Part shown: in pieces, positions 1-64,000 of the stretch
Numbering within the stretch: the first letter of the stretch is position 1
Layout of the letters: the number at the start of each line of letters is the position of its first letter
Assembly (NCBI GenBank): GCA_002269645.1
Contig: NIVC01000093.1
Location: forward strand, 620,001 to 684,000
Source: Macrostomum lignano
Lineage: Eukaryota
Length of the DNA stretch: 64,000 nucleotides
Direction of reading: 5' to 3'
Notes under the pieces: generated by a model
Database searches by the model: none
The model's input: only the letters and a program-made list of their open reading frames with translations
What the model was told of the DNA's origin: nothing
Made by a program: the position numbers and the translations under genes

Positions 1-9
1 TTAAATTAC

Positions 10-3000
10 CTCGTGAGTAATCAGAGTGAGCCGTGGATTAGTCAGATTAAGCCAGTTTGGCACCTGGCCATTAGTAACCAGGTAAACTTTTCGTATCCAG
101 GGAGCGAATTTTGTCAGCGATCGAAGCGAATACTTCAACTCCTGTTGAACAGATGCATTGATTAACATCTTTTATGGACCATTTGTAAATAGAGGTGGGA
201 GGAGGAGAGGAGAGATGGGAGGGCGAGAGGAGAGATGGGAGGAGGAGAGGAGAGATGGGAGGAGGAGAGGAGAGATGGGAGGAGGAGAGGAGAGATGGGA
301 GGAGGAGAGGAGAGATGGGAGGAGGAGAGGAGAGATGGGAGGAGGAGAGGAGAGATGGGAGGAGGAGAGGAGAGATGGGAGGAGGAGAGGAGAGATGGAA
401 GGAGGAGAGGAGAGATGGGAGGAGGAGAGGAGAGATGGGAGGAGGAGAGGAGAGATGGAAGGAAGAGAGGAGAGATGGGAGGAGGAGAGGAGAGGTGGGA
501 GAAGGAGAGAAAAGATGGGAGGGCGAGAGGAGAGATGGGAGGAGGAGAGGAGAGATGGGAGGAGGAGAGGAGAGATGGGAGGAGGAGAGGAGAGGTGGGA
601 GAAGGAGAGAAAAGATGGGAGGGCGAGAGGAGAGATGGGAGGAAGAGAGGAGAGATGGAAGGAGGAGAGGATAGATGGGAGGAGGAGAGGAGAGATGGGA
701 GGAGGAGAGGAGAGATGGGAGGAGGAGAGGAGAGATGGGAGGAGGAGAGGAGAGATGGGAGGAGGAGAGGAGAGATGGAAGGAAGAGAGGAGAGATGGGA
801 GGAAGAGAGGAGAGATGGGAGGAAGAGAGGAGAGATGGGAGGAGGAGAGGAGAGATGGGAGGAGGAGAGGAGAGATGGAAGGAAGAGAGGAGAGATGGGA
901 GGAAGAGAGGAGAGATGGGAGGAGGAGAGGAGAGATGGGAGGAGGAGAGGAGAGATGGGAGGGGATGGGAGGGGGAGATAGAAGGGGAGAAGAGAGTTAG
1001 GAGGGGGAGATAGAAGGGGAGAAGAGAGTTAGGAGGGAGATAGGAAGAAGATATAAGATAGCAGTGTTGTTCAGCTTAGGAACACTGTCGCTTTACGTAG
1101 GTGAGGTGAGATGAGAAGAAAAAGGGAGACGAATGAGATATGATGAGACATAAATGTAATGAGACGAGAGACTCACATTGTTGTCCTCAAAACGACTTCT
1201 CTCTTGGCCAGAATTAGACTTTGCTTGGTAACCGAAGGACAGATAGACAGTCGGATGAACCGCTAACAGCTCGCGGCTTCGCGCCAGTTCAGGCTGGAAT
1301 CAAATCAATGATGAATATGATGAATTATTCCTAATCCGAACCCCTGAATGCTGACTGCTAACCCCTCTAAATTCTATCCTACCCCTCCCGATTCTATCCT
1401 ACCATTTTCGATTCTATTCTATACCCCTCCGGATTCTATCCTACCCCTCCAGATACTATCCTACCCTTCCCGATTCTATCCTACCCCTTCTGATACTATC
1501 CTACCCTTCCCGATTCTATTCTTCTCCTCCAGATACTATCCTACCCTTCCCGATTCTATTCTTCTCCTCCAGATACTATCCTACCCTTCCCGATTCTATT
1601 CTTCTCCTCCAGATACCATCCTACCCTTCCCGATTCTATTCTTCTCCTCCAGATACTATCCTACCCTTCCCGATTCTATTCTTCTCCTCCAGATACTATC
1701 CTACCCTTCCCGATTCTATTCTTCTCCTCCAGATACTATCCTACCCTTCCCGATTCTATCCTACCCCTCCAGATACTATCCTACCCTTCCCGATTCTATC
1801 CTACCCCTCCAGATACTATCCTACCCTTCCCGATTCTATTCTTCTCCTCCAGATACTATCCTACCCTTCCCGATTCTATCCTACCCCTCCCGATTCTATC
1901 CTACCCTTCCCGATTCTATCCTACCCCTCCCAATTCTATCCTACCCCTTTCGATTCTATTATATACCCCTCTGGATTCTATCCTACCCCTTCAGATACTA
2001 TCCTACCCCTCCCGATTCTGTCCTACCACTCCCGATTCTATCTTACCCTTCCTGATTCTATCCTACCCCTCCCGATTCTATCCTGCCACTCCGGATTCTA
2101 TTCTACCCCTCCCGATTCTATCCTACCAGAGCAGTTTTCATCGTGTTCTCCTTGTCCTTCTCGTTGTCAAAATGCGCCACAGCCAGTCTGCGCCTCGGCT
2201 GATGAAGCAGCAGTTCCAGCCTCTGCGGCAGTCCGCGTCGCCGCCCAACATCGCCAAAGAGACGTCTGAGGCGGCCATTTCGAACCGAGGCCGAAACTTC
2301 GAATGCAACAGCGAATGGCAGCTCGAATAATGGGATTTTTTCAGGATTTTCGAATGTCTGCGGTTTGTGGAGATTTTTAATAGTCCGACTGGTTTTGCGG
2401 AGAAGCAGTGTTTTGAATGCTCGTTCCATTCTATTTTCTGTTCTGATCTACTACCCATTCAATAATTCCATTCCTCGTTCTATTTCTACTCCCGGTTTCA
2501 TTCTACTCTCGGTTCTATTCTACTCTCGGTTCTATTCTACTCTCGGTTCTATTCTACTCTCGGTTCTATTCTACTCTCGGTTCTATTCTACTCTCGGTTC
2601 TATTCTACTCTCGGTTCTATTCTACTCTCGGTTCTATTCTACTCTCGGTTCTATTCTACTCTCGGTTCTATTCTACTCTCGGTTCTATTCTACTCTCGGT
2701 TCTATTCTACTCTCGGTTCTATTCTACTCTCTGTTCTATTCTACTCTCGGTTCTATTCTACTCTCGGTTCTATTCTACTCTCGGTTCTATTCTACTCTCG
2801 GTTCTATTCTACTCTCTGTTCTATTCTACTCTCGGTTCTATTCTACTCTCGGTTCTATTCTACTCTCGGTTCTATTCTACTCTCGGTTCTATTCTACTCT
2901 CGGTTCTATTCTACTTCCGGTTCGATTCTACGTCTAGTTTTATTCTGCTCCCGGTTCTATTATACTTCCGGCTCTATTCTACTTCCGGCTCTATTCTACT

Positions 3001-6000
3001 TCCGGTTCTATTCTACTTCCGGTTCTATTCTACTTCTGGTTCTATTCTACTTCAGAGAACACCGCACAACACGAGCTCACATAGTACAGCGACTCCCCCG
3101 AATTTCCAACATCAGTTTTCAATGACAGATTGGACCGCAGCAGCACCGCTCCACCCTGATGGCAGCACCCGCAATTTCCGGCGGGTAATATAAAGGATGC
3201 CGCTGATACAGTCTCAATCTGTGAAGCTGTGCTGTTGATGTTGCCAGCTGACTCGGTAACTAAACTTTCTGAATCGTTCTCGTCAGTTGAAGGCCAGCGG
3301 TAAATAAATTGAGATTTGAAGCATTGAATTGAGACTCCTGAGCACACGGAGCAGATTCTGAAATTTAGAGTATTTTAAATTTGAGTGACACTGAAGGTAG
3401 ATTGGAGTGACCTGAAGGTAGATTGGAGTGACCTGAAGGTAGATTAGAGTGACCTGAAGGTAGATTGGAGTGACCTAAAGGTAGATTGGAGTGACCTGAA
3501 GGTAGATTGGAGTGACCTGAAGGTAGATTGGAGTGACCTAAAGGTAGATTGGAGTGACCTGAAGGTAGATTGGAGTGACCTGAAGGTAGATTAGAGTGAC
3601 CTGAAGGTAGATTGGAGTGACCTGAAGGTAGATTGGAGTGACCTAAAGGTAGATTGGAGTGACCTGACGGTAGATTGGAGTGACCTGAAGGTAGATTGGA
3701 GTGACATTGACAGTAGATTAGACTGACCTGAAGGTAGATCAGGAGACTCAAGGTAGATTGGAGTGATATTGAAAGTAGATTAGACTGACCTGAAGGTAGA
3801 TCAGGAGACTCAATGTAGAGTGGAGTGACATTGAAAGTAGATTAGAGTGACACTGAAGGTAGATCAGGAGACTCAAGGTAGATTGGAGTCTGCTCATGCT
3901 AAAAAAATTCTCCAGAACTTACTCTCTTCGATAGTAGGTGTCCAGCTGCCTGAGAAAGCTTGGATCTGTACCATTCACCCAAGTGTAAACCGCATCAATA
4001 GGCCAGGGTCCTTGCAGACTGGAATTATTATTTCAATAGCTTATTAACACTATAGTACCAAATAATTAGCAGTAGCACCTGATAAGCATCGTAACTTACT
4101 CAATTTTCCCAGACTGCACTTCAAATTGGTTACTTTTCGTTGAGCAGGATTGTCGACTTACTGACAGGATTAGCACTAATCTCTGAAAACCAGACAAGTA
4201 ATGTTTCAATTTGTATGCCTCACGTACTTGAAAACTTTTATATATAATTTTGGCATCAATGACAATCTGTGTGATTTGACATCTCTAACAGCCCTGTGAT
4301 TTGACATCCTTGACAACCCTGTGATTTGACATCCCTGACAACCCTGTGATTCAACATCCCTGACAACCCTGTGATTTCAAGTCCCTGACAACCCTGTGAT
4401 TCAACATCCCTGTGATTCAACATCCCTGACAACCCTGTGATTTCAAGTCCCTGACAACCCTGTGATTCAACATCCCTGTGATTCAACATCCCTGACAACC
4501 CTGTGATTTCAAGTCCCTGATAACCCTGTGACTTGACATCCTTGACAACCGTGTGATTTCAAGTCCCTGATAACCCTGTGACTTGACATCCTTGACAACC
4601 CTGTGATTTGACATCCCTGACAACCCTGTGATTTGACATCCCTGTGATTCAACATCCCTGACAACCCTGTGATTTCAAGTCCCTGATAACCCTGTGACTT
4701 GACATCCCTGACAACCCTGTGATTCAACATCCCTGACAACCCTGTGATTTCAAGTCCCTGATAACCCTGTGACTTGACATCCTTGACAACCCTGTGATTT
4801 GACATCCCTGACAACCCTGTGATTTCAAGTCCCTGACAACCCTGTGATTTGACATCCCTGACAACCCTGTGATTTCAAGTCCCTGACAACCCTGTGATTT
4901 GACATCCCTGACAACCCTGTGATTCAACATCCCTGACAACCCTGTGATTTGACATCCCTGACAACCCTGTGATTCAACATCTTTGACAACCCTGTGACTT
5001 GACATCCTTGACAACCCTGTGATTTGACATCCCTGACAACCCTGTGATTTGACATCCCTGACAACCCTGTGATTCAACATCCCTGACAACCCTGTGATTT
5101 CAAGTCCCTGACAACCCTGTGATTTGACATCCCTGACAACCCTGTAATTTCAAGTCCCTGACAACCCTGTGATTTGACATCCTTGACAATGTTGCATGGC
5201 AGCTTAGGCTGGCAAATTGAGGGTGATGCGGGGCGGGCCGTTTCTCACAAGCGCGAAATCGCACAATTATCTGGGTTTGTAAAGCTTGAAGTGATACAAT
5301 AGTGGAAATTTTCACTGCATCAGGTGCCCATAGCCCATGGTCTTTCGCGGCGCTCCCATCTGCCAGCGGCCTAGGCTCGATTCCGGAGTATTATACATGT
5401 ACGTGTACATTGATTTGGGGCTAAGTTGGAATCTCGGTTTGGCTCTGCTCGTACATGTACATGTCAATGATAAAGTTAGGGGCGCTGTACACTCCTGAGT
5501 GTGTGCCTGTGCGTATGACTGCGTACGTATCCGCGTGCTTTTTTGTGTGCCTGCTCAAGGGAGTCGGCCGGCAATTTTGTGACACTGACGCTTAAAGTGC
5601 GCCAGGGTGCACACAGTCCCTACCTCTAACTAATTAACTCAAAAACTTCATAGCAAGTTTAATTCTGCAGTTCTTGTTTTCTAGCCTGCGAATGCGACTG
5701 ACAGAATTAAATTTTCACCCAAGTAAAATTCGTGCTTGTGAAGTTAGTCTTCAACTAATAGACCCAATAAATAATCCCTAGCTTGATCTTTGAAATACAA
5801 TAAAATGTTTTTGTTTAACTGCCTACGGATTTGAAGTTTCTTAGCAATTGTAGTAACTCGGATTTTTACTCATGATTTCAATGAGAGTGCTGCAGATGTC
5901 TATGGCGGAATCACCAAATTGGTTCCTTCTTTTCGTCCGTCTATGTCTATGGCCAAGGCCAAGTTTACTGCTTTCGAAATTAGGTATATCTGATCTCAGA

Positions 6001-6297
6001 CTGACAAAACAACAATTTGCATACTTTAGTTTGGGACTTCAGTCATACAGAAGGGCGAATTATATTAGGATCGAATTTAGTGTTAACCATAATGCAACCA
6101 ACCTAAAAGGCGATTACACAACTGAGTTTTATTGTCCATCTGCAGGCTATCTCATAATGCTCATACACGAACGCAATTCTTACCTCCAAAACTAATATAG
6201 CCAATAGGCACGCTAGCACGGTTGCTAGGCAACCGGAACGACGCCCGGTTTTGCAATTAAGCAGATCGAGTAGTCTTCGTTGTAGAAGCTTGCGCAT
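10..6297 (-). CDS. GNPTAB: N-acetylglucosamine-1-phosphotransferase alpha/beta (Stealth family), 5' part; gene continues past the left edge
   Basis: Seven exons with GT/AG boundaries and consistent phases: 6297-6184, 4182-4100, 4018-3923, 3357-3051, 2357-2127, 1293-1177, 141-10 (1080 nt, 360 codons). N-terminus MRKLLQRR followed by a hydrophobic anchor. Stealth CR1 [13 protein letters not shown] and CR2 SRFEDNN|[44 protein letters not shown] match GNPTAB from memory. The acceptor at 2357 is the least certain. Confidence 0.92.
192..1045. repeat. Purine-rich 20-bp minisatellite (GGAGGAGAGGAGAGATGGGA)n in GNPTAB intron 6
   Basis: Direct reading of about 40 tandem units. Confidence 0.95.
1370..2126. 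repeat. 20-bp minisatellite (CTATCCTACCCYTCCCGATT-like)n in GNPTAB intron 5
   Basis: Tandem units with variants; the array abuts the splice donor at 2126. Confidence 0.95.
2480..3050. repeat. 17-bp minisatellite (CTCTCGGTTCTATTCTA)n in GNPTAB intron 4
   Basis: About 30 near-perfect units; abuts the splice donor at 3050. Confidence 0.95.
3390..3890. repeat. 21-bp minisatellite (GAAGGTAGATTGGAGTGACCT)n in GNPTAB intron 3
   Basis: Direct reading. Confidence 0.95.
4257..5190. repeat. 25-bp minisatellite (TGACATCCCTGACAACCCTGTGATT)n in GNPTAB intron 1
   Basis: Direct reading; interspersed unit variants (TTCAAGTCC/TTCAACATCC). Confidence 0.95.
5325..5570 (+). mobile_element. tRNA-derived SINE-like dispersed repeat
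   Basis: A-box-like TAGCCCATGG and B-box-like GGCTCGATTCC. Body blocks ATTTGGGGGCTAAGTTGGAAT and ACGTATCCGCG...GTGTGCCTGCTCA recur at about 29105-29190. Confidence 0.45.
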
Positions 6298-8519
6298 AGA
6301 CTGGCCTCTTGATTTAACTGAGATATATCTGTGTGGGTTCAGCATTGAGCAATCATTATATAAGTGATCTATTTAAATAGACACCAGGGGTGATATAGGA
6401 TACGGCAGCCCAGAAGGGCGTGACCGCGCGTGGGAATTGTCGAGCGCACGAAATAACCAAATAAGCCACATCTCGATCGTGCATATGCTCAAATACTTCT
6501 TGAACGAATTACATAAGTTTTCTGCACATTTAAATAGTACAGAAAAAGTAGGAACTGTGGAAAAAGTTCTACTATAGACAGGATCTATAATTGGAGGTGC
6601 TATGTGCTATGCAGAGTCACAAACTAGAAACACAAACCAATAGCCCAGAAAAGTGTCACTTTTCAGGATTTTTCGCAGCTTGCTCACAGGGGTCACAGCA
6701 ACCTCCGAGCTAGCCATCGCCAGCTCGTGCGCCTTCCGCTTAAGACTGGGAATCTGCTTATAGGCCTGCTTCTCCGCCTAAACTTTCGAAATGTCTTCTT
6801 TTTTCTGGCAAAATTTGCCACTCTATGCGCCAGTGAGCAATTTCTCTTGGACTATTCTGAAATAAAAGATATGAGAAAACTGATCGGGGTAGCTTTAATC
6901 CATCCAACCCTCGCACACCACGATCTCCCCCAATTCATTTTTCAACCCAAGTCTGTTGCGTGGCGACGGCCGGCGAAGCTAAGTTGTGTCACTCGCAAGA
7001 TTGAGAGACTTTACCTGCACTCTCAAAAGTGGCAAGCACAGACAGAATCTTCTATGATGGCGACTTTTCGATGTTGCAGAGTATATACATCATCCCAAGT
7101 ATGTGTACACGAACAGAACAGTGCACATGATCTCTAGAGGATGTACAGGATTCTAGCCGAGTGTGTACAGGATCTCGATACAGATACAGTGTACAAAACA
7201 AATGTAAAAGTACACACATAATGTAGACAATTTACATTTACAATTTAATTGACTTTTAAAAGAACTAATTAGCAGGTATTAAATATTTGATTTCATATAG
7301 TAAGCTAGTGTCATTTTTTTTCAATTCTAGTACTTTAGAAATTAAAGCAACACTTGAATCAAATGTTACCATAAATAATAGATTTATGACTTACAATTGG
7401 CATACTAGTATTGGCGGCAGATGCATGCAAATCAGTTAATGACAGTTTATTTTATTGAATAATTATAGAATAGCATATATTTTAATAACAATCATATGAG
7501 AATTAATGATGAATAATGAATAGAAAAATGTATGCCTTTCATATGAATAAATCAACATTCTATTGCAAATGCAAGATTATACAATCCATGAATATTAAAT
7601 GCAATACAAACTAATAATTGCAAAGGTGCTAATAAAAACAATGTAAAAATCTTTGTCAATATCAACTTTAAACTTTAACTTGCATTCAAAGTAGGTGACA
7701 ACTGAACCTTATTCCACTTCTTTTTATGGCAAGATATTGTTTCGAGATTGGCAGTCCTGAAATAAGAAAAATTTTGGTGAGAACAAGGTATAATAAAAAA
7801 TGAAATCATTAAAAATTTATTCAAATGGTGCATTTATTACAATTTTATGACAATAAAAAACACATTTAGCTAAATAAATCTTTGTTATAATACTAGTTAA
7901 GTCCCCAATCTAAATACTAAAACTGATGCAATGTTGGTTTGTTTGATATCTCCTTTGAAAACTAATGAACGAATTTTGATAGCACAAGCTTTAATACCAA
8001 TATTTTAAAAATTGTTGATAAAAAATCAGTTGTAAATTAAATTTCATAATATACATTGGAATAAAACTGGCAAGTTTATTTAGTTAAAAGTAAATAACTT
8101 GAAGTTAAATAAATATTTGTCCTAAATAAAAGAGTATTAATTATAGATATTAATGTCTTCATATGTCTTCATATAACTAAGTATGGTATATAACTACTAA
8201 GTATAAAATAAAATTAGTACCTAGCCTAAAATGGAACAGGTAACACAAGAAGAAAAGAGCAAGAGAACATAGATAAAAAGAAAGAACATAGGTGAAGCAA
8301 TAGTCTCTATATAAATGTTTGAACAAAGAAAGGTATAATAAAACTATAGAAGCCATTCTATAATAAACTATGATTATTGGATATGGAATATAATCTTAAA
8401 AAATAAAATTTTATAAAAAAAATTATTTTCAATAAAACTTCTAAGGGCTGCTGTACACAACTTCAAGGTGGAAAGGACACAATGTATACTATTACTAGTC
8501 CCCTATCTATCTATATAAC

Positions 8520-8817
8520 CATACATGCACAACCTCCAAAATTTGGTCAGCCATGCAACTTAGTTTTAACAAAAATGCAACGTAGTTTTTGGCCAAAAAT
8601 GCAACTTACATGTAAAAAAACCCTAAAGCAAAATTAATGCAACTTTGGGTAAATGGCAGAAGTAACTATGACTGTCTTATTAAGCCAAAATGCCTTATTG
8701 GCTACTTAGTACTACTACTTGGATGTTTTTTTGGGTGGGCATTTTTGCAACTTCCTTGGTTGGCCGCCAAATCAGTTGGCCAGATCGGCTGACTCGGCCA
8801 ACTATTGCACATGTATG
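8520..8817. mobile_element. Non-autonomous hAT-like MITE, copy 1 (298 bp)
   Basis: TIR CATACATG...CATGTATG; degenerate 8-bp flanks TATATAAC/TATATATT; closely similar to 9150-9445. Confidence 0.8.
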
Positions 8818-9149
8818 TATATATTTTATGAATTACAGTTACTTGGATGACAGTCATTTTGGTGACAGTCATTTGGGTGATAGGTTACTTTGGTAACAAA
8901 AGAGTATGGAGTACTGAGTGTTTGTTTAAAGTTTTTATTTGTGTTTTAAAAGGTTAATATTAAATATTTGATTACTTTTCTCTCAATGAGTTTGGTAACA
9001 ATAATGTATTTGTTTTAGATTATATAGTCATCCTGTCAACTGTACCCCCAATTATGTATATGTGACTGTATCAATTGCTAAGCACCTTTCACTTGATTGA
9101 AAGTAAATATTCATATTGTCCTCTAGAACTTTAACAAATACAAAGCTTC

Positions 9150-9445
9150 CATACATGCACAACCTCCAAAATTTGGTTGGCCATGCAACTTAGTTTCAAC
9201 AAAAATGCAACGTAGTTTTTGGCCAAAAATGTGACTTACAAATAAAAAACCCTAAAGCAAAATTAACGCAACTTTGGGTAAATGGCAGAAGTAACTATGA
9301 CTGTCTTATTAAGCCAAAATGCCTCATAAGCTTCTTAGTACTACTACTTGGGTGTTTTTTGGGTGGGCATTTTTGCAACTTCCTTGGTTGGCCGCCAAAT
9401 CAGTCAGTTGGATTGGCCGACTCGGCCTACTGTTGCACATGTATG
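9150..9445. mobile_element. Non-autonomous hAT-like MITE, copy 2 (296 bp)
   Basis: Same TIR; perfect 8-bp TSD AAAGCTTC at 9142-9149 and 9446-9453. Confidence 0.9.
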
Positions 9446-10614
9446 AAAGCTTCTAGCTCTCTTTGGTTTACACATTTATTACAATTTATAAGTTCTTCAT
9501 TTAACCTGACTTCATTTGTCTTTATTTTCTTTTTAATATTTTAACCATTTAAAAAATCTTTAAACATAAAATTTGAAACACTTTTAAAAACATTTTTAAA
9601 AATCTTTTACACTTTACTAGGGATGATCTATGCATTGCATGCAATACCATTGTGGGACAAAGGCAATAGGCATTGCAGTATGATGGATGCGATTGTTGGC
9701 AACACTGAACTTATAATATAGGTGAATGAAAATTAAATGAAATTTTGTTGTAGAGGCAAAACAGAAAGGATTTTTTTACTATTGTCACTTGTGGCCGACT
9801 AAACCAAAGGACTTAAATTTTGAGATTAATTATGATTTTATCCTAGTCTAGTTTGTGCATACTGACATTTGGCTGCCAAATCGCTAGCATATTATGATAA
9901 GCACTAATGTGCAACTGACGCTGCTGCATCAGTGCAAAGAATGGTTCATCAATAGCACTTTCTATATCATTGGTGAGCAATTCAGTCAACTTTACTCTAT
10001 TTATAGATTCCTATGATGGTTGCATGAAGCAAGAACCCTTGCTTTTTGTCTTGAACATTTAGCATTGCAACACAACCTTTGTTATACAGTTTGCCTACGC
10101 CCTACATATATAAAAATGTTCTTTAATTATATACAAGCTATATTGATACAACACGTTAATAAAAAAGGGAAAAATAATTTGCATTTAAAAGACAGACACT
10201 TTACATTATCATAAAATGTTAGACTAGTTTTTATTAGTCTTCCACCATAATTATGGATATGGTAATGGGAAACTACAAGGCGGGAACATAACTGCTGTAA
10301 TTTTGGTTATGGATTATAGTTATGGTTGAAAAGGGCAGTTACAGAATGACTATAGGATTATAGCCAAGAGGATGTTTTTCACAAATTTTCCTATAACATA
10401 ATTGAAGTTAAATTTTCTCAATACAAATTGTTGCATAGTCATTTTTTGCAAAAAGTGTAAAGTTATAATATTTAAAAAAGTAAATCTAAATTTTTTGCCT
10501 GTCATGTTTAAAATGAAATACAAGTTACTGGTAGTTTGTTTAAATTGAGAAATTAATGCTTGCATTTCAAAGTGATTTCATTTCAAAGTGCTCACATTTA
10601 ATATTCAGTAATAT

Positions 10615-10870
10615 TTTTTTGTGAAGAAACCTGTTCTGTAACTTGTAAGTAGTGCTCAAAGGTTAGTAAAGCCTGCAATGAAATGCTGAATGAATTAGTA
10701 CAATTGTGTAGCTTTATCCTTAGTAATATCTTTTTGTGAAGAAACCTATTTTGTTACTTATAAGTAGTGCTTAAAGGTTAGTAGAGCCTGCAATGAAATG
10801 CTGAATAAATTGGTACAATTATGTAGGTTACTAGGTTTATCTTTAGTAACATCTTTTTGTGAAAAAACCT
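10615..10870. repeat. Diverged tandem duplication of a unit of about 120 bp
   Basis: TTTTTGTGAAGAAACCT...GCCTGCAATGAAATGCTGAAT occurs twice, and a third unit begins. Confidence 0.7.
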
Positions 10871-11071
10871 ATTCTATTTTATTTATTTATCAATAAGGAG
10901 AAAAAATTAATAGATATTAAACTAGCAATCTTTGCCCCCCGATGGGGGACATCTGGATAGAACTTCTGTTCTCTACAAGTAAAAAAACCGCCAAATAGAG
11001 TCTTCACAAAGACAACAGAAAAACTGCTCAAATGAAGCGCAATGCAAAAAAAAAACATCCCAAGACAGCAA

Positions 11072-11312
11072 ACATCCCCCCTCCTCCCAGATAGCAAGCA
11101 CCCCCAGATAGCAAGCACCCCAAGATAGCAAGCACCCCCAGATAGCAAGCACCCCCAGATAGCAAGCACCCCCAGATAGCAAGCACCCCCAGATAGCAAG
11201 CACTCCCAGATAGCAAGCACCCCCAGATAGCAAGCATCCCTCAGATAGCAAGCACCCCAGATAGAAAGAACCCCCAGATAGCAAGTATCTATCCTTAAAT
11301 AGCAAGCATCCA
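11072..11312. repeat. 17-bp minisatellite (CCCCAGATAGCAAGCAC)n
   Basis: Direct reading. Confidence 0.9.
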
Positions 11313-11369
11313 CCAGACAAAAAGTATATAGTGCAACATTTCCTTTTAACTTTCTAGGGGCTCCTTTAT

Positions 11370-12745
11370 GATTGGCATGACGCTTCTTATTACGTTTGAA
11401 AATGTCTCTCCTGTGTTTGAAATGGAGACTATTTTATGTTTGAATTGGTGGCTTTTTAATGTTTGGCATGGTGACTCTTTAATGTTCTACATGGTGGCTC
11501 TTTAATGTTTGACATCGTGCCAGTTTTATGTTTGTCATGGTGGCTCCTTAATGTTAGAAACGGTGGCTCTTTAATGTTTGACATGGAGTCACATATATGT
11601 TTCACATGGTGGCTCTTCTATGTCTAACTTGGTAGCTCTTTTATGTTTGATATCGTGGCTCGTTAATGTTCGACATGGTGGCTCTTTAACGTTCGACATG
11701 GTGGCTCTTTAACGTTCGACATGGTGGCTCTTAAATGTTTCACATGATGGCTCTTTAATGTCTTACATGGTGGCTCTTTTATGTTTGACAATGTGGCTCT
11801 TTAATGTTTTACATGGTGGCTCTTTTATGTTCGAAATGGTGGCTCTTTAATGTTCGACATGGTGGCTCTTTAATGTTTGACATGCTAGCTCTTTAATGTT
11901 CGACATAGTGGCTCTTTTACGTTTGACATGGTGGCACTTTAATGTTTGACATAAAGTCACTTATATGTTTTGCATGGTGCCTCTAAATATTAGACATGGT
12001 GGCTCGTTTAGGTTTGACATGTTGGCTCTTTTATGTTTGACATGGTGGCTCTTTTATGTTCGACATGGTGGCTCTTTTTTGTTCTACATGGTAACTCTTC
12101 TATGTTTGATATGGTGGCTTTTTAATATCTGACATTGTGGCTCTTCTATGTTTGACATTGTGGCTCTTCTATGTTTGACATGGTGGCTCTTCTATGTTTG
12201 ACATGGTGGCTCTTTAATGTTTGACATTGTGGCTCTTCTATGTTTGACATTGTGGCTCTTCTATGTTTGACATGGTGGCTCTTTAATGTTTAACATGGTG
12301 GCTCTTTAATGTACGACATAAAGGTTTGTTTATGTTCGACATGGTGGCTTTTAGGTTTGACATGGTGGCTCTTAAATGTTTCACATGATGGCTCTTTAAT
12401 GTCTTACATGGTGGCTCTTTTACGTTTGAAAATGTGGCTCTTTAATGTTTTACATGGCGGCTCTTTTATGTTCGAAATGGTGGCTCTTTAATGTTTGACA
12501 TGGTGGCTCTTTAATGTTTGACATGCTAGCTCTTTAATGTTCGACATAGTGGCTCTTTTACGTTTGACATGGTGGCACTTTAATGTTCGACGTGGTGGCT
12601 CTTTAATGTTCGAAATGGTGACTCTTTTATGTTTTACATGGTGGCTCTTTAATGTTTGACATAGAGTCACGTATATGTTTTACATGGTGCCCATGTAATG
12701 TTTGACATGGTGCCTCTTTTATGTTTGACATTGTGCTTTTTTATG
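11370..12745. repeat. Degenerate 22-bp minisatellite (TTTAATGTTTGACATGGTGGCTC-like)n
   Basis: About 60 diverged units. Confidence 0.9.
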
Positions 12746-12789
12746 TTTAGCAGTTTCGTGTTTTCAAGGTGTTTTATAAAAAAATTATT

Positions 12790-12860
12790 TTGCACTACTA
12801 AGATTCGAACCCAGGTCGCTATGTTAGCAGTCCAGTCTGTTCGTATCTAGGCTATCTCTT
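12790..12860 (-). mobile_element. tRNA-like SINE head or tRNA pseudogene
   Basis: Minus strand reads TAGCCTAG...CTGGGTTCGAATCTTAG (A and B boxes), but no acceptor stem pairs. Confidence 0.35.
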
Positions 12861-12949
12861 TTCAATTGGAGAACATGAATTGTGGCCCTTATAATTCAAT
12901 TCTTACAGCAAGTCAATTAAAGTAAAGAGTTATGACATAATCAATTTCT

Positions 12950-13335
12950 CAGTCAGCCAGTATCAGTCTCAGTTCAAGTTAGCAATATGGTTACGCAATT
13001 TTAATCAAGTCGTGTGTGCATTTCTTCGGCACTTTTTTCAACTTGTTGTGATGCAATCTTTATCAGAATTGAAATTCAGTCAGTCAGTTTTTTCTCTAGC
13101 ATTTTTACAATGCATTTCAGGTCGAAAGAGCTGCTTGACCTTTGCAAAAAAGCATGTTTTTCGAATATTTAATCCCTTTAACATTGAGCAATTTCTTAGC
13201 CAAGATGCATGTACTGTCCCAGGAAAATTTCTGATCGAATGGTGCAAGTTTGAAGAAAATCGGTTGAGCCAATTTTTCTGAAATCTATTGCATACCCACA
13301 TACCCACATACAGACAACTCATTTTTAGTATATAG
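12950..13335. mobile_element. Possible Helentron-associated (HINE/DINE-1-like) non-autonomous element
   Basis: GAAAATCGGTTGAG motif, then a short CATACC/CAGA microsatellite and a TTTTTAGTATATAG end; resemblance from memory only. Confidence 0.3.
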
Positions 13336-14592
13336 GATTGTCAGTTTTTTAGATCTTGACAATCTATGGGAAGGTAGTTTTTTATATCTATGTAATACAT
13401 GTTACAAATCTATGTGTTTTTTATATTGTTTTCCTAACTATTCTCAATTTTTGTTATATTACAGCTAATGGTCATAGAAAACTATAGGATTACAGAAGAA
13501 TAGGCACCATAATGGCAGTAAAATATAAATACAATTAGGCAACTAAAAAAATTGGTCACAGTTACGGTTGTAATCCCAGAGACTGAAAATGGCAGAACAC
13601 TAGTTTTTATAGCATACAAGTTTTGAAATTAGTTGTTTAGCAACATAGAATTACAACAAAATTTCAAAATTATTATGATTATTTGAAAAGAATAACAAAA
13701 AGTGATAAAAAGAAAATAATTATTTATTATTAAAATAAAAAAAACAAAAAAACTTTCAACACATGCTTAATGATGTTTCATACTCTTTTGCCAAGAAAGT
13801 AACCTATCACAGAAATGGATGACATTCAAATTACTATTACCAAAAAAAAAGACTTTTAATGAAGCCATAGTCTGGATCATGCTGGACTTATGCCGGAGGA
13901 AAAATCCAACATTTTTTATCACTTACGCCAGACTTACGCCAACCAAAAAAGGTCCCTCTGACTTACACCACCCAAAAAAGGTCCCTCACAATTCTTGTGA
14001 ATAGAATAGAATAGATGATTTACAATTAATTGGTGATTAATTAAATTCAGAAGTTGCAACTGTTTAAAAATCTCACAAGTTGCAAATTCTGAATCAAGAA
14101 TCAAAGTGAGCATCTTGAAGCTAAAAAAACTTTTGCTATCCTACAATAGATATTCTGCTATCTCATTTATACGAACTGCAATATTTTAATGAACTTTGTT
14201 TTAGTGCTGCTCTTTAACATCATAATTAATGCAAATGTGTATTCTATAGTGATACATTTGATTGTGAATGATCTCATTTGTGCCAACATTTATGCCACTT
14301 GATTTATGCCATGTACTTACGCCAAGCACTTACGCTAAAGCACATTTTGGCCTATACTTATGCCAAGCACTTACGCCAGCCTCTGATTCCAAACCAGATT
14401 TATGCCAGAGATCTCCGGTGTAAACGACATGATCCGGACTATGGTAATGAAGTAACTAGTCGCCTATTTTATACTGTATTATGTATATCTAATAAAATAT
14501 ATACCTTAATATGAAAGGGCACTAGATGCGAAGCCAAAAGCTAGACCTTACATAGGAATCATAGGGCCTAAATGTCTAGGTCTAGGACTTAG

Positions 14593-15082
14593 CCAGGATG
14601 GAATTCTTGCACGAAAATTGCAACGCGTTTTTGCGTTCAGGAAAAAAATTGCCAAAAATTGTGCAACGCAAAAAAAAATTGCGCACCTGTATGGGCTGCA
14701 AGAAATGCGACAAAAATTGCGAATTATTTTGTGACTGTTTATACACAGTTTAAATTTATAAATTACTGACTTTACTGTATTAAATCTAGAATTACTACAA
14801 AAACGTAACATTTATAGTTCGTTATTTACGAACTGTTCAAATTTAAAATTCTCTACTTAAAAAACAAAGATAATCAGTTTAATATTTATTGTAATGAGTC
14901 ATCAAAAAATGCAAGTATAACAGTATCGCAAAACATTTTTTTGACAATTGGTAATGCTAAAAATTGCACCACTAAATTTTGTTTAAGATTATAAAATTGC
15001 GTTTGGTTCAATATGGAATTGCGCACCAAAAAAAAGTCGCAATTTTCCGTTTTATATGCCAGATGCAAGAATTCCATGCTGG
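14593..15082. mobile_element. Non-autonomous hAT-like element (490 bp)
   Basis: 19-bp TIR CCAG(G/C)ATGGAATTCTTGCA; perfect 8-bp TSD GGACTTAG at 14585-14592 and 15083-15090; many AAATTGC subterminal motifs. Confidence 0.9.
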
Positions 15083-16794
15083 GGACTTAGTAGGCTTATA
15101 AAACTATAAGACTTTGCATATCAATGTGCCATAATGTAAACCAAGAAAAAATTACTTAATGCCATCGATTTTCAATTGTTTGAAACTTCAAGGCTGATTT
15201 TCTTTAAATTTATAGTTCATATAAGTTTACATAGACATGTATATATTTATAGATACATAAAATACATAAAATAGGCCTACGAAATAGATACATAGATCAT
15301 ACTTATACTATGTATGGACCAAACATCTATGTAGGCCTATATCTATGCCTGCATGCAGCAGATAGGACCTAGCCGAGTCTCAACTCAACACTAGCTTGGC
15401 CAAATTCTCATTTAGCATGTCAAAAGCTATACTGATGATAGGCTGCTAGGTGTACCACAAAAATACACAATATACTGATTCTGAATAGAATATTGAAGGT
15501 AGTTATAAGTTAGGTAGGCCATTAAAGCCTATCATTATCTGATCGAAAATGTCATGTCTAAGCAAGAAGGACGAAAGTACTACTTCTTTGTAATATTAAA
15601 ATGGACTCAGGCTAACCATTCGATAGGGTGACTGAATTTTGAACCTAAAGGGTCTGCCTGTGCCTTTTCTTGGAAAGTGCGCAAATCCTTTGATTTTAAA
15701 ACATGTAGTTAATACGTAATTTAACAAAAAGAAAACACAACCAAAAATCAAAAGCTACAAAACAGTAGTAGCTTTTTTAAAATAAATTCTTAGTTAATAC
15801 GCTCGTAAATATTATTTCCGTTAAAAAATTTAAAGCACATATTTCTGTCAGTCGCATTTGAGCATGATTCTAACTGTGAGAATTTTAAATTTCAGCATTT
15901 AAATTTAACAGCTCAGCTAGCTCCCGCACTGCCACTAATGAACCGCCTCGTCGCTGACTTGCAGGTGCCTGAGCTGACCCCTCAGGTCTCAGGCTGCCGC
16001 TGCTGCCTGCCTGCCTGCCCCTTTCGCCTGTTCTGCGAGTGCGTGCGCGCAAGGGGCCTCTCTCTTCGTCCTACGTCTGTTTTTTGTGTATTTCGCTGTT
16101 TTTCTCATATAGGCTCAGAACTTTGTAGCTTCCACCTTTGTATGTCTAGTGCCCCTTATATAAACTAAATAGCCAACAATTGGTTCGTAGGCTATGCCCT
16201 ACGTAACATGAATAACTTACGCTGCATGTTATTCCGGAAGTTATTTTGCACGTAATTCCGAATGTTATTCTGTACATTATTCCGCACATATACAGTGTAA
16301 CAGTGGTTCATGGACACTGTCAAAAATAGCCATGCCCATGGTTTTTGGACACTTCGCCATATAAAAAAAATGGTTAATAAATCTAGATGATAAAATGAAC
16401 AACTTTTGAAGACACTTCCCAAGATTTTGCAAGGCTGTGTAAATTGTTATTTGATTGTTATTGTTATATTTGTTACTTAGGCCCCTACTCAAAAATAGGG
16501 TCTAGTCATAGAATATAAGATTAAATACAAAAACAAGCTTAGAGATTCAACTTTTCACCTATAATTGGCATCTAAATACATGCTAGGCCCTATAGTCCTA
16601 TACATAAGTGCTCATTGTAGGTCCTAATTTTTTCTATGAGTATGAGTAGGACTAGGCCCCTAGGCCTATGAACTTGCCAAGCTTTTATAATTATTTTTGC
16701 TTGCTTGCTTAGAAAATCACTAGGGCCTAAAGCTGATAGGAATTATTACTTCTATAACTAAGCAAAGTTACAAAGTATAGTGGCTATATAATAT

Positions 16795-19662
16795 CAGGGT
16801 TTTTTTTTGTGCGCAGAGTGTGCGTATGCACCCTAAATTTTAAAATCGCACCCTGAAATTAAAAAAGTAGGTGCGGTTTAGGTGCGGTCTTATAACCATT
16901 TTTCTTTAAAGGCTTAACCATGCTTAAGCTATTTTTTATGCACTGCCTTAAAATATGAAACAAAATAACTCTTTAAATCCTATTAAGTCATATAGGCAAT
17001 ATAGCCTATAGCTATAGCCTTATGTAAGATATTAAAATATACATTCCCAGTTGTCTGAACTGTGAGCAATGTGAGGGTTTCACGAGAGATATTCAGACAA
17101 AGGCTCCCTAAAACATGCCCCACACCGGGCCCCGAACTGCTACACATTATAACATTTTTTGTCAATGCAGTATTTGATTGCAAGGAAAAGTTAAAATAGT
17201 AATGGAATAAATATCTTTATTTATTTTTTTAAATATTATTATTTTTTATATTCTCGTTTTCATTATTAAATTATAATATTATTATTTTATTAATATTATT
17301 ATTAATATCACTTATTGTTCACCGAATTTTATATTTCAAAGTAAAAAAACTAAATTTAATAAAAACTTGAAGCTTAACAGAAAATGCATTTTGAAGTGTC
17401 TTTAGTTATAGTCCAATTTGTTTTAATGTGTAGCGCTGCAGGGCGGTGCGGGGCGTGTTTTAGGGAGACCCATTCAGACAGACATTCAAAATGATTGTCT
17501 GTAACTTCAAACAAAATTGACCCGCTTCAACCATCTTTTTGGCAAATACTTACACAAGTGTTGGGCGTCGAATAAGCTTTAATTTATTAACTGAAGTAAA
17601 AATCCTTCTGACATACATTGATTTAAAAATTGCTTAGCAACACTAGCTCTGATTAGAAATCGCTTTACTGTTGACTAAAATTGTTTTGATCGTAGCAGCC
17701 TAAAAGCAGATACTGGATTTAAAAATGCTTCGATTTACTCTATACGCATATCTCAGCTTTAAAATGACACCTCAGGCGTCGCAAAAGACAGCTTTGATGC
17801 TGAGATATTCGACACTAAACATGCATTGCTTTGCGCAATCTCACATTCAGAAATTTCACTGATTTTTTGTCGATATTTGTGCAGTTGCCGTGTCCTTGTT
17901 TTTCATCGGAGTCTTGTCAAATTCTAGTCATGTCTATATGCATGTCTCAGCTTTAAAATGACACCTCAGGCATTGCAAAAGACAGCTTTGATGCTGAGAT
18001 ATTCGACGCTAAACATTGCTTTGCTCAAACTCACATTCGGAAACTTCACTGATTTTTATTCAATATTTGTTCAGATGCTTGTCTACTTCTCCATTTATTA
18101 ACCATCGCATGGAGCCTTGCTAACGTACAAGTGTATGTAGTTACAGTAAATGGGGTTTTTGTGACTCACTTAAACTTGTTTACGCATTCTGCAGCTATTC
18201 GCCGCCTTTCATTGGAGTGATTCATGGAGTCCAGTTGATAAATTTCCACAAATTGGACTGCTTCTACGTCAGATCTCAACATTTGGAACCGTCCTTGAAC
18301 TATTTCAGAGTTAAGTGAGCTAATGGCATCAAATGGAAGGCTAGTGCTCGTACTTGTAAGCGAAGCAGGTTCACAATTGAAATGGTTATATTCATGGCCA
18401 TGGGATCTAAACTGATCTGTTTTACTTTCACGATCGCTTTGGTCTCAGAAGGAGCAGCAGTTGATGGACTGAGGTGAGAAGAAGATGTGTCACGACTTGA
18501 GCTGTTTATAGAAAATATCTTTATCCAATTAAATATTTTCATGCGGCTCCTTAGGTTGTTCCGAATTCCGAGTCTAGAAGTCAAGACAGAAAAAAAGTTA
18601 AGAACTGCTACTGTAGTCCGTAGGGATTGGAAAGCTTAGCAGTACATTAGAAATCGCCAGTTCAATCTAAAAAGTTTGAAGTACATATAGCTATTGGGTT
18701 GCAACAACAGTAGAAAAAATTCTTCCTTTTTATTTTATTCCCACCGCTTACCTCATTCCGATTTGGATAGCAGAATTGCCACGCAAAAAAAGTAAAAACA
18801 TAACAATAAACTATTTGCTTCATATTAATTGCCACTGACTGTTAATAAACGCGACGTCAATTTCTCTCAATAACAGTTGGAACATGTTTCTCGTACACTC
18901 GTATATTTATTTGAACCGCAAAGCGGTGAAAAAGTCATGATTGGTTGCCATATGTACAAATGTACACTCACAGACTCACTGACTCAGGTACAATCTATGC
19001 AATATAAAGGCAGGAATCATTAAAAATCAAATACTTAAGACAGTTTAAGAGAAGTCCAGGTTTAAACTGGACATGACTAGAATTTGACAAGTTTCTGATG
19101 AAAAACAAGGACACGGCAACTGCACAAATATCGACAAAAAATCAGTGAAATTTCTGAATGTGAGATTGCGCAAAGCAATGCATGTTTAGTGTCGAATATC
19201 TCAGCATCAAAGCTGTCTTTTGCGACGCCTGAGGTGTCATTTTAAAGCTGAGACATGCGTATAGAGTAAATCGAAGCATTTTTAAATCCAGTATCTGCTT
19301 TTAGGCTGCTACAATCAAAACAATTTTAGTCAACAGTAAAGCAATTTCTAATCAGAGCTAGTGTTGCTAAGCAATTTTTAAATCAATGTATGTCAGAAGG
19401 ATTTTTACTTCAGTTAATAAATTAAAGCTTATTCGACGCCCAACACTTGCGTAAGTATTTGCCAAAAAGATGGTTGAAGCGGGTCAATTTTGTTTGAAGT
19501 TATAGACGATCGTTTCGAATGTCTGTCTGAATATCTCTCGTGAAACCCTCACATTCTAAACAAGACTCAAGAGAAATTGCACTCTGAGCCTTAAAATCGC
19601 ACCTTGAAATTTGGCACAAGGTGCGATTTCGCACCTTATCTCTGGCGAAAAAAAAAACCCAG
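16795..19662 (+). mobile_element. Non-autonomous hAT-like element, copy 1 (2868 bp)
   Basis: Ends CAGGGTTTTTTTTT / AAAAAAAAACCCAG; perfect 8-bp TSD TATAATAT at 16787-16794 and 19663-19670; no intact transposase. Confidence 0.92.
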
Positions 19663-19852
19663 TATAATATTATGTAATTATGCTAATGGATTTCTCCCTG
19701 TTCCACCTGCACGACAAGGACTTAACTAGGCTTAACCCTTGAATATCACAACCTTTATTATTCTAGCTTTATAGTTTGCATGTATTATAATATAAAAGTG
19801 CAAAGTTTCTTATAAAAATGGATGACAAAATGTCTTAGATAGGAAGTAGATA

Positions 19853-22720
19853 CTGGGTTTTTTTTTTCGCCAGAGATAAGGTGCGAAATTGCACCTTGTG
19901 CCAAATTTCAAGGTGCGATTTTAAGGCTCAGAGTGCAATTTCTCTTGAGTCTTGTTTAGAATGTGAGGGTTTCACGAGAGATATTCAGACAGACATTCGA
20001 AACGATCGTCTGTAACTTTAAACAAAATTGACCCGCTTCAACCATCTTTTTGGCAAATACTTACGCAAGTGTTGGGCGTCGAATAAGCTTTAATTTATTA
20101 ACTGAAGTAAAAATCCTTCTGACATACATTGATTTAAAAATTGCTTAGCAACACTAGCTCTGATTAGAAATCGCTTTACTGTTGACTAAAATTGTTTTGA
20201 TCGTAGCAGCCTAAAAGCAGATACTGGATTTAAAAATGCTTCGATTTACTCTATACGCATGTCTCAGCTTTAAAATGACACCTCAGGCGTCGCAAAAGAC
20301 AGCTTTGATGCTGAGATATTCGACACTAAACATGCATTGCTTTGCGCAATCTCACATTCAGAAATTTCACTGATTTTTTGTCGATATTTGTGCAGTTGCC
20401 GTGTCCTTGTTTTTCATCAGAAACTTGTCAAATTCTAGTCATGTCCAGTTTAAACCTGGACTTCTCTTAAACTGTCTTAAGTATTTGATTTTTAATGATT
20501 CCTGCCTTTATATTGCATAGATTGTACCTGAGTCAGTGAGTCTGTGAGTGTACATTTGTACATATGGCAACCAATCATGACTTTTTCACCGCTTTGCGGT
20601 TCAAATAAATATACGAGTGTACGAGAAACATGTTCCAACTGTTATTGAGAGAAATTGATGTCGCGTTTATTAACAGTCAGTGGCAATTAATATGAAGCAA
20701 ATAGTTTATTGTTATGTTTTTACTTTTTTTGCGTGGCAATTCTGCTATCCAAATCGGAATGAGGTAAGCGGTGGGAATAAAATAAAAAGGAAGAATTTTT
20801 TCTACTGTTGTTGCAACCCAAAAGCTATATGTACTTCAAACTTTTTAGATTGAACAGGCGATTTCTAATGTACTGCTAAGCTTTCCAATCCCTACGGACT
20901 ACAGTAGCAGTTCTTAACTTTTTTTCTGTCTTGACTTCTAGACTCGGAATTCGGAACAACCTAAGGAGCCGCATGAAAATATTTAATTGGATAAAGATAT
21001 TTTCTATAAACAGCTCAAGTCGTGACACATCTTCTTCTCACCTCAGTCCATCAACTGCTGCTCCTTCTGAGACCAAAGCGATCGTGAAAGTAAAACAGAT
21101 CAGTTTAGATCCCATGGCCATGAATACAACCATTTCAATTGTGAACCTGCTTCGCTTACAAGTACGAGCACTAGCCTTCCATTTGATGCCATTAGCTCAC
21201 TTAACTCTGAAATAGTTCAAGGACGGTTCCAAATGTTGAGATCTGACGTAGAAGCAGTCCAATTTGTGGAAATTTATCAACTGGACTCCATGAATCACTC
21301 CAATGAAAGGCGGCGAATAGCTGCAGAATGCGTAAACAAGTTTAAGTGAGTCACAAAAACCCCATTTACTGTAACTACATACACTTGTACGTTAGCAAGG
21401 CTCCATGCGATGGTTAATAAATGGAGAAGTAGACAAGCATCTGAACAAATATTGAATAAAAATCAGTGAAGTTTCCGAATGTGAGTTTGAGCAAAGCAAC
21501 GTTTAGTGTCGAATATCTCAGCATCAAAGCTGTCTTTTGCAATGCCTGAGGTGTCATTTTAAAGCTGAGACATGCGTATAGACATGACTAGAATTTGACA
21601 AGATTCTGATGAAAAACAAGGACATGGCAACTGCACAAATATCGACAAAAAATCAGTGAAATTTCTGAATGTGAGATTGCGCAAAGCAATGCATGTTTAG
21701 TGTCGAATATCTCAGCATCAAAGCTGTCTTTTGCGACGCCTGAGGTGTCATTTTAAAGCTGAGACATGCGTATAGAGTAAATCGAAGCATTTTTAAATCC
21801 AGTATCTGCTTTTAGGCTGCTACGATCAAAACAATTTTAGTCAACAGTAAAGCGATTTCTAATCAGAGCTAGTGTTGCTAAGCAATTTTTAAATCAATGT
21901 ATGTCAGAAGGATTTTTACTTCAGTTAATAAATTAAAGCTTATTCGACGCCCAACACTTGCGTAAGTATTTGCCAAAAAGATGGTTGAAGCGGGTCAATT
22001 TTGTTTGAAGTTACAGACAATCATTTTGAATGTCTGTCTGAATGGGTCTCCCTAAAACACGCCCCGCACCGCCCTGCAGCGCTACACATTAAAACAAATT
22101 GGACTATAACTAAAGACACTTCAGAATGCGTTTTCTGTTAAGCTTCAAGTTTTTATTAAATTTAGTTTTTTTACTTTGAAATATAAAATTCGGTGAACAA
22201 TAAGTGATATTAATAATAATATTAATAAAATAATAATATTATAATTAAATAATGAAAACGAGAATATAAAAAATAATAATATTTAAAAAAATAAATAAAG
22301 ATATTTATTCCATTACTATTTTAACTTTTCCTTGCAATCAAATACTGCATTGACAAAAAATGTTATAATGTGTAGCAGTTCGGGGCCCGGTGCGGGGCGT
22401 GTTTTAGGGAGCCTTTGTCTGAATATCTCTCGTGAAACCCTCACATTGCTCACATTTCAGACAACTGGGAATGTATATTTTAATATCTTACATAAGGCTA
22501 TAGCTATAGGCTATATCGCCTATATGACTTAATAGGATTTAAAGAGTTATTTTGTTTCATATTTTAAGGCAGTGCATAAAAAATAGCTTAAGCATGGTTA
22601 AGCCTTTAAAGAAAAATGGTTATAAGACCGCACCTAAACCGCACCTACTTTTTTAATTTCAGGGTGCGATTTTAAAATTTAGGGTGCATACGCACACTCT
22701 GCGCACAAAAAAAAACCCTG
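19853..22720 (-). mobile_element. Non-autonomous hAT-like element, copy 2, inverted (2868 bp)
   Basis: Reverse complement of copy 1 with only scattered substitutions; its own perfect TSD AGTAGATA at 19845-19852 and 22721-22728. Confidence 0.92.
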
Positions 22721-23940
22721 AGTAGATAATAGTGTCTTCTTTATTTCTAATTTTTAATATTATAGATGACAAAAAGATACAATAACAAAGTTTCTAAAAT
22801 ATGAGTAGATAACAAAGTGGTAGGCCTAGGCTTAGATTGATAAAGTGAAATTAAAAAAATAGGTTAAACCTGGCCTAATCTAAACCTAAAATTGGGAACA
22901 TGTAGCTGATAGTGCTAGGTTAATCTATCTTGTCTAGATCTATTTTTCCTAATTCACTTCATTAATCTTACCACTTTGTTAATTTACTCATATTTTTGGA
23001 CACTTTGTCTAGAGTATACATGTCATATATGTCATATATCAAAAATTAGGGCTAAAACACTAGAGCCTAGCAAGTATTCAACTCATCAATTTTAGCTAAA
23101 AAAGTTGAGCTCTATCAAGTAGCTATTTTTATTACAAAAATTGATTGCTAGGCTAATAAACAATAAAGCATTGTAGGTAGTAACCAAAAGCAATTACCAT
23201 AAACAAAAATTAATAATGCATTAGGCCCTATAGTTACAAATATAAAAACATACTTTATATATGAATATGATATATGAATATTAGAAAATATAGCCTATAT
23301 AAATAATAATAGATAAAAAATAGCTAGGAAAGGACAATATAGACAATTGGAATAGTGATTGTCTTAGCTAGCCAAGATGTTTCAGAACAATCAAAGCTAA
23401 CTTGGAAAATAAAGAAAATGACCTGTAACGATCCTCCTTTTATCTTATGATTTATCTTTAACCTTATATCTTTTTCTGGCTAAAAAAACATTAAGCATAC
23501 ATGCTCTGCTGTATGACTTTTAATAGCTTTCAAGAAGCCAAAAGATGCCATATTATAGATATTGTAGGGTTCTTTGAAACCAGGTGTCCTTAAGAAACCA
23601 GGCTGTCCTATTAATAGTCTATTGCCAACATGGTATTGAAGCTAATAGACAAAAAATATAATTAGAATTGAAATTTTTGAAGTTTTTAATAAAAATAATT
23701 AACTAGAAACATTGACAAGATTTTTGTATTAAAAATGATCCCAAAATAAGTATTTTATTTTGATTTAATTTAATTTAAGTATTTTAATTTAAATAGATGC
23801 AATTTTGGGCAAAAAAAAACAATTCATTTTGAGTTTTAAATCCACTTTGAAATCTTACTAGCTAACTGAATAAATATATAGTAAATGCCAAATAAATGTT
23901 TAAGATATGATTCCAACTAAGAGTGAAATAGAAAAAAACA

Positions 23941-26900
23941 CCTTTTTTGCACTCTATTTTGATAAAACTATTATTCAATTTTGGCAAACTGGCTTTCATT
24001 TTTGGCATTAGCTATGGACCTGCACTTTCAAACTGCATTTAAATTTGACAAACCAAGAAACAATTTTGGCAAAGTGCATTCAATTTTTGCATCTTATATT
24101 TAGTTTTGGCCTTGTAACACAGACTCTGTCGAAATAGACGCATCTAATCCCAAAACTAACATTCAATTTTAGCAAACTACATTCAATTTTAATAGCACTA
24201 ATATAAAAGGGGAATAAAGACAGAAAATTTGGATTTCTTAGGGTCTATACAAATGTCTACAGTGTTGGTATAATTAATGCACAAAAACTAGGCCTAGCAA
24301 ACAATAGAATGCAAAAAAACAAAGTGCATAGCCAGAAACAATTGCACAGTTTTATTATATTGTTATATTTTCTAGAAAATATGTTAATTACCATTAATTG
24401 GTTGCCTAGCTGTGTACTCTAATATAAAAGTAAAGCAGTGGTACACAGACATACATGCCCAACACCCATCTGCCAGCCAAGGTAAGTTGCAAAATTGAAA
24501 ATGCTAAAAATGAAAAATTGGAGGAAAAAAGAAAGAAGAGGAAGAGAAGGGGAAAAGAAAGGAGGAAGTGAGAGAAGGGAATAGGAGAGAGAAAAAGAGA
24601 GAAGAAAAGAGAAAAAGGCAAGAAAAGTCATATACAAAGTGCAAATTAAGTTGCAATTGCAATCAGGGAAACTAAGTCACAATCAGTAGGAACTAAGTTG
24701 CAAATCTGGACAAAACTAAGTTGCAGTGGATAGGTGAAATTTTGAGGTTGGGCATGTATGACTGCAGACACTTGTCCCTTGTGATTCTTGCCTCAATGCA
24801 CTTATCAGCAGTGCACTGAAGCTCATCATGGCAGAATTGCACAATGGTGCACCCTTGTTGGTTTTCAGCAGAGGGTTGATGAAATAGTAGTAGTTGATAG
24901 GCAATGATAGCAGCTGCTTGATGCCAGCCTTCCAAAAAGAAATATGTTGTACACTTTTGACTAGCTTCAAGAATAGGCTGTACAATTTCTTGTAGCTCAG
25001 CCTCATTGACTACTGACATTGTCAAATGCACTGATGAAAATCCAGTGGTTAGGGAATGCCATCTGGCTCATTCCATATAAGCATGGTCGTAACATGACAG
25101 GCTATTTTTACTTATAAAATGAAATATAATAATAGAATATACTAAACCAATATTTTAAATGAAAGATAATTTTGTCAAAAATATTTTTATAGAGTTTCAT
25201 GTAGATATCATCATTAGTATAGATGCTATTAAACCTTGAATGGCACTTATGGTCATAACAACAGGATTTTTGACATATAGAAACTAAAAGGTAAAAGTCT
25301 TATAACATTTTTATTTTTGATATTTTGCAATACATTTTTTAAAATTTGACTCAGAACATCTTTAGAAATCATACTCTTTTTGTAGAATATATAAACTCAA
25401 AAAGGCAACAAAGATACAAAAGAAAAGGCAGCCTTATGGTCGTAACATTATGGTCGTAACATATTTTTTTCTATCAATTCAGTAACTTTGAGGTACCAAT
25501 ATATTAAAAATATAATAGATTATTTGGTCACCAATACTTTTATCTGATGATGCAAGTACTATACTTTTATCTATAGTTTGTTTCAACCTTCCAAAGCTTT
25601 CTATTTGTTTTTAAAAGGTACACAAACTTAATGATGTCTTTTGCTTAGAAAAATGTCTAAATTTTTACAAAAATGACTTTTTGCCACTTGATAGCATACT
25701 AATCTAACATTTTATCATTCATTTATTCTTAGATTGTAGATATTACACATAAAAACATTTCGTAAAAAAATTGGCTGATAAGGCAATGGCAAGCAAAAAT
25801 ATTGACTTTTTTCTATTTTCTAAAAATGTCCATCTTATATGGAATGAGCCATCTGAATGTTCCCAATAATGATCTGGAGAAATTCCATAAACAACTCCTT
25901 TGTCATTCCCTTCACATAGCTCTGGTAATACACAAGTCTCACTTCTAGAGATATTGTTAGGCAGATAATCAGCCTTGGGTTACGCTGTCCACCAATAATG
26001 TGGTAGTCACCCTTTCCACACTCTGCCCTGCCTTGACTTTGCCTATTCCATGTGTCATAGCTGAACTCATCAATGAAAACCTTGAGTTCATTCACCACTT
26101 CAACATAGCACCACCATGACCACGTGCATAATACTCAGCATATTCTTCAATGACTTCTAGCAAATTTCTTGTAGCAGTGGTGTCGCAGACCAACTTCAGC
26201 TTAAAAAGCATGCCATCCAATTTTCAACTCAAAGTGGAAGTGTCAATGTGTAGTTTATTTTGAAAATTGGCACATAGTCATTTAGTTGCTTCAATTTCAG
26301 CAATGGATTCCCTTCTAGCTGTGTACAACAAAAGTCAGACATTTGGGTGTTACATTTTCTGTGGGTTTTTTATTCTTTATGCAAAGAATCACATTGCCCA
26401 GATTTGACAATTGAATATGCAATTAAGTATTTAATGTTAAGCATGCAGGCCACTGCCATGTAATTGTCTCTAGCTTCATATGCATCCAAAATGTCAGCTT
26501 GGTCTTCAGTATCTTATGGTATCCTCCACCTCCATGTTGTATGATTTTGCTTGCTAGGTTTTTCTCTTTTTTTGTACAAAGCTTTCAGATTTGGCAAGAC
26601 TCTATAAAAATGGTCCTCATTTCAGATTTCTACCTTGGTATTTACCATAGAGTGTATGGTAACCTCTCTTCTTGATCCATATTTTCTATGTCAAAATTGA
26701 GTGCAGTTTGCCAAAATTGAATATCAGTTTTGGGATTAGATGTGTCTATTTCCATAGGCAGTCAGTGTCACAAGGCTCTGGCTGCCAAAATTGAATAGAA
26801 GATGCAAAAATTGAATGCACTTTGCCCAAATTGTTTCTTGGTTTGTCAAATTTGAATGCTGCAGTTTGGAAGTGCAGGTCCATAGCTGATGCCAAAAATA

Positions 26901-26955
26901 AAAGCCAGTTTGCCAAAATTGAATATATTTTTATCAATATAGAATGCAAAAAAGG
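23941..26955 (-). mobile_element. Decayed Tc1/IS630-like DNA transposon with TIRs of about 250 bp
   Basis: Inverted repeats at about 23941-24190 and 26693-26955 (CCTTTTTTGCAYTCTATWTTGATAAAA). Minus-strand DDE remnants: VFIDEFSYDTWNR..GGQRNPRL..KELFMEFL, FDNVSSQ, LYSLFLKLVKSVQHISFWKAGIKQ. Right flank TA, left flank CA. Confidence 0.8.
25065..25850. mobile_element. Nested 786-bp non-autonomous DNA element with a 4-bp TSD
   Basis: TIR GGCTCATTCCATATAAG; TSD ATCT at 25061-25064 and 25851-25854; removing it restores the host transposase frame (QIIIGNIQMAFPNHWIFISAFDN). Confidence 0.88.
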
Positions 26956-27866
26956 TATATTGATAAGTGGAGAAGTGAAGTGAAAGGAAACAAAGTAGAT
27001 CTCAGATATTTAAAGCCATGACCCTCTAATCTCAGGAAGACCCATCTAGGATTAGAAAGAATATATCAGATACAAACATGCAGTAGATATACCAGTAACA
27101 TATATACTGCTTAGGTCAGATTTATACGAAATGCTACTAGTACAGAGTTGGAATACTTACCAATAAAAGATAACTAATGCTCAGATATATACTCTGACAA
27201 ATACTTAGATATATTACTCAGACAGATATTAATATTTATGCTCAGAGGGAACAATAATCAAGGACTAATTTAGGATAGTAGTATAAGCTCTGTAACTGCT
27301 TAGTGATAGCAATTAAGATTCAGAGAAAAAATCAAGCCTGGTTGCAACTTTGGTGGCATTTTGATAAGACAAATAAGCTAAGACAACATTGGTGAAAATG
27401 GTGCAATTATTCCTAACAGAAAAGAAAACCCCCTAGAACAAATCTTAGGACCCCTAGTTTTTGTTTTATTTTGAGAAATGAATTGCATTATTGTTATTTG
27501 TTATGAATTCATACACTATAGGTAGTAGAAAAAAAAACAATAATTTATACAAAAGCATTTAACTTTTGTTTAAATTAATATTCAAATTTTTGTAGAAATT
27601 TAGGAAAAAATGAATATTAAAATAATTGATTTCTTTATTAAAACAATGGTAAGCATATTAGTTTTTCAAATAACTGTTGAAAGCTTCTAATGCATTTCAA
27701 TAAAAGTTTAATTATTGGAACATAGTGTATATATATATTTAATGTTATTTAATTTGAACCTTTCTGCAATTGAAAACTCTTTGAACAGACAGACAGTGTT
27801 GATCAGCGGGTCTCACAAAACATTTGACTCATTTAAAAGTACACTGGTGAGATACGGCAAGCAGAC

Positions 27867-29775
27867 ATGTGCGCATTAAAGATGCCAACTAATCAGAAGC
27901 GCCTGACCAATGTGTCAGTAGTGCGTATGAAACGCGGCGGTCAACGCTTCGAAATTGCCTGTTATCCAAACAAAGTTCGTGCATGGCGAGATCGAATAGA
28001 AAAAGATCTCAGCCAGGTGCTTCAAACTGAAGCGGTATTCGCCAATGTATCCAAAGGTGAAGTGGCCAAACGAGAAGATATGAAGAAAGCATTTGGTACT
28101 GAGAATGTTTCGGAAATTTGTCAGCTGATATTGAATAAAGGCGAGATACAGCTAACTGAAAAGGAGCGCTCAGCTCAACAGCAGGCTATGCTCAAGGATA
28201 TTGCTAAATTAATTGCTGATAGGTGAGTATACAGGTACTCTGTAAGAGTTGACAAATTATTGGAGAGTTGGGGAGAGCATTGAATTTAAGACACGGCCAA
28301 CCATATTCAACCCATGCTTCAACTATTGTCTATGGCCAAAACCATGCATATGGAAAGCATTGAATTTAAGACACGACCAACCATATTCATTAATTCAACC
28401 CTTAAACCGTGTATGGGGAAAGCATTGAATTTAAGACACGGCCAACCATGTTCAACCCATGCTTTAGCTATTGTTTATGGCCAAAACCGTGTATGGGGAA
28501 AGCATTGAATTTAAGACACCGCCAACCATATTCAACCCCATTGTCTATGGCGAAAACTGTTTATGGGAGATCATTGAATTTAAGACACCGAGAAGTTGAC
28601 CTCCTGTAAATTGATCTCGTCTGGAGGGCTCATCAACTTCATTTACACGTTGGGCATGACTTCTATAATTCTGCCATAAACGAAATTGGAAGCATTGGTT
28701 GATTGAAATTGTCTTAAAATGAATGCTCGAATTCTTGAATAAAATGAAAAAGTAAACCGAGCTCTCAACATGGATTCTCAATTATATTTGGCTTTCAACC
28801 ATAAACAAAAACTGTCTATGGCCAAAACCAAAATCCACGCTACTACTATTGAAAATCTTATCTCGTTTCACATCCAATCAAATTCTACAAACAGATGCCT
28901 AAATCCGGACACAAAACGGCCCTACACTTCGGTGGCAATTGAGTCGGCGCTTAAAGATGCTCATTTTGTTGTAAAACTCAACAAATCTAGTAAGCAACAG
29001 GTAATAAGCCATTATTTTTATTACCAAAGTTTGGGGACATTGGGCACTATATAGGCCGCTTGTAAATCCTGTGTGTAAGTGGGACCGATTCCAAGTTTAG
29101 TCACATTAATTTGGGGCTAAGTTGGAATTGGGCTTGGCTTTGCTGTGACTGGATACGTATCCGCGCGCTTGTGTGCCTGCTCAGGAGAGTCAGTGGAATG
29201 GGCCCGTAGCAACTAGACTGGAATTCAAAGACAAGGGGTGAACTTTGATCCTGGGATTCAAACTCGCTGTTGAACTTCCCTCAAAGGCACTAGACGGTAT
29301 CCGGGCGCTTCGTACAGCTGGGAGGCTGCCGATCCAACGAGCCCTGATGCGAGCCCGCCTCCGGCTTGCCGACCCGCTGCTCCGGCCAGATGCTCTGGCT
29401 CTGTGCTCAAGAATCATAACCGACTCATCTGCCGCCGCGAGTTCAAGCGAATCCAGCGACCCTACTCAGAAGCAACAACAACCGCTCGAACTTGTGGTTG
29501 CTATGGAACCAGCCGGAGTTCGAGCCCTGGAGGATCTGTTGCGATCGCGATCTCCCGGCAGCTCCCTAGAGGTGCTCGATCTGCGTCTTGAAGAGGATGG
29601 AGATGACCCCGAGAATGGTGACGATTTTGTTGATGAAGCCGATCACAGTGATGGAGCAAAAGCTGAAAATATTGCCGTTGATAATTCAAAATCTGAAGCT
29701 GATGCAGCGGCTGCGGCAGCTGCTGAGGAGCTCAATAGGCGGTTGACTCTAGCAGCTGAAGATGACGATTATTGA
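27867..29775 (+). CDS. SBDS: Ribosome maturation protein SBDS (316 aa)
   Basis: Exons 27867-28222, 28895-29000 and 29287-29775 with matching phases. Motifs [41 protein letters not shown] and KQQ|ALD..IQRALMR. Confidence 0.95.
28278..28590. repeat. Tandem repeat of about 72 bp in SBDS intron 1
   Basis: GCATTGAATTTAAGACAC...TATGGCCAAAACC repeated about 4-5 times. Confidence 0.85.
29040..29190 (+). mobile_element. Dispersed repeat fragment related to 5325-5570, in SBDS intron 2
   Basis: Shared blocks ATTTGGGGCTAAGTTGGAAT and ACGTATCCGCG.GCTT..GTGTGCCTGCTCA. Confidence 0.55.
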
Positions 29776-30470
29776 TTATAAGTATTAATGTTACAATAAG
29801 CTCGCGAGGCCTATTTATAATTTAACTTACAAATATGATAGCCTATTGATAAATGTATTTGATTGCGACTTGAAGGATTTAGGCGAGCTGAGTGAAATAA
29901 TAAATATGCTAATTGATGGGATCTAACTTTATTTTTGTCATTCTTTCTATAAGAGCATTTCTTGGCTTTGCAGATATAAATTGTCTTCAATTTATTTACA
30001 GTTACATAAAATAGTTAGTTAGAAATAGCTACTATTTTCTTTGCTTGCTACGTATAGTAGCAGGAAAAGACACTGTTTTATTTTACGTTTTACCACGCTA
30101 AAGTTCTAATTTTAGGTTGCTTCTCTAACGGTACATTGTCCTTATTTTCTGTCCTTGTCACTCCTACCAATATCTTATCTTAGTTCACGTGATTTGATTT
30201 TTAGCTAACGAATCACACAATAGTTTTTAATCAAAAAAGAAATATCATTGCTATTAGGCGTGATTCTCGTTCCACTGCAGGCAAATTGACTTAACTTAAC
30301 CCCTGCTGTTTATCAGTTTGCCTAACAATAAACATTTTGATGTCTTCTTTTTCCTATATTGTTTACTGTACACGTTTACAGATTACTGTATGTGTCGCCT
30401 AAATAGAACAGAAGCAATCTAAGATCGCAGAAAAAAAACCTTATTAAAACTTAACTACCACAGATAGTAT

Positions 30471-30906
30471 AATAACTAGATGGGCCACTCAGGCACATAT
30501 ACTTAGTGAAACAGCTTTCTACTTTCAGTTCAGTAGCAAAGAAGAATACAGAAGCTATTTTATAAAAATAAAGCCAGCTGAAATGACTTTGATAAGTTTA
30601 GATGCGCAAGCGTGGGCGTAAAACAACTTGCTAATTGGTTCAGCAATAATGTACATTGGCCAGTCCACTGAAATGTACATAGCCGCTTCAGGCTGGAACT
30701 CCGAGAAAGGCAATAAAAATTAGGGCTGGGCCGCCTGGGCGGGGGTTAGTGTGGAAAGGCGCGGTTGGAGGGTTGAAGCCTAGGGGTAAGAGCCAGTAAA
30801 TTAGCCTCTGGCTTTAAATAAAATATACTAAAATGCTTCTGTTTAACTTACTAATGAACTGAAAGTAGCATATACGCAACTGTGCTGAGTGGCCCATCTA
30901 GTTATT
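30471..30906. mobile_element. MITE-like element with TIRs of about 26 bp, upstream of MRPS23
   Basis: AATAACTAGATGGGCCACTCAG(G)CACA at 30471 and its reverse complement at 30881-30906; no TSD seen. Confidence 0.65.
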
Positions 30907-31218
30907 CTTGTATCTCAAAATATCAATTCTTTCTTATATCTCAAAAGCCTCAAAAAACTTATTGGATATCTTTAATGCCTTATTAGTCCGAAACTACTTG
31001 GGTCACGTGATTAGATTTTGTTAAAATAACGGGAAAATATCCGTTTTTTCTTTACTTTCTACTTACAGTAATTCAGTTAGATATTTTTGTCTGCCCATAC
31101 CTCGTGTAATGCGATTCTTTCTTGTATCTATATGAAAGTAATATAAGCAGTTTTTTCTTGTTTTGCTACTTACAGTAAGAACATTTAAATATTTTAAATT
31201 TCAGCGTATTTTTTAATA

Positions 31219-31970
31219 ATGGCCGGCAGCCGGTTGGAACGATTCACTCCGCTGTTTAGCCGGATTAGCGGCCTAATCCGTAGCGGCGCCGTGGCGCCAA
31301 ACGGCGCGCCGCTTTGGTACGACGTCTATGCCAGATTCCCGCCAGCTGAGGAGCCCCGATTTGAACGGCCGGTACCGCCGCAGGCTGTCCGCCAGATACT
31401 CTACGCTGAGGACGTTGATCGACAGCGTCAGTTCGCTGACGGGTCCACGTCTGGCCAGCTGCACAACCTCTTTCTGTTGGAGGCTCCGGCTATGGCTGTC
31501 GCTCCCGCCGCCGCCGCCGACTCGTCTTCGTCGACAAATTCAGCGTCGGAGACTCGATTAGACCAACGTCAGCTGGCTCATCATCTGTCTATTGTCCGGC
31601 GACTTCGGCCAGATCTGTCCGAGTCTGAGCAGTCCAGTTTGGCTAAACAGTTGTGCTTAGAAGCTGAGGCTGACACTAGAGATAGGTGAGGGAATGTGTT
31701 TTTTAATAGCTAATCAATGTATCAGGTGAAGCCTTTGTGTTTTTTTGTTACCGCTGTTTGCTATTTGTTTAATAATTATAAATAAACAGCATTAGTATGT
31801 AGCTCACGTGTTCAAGTCAATAAGAGTCTACATTCAACTGAGGTAGTAAAACTGTAACTAACATTTTTTACCTTCTATCTCTGTCATTGTTCTTTTTTAG
31901 ACCAAGCTCTCAACTGTGGGAATCATCGGTAGATAACCCTCTCCTGACAGAATCACACTTGGAGCTTTAA
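31219..31970 (+). CDS. MRPS23: Mitochondrial ribosomal protein S23 (about 178 aa)
   Basis: MAGSRLE..LFSR...RSG....PLWYDVYARFPP..EPRFERP..ILYAED matches mS23. Exons 31219-31685 and 31901-31970; the phase-2 junction gives AGA. Confidence 0.88.
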
Positions 31971-33007
31971 CTTAACCCTCTCCTGACAGAATCACACTTG
32001 GAGCTTTAACTTAACCCTCTCCTGACAGAATCACACTTGGAGCTTTAACTTAACCCTCTCCTGACAGAATCACACTTGGAGCTTTAACTTAACCCTCTCC
32101 TGACAGAATCACACTTGGAGCTTTAACTTAACCCTCTCCTGACAGAATCACACTTGGAGCTTTAACTTAACCCTCCCCTGACAGAATCACACTTGGAGCT
32201 TTAACTTAACCCTCTCCTGACAGAATCACAGTTGTAGCTAACCCTCTCCTGACAGAATCACAGTTGTAGCTAACCCTCTCCTGACAGAATCACAGTTGTA
32301 GCTAACCCTCTCCTGACAGAATCACAGTTGTAGCAACCCTCCTGACAGAATCACACTTGTAGCTAACCCTCTCCTGACAGAATCACAGTTGTAGCTAACC
32401 CTCTCCTGACAGAATCACAGTTGTAGCAACCCTCCCCTGACAGAATCACACTTGGAGCTTTAACTTAACCCTCTCCTGACAGAATCACAGTTGTAGCTAA
32501 CCCTCTCCTGACAGAATCACAGTTGTAGCTAACCCTCTCCTGACAGAATCACAGTTGTAGCAACCCTCTCCTGACAGAATCACACTTGTAGCTAACCCTC
32601 TCCTGACAGAATCACAGTTGTAGCTAACCCTGCCCTGACAGAATCACACTTGTAGCTAACCCTGCCCTGACAGAATCACACTTGTAGATAACCCTGCCCT
32701 GACAGAATCACACTTGTAGTCAACCCTCCCTGACAGAATCACACTTGTAGCTAACCCTCCCCTGACAGAATCACACACTTGTAGCTAACCCTCCCCTGAC
32801 AGAATCACACTTGTAGCTAACCCTCCCCTGACAGAATCACACACTTGTAGCTAACCCTCCCCTGACAGAATCACACTTGTAGCTAACCCTCCCCTGACAG
32901 AATCACACACTTGTAGCTAACCCTCCCCTGACAGAATCACACACTTGTAGCTAACCCTCCCCTGACAGAATCACACACTTGTAGCTAACCCTCCCCTGAC
33001 AGAATCA
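31935..33007. repeat. Minisatellite of 39-bp then about 32-bp units (AACCCTCTCCTGACAGAATCACA..) starting inside the last MRPS23 exon
   Basis: Direct reading; unit type changes along the array. Confidence 0.93.
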
Positions 33008-33844
33008 TATTCAAGATTTCCCCAGAATCCCAATTAGCCGACGCAAAGTGCATGGGTTTTTGTTATTTTACTTGTGCCAGCTGGAAAGCAACCAAGCTTT
33101 GTACTCAATCCTGATGCCTTGAACTTGACTAATTGAATCAGTCCTAATTGCACACAGGCAGTCTGCTCAATAAGCCATGCAATCTGAGTCAGCTGCTTGG
33201 AAACACGCGCCGAAGGTTCGTCTTGAATTAACTTCGTTAGCTCGCTATCGCAGCTGCTTCTGTCGCTGTCCTTTTATTCCAGTTGGCCAACATGTTAATT
33301 GCATTCCCTACTTCTAAAGGGAACTGTGAGCACAAGGCAGTAAATGGTGGCTGGATCTCTGATTTAGTAGGATCTAATATCTGCCTCAATCTGTATGCCA
33401 CTCGTGTTCTCGTATAGACTCTAGGAGATAAACTTGAAAGAAAAACAAAATTAAAACTGCGCAGCTGCTCACACAGTTGTCCAAGGAGCATCTAGCGACG
33501 CTTGCAGATGTTGTAGCTCTTCTCAGGTTTTCCCAGGTCGTAGTGGCACTACAGGGACATCGTTAGGAATATCGGGTTCCACGTCAGCACACGGAAGAGG
33601 CACATCGTCAGATCGTCACGGGCAGTTAAGTTGAAGGCGCTCCAGAGCTTCTGGGGTTCGCTAGTACTTTTATGAGCTAGAGAGGAACTAAGTACGAGAT
33701 TATCTAGTAGAAGTTTGCTCTTCGCATTAGAAATTCAGTAGTAATCAAGTCGCTTTATTGATTGAAAGTAAACTAATACTACTACGGATCGTTTAAAAAT
33801 GGTTGCTTGTTCAAACTGACGCTTTCCGTCAGGCACCTTAACAC

Positions 33845-34945
33845 CAGAGTTGAACACCCCTGGCACCAGAATTCAACATGCCTGGCACCACAGTCGAATA
33901 TCCCTGACACCACAATCGAACTCTCCTGGCACCACAGTCGAATATCCCTGACACCACAATCGAACTCTCCTGGCACCACAGTCGAATATCCCTGACACCA
34001 CAATCGAACTCTCCTGGCACCACAGTCGAATATCCCTGACACCACAATCGAACTCTCCTGACACCACAGTCGAATATCCCTGACACCACAATCGAACTCT
34101 CCTGACACCACAGTCGAATATCCCTGACACCACAGTCGGACTCTCCTGACACCACAGTCGGACATCCCTGACACCACAGTCGGACATCCCTGACACCAAT
34201 ATCGAACTCTCCTGACACCCCAGTCGAACGTCCCTGACACCACATCGGACTCTCCTGACACCACAGTCGAACTCTCCTGACACCACAGTCGGACATTCCT
34301 GACACCACAATCGAACTCTCCTGACACCACAGTCGGACATCCCTGACACCACAGTCGAACATCCCTGACACCACAGTCGGACATCCCTGACACCACAGTC
34401 AAACATCCCTGAAACCACAGTCACATCCCTGACACCACAGTCGAATATCCCTGACACCACAATCGAACTCTCCTGACACCACAGTCGAATATCCCTGACA
34501 CCACAGTCGGACTCTCCTGACACCACAGTCGGACATCCCTGACACCACAGTCGGACATCCCTGACACCAATATCGAACTCTCCTGACACCCCAGTCGAAC
34601 GTCCCTGACACCACATCGGACTCTCCTGACACCACAGTCGAACTCTCCTGACACCACAGTCGGACATTCCTGACACCACAATCGAACTCTCCTGACACCA
34701 CAGTCGGACATCCCTGACACCACAGTCGAACATCCCTGACACCACAGTCGGACATCCCTGACACCACAGTCAAACATCCCTGAAACCACAGTCACATCCC
34801 TGACACCACAGTCGAATATCCCTGACACCACAATCGAACTCTCCTGACACTACAGTCGAACATCCTTGACACCACAGTCGAACATTCCTGACACCACAGT
34901 CGAACATCCCTGACACCACATCGGACTCTCCTGACACCACAGTTA
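33845..34945. repeat. 22-bp minisatellite (CATCCCTGACACCACAGTCGAA / CTCTCCTGACACCACAGTCG)n with higher-order duplication
   Basis: Direct reading; block 34050-34430 recurs at about 34430-34830. Confidence 0.93.
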
Positions 34946-35819
34946 AGGGACCGATGACTATTTTGTGCCATTTTCAGATTATAGTACATGTGCTTTATAT
35001 ATGCTGATTTATAATGTTCTTAAAGGAGCGATATGGTTCCTTTTGAGCAGCTGGAAATTACCTTATGACGCGAGACCATGTCTTCTAACAACTATTAGCG
35101 ATGAATAGATGCCTTATTTAAAGCAGACAGGAGACAAGAATAAGGAGACTTTGATAGTTTCTCTCGGAGACTGACGGACAGACAAGCAGGACGGCCTGTC
35201 CTTCAATTATGGTTGATCGGGGACAGAAAGATCAATGAGTGGATAGAAATAAGTTAGACTTTTACCCGTAGTCTTTGAAGTAGACTTCCTGTCTAAAGAG
35301 CCGACATTAATTTCCAATTAAGAATATAAAGTTAAAATAAAATGGATGAAATCTTTTAGTACGTGTAGATTAGTTACCTGCCCAGTGATCAATCATAGTT
35401 GGTTCATGAAAAGAGTGGAAGCTAATCGTGTTTTCCTCACTCGATTGGGCCTATCTTGACTAAGAGTCAGTTCGAATATACTATAAAAGTCGAATAGTAA
35501 GTAGTTTTCTATTAGCCCCAAGTTCAAGGCTATCTCGTTTCCTCTGCACGACTTTACAAGAAACTTCGACTTTTCTCTGAAGACGTTTCCGAAGTACGAC
35601 TTCGGATAGAAAGAAACATCGTCGATAGCTATTAAACTGATTTTCCAAGAATCTGATTCTGGGCTTAACTTCTCGTTTCAGAAGGGATTTAAAAACACCT
35701 GATTCTACACGTGAATAGACCAGAGACCGCTAGAAGTTACTAGTAGAAATTTATTTTAAAAGTTGAATATTAAGCTTTAAAATGGATTAGCGAGATATCT
35801 ATTCTATCCCTGTTTCTTA

Positions 35820-36548
35820 GTGGGCGCCCTTGTCTTTTGGTGTGCACCCCTGTCTCATGGTGGGTGCCCCTGTCTCATGGTGGGCGCCCCTGTCTGATGG
35901 TGGGCGCCCTGTTTCTTTGGGCGCCCCTGCCTGATAGTGGGTGCCCCTGTCTGATAGTGGGTGCCCCTGTCTGGTAGTGAGTGCTCCTGTTTTGATGGTG
36001 GGTGCCCTGTCTGATGGTGGGTGCCCTGTCTGATGGTGGGTGCCCTGTCTGATGGTGGGCACCCCTGTCTGATGGTGGGCGCCCCTGTCTGATGGTGGGC
36101 GCCCCTGTCTTTTGGTGGGCGTCCCTGTCTCTTGGTTGGCGCCCCTGTCTCTTGGTTGGCGCCCCTGTCTCTTGGTTGGCGCCCCTGTCTCTTGGTTGGC
36201 GCCCCTGTCTCTTGGTTGGCGCCCCTGTCTCTTGGTTGGCGCCCCTGTCTCTTGGTTGGCGCCTCTGTCTCTTGGTGGGTGTCCCTGTCTCTTGGTTGGC
36301 GCCCCTGTCTCTTGGTTGGCGCCTCTGTCTCTTGGTGGGCGCCCCTGTCTCTTGGTTGGCGCCTCTGTCTCTTGGTGGGTGTCCCTGTCTCTTGGTTGGC
36401 GCCTCTGTCTGATGGTGGGTGTCCCTGTCTCTTGGTGGGCGCCCCGTCTCTTGGTTGGCGCCCCTGTCTCTTGGTGGGCGTCCCTGTCTCTTGGTTGGCG
36501 TCCCTGTCTCTTGGTTGGCGCCCCTGTCTCTTGGTGGGCGCCCCTGTC
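35820..36548. repeat. 20-bp minisatellite (GCCCCTGTCTCTTGGTTGGC)n
   Basis: Direct reading. Confidence 0.93.
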
Positions 36549-37129
36549 TACCAAGCGCAAAAGAGCTTAAATGTAAAGTTCATGTAAATGTTGGTTGTTT
36601 ACAACCGCGAATGCAGACTTTACGCTTCTGCCTTACTTGTAATTGTTTAAGGTTAATTATGAGTTGCTACTCTTTACTTGCTTCGAGGCTGTGCAGCCGA
36701 GGCCTCTTGTAGTGTCCAAATGACTTACATGTAGTTATAAGAAAATCAAATGCTTATTTATCTACGCAGCATATAGATTTATCGATTCCAGCCAAGAGCA
36801 GCTCACAGACTCCTCATGTCTACATGTGACACTTAAAAATGGATCACTAAGGGAGTTTGGCTTGGCCCCATCAATTCTCCCTATCTGTTCGTAGCGTATT
36901 CGCCTTAATAACGCATTTTTAAATCTGTGCCTGTCAGCTCTTCCTGGATGCACATCAGTTCCCGATGTTGCCTTTCAATCATCTTCGTTTGAGATTGCGT
37001 GCGCTGATCGACTCTGGCACAGCTACAGTGTGTAATTCCCTTATCCTCTAGAGGTGCCAATGAATATAAAGTAAAATATGAATATAAAGTACACTAAACA
37101 GAATTGCATTGTTTGCACATGTCTCTCAA

Positions 37130-39138
<2,009 letters not shown>

Positions 39139-39139
39139 G

Positions 39140-39497
39140 GAAACTGAAATTAACTTTTCAAAAAAGCACAGGAAGTTGATCAGCAGCTCCGGAGCAAAAT
39201 ACAGTCCGAGCAGAGCTAGAAAACATTTCATGCGTCGGGATGCCAGGCTAAAAATTCCCCCCAGCAACTGAGAAGCCGGAGGGCGATAGAAGCTTTCGAA
39301 AAAAATGTTTTTCTCTAATGGTCGCGTAAACACGGAGTCGCATACTTAATAGCTATTTTGCTAAGCTCATTTAGACCTTCCAGAGCATCCAAGTACCAAG
39401 TTACTCAGCTGCATGCTGTATCTTCTTTTCTGTTTGGTTGGGTCCTTGACTTCTCGCTGATAACCACTTTCTCTAATCTATCTATCTATCTATCTAC

Positions 39498-39575
<78 letters not shown>

Positions 39576-39609
39576 CATCTATCTATCTATCTATCTATCT
39601 GTCTATCTG

Positions 39610-39668
<59 letters not shown>

Positions 39669-39669
39669 G

Positions 39670-39756
<87 letters not shown>

Positions 39757-41080
39757 GTCTATCTATCTAGCTCGTATTTATGTTTTTTTCGCTGACATTT
39801 AAAGAAATACAGAAGTGTGTCTTACAGATGGAGAGTATTTTGAGAAAGCTGTCTTAAAGGATGTTATAACAATGATTGAAAGCAACAAATTTTCTTTTTT
39901 TCGACTTTACAAATCTGGGAAATCAGCGTGGCATAAAAATGCTTTTACACGACACGGTGTCCTCTCTGCTCTTTATCTTGGTGGTGGGCGATGTGCTCCG
40001 CCGATGTCAACGGGTCTACGGCTACGACTACGATGGGTCTACAATGTCTACAGCAACGGCATGAAGTGCGATAGCATTGAATCTCTGCCACTGACTACGA
40101 TGCGACAGCAAGCGCTGCGCCAAACTCTGACAACACTTACTGAAACCTTTTGGTTGCAGGCTCAGCCGATCTTCTGACTATGCTACAACCGTCGTTACAC
40201 ATATACATGCATCCCTCGTAGCCACTTTAAAGCAGCCCTTGGAAATGACATCTCCACTATTTAGACGTGCTTTCTGGCGTGGCCTGAACAAACAAAGGCT
40301 TCTAACTTAATAATACGAAACTTGCTGTAGTGTTCCTCGCATTTTTTACCGTAACGATGACAGCCTCTTTTCATGTTGGAGGATGTGCGTGTCTGCTGCA
40401 GCAAAGCTCGCGTTGAAAGCAGGTAACTTCCGGTTTAGGCAAGAAATTCAATCAGAATTTTCAAACTCAGCATACTGTAATGATTATTATTATAGGTACA
40501 TGATGATAGTTATTAAAATAATAACTTTATTCCGATATCTCCCTTTGCGTGTATTGATTCAAGCTTAAACAACATCTACTCTCAGAGTCAAGAATACGTG
40601 AGATAAACCTGCATATTTGTCGGTTTTGTAATAACTAAATTTTGTAATAACTAAATTTTGTAGTAACTAAATCTTTACAAATTTCGAGCTCGTAGATTAT
40701 TCAAGGTTTTACCATGTGTACTATTATACCGAAGCAGGATTTGAAGAAATCATATTTTTCTCGACCGTTTTGTCTATGGCAAAATCCCATTCAGCACTGT
40801 ACGTTCCCTAGGAATTAGAGAGCATGCTGAAGGCACTGGAGACACGAAAAATTTCTTTACCGGCCTCCAGCTCATTTCTAAGAAAGTCAGGTGCAATGTC
40901 CTTCAGGTTAAGCTGTCCATAGGGCTATTACGAGTGTACCATATGCTTTGGTTTCTATATGACTTGGCTGCAGTCTGCAGCTCCGTTCAGGAACGTCTTT
41001 GGAAAAGTCCGCTCTACGAAAACTATGGATATTTTGTTAATCTTTTTATCATGACAAGTTCGAAGAATTAAAACATCAAT
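39140..41080 (+). mobile_element. Decayed non-LTR retrotransposon reverse-transcriptase remnant, interrupted by (TCTA)n
   Basis: SFRPSRASKYQVTQL resembles GFRPGRSTxDQI; HDTVSSLLFILVVGDVLRRC resembles GDTLSPLLFILV; stops and frameshifts. Confidence 0.5.
39475..39770. repeat. (TCTA)n microsatellite
   Basis: Direct reading. Confidence 0.97.
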
Positions 41081-41084
41081 TTCT

Positions 41085-41157
41085 GTCCGTCTGTCTGTCT
41101 TAGTGTCTGTCTGTCTGTGTCTGTCTGTCTTAGTGTCTGTCAGTCTGTCTGTCTTAG

Positions 41158-41242
<85 letters not shown>

Positions 41243-41243
41243 T

Positions 41244-41338
<95 letters not shown>

Positions 41339-41519
41339 TAGTGTCTGTCTGTCTGTCTGTCTTAGTGTCTTTCTGTCTGTCTTAGTGTCTGTCTGTCTGT
41401 CTGTCTGTCTTAGTGTCTGTCTGTCTGTCTGTCTGTCTTAGTGTCTGTCTGTCTGTCTGTCTTAGTGTCTTTCTGTCTGTCTGTCTTAGTGTCTTTCTGT
41501 CTGTCTGTCTGTCTGTCTT

Positions 41520-41550
<31 letters not shown>

Positions 41551-41551
41551 T

Positions 41552-41606
<55 letters not shown>

Positions 41607-41633
41607 GCCTGTCTGTCTGTCTGTCTGTCTTAG

Positions 41634-41666
<33 letters not shown>

Positions 41667-41817
41667 TAGTGTCTGTCTGTCTGTCTGTCTTAGTGTCTTT
41701 CTGTCTGTCTTAGTGTCTGTCTGTCTGTCTGTCTTAGTGTCTTTCTGTCTGTCTTAGTGTCTGTCTGTCTGTCTGTCTGTCTGTCTTAGTGTCTGTCTGT
41801 CTGTCTGTCTGTCTTAG

Positions 41818-41870
<53 letters not shown>

Positions 41871-41871
41871 T

Positions 41872-41902
<31 letters not shown>

Positions 41903-41903
41903 T

Positions 41904-41982
<79 letters not shown>

Positions 41983-42075
41983 GCCTGTCTGTCTGTCTGT
42001 CTGTCTTAGTGTCTGTCTGTCTGTCTGTCTTAGTGTCTTTCTGTCTGTCTTAGTGTCTGTCTGTCTTTCTGTCTT

Positions 42076-42154
<79 letters not shown>

Positions 42155-42315
42155 TAGTGTCTGTCTGTCTGTCTGTCTTAGTGTCTTTCTGTCTGTCTTA
42201 GTGTCTGTCTGTCTGTCTGTCTGTCTTAGTGTCTGTCTGTCTGTCTGTCTGTCTTTCTGTCTGTCTGTCTGTCTGTCTTAGTGTCTTTCTGTCTGTCTGT
42301 CTGTCTGTCTGTCTT

Positions 42316-42346
<31 letters not shown>

Positions 42347-42347
42347 T

Positions 42348-42430
<83 letters not shown>

Positions 42431-42611
42431 GCCTGTCTGTCTGTCTGTCTGTCTTAGTGTCTGTCTGTCTGTCTGTCTTAGTGTCTTTCTGTCTGTCTTA
42501 GTGTCTGTCTGTCTGTCTGTCTGTCTTAGTGTCTGTCTGTCTGTCTGTCTTAGTGTCTTTCTGTCTGTCTGTCTGTCTGTCTGTCTTTCTGTCTGTCTGT
42601 CTGTCTGTCTT

Positions 42612-42702
<91 letters not shown>

Positions 42703-42703
42703 T

Positions 42704-42740
<37 letters not shown>
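41085..42740. repeat. (TCTG)n microsatellite with TTAGTG interruptions, directly downstream of the GPCR stop codon
   Basis: Direct reading. Confidence 0.97.
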
Positions 42741-42741
<1 letters not shown>

Positions 42742-42753
42742 CCTAACAGCCAT

Positions 42754-44963
<2,210 letters not shown>

Positions 44964-45679
44964 TGCCTCAAGGATATTCACAAAAATTTGATTAATATCT
45001 TTTCGATATTGTCAATAGCTGAGCTTCGCGTTATAGCAGCGGCTTTGAGTTGATTGAATGGCCTTAATTAATATATATATCAATTCTAGTATAGTATATG
45101 TACCTGTATGGAACGAACGGGGCAATTCTGTTTGGCCGACTCCGTGAATTGGCTAACTGGACTTGGCCAGTGATTGGACATGTTGGGCTTCAATCCATAT
45201 TATAGCTATAGGTAAGCTGAGCTATTTGATTAACTTTGTTCATATGCTTAAGTGTATTGCTTTAATATTTTATAGCATTCATATCAGCTGCTTTATTGTG
45301 TCGATCCATCTTTTGATTAAAATCGGTAAATTCTATTTTGAAATACTATAATCTCATAGATAGATAGCATCTCATCTACTCTGAGAGATTCAATTTAGAC
45401 TACTTAGAAACAGTAGTAGACGAATAAGGGTTTGAATCGTAAAATCTCTGTACATAAGCCAGCCCGCGAAGCCGGAGTACTCTACACCAAAGTCATTAAT
45501 TTGCGTTGAATATGCCAGAAACCGTGGTCTTAGTCCAGCCTATGGCAAGGTTTCGAGTGGCTTTTAGTGTGTCACATCTGACAATCAGCATGAATTCAAA
45601 GCCAGAAGGCCGCTTGTCTAAAAGTACATGTACCGAGCATATAATAAATTAGACTATACGTCTCACTTTCAAATTTTAG

Positions 45680-46844
45680 CAGTGTTGGGCAAACTTCCGG
45701 CACTTCCGGCACTTTTAGTGTTCTACTTTTATAAGGCGGCACTTTTTCCGATTCTTTTTTAGAGTGCCGGACTTGGGTAATGGAAGTTACTTTTTGATAA
45801 GTCCGGTTCTCCGCGGTACTTGGAAATGAAAATTTAGGTGCGAAACAGCCAATTTAGCACTAAATCAACAGCGCAAAAATGTCACCAAAATACTCGTGTA
45901 GTACAATTATAAAAAGGTAAAAAGGGGGGTGATCCTAGATCATGTTGTTTTTACTTTTTAGGTAAAGCACGTTTTAAGCATCATAGAATCATGGAATGAA
46001 GCGATTTTGTTGGTATAGGATCACTAGCAGTACATCAGGATGCTACATTCGTGATTCGTGAAAAAAAATTGAAGGCCGATTTCTTTATTTCGATGTTCGT
46101 GCAGGACGACACGAGTGATGCATTCTAAGAGGGTTTTGACTTTTCACTCTTTTGAGGCTATAAATATAATTTTCTAATTGCAACGCAGAAGCACTAATCA
46201 ATCAAGTTACTTGAAGTTTTGTGCATTGGTCTGTCTATCAAATTCCAGGCATTTGTTGTCCTGGCATCATTTTTCCTAATTGTCAGCTGGTATAGTTCCT
46301 AAGGCTGCCAGAAGATTATCATTTATTCTAAATGAGTCAGCAGTGTACAAAAGTATACTTACACTAACTGTAAAATTATAGCTGCTGTAAAACTACAGCA
46401 CAATACTATAGAGATTATTCGTAGTGGGGGCGACGAGAATGACCAACACAAAATAAAAGTCTCCTGAAGTATTCTACTTATTGTGACACACCAATTGAAC
46501 AAAAATTATATCCATACATACTTCTGAAGAGTCAGAATCAATATCTGAAATTTGGCCTTCAAAATTTTTCTGAAAATTGTGAGTGTAGCATCCTGAAATA
46601 TTGCTAATCCTTTTTTGTAAAAGGTTTTGCTTATTCACTTAAATTTTAGATGCGAAAATAATTAATAAAAATACAATGTAGCATCTTTATTTGAGGAATA
46701 AAAGCATGTTTAACTCTAGACCAACACATATTTTTTGTTTTCTTCACAAAGACATGTTTAAGCACTTTTTAATTGGCGGTTCTTTTAAAATTAGAAAGTA
46801 CCGGAAGTTATACTTTTCTTGGAACCGGAAGTTACTTATCACTG
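45680..46844. mobile_element. Old non-autonomous hAT-like element between the divergent GPCR and prosaposin genes
   Basis: Ends CAGTGTTGGGCAAACTTCCGG and CCGGAAGTTACTTATCACTG, with repeated CCGG(A/C)A subterminal motifs; TSD not convincing. Confidence 0.6.
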
Positions 46845-47445
46845 CATTTATAGATATTTTAGGTAAGTATACGTGCATGTACATCTACTCGTAAAAGTAC
46901 TACACGCAAATTTATTTCGCTGTAATAATTTAAGCCATGCGTAGGCTTACATTAAAATGCGTCATAAAATTTTTTTCATGACATCAAAAAACACAAACTG
47001 AAATTTTTAATTTTAATGCAGGTAAACAGATGGTTGTTGTGCTGCAGTGGCTCATTTTGACTGATAATCACATCTAACGGTCTGTTATTTTGTCTAAAGT
47101 AAAACTTACACAAATATTCGGATACAGGTTGATAAGTCATTGTTCAAATAGCATTGTTAAAGAAACGTAAGGTCAAATTCTAAAATGCAAGTTTAAAATC
47201 ATTTCTAACATTTTTCAAAGTAACGTGCGATTTTTTATAAACTATCTTATTTAGAAATACTCTATTATAGAAGCAATTTCACTATATTTGTTTTAGTGTG
47301 AACTAAAAACGAAAGAAAATTTAAACCATCACAGCTAGTGAGTTCGACATGTGCGAAAAATTTATTCTTCACCTCATAAAATTGTAGCGGCCATTTTTAT
47401 TCGCTCTTGAATTGATTTTTAGAAGAATTTAATAAAGTAGTCACT

Positions 47446-50400
47446 ATGAGAGCATCGCTGCACTTTGCTTTTGTTGCGCTTCTCTTTTGTAGTTTAGCAG
47501 CGGGTAAGCAGTGAATCAATAGATGATATTAATTTTAACTTTTCCTACTGTAACCTGAAAAAACTATTAACATTACTTTTGTTTATAATACGAGCGTAGT
47601 CTAGCACTCATTTATAAATACTTTTTAACATTTTTAATATTTTTTATATTTGTACTCCATTTTAAAAAGTCAGTTTTTATTTAAATTCTGTTCTGCTTTT
47701 ATTCTATATCGAGTTTAGATGTGTATTAATTATGCATAACTAATATTAATTTTATTGAATTCTCGTACCCACCAGTATGCATATTTTGTTACAAAAGTAA
47801 TTGACATCAAATAAAGGAAATTCTATATTAACTCAATCAAAATCAAAAACCGAAATTAAAAGTCTTTCTCCATCGCCGTTCAAAGCCCTGCCAGGTTCGA
47901 ACCCCTGCTCCCGCGGTCCCGGCCACTGGTGCAGCAGCCTAGCGGCGGCCAGAGCCTGCGGCGCCATTGCCCACTGCGCCCAACTCTGGAGCCGGAGCTC
48001 GAACCTCGGACCTGACCCGGCCGATGCCACCGAGTCCTGCACCACCTGCCGCCTGCTGGCCGACGATCTGGCGCGCCTCGGCGTTGCTGAAGGTCCAGAC
48101 GGGATGCGCTCAGCCGGTGTCACCGCCTGCGGTCTTGTCGCCGATCCGAGCGCTGCTCGGGCCTGTCAGCGTCTACTGACCGCGGAGTCGGCGAACCTGC
48201 CGGAACTGCTGGCTGCCGGCTTGCAGCCTGGCAGAGCCTGCGTCATGGCCGGCCAGTGTCGACAGCAGGCGATGCTGTCATCGACTAGTGCACCGGCAAC
48301 GCCACAGCCGCCAACTGCCAGCAGTGAGGGAAACTTTTCGTGAATCACGCCTATACTGTTGCTTTAGAATTATAATTATAGAACTTTGGTATTGAAACAG
48401 TCACTGGGATGAGTGTCCTATTGGGTCGCCTTGCGAGACGGGCTTGGGAAGGGCTGTATTTTGTATAGCATTCGCCCCTCTAAGCTTCCCTATCCGGCCC
48501 TCGGATCCTTTGAAACTTTACAATCGCGATCCAGCCCTGTTGAAGGCTTGTGTCTCTTCTCAGCAATCTTCTCTCCTCTCTCTTCTTTTCTCTCCTCTCC
48601 TCTCCTCTCCTCTCCTCTCATCTCATCTCTTCTCTGCTCTTCGCTCATCTCCTCTCCTCTCCCTTCTACTCTCCTCCCTCGTCTCTCCTTTCTTCTTCTA
48701 ATCTTATCTCTCATCTCTATTCTATCTCATCCCTCCTCTGGCCAGCAAGTCACGCGCTAGATTCTTTATCTGGCCCTAGTGGTAAACAAATTTTGCTGAC
48801 CCCTGGACTATAACCTGGCATACTGAACCTCGATTGAGTTCCAGATTGAACTCAATGTAAATTACGTATTACATGTGATCTCTGGTTCGAATCCGTGCGA
48901 GAGTGTACGTGCCTGACGATTAGACAGTCAGGACCCTGTGTGATGAGTGCGTGCCTGAGTACAGTTATTGGCGCGATTTGTGGGACGATCTCGCCAAACA
49001 AGCCATCGCGCTCGGGTGCCCACAACTCTCTCCTGCGAATCTGTATTTTTACAATATATTGATATTTTATAGATATTTTAAAGCGACAAATTGTATTATT
49101 GTCCCCACCCACCCCATATCCCCACTGTGCCAGGCAGCTGCAGCGCCTGTCCCTCTGTTCTAGAAGCCATCGGCACCTCCGTCATCCGAGTGGGCGTCAG
49201 TCCAGCTCACGCCGTCGCCCGTCTGCGCCGTAGAGTTTGTCCAACACTGGCCAACAAGAGGCAGCGAACAATGTGCCACAAACTGGCTGGTCAGCGAGAC
49301 CTATTCCGAATTGTACTGCAGCTAGCTAGGGGCGTTGTGAGTACAGTATGAACTGTTTGAGTTTTTGTTTAATTCAAAATGCCATCTTCATCTTCAGATT
49401 GCCTGTCCAGACACCACCTTCAACCACAAGCCTTCAGCACTCCGAAAAGCGAACACTTCCACAAAGCCTTCCTTCTATAAGTCTGCATTATCTGCTTTCA
49501 GTCGCTTTTCATCTTTCTTCTGCTCCATTGTTCCAGCTGTCACCACGCATGGTGATAAGTTGCGATGACGACCGATCCTATGACCAGTATAAAACGCGCT
49601 GACGTGGCTCGGGGTTTAGTGGCGCTGGTCAAACGACTTTGGCTTAGAAATATCAGACTAGCTAAATGACGACAGAGTGTAATAGTTACAGCTGGCCTTG
49701 CCGCGAAATTGCACTGAGCTAGAGAGAGAGAGAGTGAGAGTTTGATAACATTATCGGAATAAATCTGGACAAGCATGCAGGTACCTGATAAGAAGAAAGC
49801 CTCCAGGGTTATTCAATTCTGGCTTGAATAGGCCGGTTTAGATAAGCAGAAGACAAGTGGAGTTCTTTTATGCCTGCTTGCTTTATGCAAGCGAAATTGA
49901 AGGTCGACAGCAGTTCAGCGATAAGCGCGTCTGACTCTGCACGACCCCTGTGGGCCTGTGTTGGAAGAAAATTAGCCAAGGGGTTTTCGTGTGATTTACA
50001 CCCAACGAGGACCAACCCCCAAGGTACAGAGAGTGTACATGTCGGACTATTTGTCGAAATGGGATGATGTCGCTCAAGGCCTTGCAACTCTTCTGCGAAA
50101 ATTTATGCAGATATAAAAAATACTCTATTCCAGCCACCGAAACAAGTTTGCACCGAATTTCGACTGTGCAGTTCGGCGCCTTTCGCTGGCCACCCAGTGA
50201 TCCAATTGATGCAACTGCAGGTGAGCTACTCGTACTACTTCTAGTACGAATAATGATGAACCTTCCATTCAATATTAAACTCAATCAGACTAGAACTATT
50301 TCATCACCCATCGCAAACGCATGCCCAGACAAATAAGGCCATCAAACTAGCTGAACCAATCGAGTGCCAGGTGTGCGAAGACCTGGTCAACCAGGCCCGG

Positions 50401-53400
50401 CAGATGCTGCGCGACGGCCGCACACAGGCTGAGATTGAAAGCTTCGTCGAAAGCATCGTCTGCAACGCGCTACCATCGTCAGAGAAGGACCAATGCGTCA
50501 AGAATGTGCAGCAATACGGGCCGATTCTGTTTCAACTGCTTGCCTCAGAGCTGGATCCTAAAACTGTCTGCGAGGCTGTGGGCGCCTGCGGAAAAACTGG
50601 CAGAACTGATCGGCTGAAGCCCAAACTGGGTGTCGGTCCGCAGTGCCTGCTGTGCGAGTTCGTCATGCGAGAGGTTGACAAGCAGCTCAGCCAGAACGCT
50701 ACCCAGACCGAGATCGAGGCAGCTCTTCTGCAGGTGTGCTCTCTGCTGCCCCAGACTGTCCGTCAGGAGTGCGACGGCTTTGTGCAGCAGTTCACTCCCA
50801 TCATCATCCAGCTGCTGGTGAACGGCTTGAGTCCACAGAGGATCTGCACAGTGCTCGGTCTCTGCACCGCCTCTACACAACGTCCGCCTGTCACACCGGT
50901 TCGAAAGCCCGTCCAAGCAGGTCCGCAGTGTCTGATTTGCGAGTTCGTCATGCGAGAGGTCGACAAGCAGCTCGGACAGAATGCAACTCAAGCCGAGATC
51001 GAGACAGCTCTTCTGCAGGTGTGCTCTGTGCTGCCCCAGACTGTCCGTCAGGAGTGCGACAACTTCGTTCAGCAGTTCACTCCGACCATCATCCAGCTGC
51101 TGGTGAACGGCCTGAGTCCTCAGCGGGTGTGCTCCGCGCTTGGTCTCTGCTCTCAGCGTGCTCCGCTGCACCGTCTTGCTCCAACGCCGAAGTCGTCAAC
51201 CAAATCGTCATCGACTACCTGCGACGTCTGCCAGACGGTGATGCAGTACGCGAAGTCTCTGCTGCAGGAGAACGCCACCGAGCAGGAGATTGTGCAGCTG
51301 GTTGAGCGAGTTTGCAGCTTCCTACCGACTGCCGAGCAGGCGGCCTGCAAGTCGTTCATCAACGAATACGGAGCGTACGTGATCCAGCTGCTGCTGCAGG
51401 ACGCCAACCCTAGACAGATCTGCCAGGTGAGTTGCTCGAATAATTACTAGATGGTTTTTTTCAAGGCTCGAATTACCATCCTGAGCATTAATTACTCGTA
51501 CAAGCTTTAATGTGTTTGTGCCAAATAGTAATTAATTATGATGATAAGGTCTTGTTTATACCGGTAGATGTCTACAATACTCTAATATAGTAAATCATTA
51601 GTGTTGAAGTGTTTCTAAATTTATTTTCTGAGTGAAGACACAACACGAAAAGCTACGTGTTAAGAGGTATTTGGTGAAATTTCATAGAAGACAGAAATGC
51701 TATAGGAAGGGTTGTGCTGGGCAAATCATCAAAAAGAAATAGGTTAAAAAACAGGTGCAGGCGATTGAGCCAGACAGTCAAGTCATGAATTTCAGTTTAA
51801 AATCAGTTAACTGCGGTTAAATAAAGGCAAGTAGCCACATTTTCACTCTCTCAACAGCTGGTGGGACTCTGTACGACTACTAAAATGACGCCTCCAGTAG
51901 CTTCATTGGTTCGAAAACCGGTCCGAGCGAGTCCGCAATGCCTGACGTGCGAGTTCGTCATGCGAGAGGTCGAGCAGCAGCTCAGTCAGAACGCTACCCA
52001 GACCGAGATCGAGTCAGCTCTTCAACAGGTGTGCTCCCTGCTGCCCCAGACTGTCCGTCAGGAGTGCGACGGCTTTGTGCAGCAGTACACTCCCATCATC
52101 ATCCAGCTGCTGGTGAACGGCCTGAGTCCTCAGCGGATCTGCACAGTGCTCGGTCTCTGCACCCAGGTTCAGCAACCGGTATCGCCAGTTCGCGCCAAGC
52201 TAGGTGCGACGTCAACTGCCTGCGACACCTGCCAGACAGTGGTAGTCTATGTCAAGTCGCTGCTGAAAGAAAACGCAACGGAACAAGAGATCATTGACAC
52301 GGTGGAGAAAGTCTGCAACTTTCTGCCAACAGCTGAGCGACCTACCTGCAAGATGTTTGTTGACCAGTACGGACCGTACGTGATCCAGCTGCTGCTGCAG
52401 GACCTCAACCCGATGCAAGTCTGCCAGGTAACTTCTTTCGGCGCGTACTTTATCTCAATCTAGAGAAAAATCAAAATAATTGACTGATTGCTAACCATTC
52501 CTACTTTCAGTTACTTGGACTTTGTACGCAAAAGAAACTTCAAGCAGCAGTTCGAAAGCAGAAGCAAATCAGTGCCGGTCCGCAGTGCCTGCTGTGCGAG
52601 TTCGTCATGCGAGAGGTTGACAAGCAGCTCAGCCAGAACGCTACCCAGACCGAGATCGAGGCAGCTCTTCAACAGGTGTGCTCCCTGCTGCCCCAGACTG
52701 TTCGTCAGGAGTGCGACGGCTTTGTGCAGCAGTACACTCCCATCATCATCCAGCTGCTGGTGAACGGCTTGAGTCCACAGAGGATCTGCACAGTGCTCGG
52801 TCTCTGCACCGCCTCTACACAACGTCCGCCTGTCACACCGGTTCAAAAGCCCGTCCAAGCAGGTCCGCAGTGTCTGATTTGCGAGTTCGTCATGCGAGAG
52901 GTCGACAAGCAGCTCGGACAGAATGCAACTCAAGCCGAGATCGAGACAGCTCTTCTGCAGGTGTGCTCCCTGCTGCCCCAGACTGTCCGTCAGGAGTGCG
53001 ACAACTTCGTTCAGCAGTTCACTCCGACCATCATCCAGCTGCTGATGAACGGCCTGAGTCCTCAGCGGGTGTGCTCCGCGCTTGGTCTCTGCTCTCAGCG
53101 AGCTCCGCTGCACCGTCTTGCTCCAACGCCGAAGTCGTCAACCAAGTCGTCATCGACTGTCTGCGACGTCTGCCAGACGGTGATGCAGTACGCGAAGTCG
53201 CTGCTGCAGGAGAACGCCACCGAGCAGGAGATCGTGCAGCTGGTTGAGCGAGTTTGCAGTTTCCTACCGACTGCCGAGCAGGCGGCCTGCAAGTCGTTCA
53301 TCAACGAATACGGAGCGTACGTGATTCAGCTGCTGCTGCAGGACGCCAACCCTAGACAGATCTGCCAGGTGAGCCATTTGGATAGTTTTTACATAGAATG

Positions 53401-53762
53401 GATCTATAGCATCATTTATCTCAAGTCATAGGACCTAGAGTCACAGCTGTTTCCAGCAAAGCTGAAGCAAACCAGTGGCTGAAAAAAAGTTACGCTCGTA
53501 TGACCCTCTTTGTGCAATAAGCCATCTCTGGCGTCTCCGTTATGGAAAACCCCGAAGCAAGTCCGATTAGCTACCAAAACAATTTGGCTTCCAGCTACTG
53601 GGCCTGTGCACCAACAGCCGTTCAACCAAGTTGTCAGCGCTGCTGCCCGACCGCACGCTGCGTTTTGTTCAGCCTGCCCGAGGGTTCCCCGCCACCGCCA
53701 ACGGCATGGTGCAAATGGTTCGCGACCATAGACGTGGTCATCGATCCGAGCCGGTCGTCTGA
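47446..53762 (+). CDS. PSAP: Prosaposin-like precursor: signal peptide, one SapA domain, 11 SapB domains (about 1200 aa)
   Basis: Exons 47446-47503, 47886-48323, 49134-49336, 49398-49551, 50134-50220, 50351-51426, 51858-52427, 52511-53368 and 53595-53762 in consistent phase. SapA CSRGPGHWC..C.AIAHC..W; repeated CxxC..C..C..C..GLC. Exons 4-5 and the exon-6 acceptor are less certain. Confidence 0.88.
48555..48735. repeat. CT-rich low-complexity tract in prosaposin intron 2
   Basis: Direct reading. Confidence 0.85.
50635..53374 (+). repeat. Recent intragenic duplication: about 50635-51432 copied at about 52577-53374
   Basis: Constant 1942-bp offset at both ends and few substitutions. Confidence 0.92.
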
Positions 53763-54164
53763 GCACGGCAAAGCGAACTCGTACTAATTAAATTCCGTTT
53801 TTATTTCAGTATATTGAAAGACCCACAGCGCGTTGGTCGCAACAGAGGCTATGGTATGGGTCTCGTTCGATTTGATTTTTCAACTTTCGATTCTCATTTT
53901 CCGCTCTATTTTTCTTATATAGCTAATCATTTAACTTCTTATCCGCTAAATTTATGTAATTTGCGTTGAACCTAAATTGTGATCGGTTTTGTAATTCAAT
54001 AGTCGTATCAGGTGCTAATAAATCACATTTGCACATTTCAGCAATGTTAGTTCATATGCGGTTTTTTGATACTTATATAATTGCCTGCGAGAATTTTCAA
54101 TTCACGATTTTACTCAATTTATAGGAGGTTGCTTCAAAATGGACTTCATGCTTTCCTCCTAAAT

Positions 54165-54349
54165 AACTAACTAACTAACTAACTAACTAAATGACTAACT
54201 AACTGACTAACTAAATAACTAACTGACTAACTAATTAACTAACTAACTAACTAACTAACTAACCAACTAACTAACTGACTAACTAACTAACTAACTAACT
54301 AACTAAATAACAAACTAACTAACTGACTAACTAACTAACTAACTAACTC

Positions 54350-54386
<37 letters not shown>

Positions 54387-54423
54387 ATAACTAACTAACT
54401 AACTAACTAACTGACTAACTAAA

Positions 54424-54478
<55 letters not shown>

Positions 54479-54479
54479 T

Positions 54480-54568
<89 letters not shown>

Positions 54569-54704
54569 GACTGACTAACTAACTAACTAACTAACTGACT
54601 AACTAACTAACTAACTAACTAACTAAATAACTAACTAACTAACTAACTAACTAACTGACTAACTAACTAACTAACCAACTAACTAACTAACTAACTAACT
54701 AACC

Positions 54705-54744
<40 letters not shown>

Positions 54745-54745
54745 G

Positions 54746-54776
<31 letters not shown>

Positions 54777-54825
54777 GACTAACTAACTAGCTAACTAACT
54801 AACTAACTAACTAACTGACTAACTG

Positions 54826-54860
<35 letters not shown>

Positions 54861-55085
54861 GACTAACTAACTAACTGACTAACTAACTAACTAACTGACT
54901 GACTAACTAACTGACTAACTAACTAACTAGCTAACTAACTAACTAACTGACTAACTAACTAACTGACTAACTAACTAACTAACTAACTGACTAACTAACT
55001 AACTAACTAACTAACTAACGAACTAACTAACTAACTGACTAACTAACTAACGAACTAACTAACTAACTGACTAAATAACTAACTG

Positions 55086-55136
<51 letters not shown>

Positions 55137-55157
55137 GACTGACTAACTAACTAACTG

Positions 55158-55192
<35 letters not shown>

Positions 55193-55209
55193 GACTGACT
55201 AACTAACTG

Positions 55210-55250
<41 letters not shown>

Positions 55251-55289
55251 ATAACTAACTAACTAACTAACTGACTAACTAACTAACTG

Positions 55290-55320
<31 letters not shown>

Positions 55321-55455
55321 GACTAACTAACTAACTGACTTACTAACTAACTGACTAACTAACTAACTGACTAACTAACTAACTAACTAACTGACTAACT
55401 AACTAACTGACTAAGTAACTAACTGACTAACTAACTAACTGACTAACTAACTAGC
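54165..55455. repeat. (TAAC)n microsatellite, about 1.3 kb
   Basis: Direct reading. Confidence 0.97.
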
Positions 55456-55692
55456 TATCTCGGCTTAAGGGGGAAGAAAAAGAAAATAAAGATAAAGAAT
55501 ACGAAGTTAGGGCGGTCGCAGCCCAGAATTCAGCGTTTATGTTTTCTAACTTAAACAAAGGTGAAAAGGTTAGGCGGTTGGAGGAGATATATATTTGAGT
55601 ACATTGTGCGTACAGTGAAATAGAGAAAATAATTAATCTATCGATGAAACTTTTGGATAGCCTTAGGCCAACTCATTTTTCGATACTCCTTA

Positions 55693-55960
55693 TTGAGCCA
55701 TGGCATCTCAGCATCTCCCCATTGAGCCATGGCATCTCAGCATCTCCCCATTGAGCCATGCCATCTCAGCATCTCCCCATTGAGCCATGGCATCTCAGCA
55801 ACTCCTCCATTGAGCCATGGCATCTCAGCAACTCCTCCATTGAGCCATGGCATCTCAGCAACTCCTCCATTGAGCCATGGCATCTCAGCAACTCCTCCAT
55901 TGAGTCATGGCATCCCAGGAACTCCTCCATTGAGTCATGGCATCTCAGCAACTCCCTCTT
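55693..55960. repeat. 30-bp tandem repeat (CCATTGAGCCATGGCATCTCAGCAACTCCT)n downstream of methyltransferase A
   Basis: About 8-9 units; paralogous array at 58652-58862. Confidence 0.92.
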
Positions 55961-56167
55961 TAAAATGAGTGAAAGTAACATAAATATTGAAATGGTTTTT
56001 TAATTTACCTTCCGTTCCATACCTTGATACATATATGTAGGAACGGGCATTAACTACAATACAGCAAAGTGACTTACAGAATTTTACGTCCTATAAAATT
56101 ATTTTGGTACGCAAACCAGGAGGTAATAGACAAACGGCGAAACAGACTCGCATTTTTGCAACAAAGG

Positions 56168-57667
56168 TCACAGTATGCTGCAACAGCATCGAAAAATTGT
56201 TTCTTCGTTAACGGCAGGACCGGCGCAGTGCCCAGATTTTACGTTGCGCAAATCGCCTTCGAAATACCGTTGTTTGTCATGTCCCTGCTCTACCTGACAA
56301 ATTTCTGTATGATTGTTCATAAAAGACTCGCTCTGCTCATCCACCATTTGAACTCTGCACTGCTCCTGCAACACCTGCTGTCTCTGCCGTTCCTGTTGCT
56401 GCTTCTGTGTTTGCTGCTCTTGCAAACGCCGTTGCTGCTCCAGCAACTGTTGCTGTCTCTGCTGCTCCACCAACTCTTGCTGTCTCTGCTGCTCCAGCAA
56501 CTCTTGCTGTCTCTGCTGCTCCAGCAACTGCTGCTGTCTCTGCTGCTCCAGCAACTCTTGCTGTCTCTGCTTCTGCTCCAGCAACTCTTGCTGTCTCTGC
56601 TGCTGCTCCAGCAGCTGTTGCTGTCTCTGCTTCTGCTCCAGCAGCTGTTGCTGTCTCTGCTGCTGCTCCAGCAGCTGTTGCTGTCTCTGCTTCTGCTCCA
56701 GCAACTGTTGCTGTCTCTGCTGCTGCTCCAGCAGCTGTTGCTGTCTCTGCTTCTGCTCCAGCAACTGTTGCTGTCTCTGCTGCTGCTCCAGCAGCTGTTG
56801 CTGTCTCTGCTTCTGCTCCAGCAACTGTTGCTGTCTCTGCTGCTGCTCCAGCAGCTTTAGCTGTCTCTGCTGCTTCAGCAACTTTTGCTGTCTCTGCTGC
56901 TCCAGCAGCTTCTGCTTTCGCTGCTGCTCCAGCAACTTCTGTTTCTTAAGAGATTCGAGAGCATCATTCTTGGCTGGAACATAACTCAGGTGAAAGTTTC
57001 CTCGTTTTCTCGTGTACAGACAAATTCTCTCGCCTGTAAATGTTCGCCTAAATCCGAACTCCTTCAGTTGCTGTACTTGTCTGATCTCAATATCCATTAC
57101 AAGAATGTATCCCACACTGCTCAGCAACTGAGGAAGCTTCACGCCAACTAGACTCAAATTCCTACCAGCGTTAGCAAAACTCAGACTGATGATGTCGAAT
57201 GGTTGAGCCGTTAGCTTTCGGTCAAGCACAAAGTCCTCCATGGGCATTTCAATGAACTCCCGTCTCGATGTGTTGAAACACCAATCCGATGTGGCCTGTG
57301 CGAATTCGCCGTCAAAAGCGCTCCAGTCCCAGGGAAACGCGTCAACTCCAATGCAGCTCTGCTGCAGCAGCTTACCGCCATGCACCTGACTAACCTCGCC
57401 TTTGTGTACAACATCTTTGATGGCTCTGACGACTCCAAGCAGGTCGCTGCCGGGACCGCAACCGAGCGACAAGATCCGGATCTTCCGAGGCTGCGGCTCG
57501 CTGCACACTGACTGCAGAAGTTGCTTCACCTCGGTTCGTATTTGCATCCGCATGAGTTCAGACTTACGTATAAACTGTTCTTGTGTATAAGCCTTGCGGA
57601 ATTCCGGGTTCCTGTAGAATCTAAAGTCCTCTTTGTGCTTGGCATCAAGCCATTCCTGGTAGTCCAT
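56168..57667 (-). CDS. Putative class I SAM-dependent methyltransferase, copy A, with a Gln/Leu-rich coiled-coil tail (499 aa)
   Basis: Single ORF with motif I RILSLGCGPGSDL, post-I CIGVD and motif IV-like FDIISLSF; (EQQQRQQQLL)n encoded by 27/30-bp repeats at about 56430-56945. Confidence 0.8.
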   Translation of the reverse strand: MDYQEWLDAKHKEDFRFYRNPEFRKAYTQEQFIRKSELMRMQIRTEVKQLLQSVCSEPQPRKIRILSLGCGPGSDLLGVVRAIKDVVHKGEVSQVHGGKLLQQSCIGVDAFPWDWSAFDGEFAQATSDWCFNTSRREFIEMPMEDFVLDRKLTAQPFDIISLSFANAGRNLSLVGVKLPQLLSSVGYILVMDIEIRQVQQLKEFGFRRTFTGERICLYTRKRGNFHLSYVPAKNDALESLKKQKLLEQQRKQKLLEQQRQQKLLKQQRQLKLLEQQQRQQQLLEQKQRQQQLLEQQQRQQQLLEQKQRQQQLLEQQQRQQQLLEQKQRQQQLLEQQQRQQQLLEQKQRQQQLLEQQQRQQELLEQKQRQQELLEQQRQQQLLEQQRQQELLEQQRQQELVEQQRQQQLLEQQRRLQEQQTQKQQQERQRQQVLQEQCRVQMVDEQSESFMNNHTEICQVEQGHDKQRYFEGDLRNVKSGHCAGPAVNEETIFRCCCSIL

Positions 57668-58651
57668 GATTTTTTGCTCCTGCTCTACTCTTAGTCTAAG
57701 CTCTCAGCTTTGTATCTGCTTCCATTTAATACGCAAATGTATTCATTTCTTAGAAATTCTGTCTAGTATCAGTATTGCACACAAATAGAAATATGCACGC
57801 AGAAATTTCTGTTCTCAACCAGAGTTTATAGACATCGCGTACATTAAAGTGCAAAGAACTTTCGGGCAGGTGTTATTTTCTGCATCCAGTGGAACTTTGT
57901 GTATGGCGAGAGAGTAGCAAACTCACAGGAAAACTTTTTTTCGAAAACAAAAACTATAAAAGAATACTTATGAATAAATTAATGGTTAGACAGAGACAGA
58001 CAGGTAGACAGAAAAAAAGCTATTATACATGTAGATTAAGTTAGTAAAAACTAACCTTAGACTAACGAACCAACTAACAAACAGCTAACTGACTAATATA
58101 CAAAAAACAAACAAACTTAATAACTGGTGTCTCCCAGAATACCTGGCCCTGGCAGAAAAATCGGGCTTCGCTCTCGGTCTGGCGCATTTTGAGCTTTCGG
58201 CTGTCGTATATTTTACAGTCCTGTGTATCAACCCCCCCCCTTGATGGCCTAATTGAAGTAGCTGCATGGTGGCTTAAGTTTTATTGGGCAAAATTATTAA
58301 AGTATGTAACACGCTAATGAATCCTTTAACTGATGGATTGATTAGAATTCATGTTAGCATCCGCTTGGGTCGCAATCTATTATGTCAAAGCGCAAAGGTG
58401 CATTGATGAATGTTGGTTTACACATCGAAATGAACCAAACGAATTTATCAAGCATTGTTCACTGGGCCATTTTATTGGAAAGCGATTGCGTTTCGTCAGC
58501 TGTGATGCCAATTCTCGCCATAGTAGGTGGTCTTTTTCTGATAAGTTGTAAGTCGATCCGTACGCCGTTCTGCACTTCTCTTCGAATATCACCAAGGTGC
58601 GATCGTTCTGATACTCAGTGGACATGCTTGTGAAGACTAGATTTTTACAGC

Positions 58652-58862
58652 CCCATTGAGCCTTGAAATCTCAGCAACTCATCCATTGAGCCATGGCATC
58701 TCAGCATCTCCTCATTGAGCCATGGCATCTCAGCAACCACCCATTGAGTCTTGGCATCTCAGCAACTCCTCCATTAAGCCATGGCATCTCAGCAACCACC
58801 CATTGAGCCGTGGCATCTCAGCAACTCCCACATTGAGCCTTGGCATGTCAGTAACTTCCCCT
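58652..58862. repeat. 30-bp tandem repeat downstream of methyltransferase B
   Basis: Paralog of 55693-55960. Confidence 0.9.
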
Positions 58863-59028
58863 TTAAAATGAGTGAAGACAACATGAATATTGAAACGGTT
58901 TTTAATTTACTTTCGCTTACATATGTATTAATACATAGTGACATACATGTACAAGAGTTTACAGCCTGTAAAATTATTTTGTTACACATACCAAATACTT
59001 GTAAGAGATAAACAGTAAAGCAGACTCG

Positions 59029-59690
59029 TGTAGTAAGTAAACTCAGACAGTTATCGCGAGGCGGAAAATAGTACGACTCTCACTAGAGCCCACAATCTGT
59101 TAGTATAGCTACATTTGGGGTGCAAACACCCCTCCGATTATTTATTGATTGGGCGTGGCCCGATATACATAAGTAAAGTTTACGGTAGAGAGGATTTAAA
59201 GTTCGAGCATTACTTTGTGAATAAACGAATTCACAGTTCACAGATATTGACAGTTGACAGGTTGGTTTACACAGTTCAAATCATTTGTACTGCTTCTTGT
59301 CACCGCACTTCGCCGCGCGCGGATGCGGACGCGACGCCAGCGGCCCCTCTCGAGTCTCCGAATCTCCAGGAAGGACGCCGGCCGTTGTCGCTGGCGGAGC
59401 CTCCGAGACCGGCGGATCTGGGGTGACCAGCCTGACGGCTGTGTAATGACGCGAGTTACAGTAACAACGGCGCCAGCTGGAAGTGCCGACGCGGTGCAGC
59501 CTCAGGGAGTTTCCAGACACTCGTTCGACTTTCCAGGCGCCGCTCTTGAAAGGCGTCTGCGCCTTCCGTGCTCCGACGCGACGCCAGCACGACATCGCCG
59601 ACTCGGATCCCGCCGCTATGTGGCCTACGCTTTGCGTCTGCGTGTCGCTTCATCGCCGCCTTGGCGTTGGCATCGGTTTGACGCAGCTTC
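59029..59690 (-). mobile_element. Ty3/Gypsy 3' fragment: integrase C-terminal region, PPT and LTR-like end
   Basis: DANAKAAMKRHADAKRR..IRVGDVVL, then after a +1 shift RRVGARKAQTPFKSGAWKVERVSGNSL, stop at 59281. GGAGGGG is followed by TGT (59128) ... ACA (59029). Absent from paralog A. Confidence 0.7.
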
Positions 59691-60514
59691 TGCTTCAGTA
59701 AATTTTGCGGTCTCTGCTTCTGCTTCAATAAATTTTGCGGTCTCTGCTGCTCCAGCAACTCTTGCTGGCTTTGCTGCTGCTCCAGCAAGTTTTGTTTCTT
59801 AAGAGTTTCAAGGGCATAATCTTTGGTTGGAACATGTGGTTGGTGAAATTTTCCTTGTTCTCTTGTGTACAGACAAATTTTTTTGCCAGTAAATGTTCGT
59901 CCAAATCCGTACTCCTTCAGTTGCTTCACTGGTCTAATGTCATTATCCATCACAAGAATGTATCCCACATTGCTCAGCAACTGAGGCAGCTTCACGCCAA
60001 CTAGACTCAAATTCCTACCAGCGTCGACAAAACTCAGACTGATGATGTCGAATGGTTGAGCCGTTAGCTTTCGGTCAAGCACAAAGTCCTCCATCGGCAT
60101 TTCAATGAACTCGTGTCTTGATGTCTTGAAACACCAAGCCGATCTGGCCTGTGCGAATAGGACGTCGAAAGCGCTCCAGTCCCACTGAAACGCGTCAACT
60201 CCAATGCAGCTCAGCTGCAGCACCTGACTAACCTCGCCTCTGTGTACAACATTTTTGATGGCCCTGACGACTCCAAGCAGGTCGCTGCCCGGACCGCAAC
60301 CGAGCGACAAGATCCGGATCTTCCGAGGCTGCGGCTCGCTGCACACGGACTGCAGAAGTTGCTTCACCTCGGTTCTTATTTGCGTCTGCACGAGTCTAAA
60401 CTTGCGTATGAACTCTCCTTGTGTATAAGCCTTGCGGAATTCCGGGTCGCTGTAGAATCTCAAGTCCTCTTTGTGCTTGGCATCAAGCCATTGCTGGTAA
60501 ATTGGACAGTCCAT
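59456..60514 (-). CDS. Putative SAM-dependent methyltransferase, copy B, fused to a Gypsy integrase tail
   Basis: Close paralog of A (same RILSLGCGPGSDL, CIGVD and FDIISLSF motifs). Shared ATG at 60514; the frame stays open to 60646, where a possible acceptor TTTCTAG lies. Confidence 0.78.
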   Translation of the reverse strand: MDCPIYQQWLDAKHKEDLRFYSDPEFRKAYTQGEFIRKFRLVQTQIRTEVKQLLQSVCSEPQPRKIRILSLGCGPGSDLLGVVRAIKNVVHRGEVSQVLQLSCIGVDAFQWDWSAFDVLFAQARSAWCFKTSRHEFIEMPMEDFVLDRKLTAQPFDIISLSFVDAGRNLSLVGVKLPQLLSNVGYILVMDNDIRPVKQLKEYGFGRTFTGKKICLYTREQGKFHQPHVPTKDYALETLKKQNLLEQQQSQQELLEQQRPQNLLKQKQRPQNLLKQKLRQTDANAKAAMKRHADAKRRPHSGGIRVGDVVLASRRSTEGADAFQERRLESRTSVWKLPEAAPRRHFQLAPLLL

Positions 60515-60989
60515 GATCTTTTGCTCTGGCTCTACTCGTAGGATTTCAGCTCTCTGCTTTGCATCTGCCTCCTTTTGATACGCAGACTTGTGCAGATACG
60601 AGCAATTCTTTCTTGCAAATTCCAGCCAAATATCGGTAGTGCACACACTAGAAAGATGTACGCATTAATTTTCTTCTCCACCTTTTAAAACTCCACTGCG
60701 GAGTGTACATCGCGTACATTAAAGTACACAGAAATTTCAGGCAGCTGGTATTGAAATGAAACAAAAGCGCCGTTAGCAAGAGCTAGGGTGGAAGAAATCA
60801 GCCGACGCGCTTGATTCGTGAACAAGCATCCAGCCTTGGCAGCAACTCCCCATGCAGATGCACAAGATCTGCATGCCTAAAATAGCCCTGATGATCGGCG
60901 AGCGAGAGGCCCAGCCATCATGCGACCCTCGAGTGATTCATGAAACTCCTCTGGCCGACGGCGCCTATTGGGCCTCCCCATTCCACTTT

Positions 60990-61690
60990 CTTCCCCTATT
61001 CCTCCTTTGCTCTTTTACAGTGTGTTAGCTTATAAAATATACTGATTGAAGAGGAAAGATCCTCGCCAGAAGTTTGAGAATGTGACTCTGAGATCGCACT
61101 GAGAAAGTACCATTGAGTCCATTGTCTTCCTGAACTGTTGACAGAAGGAAACGGTTATATGAAAAAATCCATATAATTTTTCATTAATTCAGTTGGTTCC
61201 ACTGACCGCGTGAGTCGCCGCTAGACAGAAGTCTCAGACACACCATGCAGTTATCGCTCTGCTGCATGTCTTCAACAGTCATCCGAATAAATCGAGAACT
61301 GAGACTTTCCTGTCTTCAGTAAAGAAAGACTTCGAACTAGACAAGACCAATGGACGAAGATCAAGAAGCGACACAGTTTACCCTTCCAAGAAGCTTTCAT
61401 TGAGCGATCTGCACAATCAATTTGGTCAAGACGGCGTTTATCGACGTCCTATTCAATTGCTATGTACACTCAGCCAGCATCCCGATCTGACTTTCTACCA
61501 GACACTGTGTCAATTTGTCGAGTCTCCGTGCCCAGTCCTATTTGCGTCACTGTTTAGGGCATGAAAAGCCCATTCAATTTGTCGAGTTTCCGAGTTCACG
61601 TCAATCCCCCTCTCAGATCTGATTAAAAAGTCAAGAGGATATGCTGGTACAATTCATCCACTGTTGTCACAAGTTCACTTTGCCCCTTGA
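60990..61690 (-). mobile_element. Possible decayed CR1-like RT remnant
   Basis: Weak minus-strand resemblance to the RT QGS..GP/ADD/W-N region (..VEDMQQSDN..QWNQLN); many stops. Confidence 0.3.
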
Positions 61691-61771
61691 CCAAGTTTCG
61701 TGTTTCTCAACAACTGAAACTCAACTGCAAGTTATCAAGTGGGACTGCAAAGGGAATACTCTACATATGGA

Positions 61772-62122
61772 AGACGCGAATGAACTCCCGTCTTGATGTC
61801 TTGAAACACCAAGCCGATGTGGCCTGTGCGAATTCGCCGTCAAAAGCGCTCCAGTCCCAGGGAACGCGCCAACTCCAATGCAGCTCAGCTGCAGCAGCCT
61901 ACCGCCATGCACCTGACTAACCTCGCCTTTGTACAACATCTTTGATGGCTCTGACGACTCCAAGCAGGTCGCTGCCGGGACCGCAACCGAGCGACAAGAT
62001 CCGGATCTCCCGAGGCTGCGGCTCGCTGCACACGGACTGGAGAAGTTGCTTCACCTCTGTTCGTATTTGCATCCGCATGAGTTCAGACTTACGTATAAAC
62101 TGTTCTTGTGTATAGGCCTTGC
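61772..62122 (-). pseudogene. Methyltransferase copy C, truncated and frameshifted fragment
   Basis: Near-identical to A/B from KAYTQEQF to EFI; a 2-nt deletion (CCTTTGTACAAC vs CCTTTGTGTACAAC) follows motif I; both ends missing. Confidence 0.88.
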
Positions 62123-62469
62123 TATGGCCTATGATATAGGCCTAGGCCTTGTGACTAACTGACTAACTGGCTTACTAACTAACTGTCCCTGACTGACCTA
62201 CGGGTATAGGAAGCAACGAGTTCTGCCGAAGCAAAAATTCCATTCTTTTAATTCAAAATCCATTCTATAGGACAGCAACATGTAAAACTTTATTGTACCA
62301 CTTGACTTCCAATCCAAGCTGAGCAGGTCAAATTTTTTTTGCCAGCCATGCAAAATTCACGCTCTACATTCGCTGCTTTCTACATGTCACTTGACAGTAG
62401 ACAAACTAACCAATATCGCCATTAGAATCGCAACAAAGCGGCGTTACTATTGCTTTGACACGGCTGTAC

Positions 62470-62600
62470 GAGGCTGGCCCAGCAATTGAGGATCTGGGAG
62501 GCTGGCCCAGCAATTAAGGATCTGGGAGGCTGGCCCAGCAACTGAGGATCTTGGAGGCTGGCCTAGCAACTGAGGATCTGGGAGACTGGCCCAGCAACTG
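62470..62600. repeat. 30-bp tandem repeat (GGCTGGCCCAGCAACTGAGGATCTGGGA-like)n
   Basis: About 4-5 units. Confidence 0.85.
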
Positions 62601-63283
62601 GAGATGGCGGCGATTCGATCAAAAATTAAATAAATCAGTCGCAGAAACTCAGAAATAGTGAAAAAGAAAAACAACAAATTACTTTCGTTGCGGAAAACTT
62701 TCTAAAAGACGGCATCAAATAAATGCGGATACTGATAAACACAGCACCGTGCTGATTACTAGCAGTAGTATTACTAGCAGGGTATACTTGCAATTCCAAT
62801 TGGAGACAAAGTCCTAGAACAGCATTCGATTGAAAAGGTCAGTCGTGGCAAATTAGTATCGTATCGGTCTCTTGTGTAGAAGAACTGGGGTTCGATTCTG
62901 GTGGGTTAAAAATATTTGATTGGCCAGGTGCAGATGGCAGTGCAGAGTCTTAGACAAAAATGAATTTATATTTACGAGACTGGAAACTGATTTTCACATA
63001 TCGGAACTCCGATATGGATAGATAAATAGATAACGAGGTACTACTTGCAGAAAAGTTATTTTCACAACATATCGGCAGTTGGATACGGATAGATAAATAG
63101 ATCTAGGGACACTACTTGCAGACAAATTTATTGACGCAACATATCGGTAAGTTGATAAAATCCTAAAGAAAAGCTCGGAAACAACTCCATTAGAATGAAG
63201 AAAACTCTAAAAAAACGCTTCGATATTGCCTCTGAGGTCCCAGGTTCGATTCTGGGGCTCAGAAAATTAATAAGGCATCAACT

Positions 63284-63618
63284 TCAATCAAGCGGTCCGG
63301 CAGCATCTGACAGCTCAGCCTCGTACCGGTAGATCGGCACCCCTGGCAGGATGATCGACGTAAATTGGTCGGTCCTGATGAAGCCCAGCCTCTCGTAGAT
63401 GTCGACGGCGTATTGCTGCAGCTGCGTGGTGCCCAGCTGCATCCGCCGGTAGCCCCGGTTGGCGCACAGTCGCATGAGGCGCCGGCAGACGGCGTCGCCA
63501 ACTCCGTGGCCCCGGTAGGCGGGCAGGACGCCGAGGCGCTGCAACTCGCAGGTGTCGCCGTCCAGGTGCAAACTGGCAACTGTGCCGACAAGGGGAGGCT
63601 GCTGCTGGCCGGCTTCGG
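63284..63618 (-). CDS. GNAT N-acetyltransferase (NAT8/Camello-like), last exon; upstream exons probably outside the window
   Basis: LVGTVA..ELQRLGVLPAYRGHGVG (acetyl-CoA motif RxxGxG)..GYRRMQLGTTQLQQYAVDIYERLGF; acceptor AATGCAG at 63619. Confidence 0.85.
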
Positions 63619-63784
63619 CTGCATTGGGGTGAATTTGGTGCCATTCTTCAGGGATTTTCAGTTTTTTTATTGAAATCGTCAAGGGCTTATAGCGATTTTA
63701 AGGTGAAGTGACTCGAGGAGACTCTAAAACGACGAGATTTCACAGTAGTAAGTCGCCAAAAAGTTTTCAAAGAGTCAATTTGCG

Positions 63785-64000
63785 GCGTTTTGATTGTCTG
63801 CGACTCTGAAATCACTCTGGGGCCGTAGAGTCGCATTTGAGGCGTTTTAACTTTTGATTGTCTGCGACTCTGAAATCACTCTGGGGCCGTAGAGTCGCAT
63901 TTGAGGCGTTTTAACTTTTGATTGTCTGCGACTCTGAAATCACTCTGGGGCCGTAGAGTCGCATTTGAGGCGTTTTAACTTTTGATTGTCTGCGACTCTG
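63785..64000. repeat. 64-bp tandem repeat with an internal hairpin; runs off the right edge
   Basis: Units at 63791, 63855 and 63919; each contains TGCGACTCT...AGAGTCGCA. Confidence 0.92.

What the first reader, a model, noticed from the sequence alone, without database searches (positions are those of the whole stretch)
55690..62122. Tandem family of uncharacterised SAM-dependent methyltransferases with swappable C-termini
Seen: a unit of about 2.1 kb (upstream block, uninterrupted MTase ORF, 3' block, 30-bp array) occurs twice about 2.9 kb apart, plus a third fragment. The catalytic core of about 225 aa (Y..PEFRKAY..., ILSLGCGPGSDL, IGVD, FDIISLSF) is conserved, while the tails differ completely (Gln coiled coil vs Gypsy-derived). 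I cannot assign it to a named metazoan MTase. The intron-free coding region contrasts with the multi-intron neighbours. Inference: a rapidly evolving birth-and-death family, possibly horizontally acquired or TE-associated, with tails acting as targeting modules. Substrate unknown (RNA, DNA, protein or small molecule).
Basis: partly seen in the sequence, partly recalled or inferred. Interest (0 to 1): 0.8.

Follow-up and report, generated by a model that had tools for sequence, protein, structure and literature searches.

The report
Flatworm-specific tandem methyltransferase genes, unannotated
Two neighbouring intron-free genes and one broken fragment in the flatworm Macrostomum lignano encode a very divergent SAM-dependent methyltransferase, whose only detectable relative is a multi-exon gene in the same genome. 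This is a lineage-restricted gene family growing by local duplication, not a horizontal transfer, and its substrate is still unknown.

Summary
The repeat is real. Copy A (56168-57667, minus strand, 499 aa) and copy B (59456-60514, 352 aa from the shared ATG) are 82% identical over a 240-aa core. Fragment C (61779-62122) is a frameshifted piece, 96% identical to A.

The window is Macrostomum lignano Mlig_3_7, contig NIVC01000093.1:620001-684000.

- **Relatives.** An exhaustive HMMER scan of 1.84 billion representative proteins found one true relative: M. lignano Mlig012580, a multi-exon paralogue (about 27-30% identity) that passes Pfam Methyltransf_23. No bacterial, viral or other animal relative was found.
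- **Fold.** Motifs, a low-confidence AlphaFold model and Foldseek all point to a generic class I Rossmann methyltransferase. No subfamily or substrate can be assigned.
- **Selection.** A versus B gives dN/dS 0.49 (p=0.006). Coding indels are all multiples of three, and flanks are more diverged (80% vs 90%). At least one copy has therefore been under constraint.
- **Tails.** A carries 18 Gln-rich 9/10-residue repeats and ends in CCCSIL, a candidate prenylation (CaaX) signal. B keeps only about four repeats before a 660-bp foreign segment. A Gypsy origin for that segment was not verifiable.

Horizontal transfer and transposon carriage are not supported. The finding is a modestly interesting new member of a known superfamily.

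The parts
55685..55955 (-). Non-coding 29/30-bp minisatellite, 9 units, 3' of copy A. Unit on the gene strand: GGAGTTGCTGAGATGCCATGGCTCAATGGA.
   Evidence: TRF and pattern search (15 matches in the window, 0 expected). Unit lengths of 29 and 30 bp are not multiples of three.
55956..56167 (-). 3' untranslated block of copy A, conserved in B. It contains an ATTAAA hexamer at 56004-55999, a candidate polyadenylation signal about 45 nt before the array.
   Evidence: Read from the sequence. The 105-nt segment compared (55956-56060) is 79% identical to the B block. 56075-56150 matches 58950-59028. The poly(A) role is inference.
56168..56432 (-). Unique C-terminal region of A (about 70 aa) ending FRCCCSIL-stop. 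CSIL is a CaaX box (codons 56171-56182) preceded by two further Cys.
   Evidence: Translation. tblastn finds no second copy in the window. Prenylation is inferred from the motif only.
56433..56937 (-). Coding 27/30-bp minisatellite of A: 18 units of 9 or 10 residues (LLEQQQRQQQ / LLEQKQRQQQ), 49% Gln.
   Evidence: TRF gives 17.5 copies. Unit parsing. All unit lengths are multiples of three.
56942..57667 (-). Methyltransferase core of copy A (aa 1-242): motif I ILSLGCGPGSDL (G69/G71/G73), post-I IGVD109, motif II FDIISLSF, motif III-like LSSVGYILVMD.
   Evidence: AlphaFold topology. Foldseek returns class I methyltransferases only among the listed hits. HMMER link to P0001.
57668..57877 (-). 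Upstream (5') block of copy A shared with B. TATAAA lies at 57830-57825, which is not conserved in B.
   Evidence: BLAST block 56839-57877 against 59686-60752. 79.6% identity with indels that are not multiples of three.
58651..58856 (-). Non-coding 29/30-bp minisatellite, about 7 units, 3' of copy B.
58857..59028 (-). 3' block of copy B, homologous to A's 3'UTR.
59029..59685 (-). B-specific GC/CpG-rich segment that replaces A's distal repeats, unique tail and CaaX. B's reading frame runs into it and stops at 59456.
   Evidence: No similarity to A, to the rest of the window or to L001. No Pfam hit in the frames tried. Sequence read.
59456..60514 (-). Copy B coding sequence from the ATG shared with A (352 aa). 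The ORF is open upstream to a GTG at 60646. The core (aa 1-240) is 82% identical to A. It keeps ~4 Gln-rich units (59690-59794).
60515..60752 (-). Upstream block of copy B, homologous to 57668-57877.
61779..62122 (-). Fragment C: a pseudogene piece covering aa 25-137 of A. It is 96% identical to A in DNA, carries 2-bp and 1-bp deletions, and is truncated at both ends.

Best explanation
The locus is a young local (tandem) duplication of an intron-free gene. That gene belongs to a Macrostomum-restricted, highly divergent family of class I (Rossmann-fold) SAM-dependent methyltransferases.

Copy A is the intact form. It has an N-terminal catalytic domain of about 235 aa, which binds SAM through the GCGPG loop and Asp109. 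This is followed by a stalk of about 190 aa built from 18 Gln/Leu/Glu/Arg-rich 9/10-residue repeats encoded by a coding minisatellite. Last comes a short unique region ending in CCCSIL, which would tether the enzyme to a membrane by geranylgeranylation and possibly palmitoylation.

Copy B is a derivative. A rearrangement replaced its distal repeats and C-terminus with about 660 bp of unrelated DNA, so it lacks the anchor. Copy C is a dead fragment.

The duplication arose by unequal exchange in DNA that is rich in mini- and microsatellites. It did not arise by horizontal transfer or transposition.

Shown: the duplication, homology to Mlig012580, the class I fold and motifs, and coding constraint.
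Inferred: catalytic activity, the membrane anchor, the duplication mechanism, and a non-nucleic-acid substrate (small molecule, lipid or protein). The last is suggested by the Methyltransf_23/11-type motifs and by the absence of DNA/RNA-base methyltransferase motifs.
For: - **Duplication.**
- **Organism.** L002 from NIVC01000093.1 is identical to window 21207-41689. The MRPS23 cluster-mate is M. lignano PAA81917.1.
- **Family.** An exhaustive hmmsearch of 1.84 billion representatives gives one true hit, P0001 (M. lignano A0A1I8FYA5), at E=4.4e-9 over profile positions 7-210. tblastn of A on its locus gives E=6e-15 and 27% identity over 208 aa. P0001 passes Pfam PF13489 (28.5 bits against a cutoff of 27). 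B has sub-threshold Methyltransf_23 and Methyltransf_36 hits.
- **Fold.** The AlphaFold model (pLDDT 52.6, pTM 0.56) has the b1-aA-b2...b6-b7 order. Foldseek returns 143 PDB hits at E<=1e-3; those listed (the top 50) are almost all class I SAM-dependent methyltransferases plus one spermidine synthase of the same fold. The named BFVD hits are mostly methyltransferases or capping enzymes.
- **Constraint.** dN=0.088, dS=0.181, dN/dS=0.49, Fisher p=0.006. Coding DNA is 90% identical against 79-80% in the homologous flanks. Coding indels are 9 and 15 nt and repeat units are 27/30 bp, whereas flanking indels are arbitrary and the non-coding array has 29/30-bp units.
- **Native origin.** The paralogue has at least 11 exons. 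GC3 is 0.55, against 0.51-0.55 in the paralogue. There were no hits in viral, prokaryotic-genome or metagenome collections.
- **Anchor.** The ORF ends in CCCSIL.
- **Duplication substrate.** (TTAG)n relics lie at 58049-58125 and 62152-62197, in addition to the large (CTAA)n at 54159-55457.
Against: - Neither A nor B is an annotated gene product in the deposited genome, and no close protein exists in a 15-billion-protein collection. There is therefore no evidence of expression here. This is weak evidence, because the GenBank annotation dropped transcripts that overlap repeat annotation (PMC5730564) and A contains a 500-bp tandem repeat.
- dN/dS of 0.49 shows only moderate constraint. It would also fit one constrained and one neutral copy.
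- The structural model has low confidence, so fold matches are generic.
- The CaaX motif could be a chance ending. Its a1 residue is Ser, and neither B nor the paralogue has such a motif.
- A 10-residue repeat is not a canonical heptad, so 'coiled coil' is unverified.
- Genome-wide copy number was not obtainable, so a dispersed repeat family cannot be strictly excluded.
Confidence: 0.6

Rival explanations
1. All three copies are non-functional relics. On this view they are decaying partial duplicates of the methyltransferase-encoding part of a Mlig012580-type gene, and their ORFs are still open only because the last duplication is recent.
For: - The copies are unannotated, and no matching protein exists anywhere in the collection.
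- B has a chimeric tail and C is frameshifted.
- dN/dS of 0.49 is far from strong constraint.
- The copies are embedded in satellite-rich DNA.
Against: - A and B are only about 27-30% identical to the paralogue, yet they keep a 240-codon open frame and every class I motif aligned to it. That much divergence without constraint would have destroyed the frame.
- dN/dS is significantly below 1 (p=0.006).
- All coding indels and repeat-unit lengths are multiples of three, while neighbouring non-coding homologous DNA has arbitrary indels.
- The 499-codon ORF ends in a recognisable C-terminal signal.
Confidence: 0.15
2. This is the first reader's idea: the methyltransferase was acquired horizontally or is carried by a transposable element, and its C-terminal tails are exchangeable targeting modules.
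For: - The coding region is intron-free in a genome that averages 4.9 introns per gene.
- The family is absent from other flatworms and animals in the search.
- A foreign GC-rich segment forms B's tail.
- A detached fragment C exists.
Against: - No bacterial, archaeal, viral or metagenomic relative was found by exhaustive HMMER or by three collection scans.
- The only relative is a multi-exon gene of the same genome.
- Codon GC3 equals that paralogue.
- There are no terminal inverted repeats, LTRs, transposase, RT or integrase domains in or around the units.
- B's tail shares its proximal repeats and 3'UTR with A, which points to replacement by rearrangement, not to a module swap.
Confidence: 0.1
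3. The enzyme is a nucleic-acid methyltransferase, for example a cap guanine-N7-like RNA methyltransferase, and not a small-molecule or protein methyltransferase.
For: - The best PDB sequence matches, though marginal, are human RNMT at motif I (E=0.04-0.07).
- RNMT and Ecm1 appear among the Foldseek PDB hits. The top BFVD hit is a putative viral cap N7 methyltransferase.
Against: - The sequence match covers only 32 residues around GxGxG.
- There was no Pfam PF03291 hit at E<=1.
- Foldseek scores for O-, N- and C-methyltransferases of small molecules and for PrmA are equal or better.
- There is no (D/N/S)PP(Y/F/W/H) motif and no PC(Q/K) motif.
- No RNA-binding or capping domain is attached.
Confidence: 0.1

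Closest known systems
Macrostomum lignano Mlig012580 (UniProt A0A1I8FYA5 / GenBank PAA65732.1), automatically named 'Methyltransf_25 domain-containing protein'
   Same: It is the only detectable homologue. The whole domain aligns, including the N-terminal helices (W..A..K....Y..P.....YT), SLGCGPGS[DE]LL, SCIGVD.F.W, FDI..LSF and the C-terminal CL..R strand. It is from the same species.
   Different: Identity is only 27-30%. Mlig012580 encodes 726-1004 aa from at least 11 exons, with the methyltransferase domain in the C-terminal half after a long uncharacterised N-terminal region. It has no Gln-rich repeats and no CaaX. Like A and B, it is experimentally uncharacterised.
Pfam PF13489 Methyltransf_23 and the generic class I SAM-dependent methyltransferases (e.g. 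B. subtilis YcgJ 1XXL, M. tuberculosis Rv0187 6JCL)
   Same: Motif I (GxGxG), the acidic post-I residue, motif II (FDxxxS) and a seven-strand Rossmann topology. Foldseek probability is 1.0 with TM about 0.40-0.45.
   Different: A has no Pfam hit, and B scores 16 bits against a cutoff of 27. Identity to any solved structure is 12-20%. The family-specific N-terminal helical extension and the W-rich segment after strand 2 have no counterpart I could identify.
mRNA cap guanine-N7 methyltransferase (RNMT; PDB 3BGV, 5E8J, 8Q69)
   Same: Motif I context: LGCG.G.DLL. It also appears in the fold-search lists.
   Different: The match is limited to about 32 residues. There is no PF03291 hit and no capping context.
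CaaX-prenylated, palmitoylated membrane-anchored proteins (Ras/Rho/Ral-type C-termini; comparison from my own knowledge, not tested)
   Same: Copy A ends in Cys-Ser-Ile-Leu-stop with two more Cys immediately upstream. This is the pattern read by geranylgeranyltransferase I and then by palmitoyl transferases (for the sequence).
   Different: No GTPase domain is present. I know of no characterised class I methyltransferase anchored in this way. The motif is absent from B and from the paralogue. Modification was not tested.

Membership tests
Class I (Rossmann-fold) SAM-dependent methyltransferase superfamily | Motif I: a glycine-rich loop (GxGxG) after strand 1 | tested here: met
   GCGPG at A 69-73, B 72-76 and P0001 497-501. 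It aligns to RNMT motif I.
Class I (Rossmann-fold) SAM-dependent methyltransferase superfamily | An acidic residue at the end of strand 2 that binds the SAM ribose | tested here: met
   IGVD109 is invariant in A, B and P0001. It lies at the end of predicted strand 103-109. The SAM contact itself is inferred.
Class I (Rossmann-fold) SAM-dependent methyltransferase superfamily | A seven-stranded sheet with the order b1-aA-b2-...-b5-aE-b6-b7 hairpin | tested here: met
   The AlphaFold model has strands at 63-68, 103-109, 138-140, 157-163, 182-191, 215-219 and 224-227. Of 143 PDB Foldseek hits at E<=1e-3, those listed (the top 50) are almost all class I methyltransferases. Model confidence is low (pLDDT 52.6).
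Pfam PF13489 Methyltransf_23 | An HMM score at or above the gathering cutoff (27 bits) | tested here: inconclusive
   A has no hit, and B scores 16.4 bits at E=0.008. The paralogue P0001 scores 28.5 bits, so membership holds only transitively.
Class I SAM-dependent methyltransferase (function) | SAM binding and methyl transfer | not testable with these tools
   This needs recombinant protein and binding or transfer assays.
N6-adenine / N4-cytosine DNA methyltransferases and HemK-type glutamine methyltransferases | Catalytic motif IV (D/N/S)PP(Y/F/W/H) | tested here: not met
   The motif does not occur in A, B or P0001.
C5-cytosine methyltransferases (Pfam PF00145) | The catalytic PC(Q/K) motif and a Pfam match | tested here: not met
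   There is no PCQ/PCK and no Pfam hit at E<=1.
mRNA cap guanine-N7 methyltransferase (PF03291) | A family-wide HMM or sequence match beyond motif I | tested here: not met
   Only 32 residues match, at E=0.04-0.07. There is no Pfam hit.
Ty3/Gypsy-derived sequence (tail of copy B) | Recognisable integrase, chromodomain, SH3 or other retroelement domains, or LTRs | tested here: not met
   There was no Pfam hit at E<=10 for the tail, the overlapping frame or a hand-joined frame. No repeat copies were found in the window or L001, and no LTR or TIR. A weak by-eye resemblance to integrase C-termini (GDVVL...W.V......LRL) remains a lead only.
CaaX-prenylated proteins | Cys at position -4 from the C-terminus, an aliphatic residue at -2, and a residue at -1 that selects the transferase | tested here: met
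   A ends ...RCCCSIL-stop. X=Leu predicts geranylgeranylation, which is established knowledge. The modification itself was not tested.
Horizontally transferred gene | Closest relatives lie in a distant donor lineage, and the gene is absent from relatives of the host | tested here: not met
   There were no prokaryotic, viral or metagenomic relatives. The closest relative is an intron-bearing gene of the same genome.

The most novel reading that the evidence does not exclude
Copy A represents a previously unannotated, Macrostomum-specific enzyme architecture. A divergent class I methyltransferase would be held at a membrane by a geranylgeranyl/palmitoyl anchor, on a long Gln-rich helical stalk whose length varies through a coding minisatellite. 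It would act on a lineage-specific membrane-proximal substrate. Copy B would be a soluble, anchor-less derivative.
Probability: 0.15. Interest if true: 0.5.

Novelty: new member of a known kind. Interest (0 to 1): 0.3.

Why it matters
If A is expressed, it adds an unannotated, genus-restricted enzyme family to a flatworm model used for regeneration and reproduction research. It also shows how the deposited annotation can lose real genes that contain tandem repeats. The family illustrates how fast a Rossmann methyltransferase can drift beyond the reach of Pfam. It also shows how satellite-rich DNA drives gene birth, tail remodelling and gene death within a few kilobases. It does not bear on a long-standing open question, and it gives no evidence of horizontal transfer.

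Tried and rejected
- **Word-indexed protein searches.** The search with the A core found nothing, and so did the search with alignment A2. The second search missed P0001 even though P0001's own domain is a row of the query. Negatives from that tool are therefore weak, and I rely on the exhaustive HMMER run.
- **Spurious HMMER hit.** Its second hit, P0002 (1880 aa, repetitive, five short stretches, E=2e-4), was judged spurious.
- **Collection scans.** Viral, prokaryotic-genome and metagenome scans gave pattern hits but no tblastn confirmation.
- **PDB sequence searches.** Only marginal matches at motif I or to YcgJ.
- **NCBIfam.** Nothing meaningful.
- **First AlphaFold run.** With two sequences it was unusable (pLDDT 34).
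- **Rfam on the whole window.** No match.
- **Exact-product look-ups.** A, B (from either start) and my 156-aa MRPS23 ORF were not on record.
- **Pfam on B's tail and spacer ORFs.** Nothing.
- **Inverted-repeat search.** Only short intragenic chance pairs.
- **Literature.** No paper mentions Mlig012580 or this family.
- **Not attempted.** I considered checking the homeologous contig that carries PAA81917.1. The methyltransferases lie about 25 kb from MRPS23, beyond the 10-kb flank limit.

Full report
**What is in the sequence**

The minus strand of 55685-62122 holds two uninterrupted ORFs and one fragment.
- Copy A is 56168-57667 (499 aa).
- Copy B is 59456-60646 (396 aa from a GTG). The ATG that aligns with A's start is at 60514, which gives 352 aa.
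- Fragment C (61779-62122) covers aa 25-137 of A. It is 96% identical to A in DNA and is broken by 2-bp and 1-bp deletions.

BLASTP of A against B gives E=6e-148, and the 240-aa cores are 82% identical. At DNA level, 56839-57877 matches 59686-60752 (82.5%) and 55746-56021 matches 58651-58923 (86%). The repeated unit is therefore about 2.1-2.2 kb and the two copies are offset by about 2.9 kb.

The 29/30-bp array sits 3' of both units and nowhere else in the window: 15 matches against 0 expected. No further copy of the core or of A's unique tail exists in the window.

- The tails do not differ completely. B retains about four of the Gln-rich units (59690-59794) and a stretch of A's 3'UTR (58950-59028 matches 56075-56150). 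Only about 59029-59685 is foreign: a GC/CpG-rich segment into which B's frame runs until a stop at 59456.
- A Gypsy origin for that segment found no support. There was no Pfam hit at E<=10 for the tail, the overlapping frame or a hand-joined frame. There was also no other copy in the 89 kb of M. lignano DNA compared (the window plus L001). A by-eye resemblance to integrase C-termini remains only a lead.
- Minisatellites with 17-40-bp units are everywhere in this window. The array matters only as a marker of the duplicated segment.

**Source organism**

- The window's MRPS23 protein (P0008) is on record from GenBank assembly GCA_002269645.1, contig NIVC01000093.1.
- The fetched locus L002 is base-for-base identical to window 21207-41689. 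The window is therefore Macrostomum lignano Mlig_3_7, NIVC01000093.1:620001-684000.
- Its cluster-mate at 90% identity or more is M. lignano PAA81917.1. The next best hit is from Echinococcus.

**Relatives**

An exhaustive hmmsearch of a profile of A and B was run against 1.84 billion representatives of about 15 billion proteins. It returned no hit below 1e-10 and only two below 1e-3.
- P0002 is a repetitive 1880-aa protein hit in short stretches. I regard it as spurious.
- P0001 (E=4.4e-9, profile positions 7-210) is M. lignano A0A1I8FYA5. It clusters with GenBank PAA65732.1 / Mlig012580.

The alignment spans the entire domain, including the N-terminal helices, SLGCGPGS[DE]LL, SCIGVD.F.W and FDI..LSF. 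On its genomic locus L001 the paralogue has at least 11 exons over 5.4 kb. A's core aligns to one large exon there at 27% identity, E=6e-15.

The only detectable relative is therefore an intron-bearing paralogue in the same genome. Scans of viral, prokaryotic-genome and metagenome DNA found nothing. GC3 of A and B (0.55) equals that of the paralogue (0.51-0.55). Horizontal transfer is not supported.

One caveat applies. The word-indexed search tool returned nothing even when P0001's own domain was part of the query, so I give its negatives no weight.

**What kind of protein it is**

- **Pfam.** A has no hit. B has sub-threshold Methyltransf_23 and Methyltransf_36 hits (E=0.004-0.008). The paralogue passes the Methyltransf_23 gathering score (28.5 against 27 bits).
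- **Motifs.** The sequence shows the class I motifs: GCGPG (motif I), IGVD109 (post-I acidic residue), FDIISLSF (motif II) and LSSVGYILVMD (motif III-like).
- **Model.** With three sequences AlphaFold gives a low-confidence model (pLDDT 52.6, pTM 0.56). Its strand and helix order is nonetheless that of a class I methyltransferase.
- **Fold search.** Foldseek returns 143 PDB matches at E<=1e-3 with TM about 0.40-0.45. The 50 listed are, with one exception (a spermidine synthase, which shares the fold), class I SAM-dependent methyltransferases with very diverse substrates. They include catechol-type O-methyltransferases, CysG, BezA, PrmA and RNMT. The viral library gives the same generic picture.
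- **Sequence searches of the PDB.** These give only marginal motif I or YcgJ matches.
- **Excluded motifs.** There is no (D/N/S)PP(Y/F/W/H) or PC(Q/K) motif. This argues against N6-A/N4-C, HemK-type and C5-cytosine chemistry.

The fold class is established. The subfamily and substrate are not.

**Is it a live gene?**

Evidence for coding constraint:
- A versus B gives dS=0.18, dN=0.088 and dN/dS=0.49, which differs from 1 at p=0.006.
- Coding DNA is 90% identical, while the homologous 5' and 3' flanks are 79-80% identical.
- Coding indels are 9 and 15 nt, and A's coding minisatellite uses only 27- or 30-bp units.
- By contrast, flanking indels have arbitrary lengths, and the non-coding array mixes 29- and 30-bp units.
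- A and B keep an open 240-codon core and all motifs at only about 27-30% identity to the paralogue. That would not survive without long-term constraint.

Evidence against, and its limits:
- Neither product is annotated, and no close protein exists in the collection.
- However, the GenBank annotation of Mlig_3_7 deliberately dropped transcripts overlapping repeat annotation (PMC5730564). A contains a 500-bp tandem repeat, so this absence says little about expression.

**Anatomy of copy A and likely mechanism**

A consists of four parts:
- the catalytic domain (aa 1-~235);
- 18 units of LLEQQQRQQQ / LLEQKQRQQQ type (aa ~245-420; 49% Gln);
- a unique stretch of about 70 aa;
- the ending FRCCCSIL-stop.

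CSIL is a CaaX box with X=Leu. From established knowledge of prenylation, this predicts geranylgeranylation, and the two adjacent Cys are candidate palmitoylation sites.

My best reading is a SAM-dependent methyltransferase held at a membrane on a long helical Gln-rich stalk. It would act on a small-molecule, lipid or protein substrate. SAM binding, catalysis, the anchor and the helical nature of the stalk are all inferences. A 9/10-residue period is not a canonical heptad, so 'coiled coil' is unverified.

B lost the distal stalk and the anchor through a rearrangement, so it is either a soluble variant or on its way to decay. C is dead.

Degenerate (TTAG)n tracts lie at 58049-58125 and 62152-62197, in addition to the 1.3-kb (CTAA)n at 54159-55457. 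The window also has a high general satellite density. Together these make unequal exchange the simplest route to the tandem arrangement. No terminal inverted repeats, LTRs or transposon proteins flank the units.

**Comparison with what is known, and verdict**

The locus works like, and on the tested features belongs to, the class I SAM-dependent methyltransferase superfamily. Its nearest Pfam family is Methyltransf_23, a link that holds through its paralogue only. It is not a member of any named metazoan methyltransferase family that I could detect.

Its only relative is itself uncharacterised, and no paper mentions it. I rate it a new member of a known kind: a lineage-restricted, fast-evolving, locally duplicating enzyme family.

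The HGT/TE origin and 'swappable tails' do not. The 'targeting' idea survives only as the CaaX inference for copy A. Interest is modest (0.3).

Noticed in passing
window 1-64000: The window is Macrostomum lignano Mlig_3_7 (GCA_002269645.1), contig NIVC01000093.1:620001-684000. Locus L002 is identical to window 21207-41689.
   Followed up: yes
window 56171-56182: Copy A ends in CCCSIL-stop, a CaaX-type prenylation motif with extra cysteines. It is absent from B and from the paralogue. It is a candidate membrane anchor for a methyltransferase.
   Followed up: partly
window 58049-58125, 62152-62197, 54159-55457: Degenerate (TTAG)n relics lie upstream of A and of C and resemble the 1.3-kb (CTAA)n array downstream of A. 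They are a possible substrate for the unequal exchange that made the tandem copies.
   Followed up: partly
window 50371-53431 (+): Three long open frames each encode several saposin B domains (SapB_1/SapB_2, E down to 1e-53). There are at least 10 domains in all, with a 285-bp internal DNA repeat. This is a multi-saposin gene next to the methyltransferases.
   Followed up: partly
window 191-5189, 11086-12748, 31973-36549: A very dense series of minisatellite arrays has 17-40-bp units, each 0.2-1.3 kb long. Several create long spurious ORFs with no Pfam hit or only sub-threshold matches.
   Followed up: partly
window 37129-39138, 41082-42741, 43927-44553: Kilobase-scale tetranucleotide microsatellites are present: (ATAG)~495, (TCTG)n and (ATCT)~158. 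They produce 'SIYLSIYL' pseudo-ORFs of up to 735 aa.
   Followed up: yes
window 63788-64000: A 64-bp tandem repeat with 100% identical copies (3.3 copies visible) runs off the end of the window.
   Followed up: no
window 63284-63682 (-): An open frame with a GNAT acetyltransferase domain (PF00583, E=2e-14). It is probably one exon of a gene just upstream of fragment C.
   Followed up: no
window 27867-29775 and 31207-31689 (+): An annotated SBDS gene and an intron-free MRPS23 gene (160 aa). A second M. lignano contig carries a copy at 90% identity or more (PAA81917.1), consistent with the known duplicated genome.
   Followed up: partly
window 62470-62600: A 28-bp minisatellite (4.7 copies, 92% matches) lies between fragment C and the GNAT exon.
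   Followed up: no
tool behaviour: The word-indexed protein search returned no hit for an alignment that contained P0001's own domain, although P0001 is in the collection. Negative results from that tool should not be trusted here.
   Followed up: partly

What the first reader, a model, noticed from the sequence alone, without database searches (positions are those of the whole stretch)
59029..60514. Methyltransferase B is fused to a Gypsy integrase C-terminal domain; one extra G separates it from a full fusion
Seen: the MTase frame runs directly into LRQTDANAKAAMKRHADAKRR..IRVGDVVL. Removing a single G in CTGGCG (about 59587) gives VVLRRVGARKAQTPFKSGAWKVERVSGNSLRL...YK-stop (59281), which resembles the SH3-like C-terminal region of Ty3/Gypsy integrases. 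A PPT and a 100-bp TGT..ACA segment follow, and then homology to copy A resumes. Inference: capture of a retroviral-type nucleic-acid/chromatin-binding domain by a methyltransferase, conceptually like the MTase-chromodomain fusion N4CMT of bdelloid rotifers, and possibly a way to target methylation to retroelement DNA. This is speculative.
Basis: partly seen in the sequence, partly recalled or inferred. Interest (0 to 1): 0.8.

Follow-up and report, generated by a model that had tools for sequence, protein, structure and literature searches.

The report
Retrotransposon remnant truncating a methyltransferase-like gene
One of three neighbouring copies of an orphan methyltransferase-like gene has had its 3' end replaced by the last ~660 bases of a Ty3/Gypsy-type retrotransposon, so its reading frame runs by accident into a broken piece of integrase; this is ordinary gene decay, not a working domain fusion.

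Summary
ORF B (59456-60514, minus strand) leaves its homology with paralogue A inside the Q-rich repeat. It then reads into sequence that, in two adjacent frames, matches the C-terminal end of a retrotransposon pol protein. The comparator is P0001 (64% identity, E 1e-13; 51%, E 2e-24). P0001 lies in phase behind an ORF with RT, RNase H, zinc-binding and integrase-core domains. That ORF's best solved relative is Ty3 Gag-Pol (E 3e-67).

After the natural pol stop come a ~145-nt 3' UTR, a purine tract and a 100-nt TGT...ACA repeat. This repeat abuts host sequence that, in copy A, lies 18 nt after the stop codon. The comparator element also has only about 105 nt between its purine tract and its primer-binding-like site, so a 100-nt LTR is credible.

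- The piece is a terminal remnant with its UTR, PPT and LTR still attached.
- The integrase frame is broken once.
- Only one of three copies carries it.
- No fusion relative exists in 1.8 billion representative proteins.
- The "methyltransferase" rests on a SAM-binding motif and sub-threshold Pfam hits, with no DNA-methyltransferase motifs.

Most likely this is an insertion followed by a deletion. Interest is low.

The parts
59456..60514 (-). ORF B as it stands (352 codons): methyltransferase-like domain, short Q-rich repeat, then element-derived sequence up to the first stop in this frame
59780..60514 (-). Methyltransferase-like domain of copy B. It has the SAM-binding-type motif ILSLGCGPG and is 82% identical to copy A.
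   Evidence: Pfam Methyltransf_23/36/34 matches are below threshold (E 0.002-0.1).
59694..59779 (-). Remnant of the Q-rich 30-nt repeat: about 3 units in B against 17.5 units in copy A. The gene-element junction lies at its 3' end.
59281..59693 (-). Remnant of the pol gene of a Ty3/Gypsy-like LTR retrotransposon. It covers the C-terminal region of integrase, downstream of the catalytic core, and includes the natural stop codon. It is broken by one frameshift and has no internal stops in the homologous frames. GC is 0.65.
   Evidence: Comparator context.
59136..59280 (-). 3' untranslated region of the element, containing AATAAA at 59146-59141
   Evidence: The comparator L001 has an equivalent ~170-nt UTR with AATAAA before its PPT.
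59129..59135 (-). Polypurine tract (GGAGGGG) immediately 5' of the LTR
59029..59128 (-). 3' LTR, 100 nt, TGT...ACA. Its outer end abuts host DNA.
   Evidence: L001 has ~105 nt between its PPT and its PBS-like site.
58924..59028 (-). Host 3' flank of copy B, homologous to copy A from 18 nt after A's stop codon. It leads into the shared 30-nt minisatellite (58654-58856).
56168..57667 (-). Copy A (499 codons), the intact paralogue with the empty insertion site (about 56150/56151), a long Q-rich repeat and its own C-terminal tail
61779..62122 (-). Copy C, a 344-nt fragment of the same gene family, 96% identical to copy A and not an intact ORF

Best explanation
A Ty3/Gypsy-like LTR retrotransposon with unusually short (~100 nt) LTRs integrated in sense orientation about 18 nt downstream of the stop codon of copy B. 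Copy B belongs to a locally duplicated, orphan, SAM-methyltransferase-like gene family.

A deletion then removed everything between the gene's Q-rich repeat and the integrase C-terminal coding region. What was lost is the rest of the repeat, the gene's own C-terminal tail and stop, the 5' LTR, gag, protease, RT, RNase H and the integrase core. Alternatively, a 5'-truncated copy was captured together with a deletion in one repair event.

The new junction happens to be in frame, which has a one-in-three chance. ORF B therefore reads into integrase-derived codons, loses the integrase frame at a single frameshift, and stops soon after.

The product, if made at all, is a C-terminally truncated paralogue with a short non-native tail and no complete integrase C-terminal domain. 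The remnant may supply the transcript's 3' UTR and an AATAAA signal. It cannot move, having no 5' LTR, primer-binding site, gag or enzymatic domains.

Shown: the homology, the anatomy, the empty site in copy A and the broken frame. Inferred: the order of events, the lack of function and the use of the poly(A) signal.
For: - Tail homology. The only real hit of the second-frame ORF among 1.84 billion proteins is P0001 (E 2.6e-15). The two window frames tile P0001 without overlap, and tblastn gives two HSPs in two minus frames (E 1.5e-14 and 4e-22).
- P0001 is the end of a pol. It lies on contig L001, whose ends overlap by 30 nt. Its frame is open from the first contig base and in phase with a 1156-codon ORF that runs off the other end. 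That ORF carries RVT_1, RT_RNaseH, Integrase_H2C2 and rve. It matches Ty3 Gag-Pol 7q5b at E 3.3e-67 over RT to integrase. The next residues align colinearly, though weakly, with Ty3 1292-1344.
- Terminal anatomy. The order is pol stop, UTR, PPT, 100-nt TGT...ACA, then host flank. L001 has the same order with ~105 nt between its PPT and a TGG-starting PBS-like site.
- Empty site. In copy A the flank is contiguous with the stop codon, 18 nt away.
- Foreign composition. GC is 0.65 in the integrase-derived coding part and 0.49 in the gene's own domain.
- Nothing else of the element is in the window.
- The locus is decaying. Copy C is a fragment, and dN/dS between A and B is 0.5.
- No fusion relatives were found.
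Against: - The junction is in frame, and the integrase-derived part has only one defect and no stops. This would also fit a young or even functional fusion whose single defect is an assembly error.
- dN/dS of 0.5 shows the methyltransferase-like domain has not evolved entirely neutrally since the A/B duplication.
- No read, transcript or population data were available, so loss of function is inferred, not shown.
- The parent element in this genome was not found. The comparator is from another organism (about 70% nucleotide identity).
- The LTR boundaries in L001 are inferred from PPT and PBS-like motifs only.
Confidence: 0.8

Rival explanations
1. Real chimeric gene. The frameshift is a sequencing or assembly error or a rare allele. 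The organism then makes a methyltransferase-like protein carrying the whole integrase C-terminal region (about 125 residues), which might bind nucleic acid or multimerise, as the GPY/F region of Gypsy and retroviral integrases is reported to do.
For: - The junction is in frame.
- There is only one defect and no stop codons across ~410 nt of integrase-derived coding sequence, and the natural stop is retained.
- dN/dS is 0.5 in the methyltransferase-like domain.
- Precedents exist for host-gene/transposon-protein fusions such as SETMAR and CSB-PGBD3 (PMC3424704).
Against: - As read, the frame is broken.
- The UTR, PPT and LTR are still attached.
- Only one of three local copies has the tail.
- No such fusion exists in 1.84 billion representative proteins or in the contig collections scanned.
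- The region after the core in this element family matches no Pfam domain.
- The GPY/F position reads G-A-W, not the canonical motif.
Confidence: 0.1
2. Same end product, different origin. A 5'-truncated reverse-transcript or element fragment was captured directly at a chromosome break in copy B, together with loss of about 0.7 kb of the gene. This would replace the two-step model of full-length integration followed by a later deletion.
For: Only the 3' terminal ~660 nt of the element is present, and its 5' boundary lies inside a tandem repeat of the gene, which is a fragile context. Capture of retrotransposon cDNA at breaks is established from work on yeast Ty1 (my own knowledge, not checked here).
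Against: The outer LTR end is exact (ends in ACA) and joins host DNA that is otherwise undisturbed relative to copy A. That is what integrase-mediated insertion leaves. The target-site duplication that would decide the matter is gone along with the 5' side.
Confidence: 0.25
3. The integrase-like tail is ancestral to the gene family, and copy A lost it by replacement with an expanded Q-rich repeat and a new C-terminus.
For: None specific. It is considered only because polarity was inferred from two paralogues.
Against: - The tail comes with a pol stop codon, PPT and LTR, and has a foreign GC content.
- The LTR end abuts sequence that in A is contiguous with A's own 3' UTR.
- Copy C is closest to A.
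Confidence: 0.03
4. Chance resemblance: the tail is not derived from an integrase at all.
For: Pfam and the word-seeded protein search found nothing for the tail.
Against: E 2.6e-15 against 1.84 billion proteins; two abutting frames on one comparator; and that comparator continues a Ty3-like pol.
Confidence: 0.01

Closest known systems
Truncated (3'-terminal) copies of Ty3/Gypsy (Metaviridae) LTR retrotransposons inside or next to host genes
   Same: - End of pol (the integrase region after the DDE core), then stop, 3' UTR, PPT and an LTR with TG...CA ends, then host DNA.
- The comparator element has the PR-RT-RNase H-IN order and is closest to Ty3 among solved structures.
   Different: - The LTR is only 100 nt, and the comparator element is only ~4.4 kb. 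Both are at the short extreme for the group as far as I know.
- The GPY/F position reads G-A-W.
- There is no chromodomain.
- The parent element of this genome was not seen.
SETMAR (Metnase): SET methyltransferase gene fused to a mariner transposase (PMC3424704)
   Same: A methyltransferase-type host gene is joined at its 3' side to transposable-element protein-coding sequence.
   Different: - SETMAR has an intact, expressed reading frame conserved in primates, and its mobile-element part is a DNA-transposon transposase.
- Here the frame is broken, the mobile-element part is a retrotransposon integrase tail with its LTR still attached, and no conservation or expression is known.
N4CMT of bdelloid rotifers (PMC8885841, PMC10406627)
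   Same: The idea of a methyltransferase joined to a chromatin- or nucleic-acid-reading module that directs it to transposons.
   Different: - N4CMT is a bacterial-type amino-methyltransferase fused to a chromodomain and is biochemically characterised.
- The protein here lacks the amino-methyltransferase catalytic tetrapeptide and the C5 motifs, has no chromodomain, matches no curated methyltransferase model, and the fusion is not intact.
Domesticated Gypsy/Ginger-type integrase genes GIN1 and GIN2 (PMC3424704, PMC2836005)
   Same: Host genes containing integrase-derived sequence, including the GPY/F region.
   Different: - The GIN genes keep the zinc-binding and DDE core domains, have introns, and are conserved across vertebrates.
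- Here only the region after the core is present, and it is frame-broken.
CSB-PGBD3: a transposon used as an alternative 3' terminal exon (PMC3424704)
   Same: A mobile element supplies the 3' end of a host gene's reading frame and its transcript end.
   Different: CSB-PGBD3 arises by splicing into an intact transposase ORF and is conserved. Here the join is a genomic deletion junction into a broken ORF.

Membership tests
Ty3/Gypsy (Metaviridae) LTR retrotransposon (the remnant) | Homology of the coding part to a pol protein with PR-RT-RNase H-IN domain order | tested here: met
   - The tail matches P0001.
- P0001 is in phase with an ORF carrying RVT_1, RT_RNaseH, Integrase_H2C2 and rve in that order, with a weak aspartic-protease hit upstream.
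- Its best solved relative is Ty3 Gag-Pol, E 3.3e-67.
- The domain order is shown for the comparator, not for the window, which holds only the end of pol.
Ty3/Gypsy (Metaviridae) LTR retrotransposon (the remnant) | Polypurine tract directly upstream of a 3' LTR with TG...CA termini | tested here: met
   GGAGGGG at 59135-59129, then TGT...ACA at 59128-59029.
Ty3/Gypsy (Metaviridae) LTR retrotransposon (the remnant) | Two LTRs, a primer-binding site and a target-site duplication (a complete element) | tested here: not met
   There is no second copy of the LTR or of any other part in the window, and host sequence follows the LTR directly. The piece is a remnant, not an element.
Ty3/Gypsy (Metaviridae) LTR retrotransposon (the remnant) | GPY/F motif in the integrase C-terminal region (PMC2836005) | tested here: inconclusive
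   At the corresponding place the window reads G-A-W and P0001 reads D-A-W, with conserved flanks. The aromatic residue is kept and the proline is not. No Pfam C-terminal model matched.
SH3-like integrase C-terminal domain | Small beta-barrel fold | tested here: inconclusive
   The AlphaFold model of P0001 had mean pLDDT 52. It showed a long helix followed by three short strands, which is too uncertain to search with.
Class I SAM-dependent methyltransferase (host gene) | Glycine-rich SAM-binding motif after the first beta strand | tested here: met
   ILSLGCGPG is present in both copies.
Class I SAM-dependent methyltransferase (host gene) | Match to a curated family model above its threshold | tested here: not met
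   - Only Methyltransf_23, Methyltransf_36 and Methyltransf_34 matched, at 12-18 bits against cut-offs of 26-27 bits.
- NCBIfam gave nothing relevant.
- A PDB sequence-profile search gave nothing.
- All of the weak Pfam hits are methyltransferase families.
Class I SAM-dependent methyltransferase (host gene) | Rossmann-like seven-strand fold | tested here: inconclusive
   The AlphaFold model had pLDDT 43. The best Foldseek hit had E 0.04 and TM 0.16.
DNA methyltransferases (N4C/N6A amino-methyltransferases such as N4CMT; C5 enzymes) | Catalytic Asp/Asn/Ser-Pro-Pro-aromatic tetrapeptide, or the Pro-Cys and Glu-Asn-Val motifs of C5 enzymes | tested here: not met
   None of these patterns occurs in copy A or copy B.
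Domesticated host-transposon fusion genes (SETMAR, GIN, CSB-PGBD3 type) | One intact reading frame through the element-derived domain | tested here: not met
   There is one frameshift inside the integrase-derived part, and the homology continues in another frame.
Domesticated host-transposon fusion genes (SETMAR, GIN, CSB-PGBD3 type) | Conservation of the fusion in paralogues or orthologues under purifying selection | tested here: not met
   - Copies A and C lack the tail.
- No fusion relative was found in public protein or contig collections.
- Orthologues in sister species could not be examined.
Domesticated host-transposon fusion genes (SETMAR, GIN, CSB-PGBD3 type) | Expression of the chimeric transcript or protein | not testable with these tools
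   No read or transcript data were available.

The most novel reading that the evidence does not exclude
The frame break is an assembly error or one allele, and copy B is expressed as a SAM-methyltransferase-like enzyme carrying a complete Gypsy-integrase C-terminal (GPY/F-type) module. That would be a young, lineage-specific chimera whose integrase tail could tether or multimerise the enzyme on retroelement nucleic acid or intasome components.
Probability: 0.06. Interest if true: 0.6.

Novelty: new member of a known kind. Interest (0 to 1): 0.2.

Why it matters
As it stands this is a textbook case of a retrotransposon remnant remodelling the 3' end of a duplicated gene. It is useful for annotation: copy B should be flagged as a chimeric or probably degenerate paralogue, and 59029-59693 should be masked as an LTR-element remnant. 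It does not bear on any open question.

Two side results have modest value. First, the element family appears to have LTRs of only about 100 nt in a ~4.4-kb element, at the small end of what LTR finders are tuned for. Second, the methyltransferase-like gene family has no detectable relatives in very large protein collections. Only if the fusion proved intact and expressed would it become an interesting young example of a host enzyme acquiring an integrase module.

Tried and rejected
- **Pfam on the tail and on P0001:** no family. The integrase origin therefore had to be shown through a natural comparator.
- **Word-seeded protein searches:** ORF B and the tail ORF gave no hits. The same search with P0001 returned only itself.
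- **Exact look-up of ORFs A, B and the tail ORF:** not in the collection.
- **P0002 and P0003 from the full-HMMER search:** these are long bacterial repeat proteins that match a low-complexity Pro/Ala/Gly-rich stretch. I rejected them as spurious.
- **Contig scans:** none found relatives. These were metagenome contigs with the tail alignment and with the methyltransferase-like alignment, prokaryotic genome contigs, and viral contigs with the comparator pol. Two earlier scan attempts failed for lack of a conserved stretch.
- **AlphaFold models:** the methyltransferase-like domain (pLDDT 43) and P0001 (pLDDT 52) were both too poor to use. Foldseek on the former gave nothing significant.
- **NCBIfam and PDB sequence searches of the methyltransferase-like domain:** nothing.
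- **Rfam and tRNA scans of the window, for organism clues:** nothing.
- **Literature search for the comparator's run accession:** nothing.
- **Source organism:** not identified, either for the window or for the comparator.
- **An intron bridging the frame break:** rejected, because the homology to the comparator is contiguous across it.
- **Whether the rest of the element lies elsewhere in the window:** it does not.

Full report
**What is there**

The last 8 kb of the window hold three minus-strand copies of one gene.
- Copy A (56168-57667, 499 codons) is intact.
- Copy B has its ATG at 60514 and its first in-frame stop at 59456.
- Copy C (61779-62122) is a 344-nt fragment, 96% identical to A.

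A and B are colinear at the DNA level from about 240 nt upstream of the ATG to the beginning of a Q-rich 30-nt coding repeat. That repeat has 17.5 units in A and about 3 in B. They are colinear again downstream, where both run into the same 30-nt minisatellite. Between these two blocks B carries about 660 nt (59029 to about 59693) with no counterpart in A and no other copy in the window.

**Is the tail integrase-derived?**

Pfam and the word-seeded protein search found nothing for it. Instead I searched the second-frame ORF, the one that ends at the stop at 59281, on its own with full HMMER against 1.84 billion representative proteins.

The search gave one meaningful hit, P0001 (168 aa, E 2.6e-15, 56% identity). 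It also gave two long bacterial repeat proteins that match a low-complexity stretch, and I discarded these.

The two window frames, kept as separate rows, tile P0001 end to end. The piece in the gene's frame is 64% identical (E 1e-13). The piece in the adjacent frame is 51% identical (E 2e-24). tblastn of P0001 against the window gives exactly these two HSPs in two minus frames and nothing else of note.

The integrase-derived segment is therefore broken by one frameshift. It has no stop codons in the homologous frames and ends about where the comparator ends.

**What P0001 is**

P0001 lies on a 4432-nt Logan contig (L001, run SRR31628392) whose two ends overlap by 30 nt. This is what a collapsed LTR-element graph looks like.

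The P0001 frame is open from the first base of the contig and in phase with a 1156-codon ORF that runs off the other end. That ORF has RVT_1, RT_RNaseH, Integrase_H2C2 and rve in this order, plus a weak aspartic-protease hit upstream.

Among solved structures its best match by far is Ty3 Gag-Pol (7q5b, E 3.3e-67, from RT through the integrase core). A caulimovirus polyprotein and retroviral RTs follow. The residues just after the core align colinearly, though weakly (E 0.46), with Ty3 residues 1292-1344.

The window's tail thus corresponds to the part of a Ty3/Gypsy-type integrase that follows the catalytic core. [quoted passage not shown] At that position the window reads G-A-W and P0001 reads D-A-W, so the motif is only approximately present. 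The SH3-like fold could not be confirmed, because the AlphaFold model had pLDDT 52.

**Terminal anatomy**

After the pol stop (59281-59283) come, in order:
- about 145 nt of AT-rich sequence containing AATAAA;
- GGAGGGG (59135-59129);
- immediately afterwards, a 100-nt segment beginning TGT and ending ACA (59128-59029).

The next base starts the sequence that, in copy A, lies 18 nt after A's stop codon. Copy A therefore shows the empty site.

A 100-nt LTR is unusually short. However, the comparator has the same layout: pol stop, about 170 nt with AATAAA, a purine tract at 720-733, and a TGG-starting primer-binding-like site at 840-849. That leaves only about 105 nt for its LTR. The two LTRs are not alignable, and the coding parts are only about 70% identical at the DNA level, so L001 comes from a different organism or lineage.

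The integrase-derived coding part has GC 0.65, against 0.49 for the gene's own domain. No other part of a pol is present in the window.

**How it arose and what it does**

The simplest history has two steps. First, the element integrated in sense orientation just downstream of copy B's stop codon. Second, a deletion ran from the Q-rich repeat to the integrase C-terminal coding region. That deletion removed the gene's own C-terminus and about nine tenths of the element.

A one-step capture of a 5'-truncated copy at a break gives the same product. The two routes cannot be told apart here, because the 5' side, with any target-site duplication, is gone.

The junction is in frame, which has a one-in-three chance. 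As read, only a minority of the integrase-derived codons are in the gene's frame, and ORF B ends at 59456. No complete integrase C-terminal domain is encoded. The remnant lacks everything needed for mobility. It may provide the transcript's 3' UTR and poly(A) signal, but this is inference.

**The host gene**

The 'methyltransferase' label is weak.
- Both copies have a glycine-rich SAM-binding-type motif (ILSLGCGPG).
- The only Pfam families that appear at all are methyltransferase families (Methyltransf_23 in both copies, plus Methyltransf_36 and Methyltransf_34 in B). All score 12-18 bits against cut-offs of 26-27.
- NCBIfam, a PDB sequence profile, a 5.8-billion-protein word-seeded search and contig scans found no relatives.
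- The AlphaFold model is unreliable (pLDDT 43) and Foldseek found nothing significant.
- Neither the catalytic tetrapeptide of amino-methyltransferases nor the C5 motifs are present. Nothing therefore points to DNA as the substrate.

dN/dS between A and B over 245 codons is 0.5. This is compatible with one constrained and one relaxed copy.

**Comparison with known systems**

The feature behaves like the many truncated LTR-element insertions that remodel gene ends. As a concept, host-enzyme/transposon-protein chimeras exist. Examples are SETMAR, CSB-PGBD3 and the GIN genes (PMC3424704), and N4CMT joins a methyltransferase to a chromodomain (PMC8885841).

The defining features of a domesticated fusion were each tested, with these results:
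- an intact frame through the recruited domain: not met;
- conservation in paralogues or orthologues: not met;
- expression: not testable here.

**Verdict**

The structural part of the interpretation, a Gypsy-type integrase C-terminus followed by a PPT and a short LTR, is confirmed. The functional part, domain capture to target methylation, is not supported.

I put 0.8 on the remnant/decay explanation, about 0.1 on a real fusion hidden by a sequence error, and rate interest at 0.2.

Noticed in passing
L001:549-963 and L001 as a whole: The comparator contig is a ~4.4-kb circular assembly graph (30-nt end overlap) of a Ty3/Gypsy-like element. It has a single long gag-pol-type frame and only about 105 nt between its purine tract and a TGG-starting primer-binding-like site. 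This is a very compact element with LTRs of about 100 nt, a size that standard LTR finders may miss.
   Followed up: partly
window 59141-59146 and L001 about 697-702: AATAAA sits just upstream of the polypurine tract in both the window remnant and the comparator. A poly(A) signal placed before a 100-nt LTR is odd for the usual U3-R-U5 logic. It may be chance in AT-rich sequence.
   Followed up: no
window 56168-57667, 59780-60514, 61779-62122: The methyltransferase-like gene family has no detectable relatives in 5.8 billion proteins (word-seeded search) or in the metagenome and prokaryote contig scans. Copy A carries a 17.5-unit 30-nt repeat encoding LLEQQ(Q/R)RQQQ-type heptad-like text.
   Followed up: partly
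window 16794-19665 and 19850-22721: A 2872-nt inverted repeat, 99% complementary, with a 184-nt spacer. It could be a large palindrome or foldback, or an assembly artefact.
   Followed up: no
window 50371-51450 and 52607-53431 (+): Two neighbouring ORFs made of repeated saposin B domains (SapB_1/SapB_2, E 1e-37 to 1e-53). These are tandem paralogues in a GC-rich (0.51-0.53) island.
   Followed up: no
window 63284-63682 (-): A GNAT-family acetyltransferase ORF (Acetyltransf_1, E 2.4e-14).
   Followed up: no
window 54159-55457; about 40965-43500; 63788-64000: Long simple-repeat arrays:
- (CTAA)n over 1.3 kb;
- an array with 8/12-nt period over about 2.5 kb;
- a perfect 64-nt tandem repeat running off the window end.
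Together with the GC mosaic (0.28-0.53), this suggests a repeat-rich eukaryotic region. No tRNA or Rfam family was found in the window.
   Followed up: no
window 55685-55955 and 58654-58856: The same 30-nt minisatellite lies downstream of both copy A and copy B. The duplicated unit is therefore about 2.2 kb: gene, short flanks and minisatellite.
   Followed up: partly
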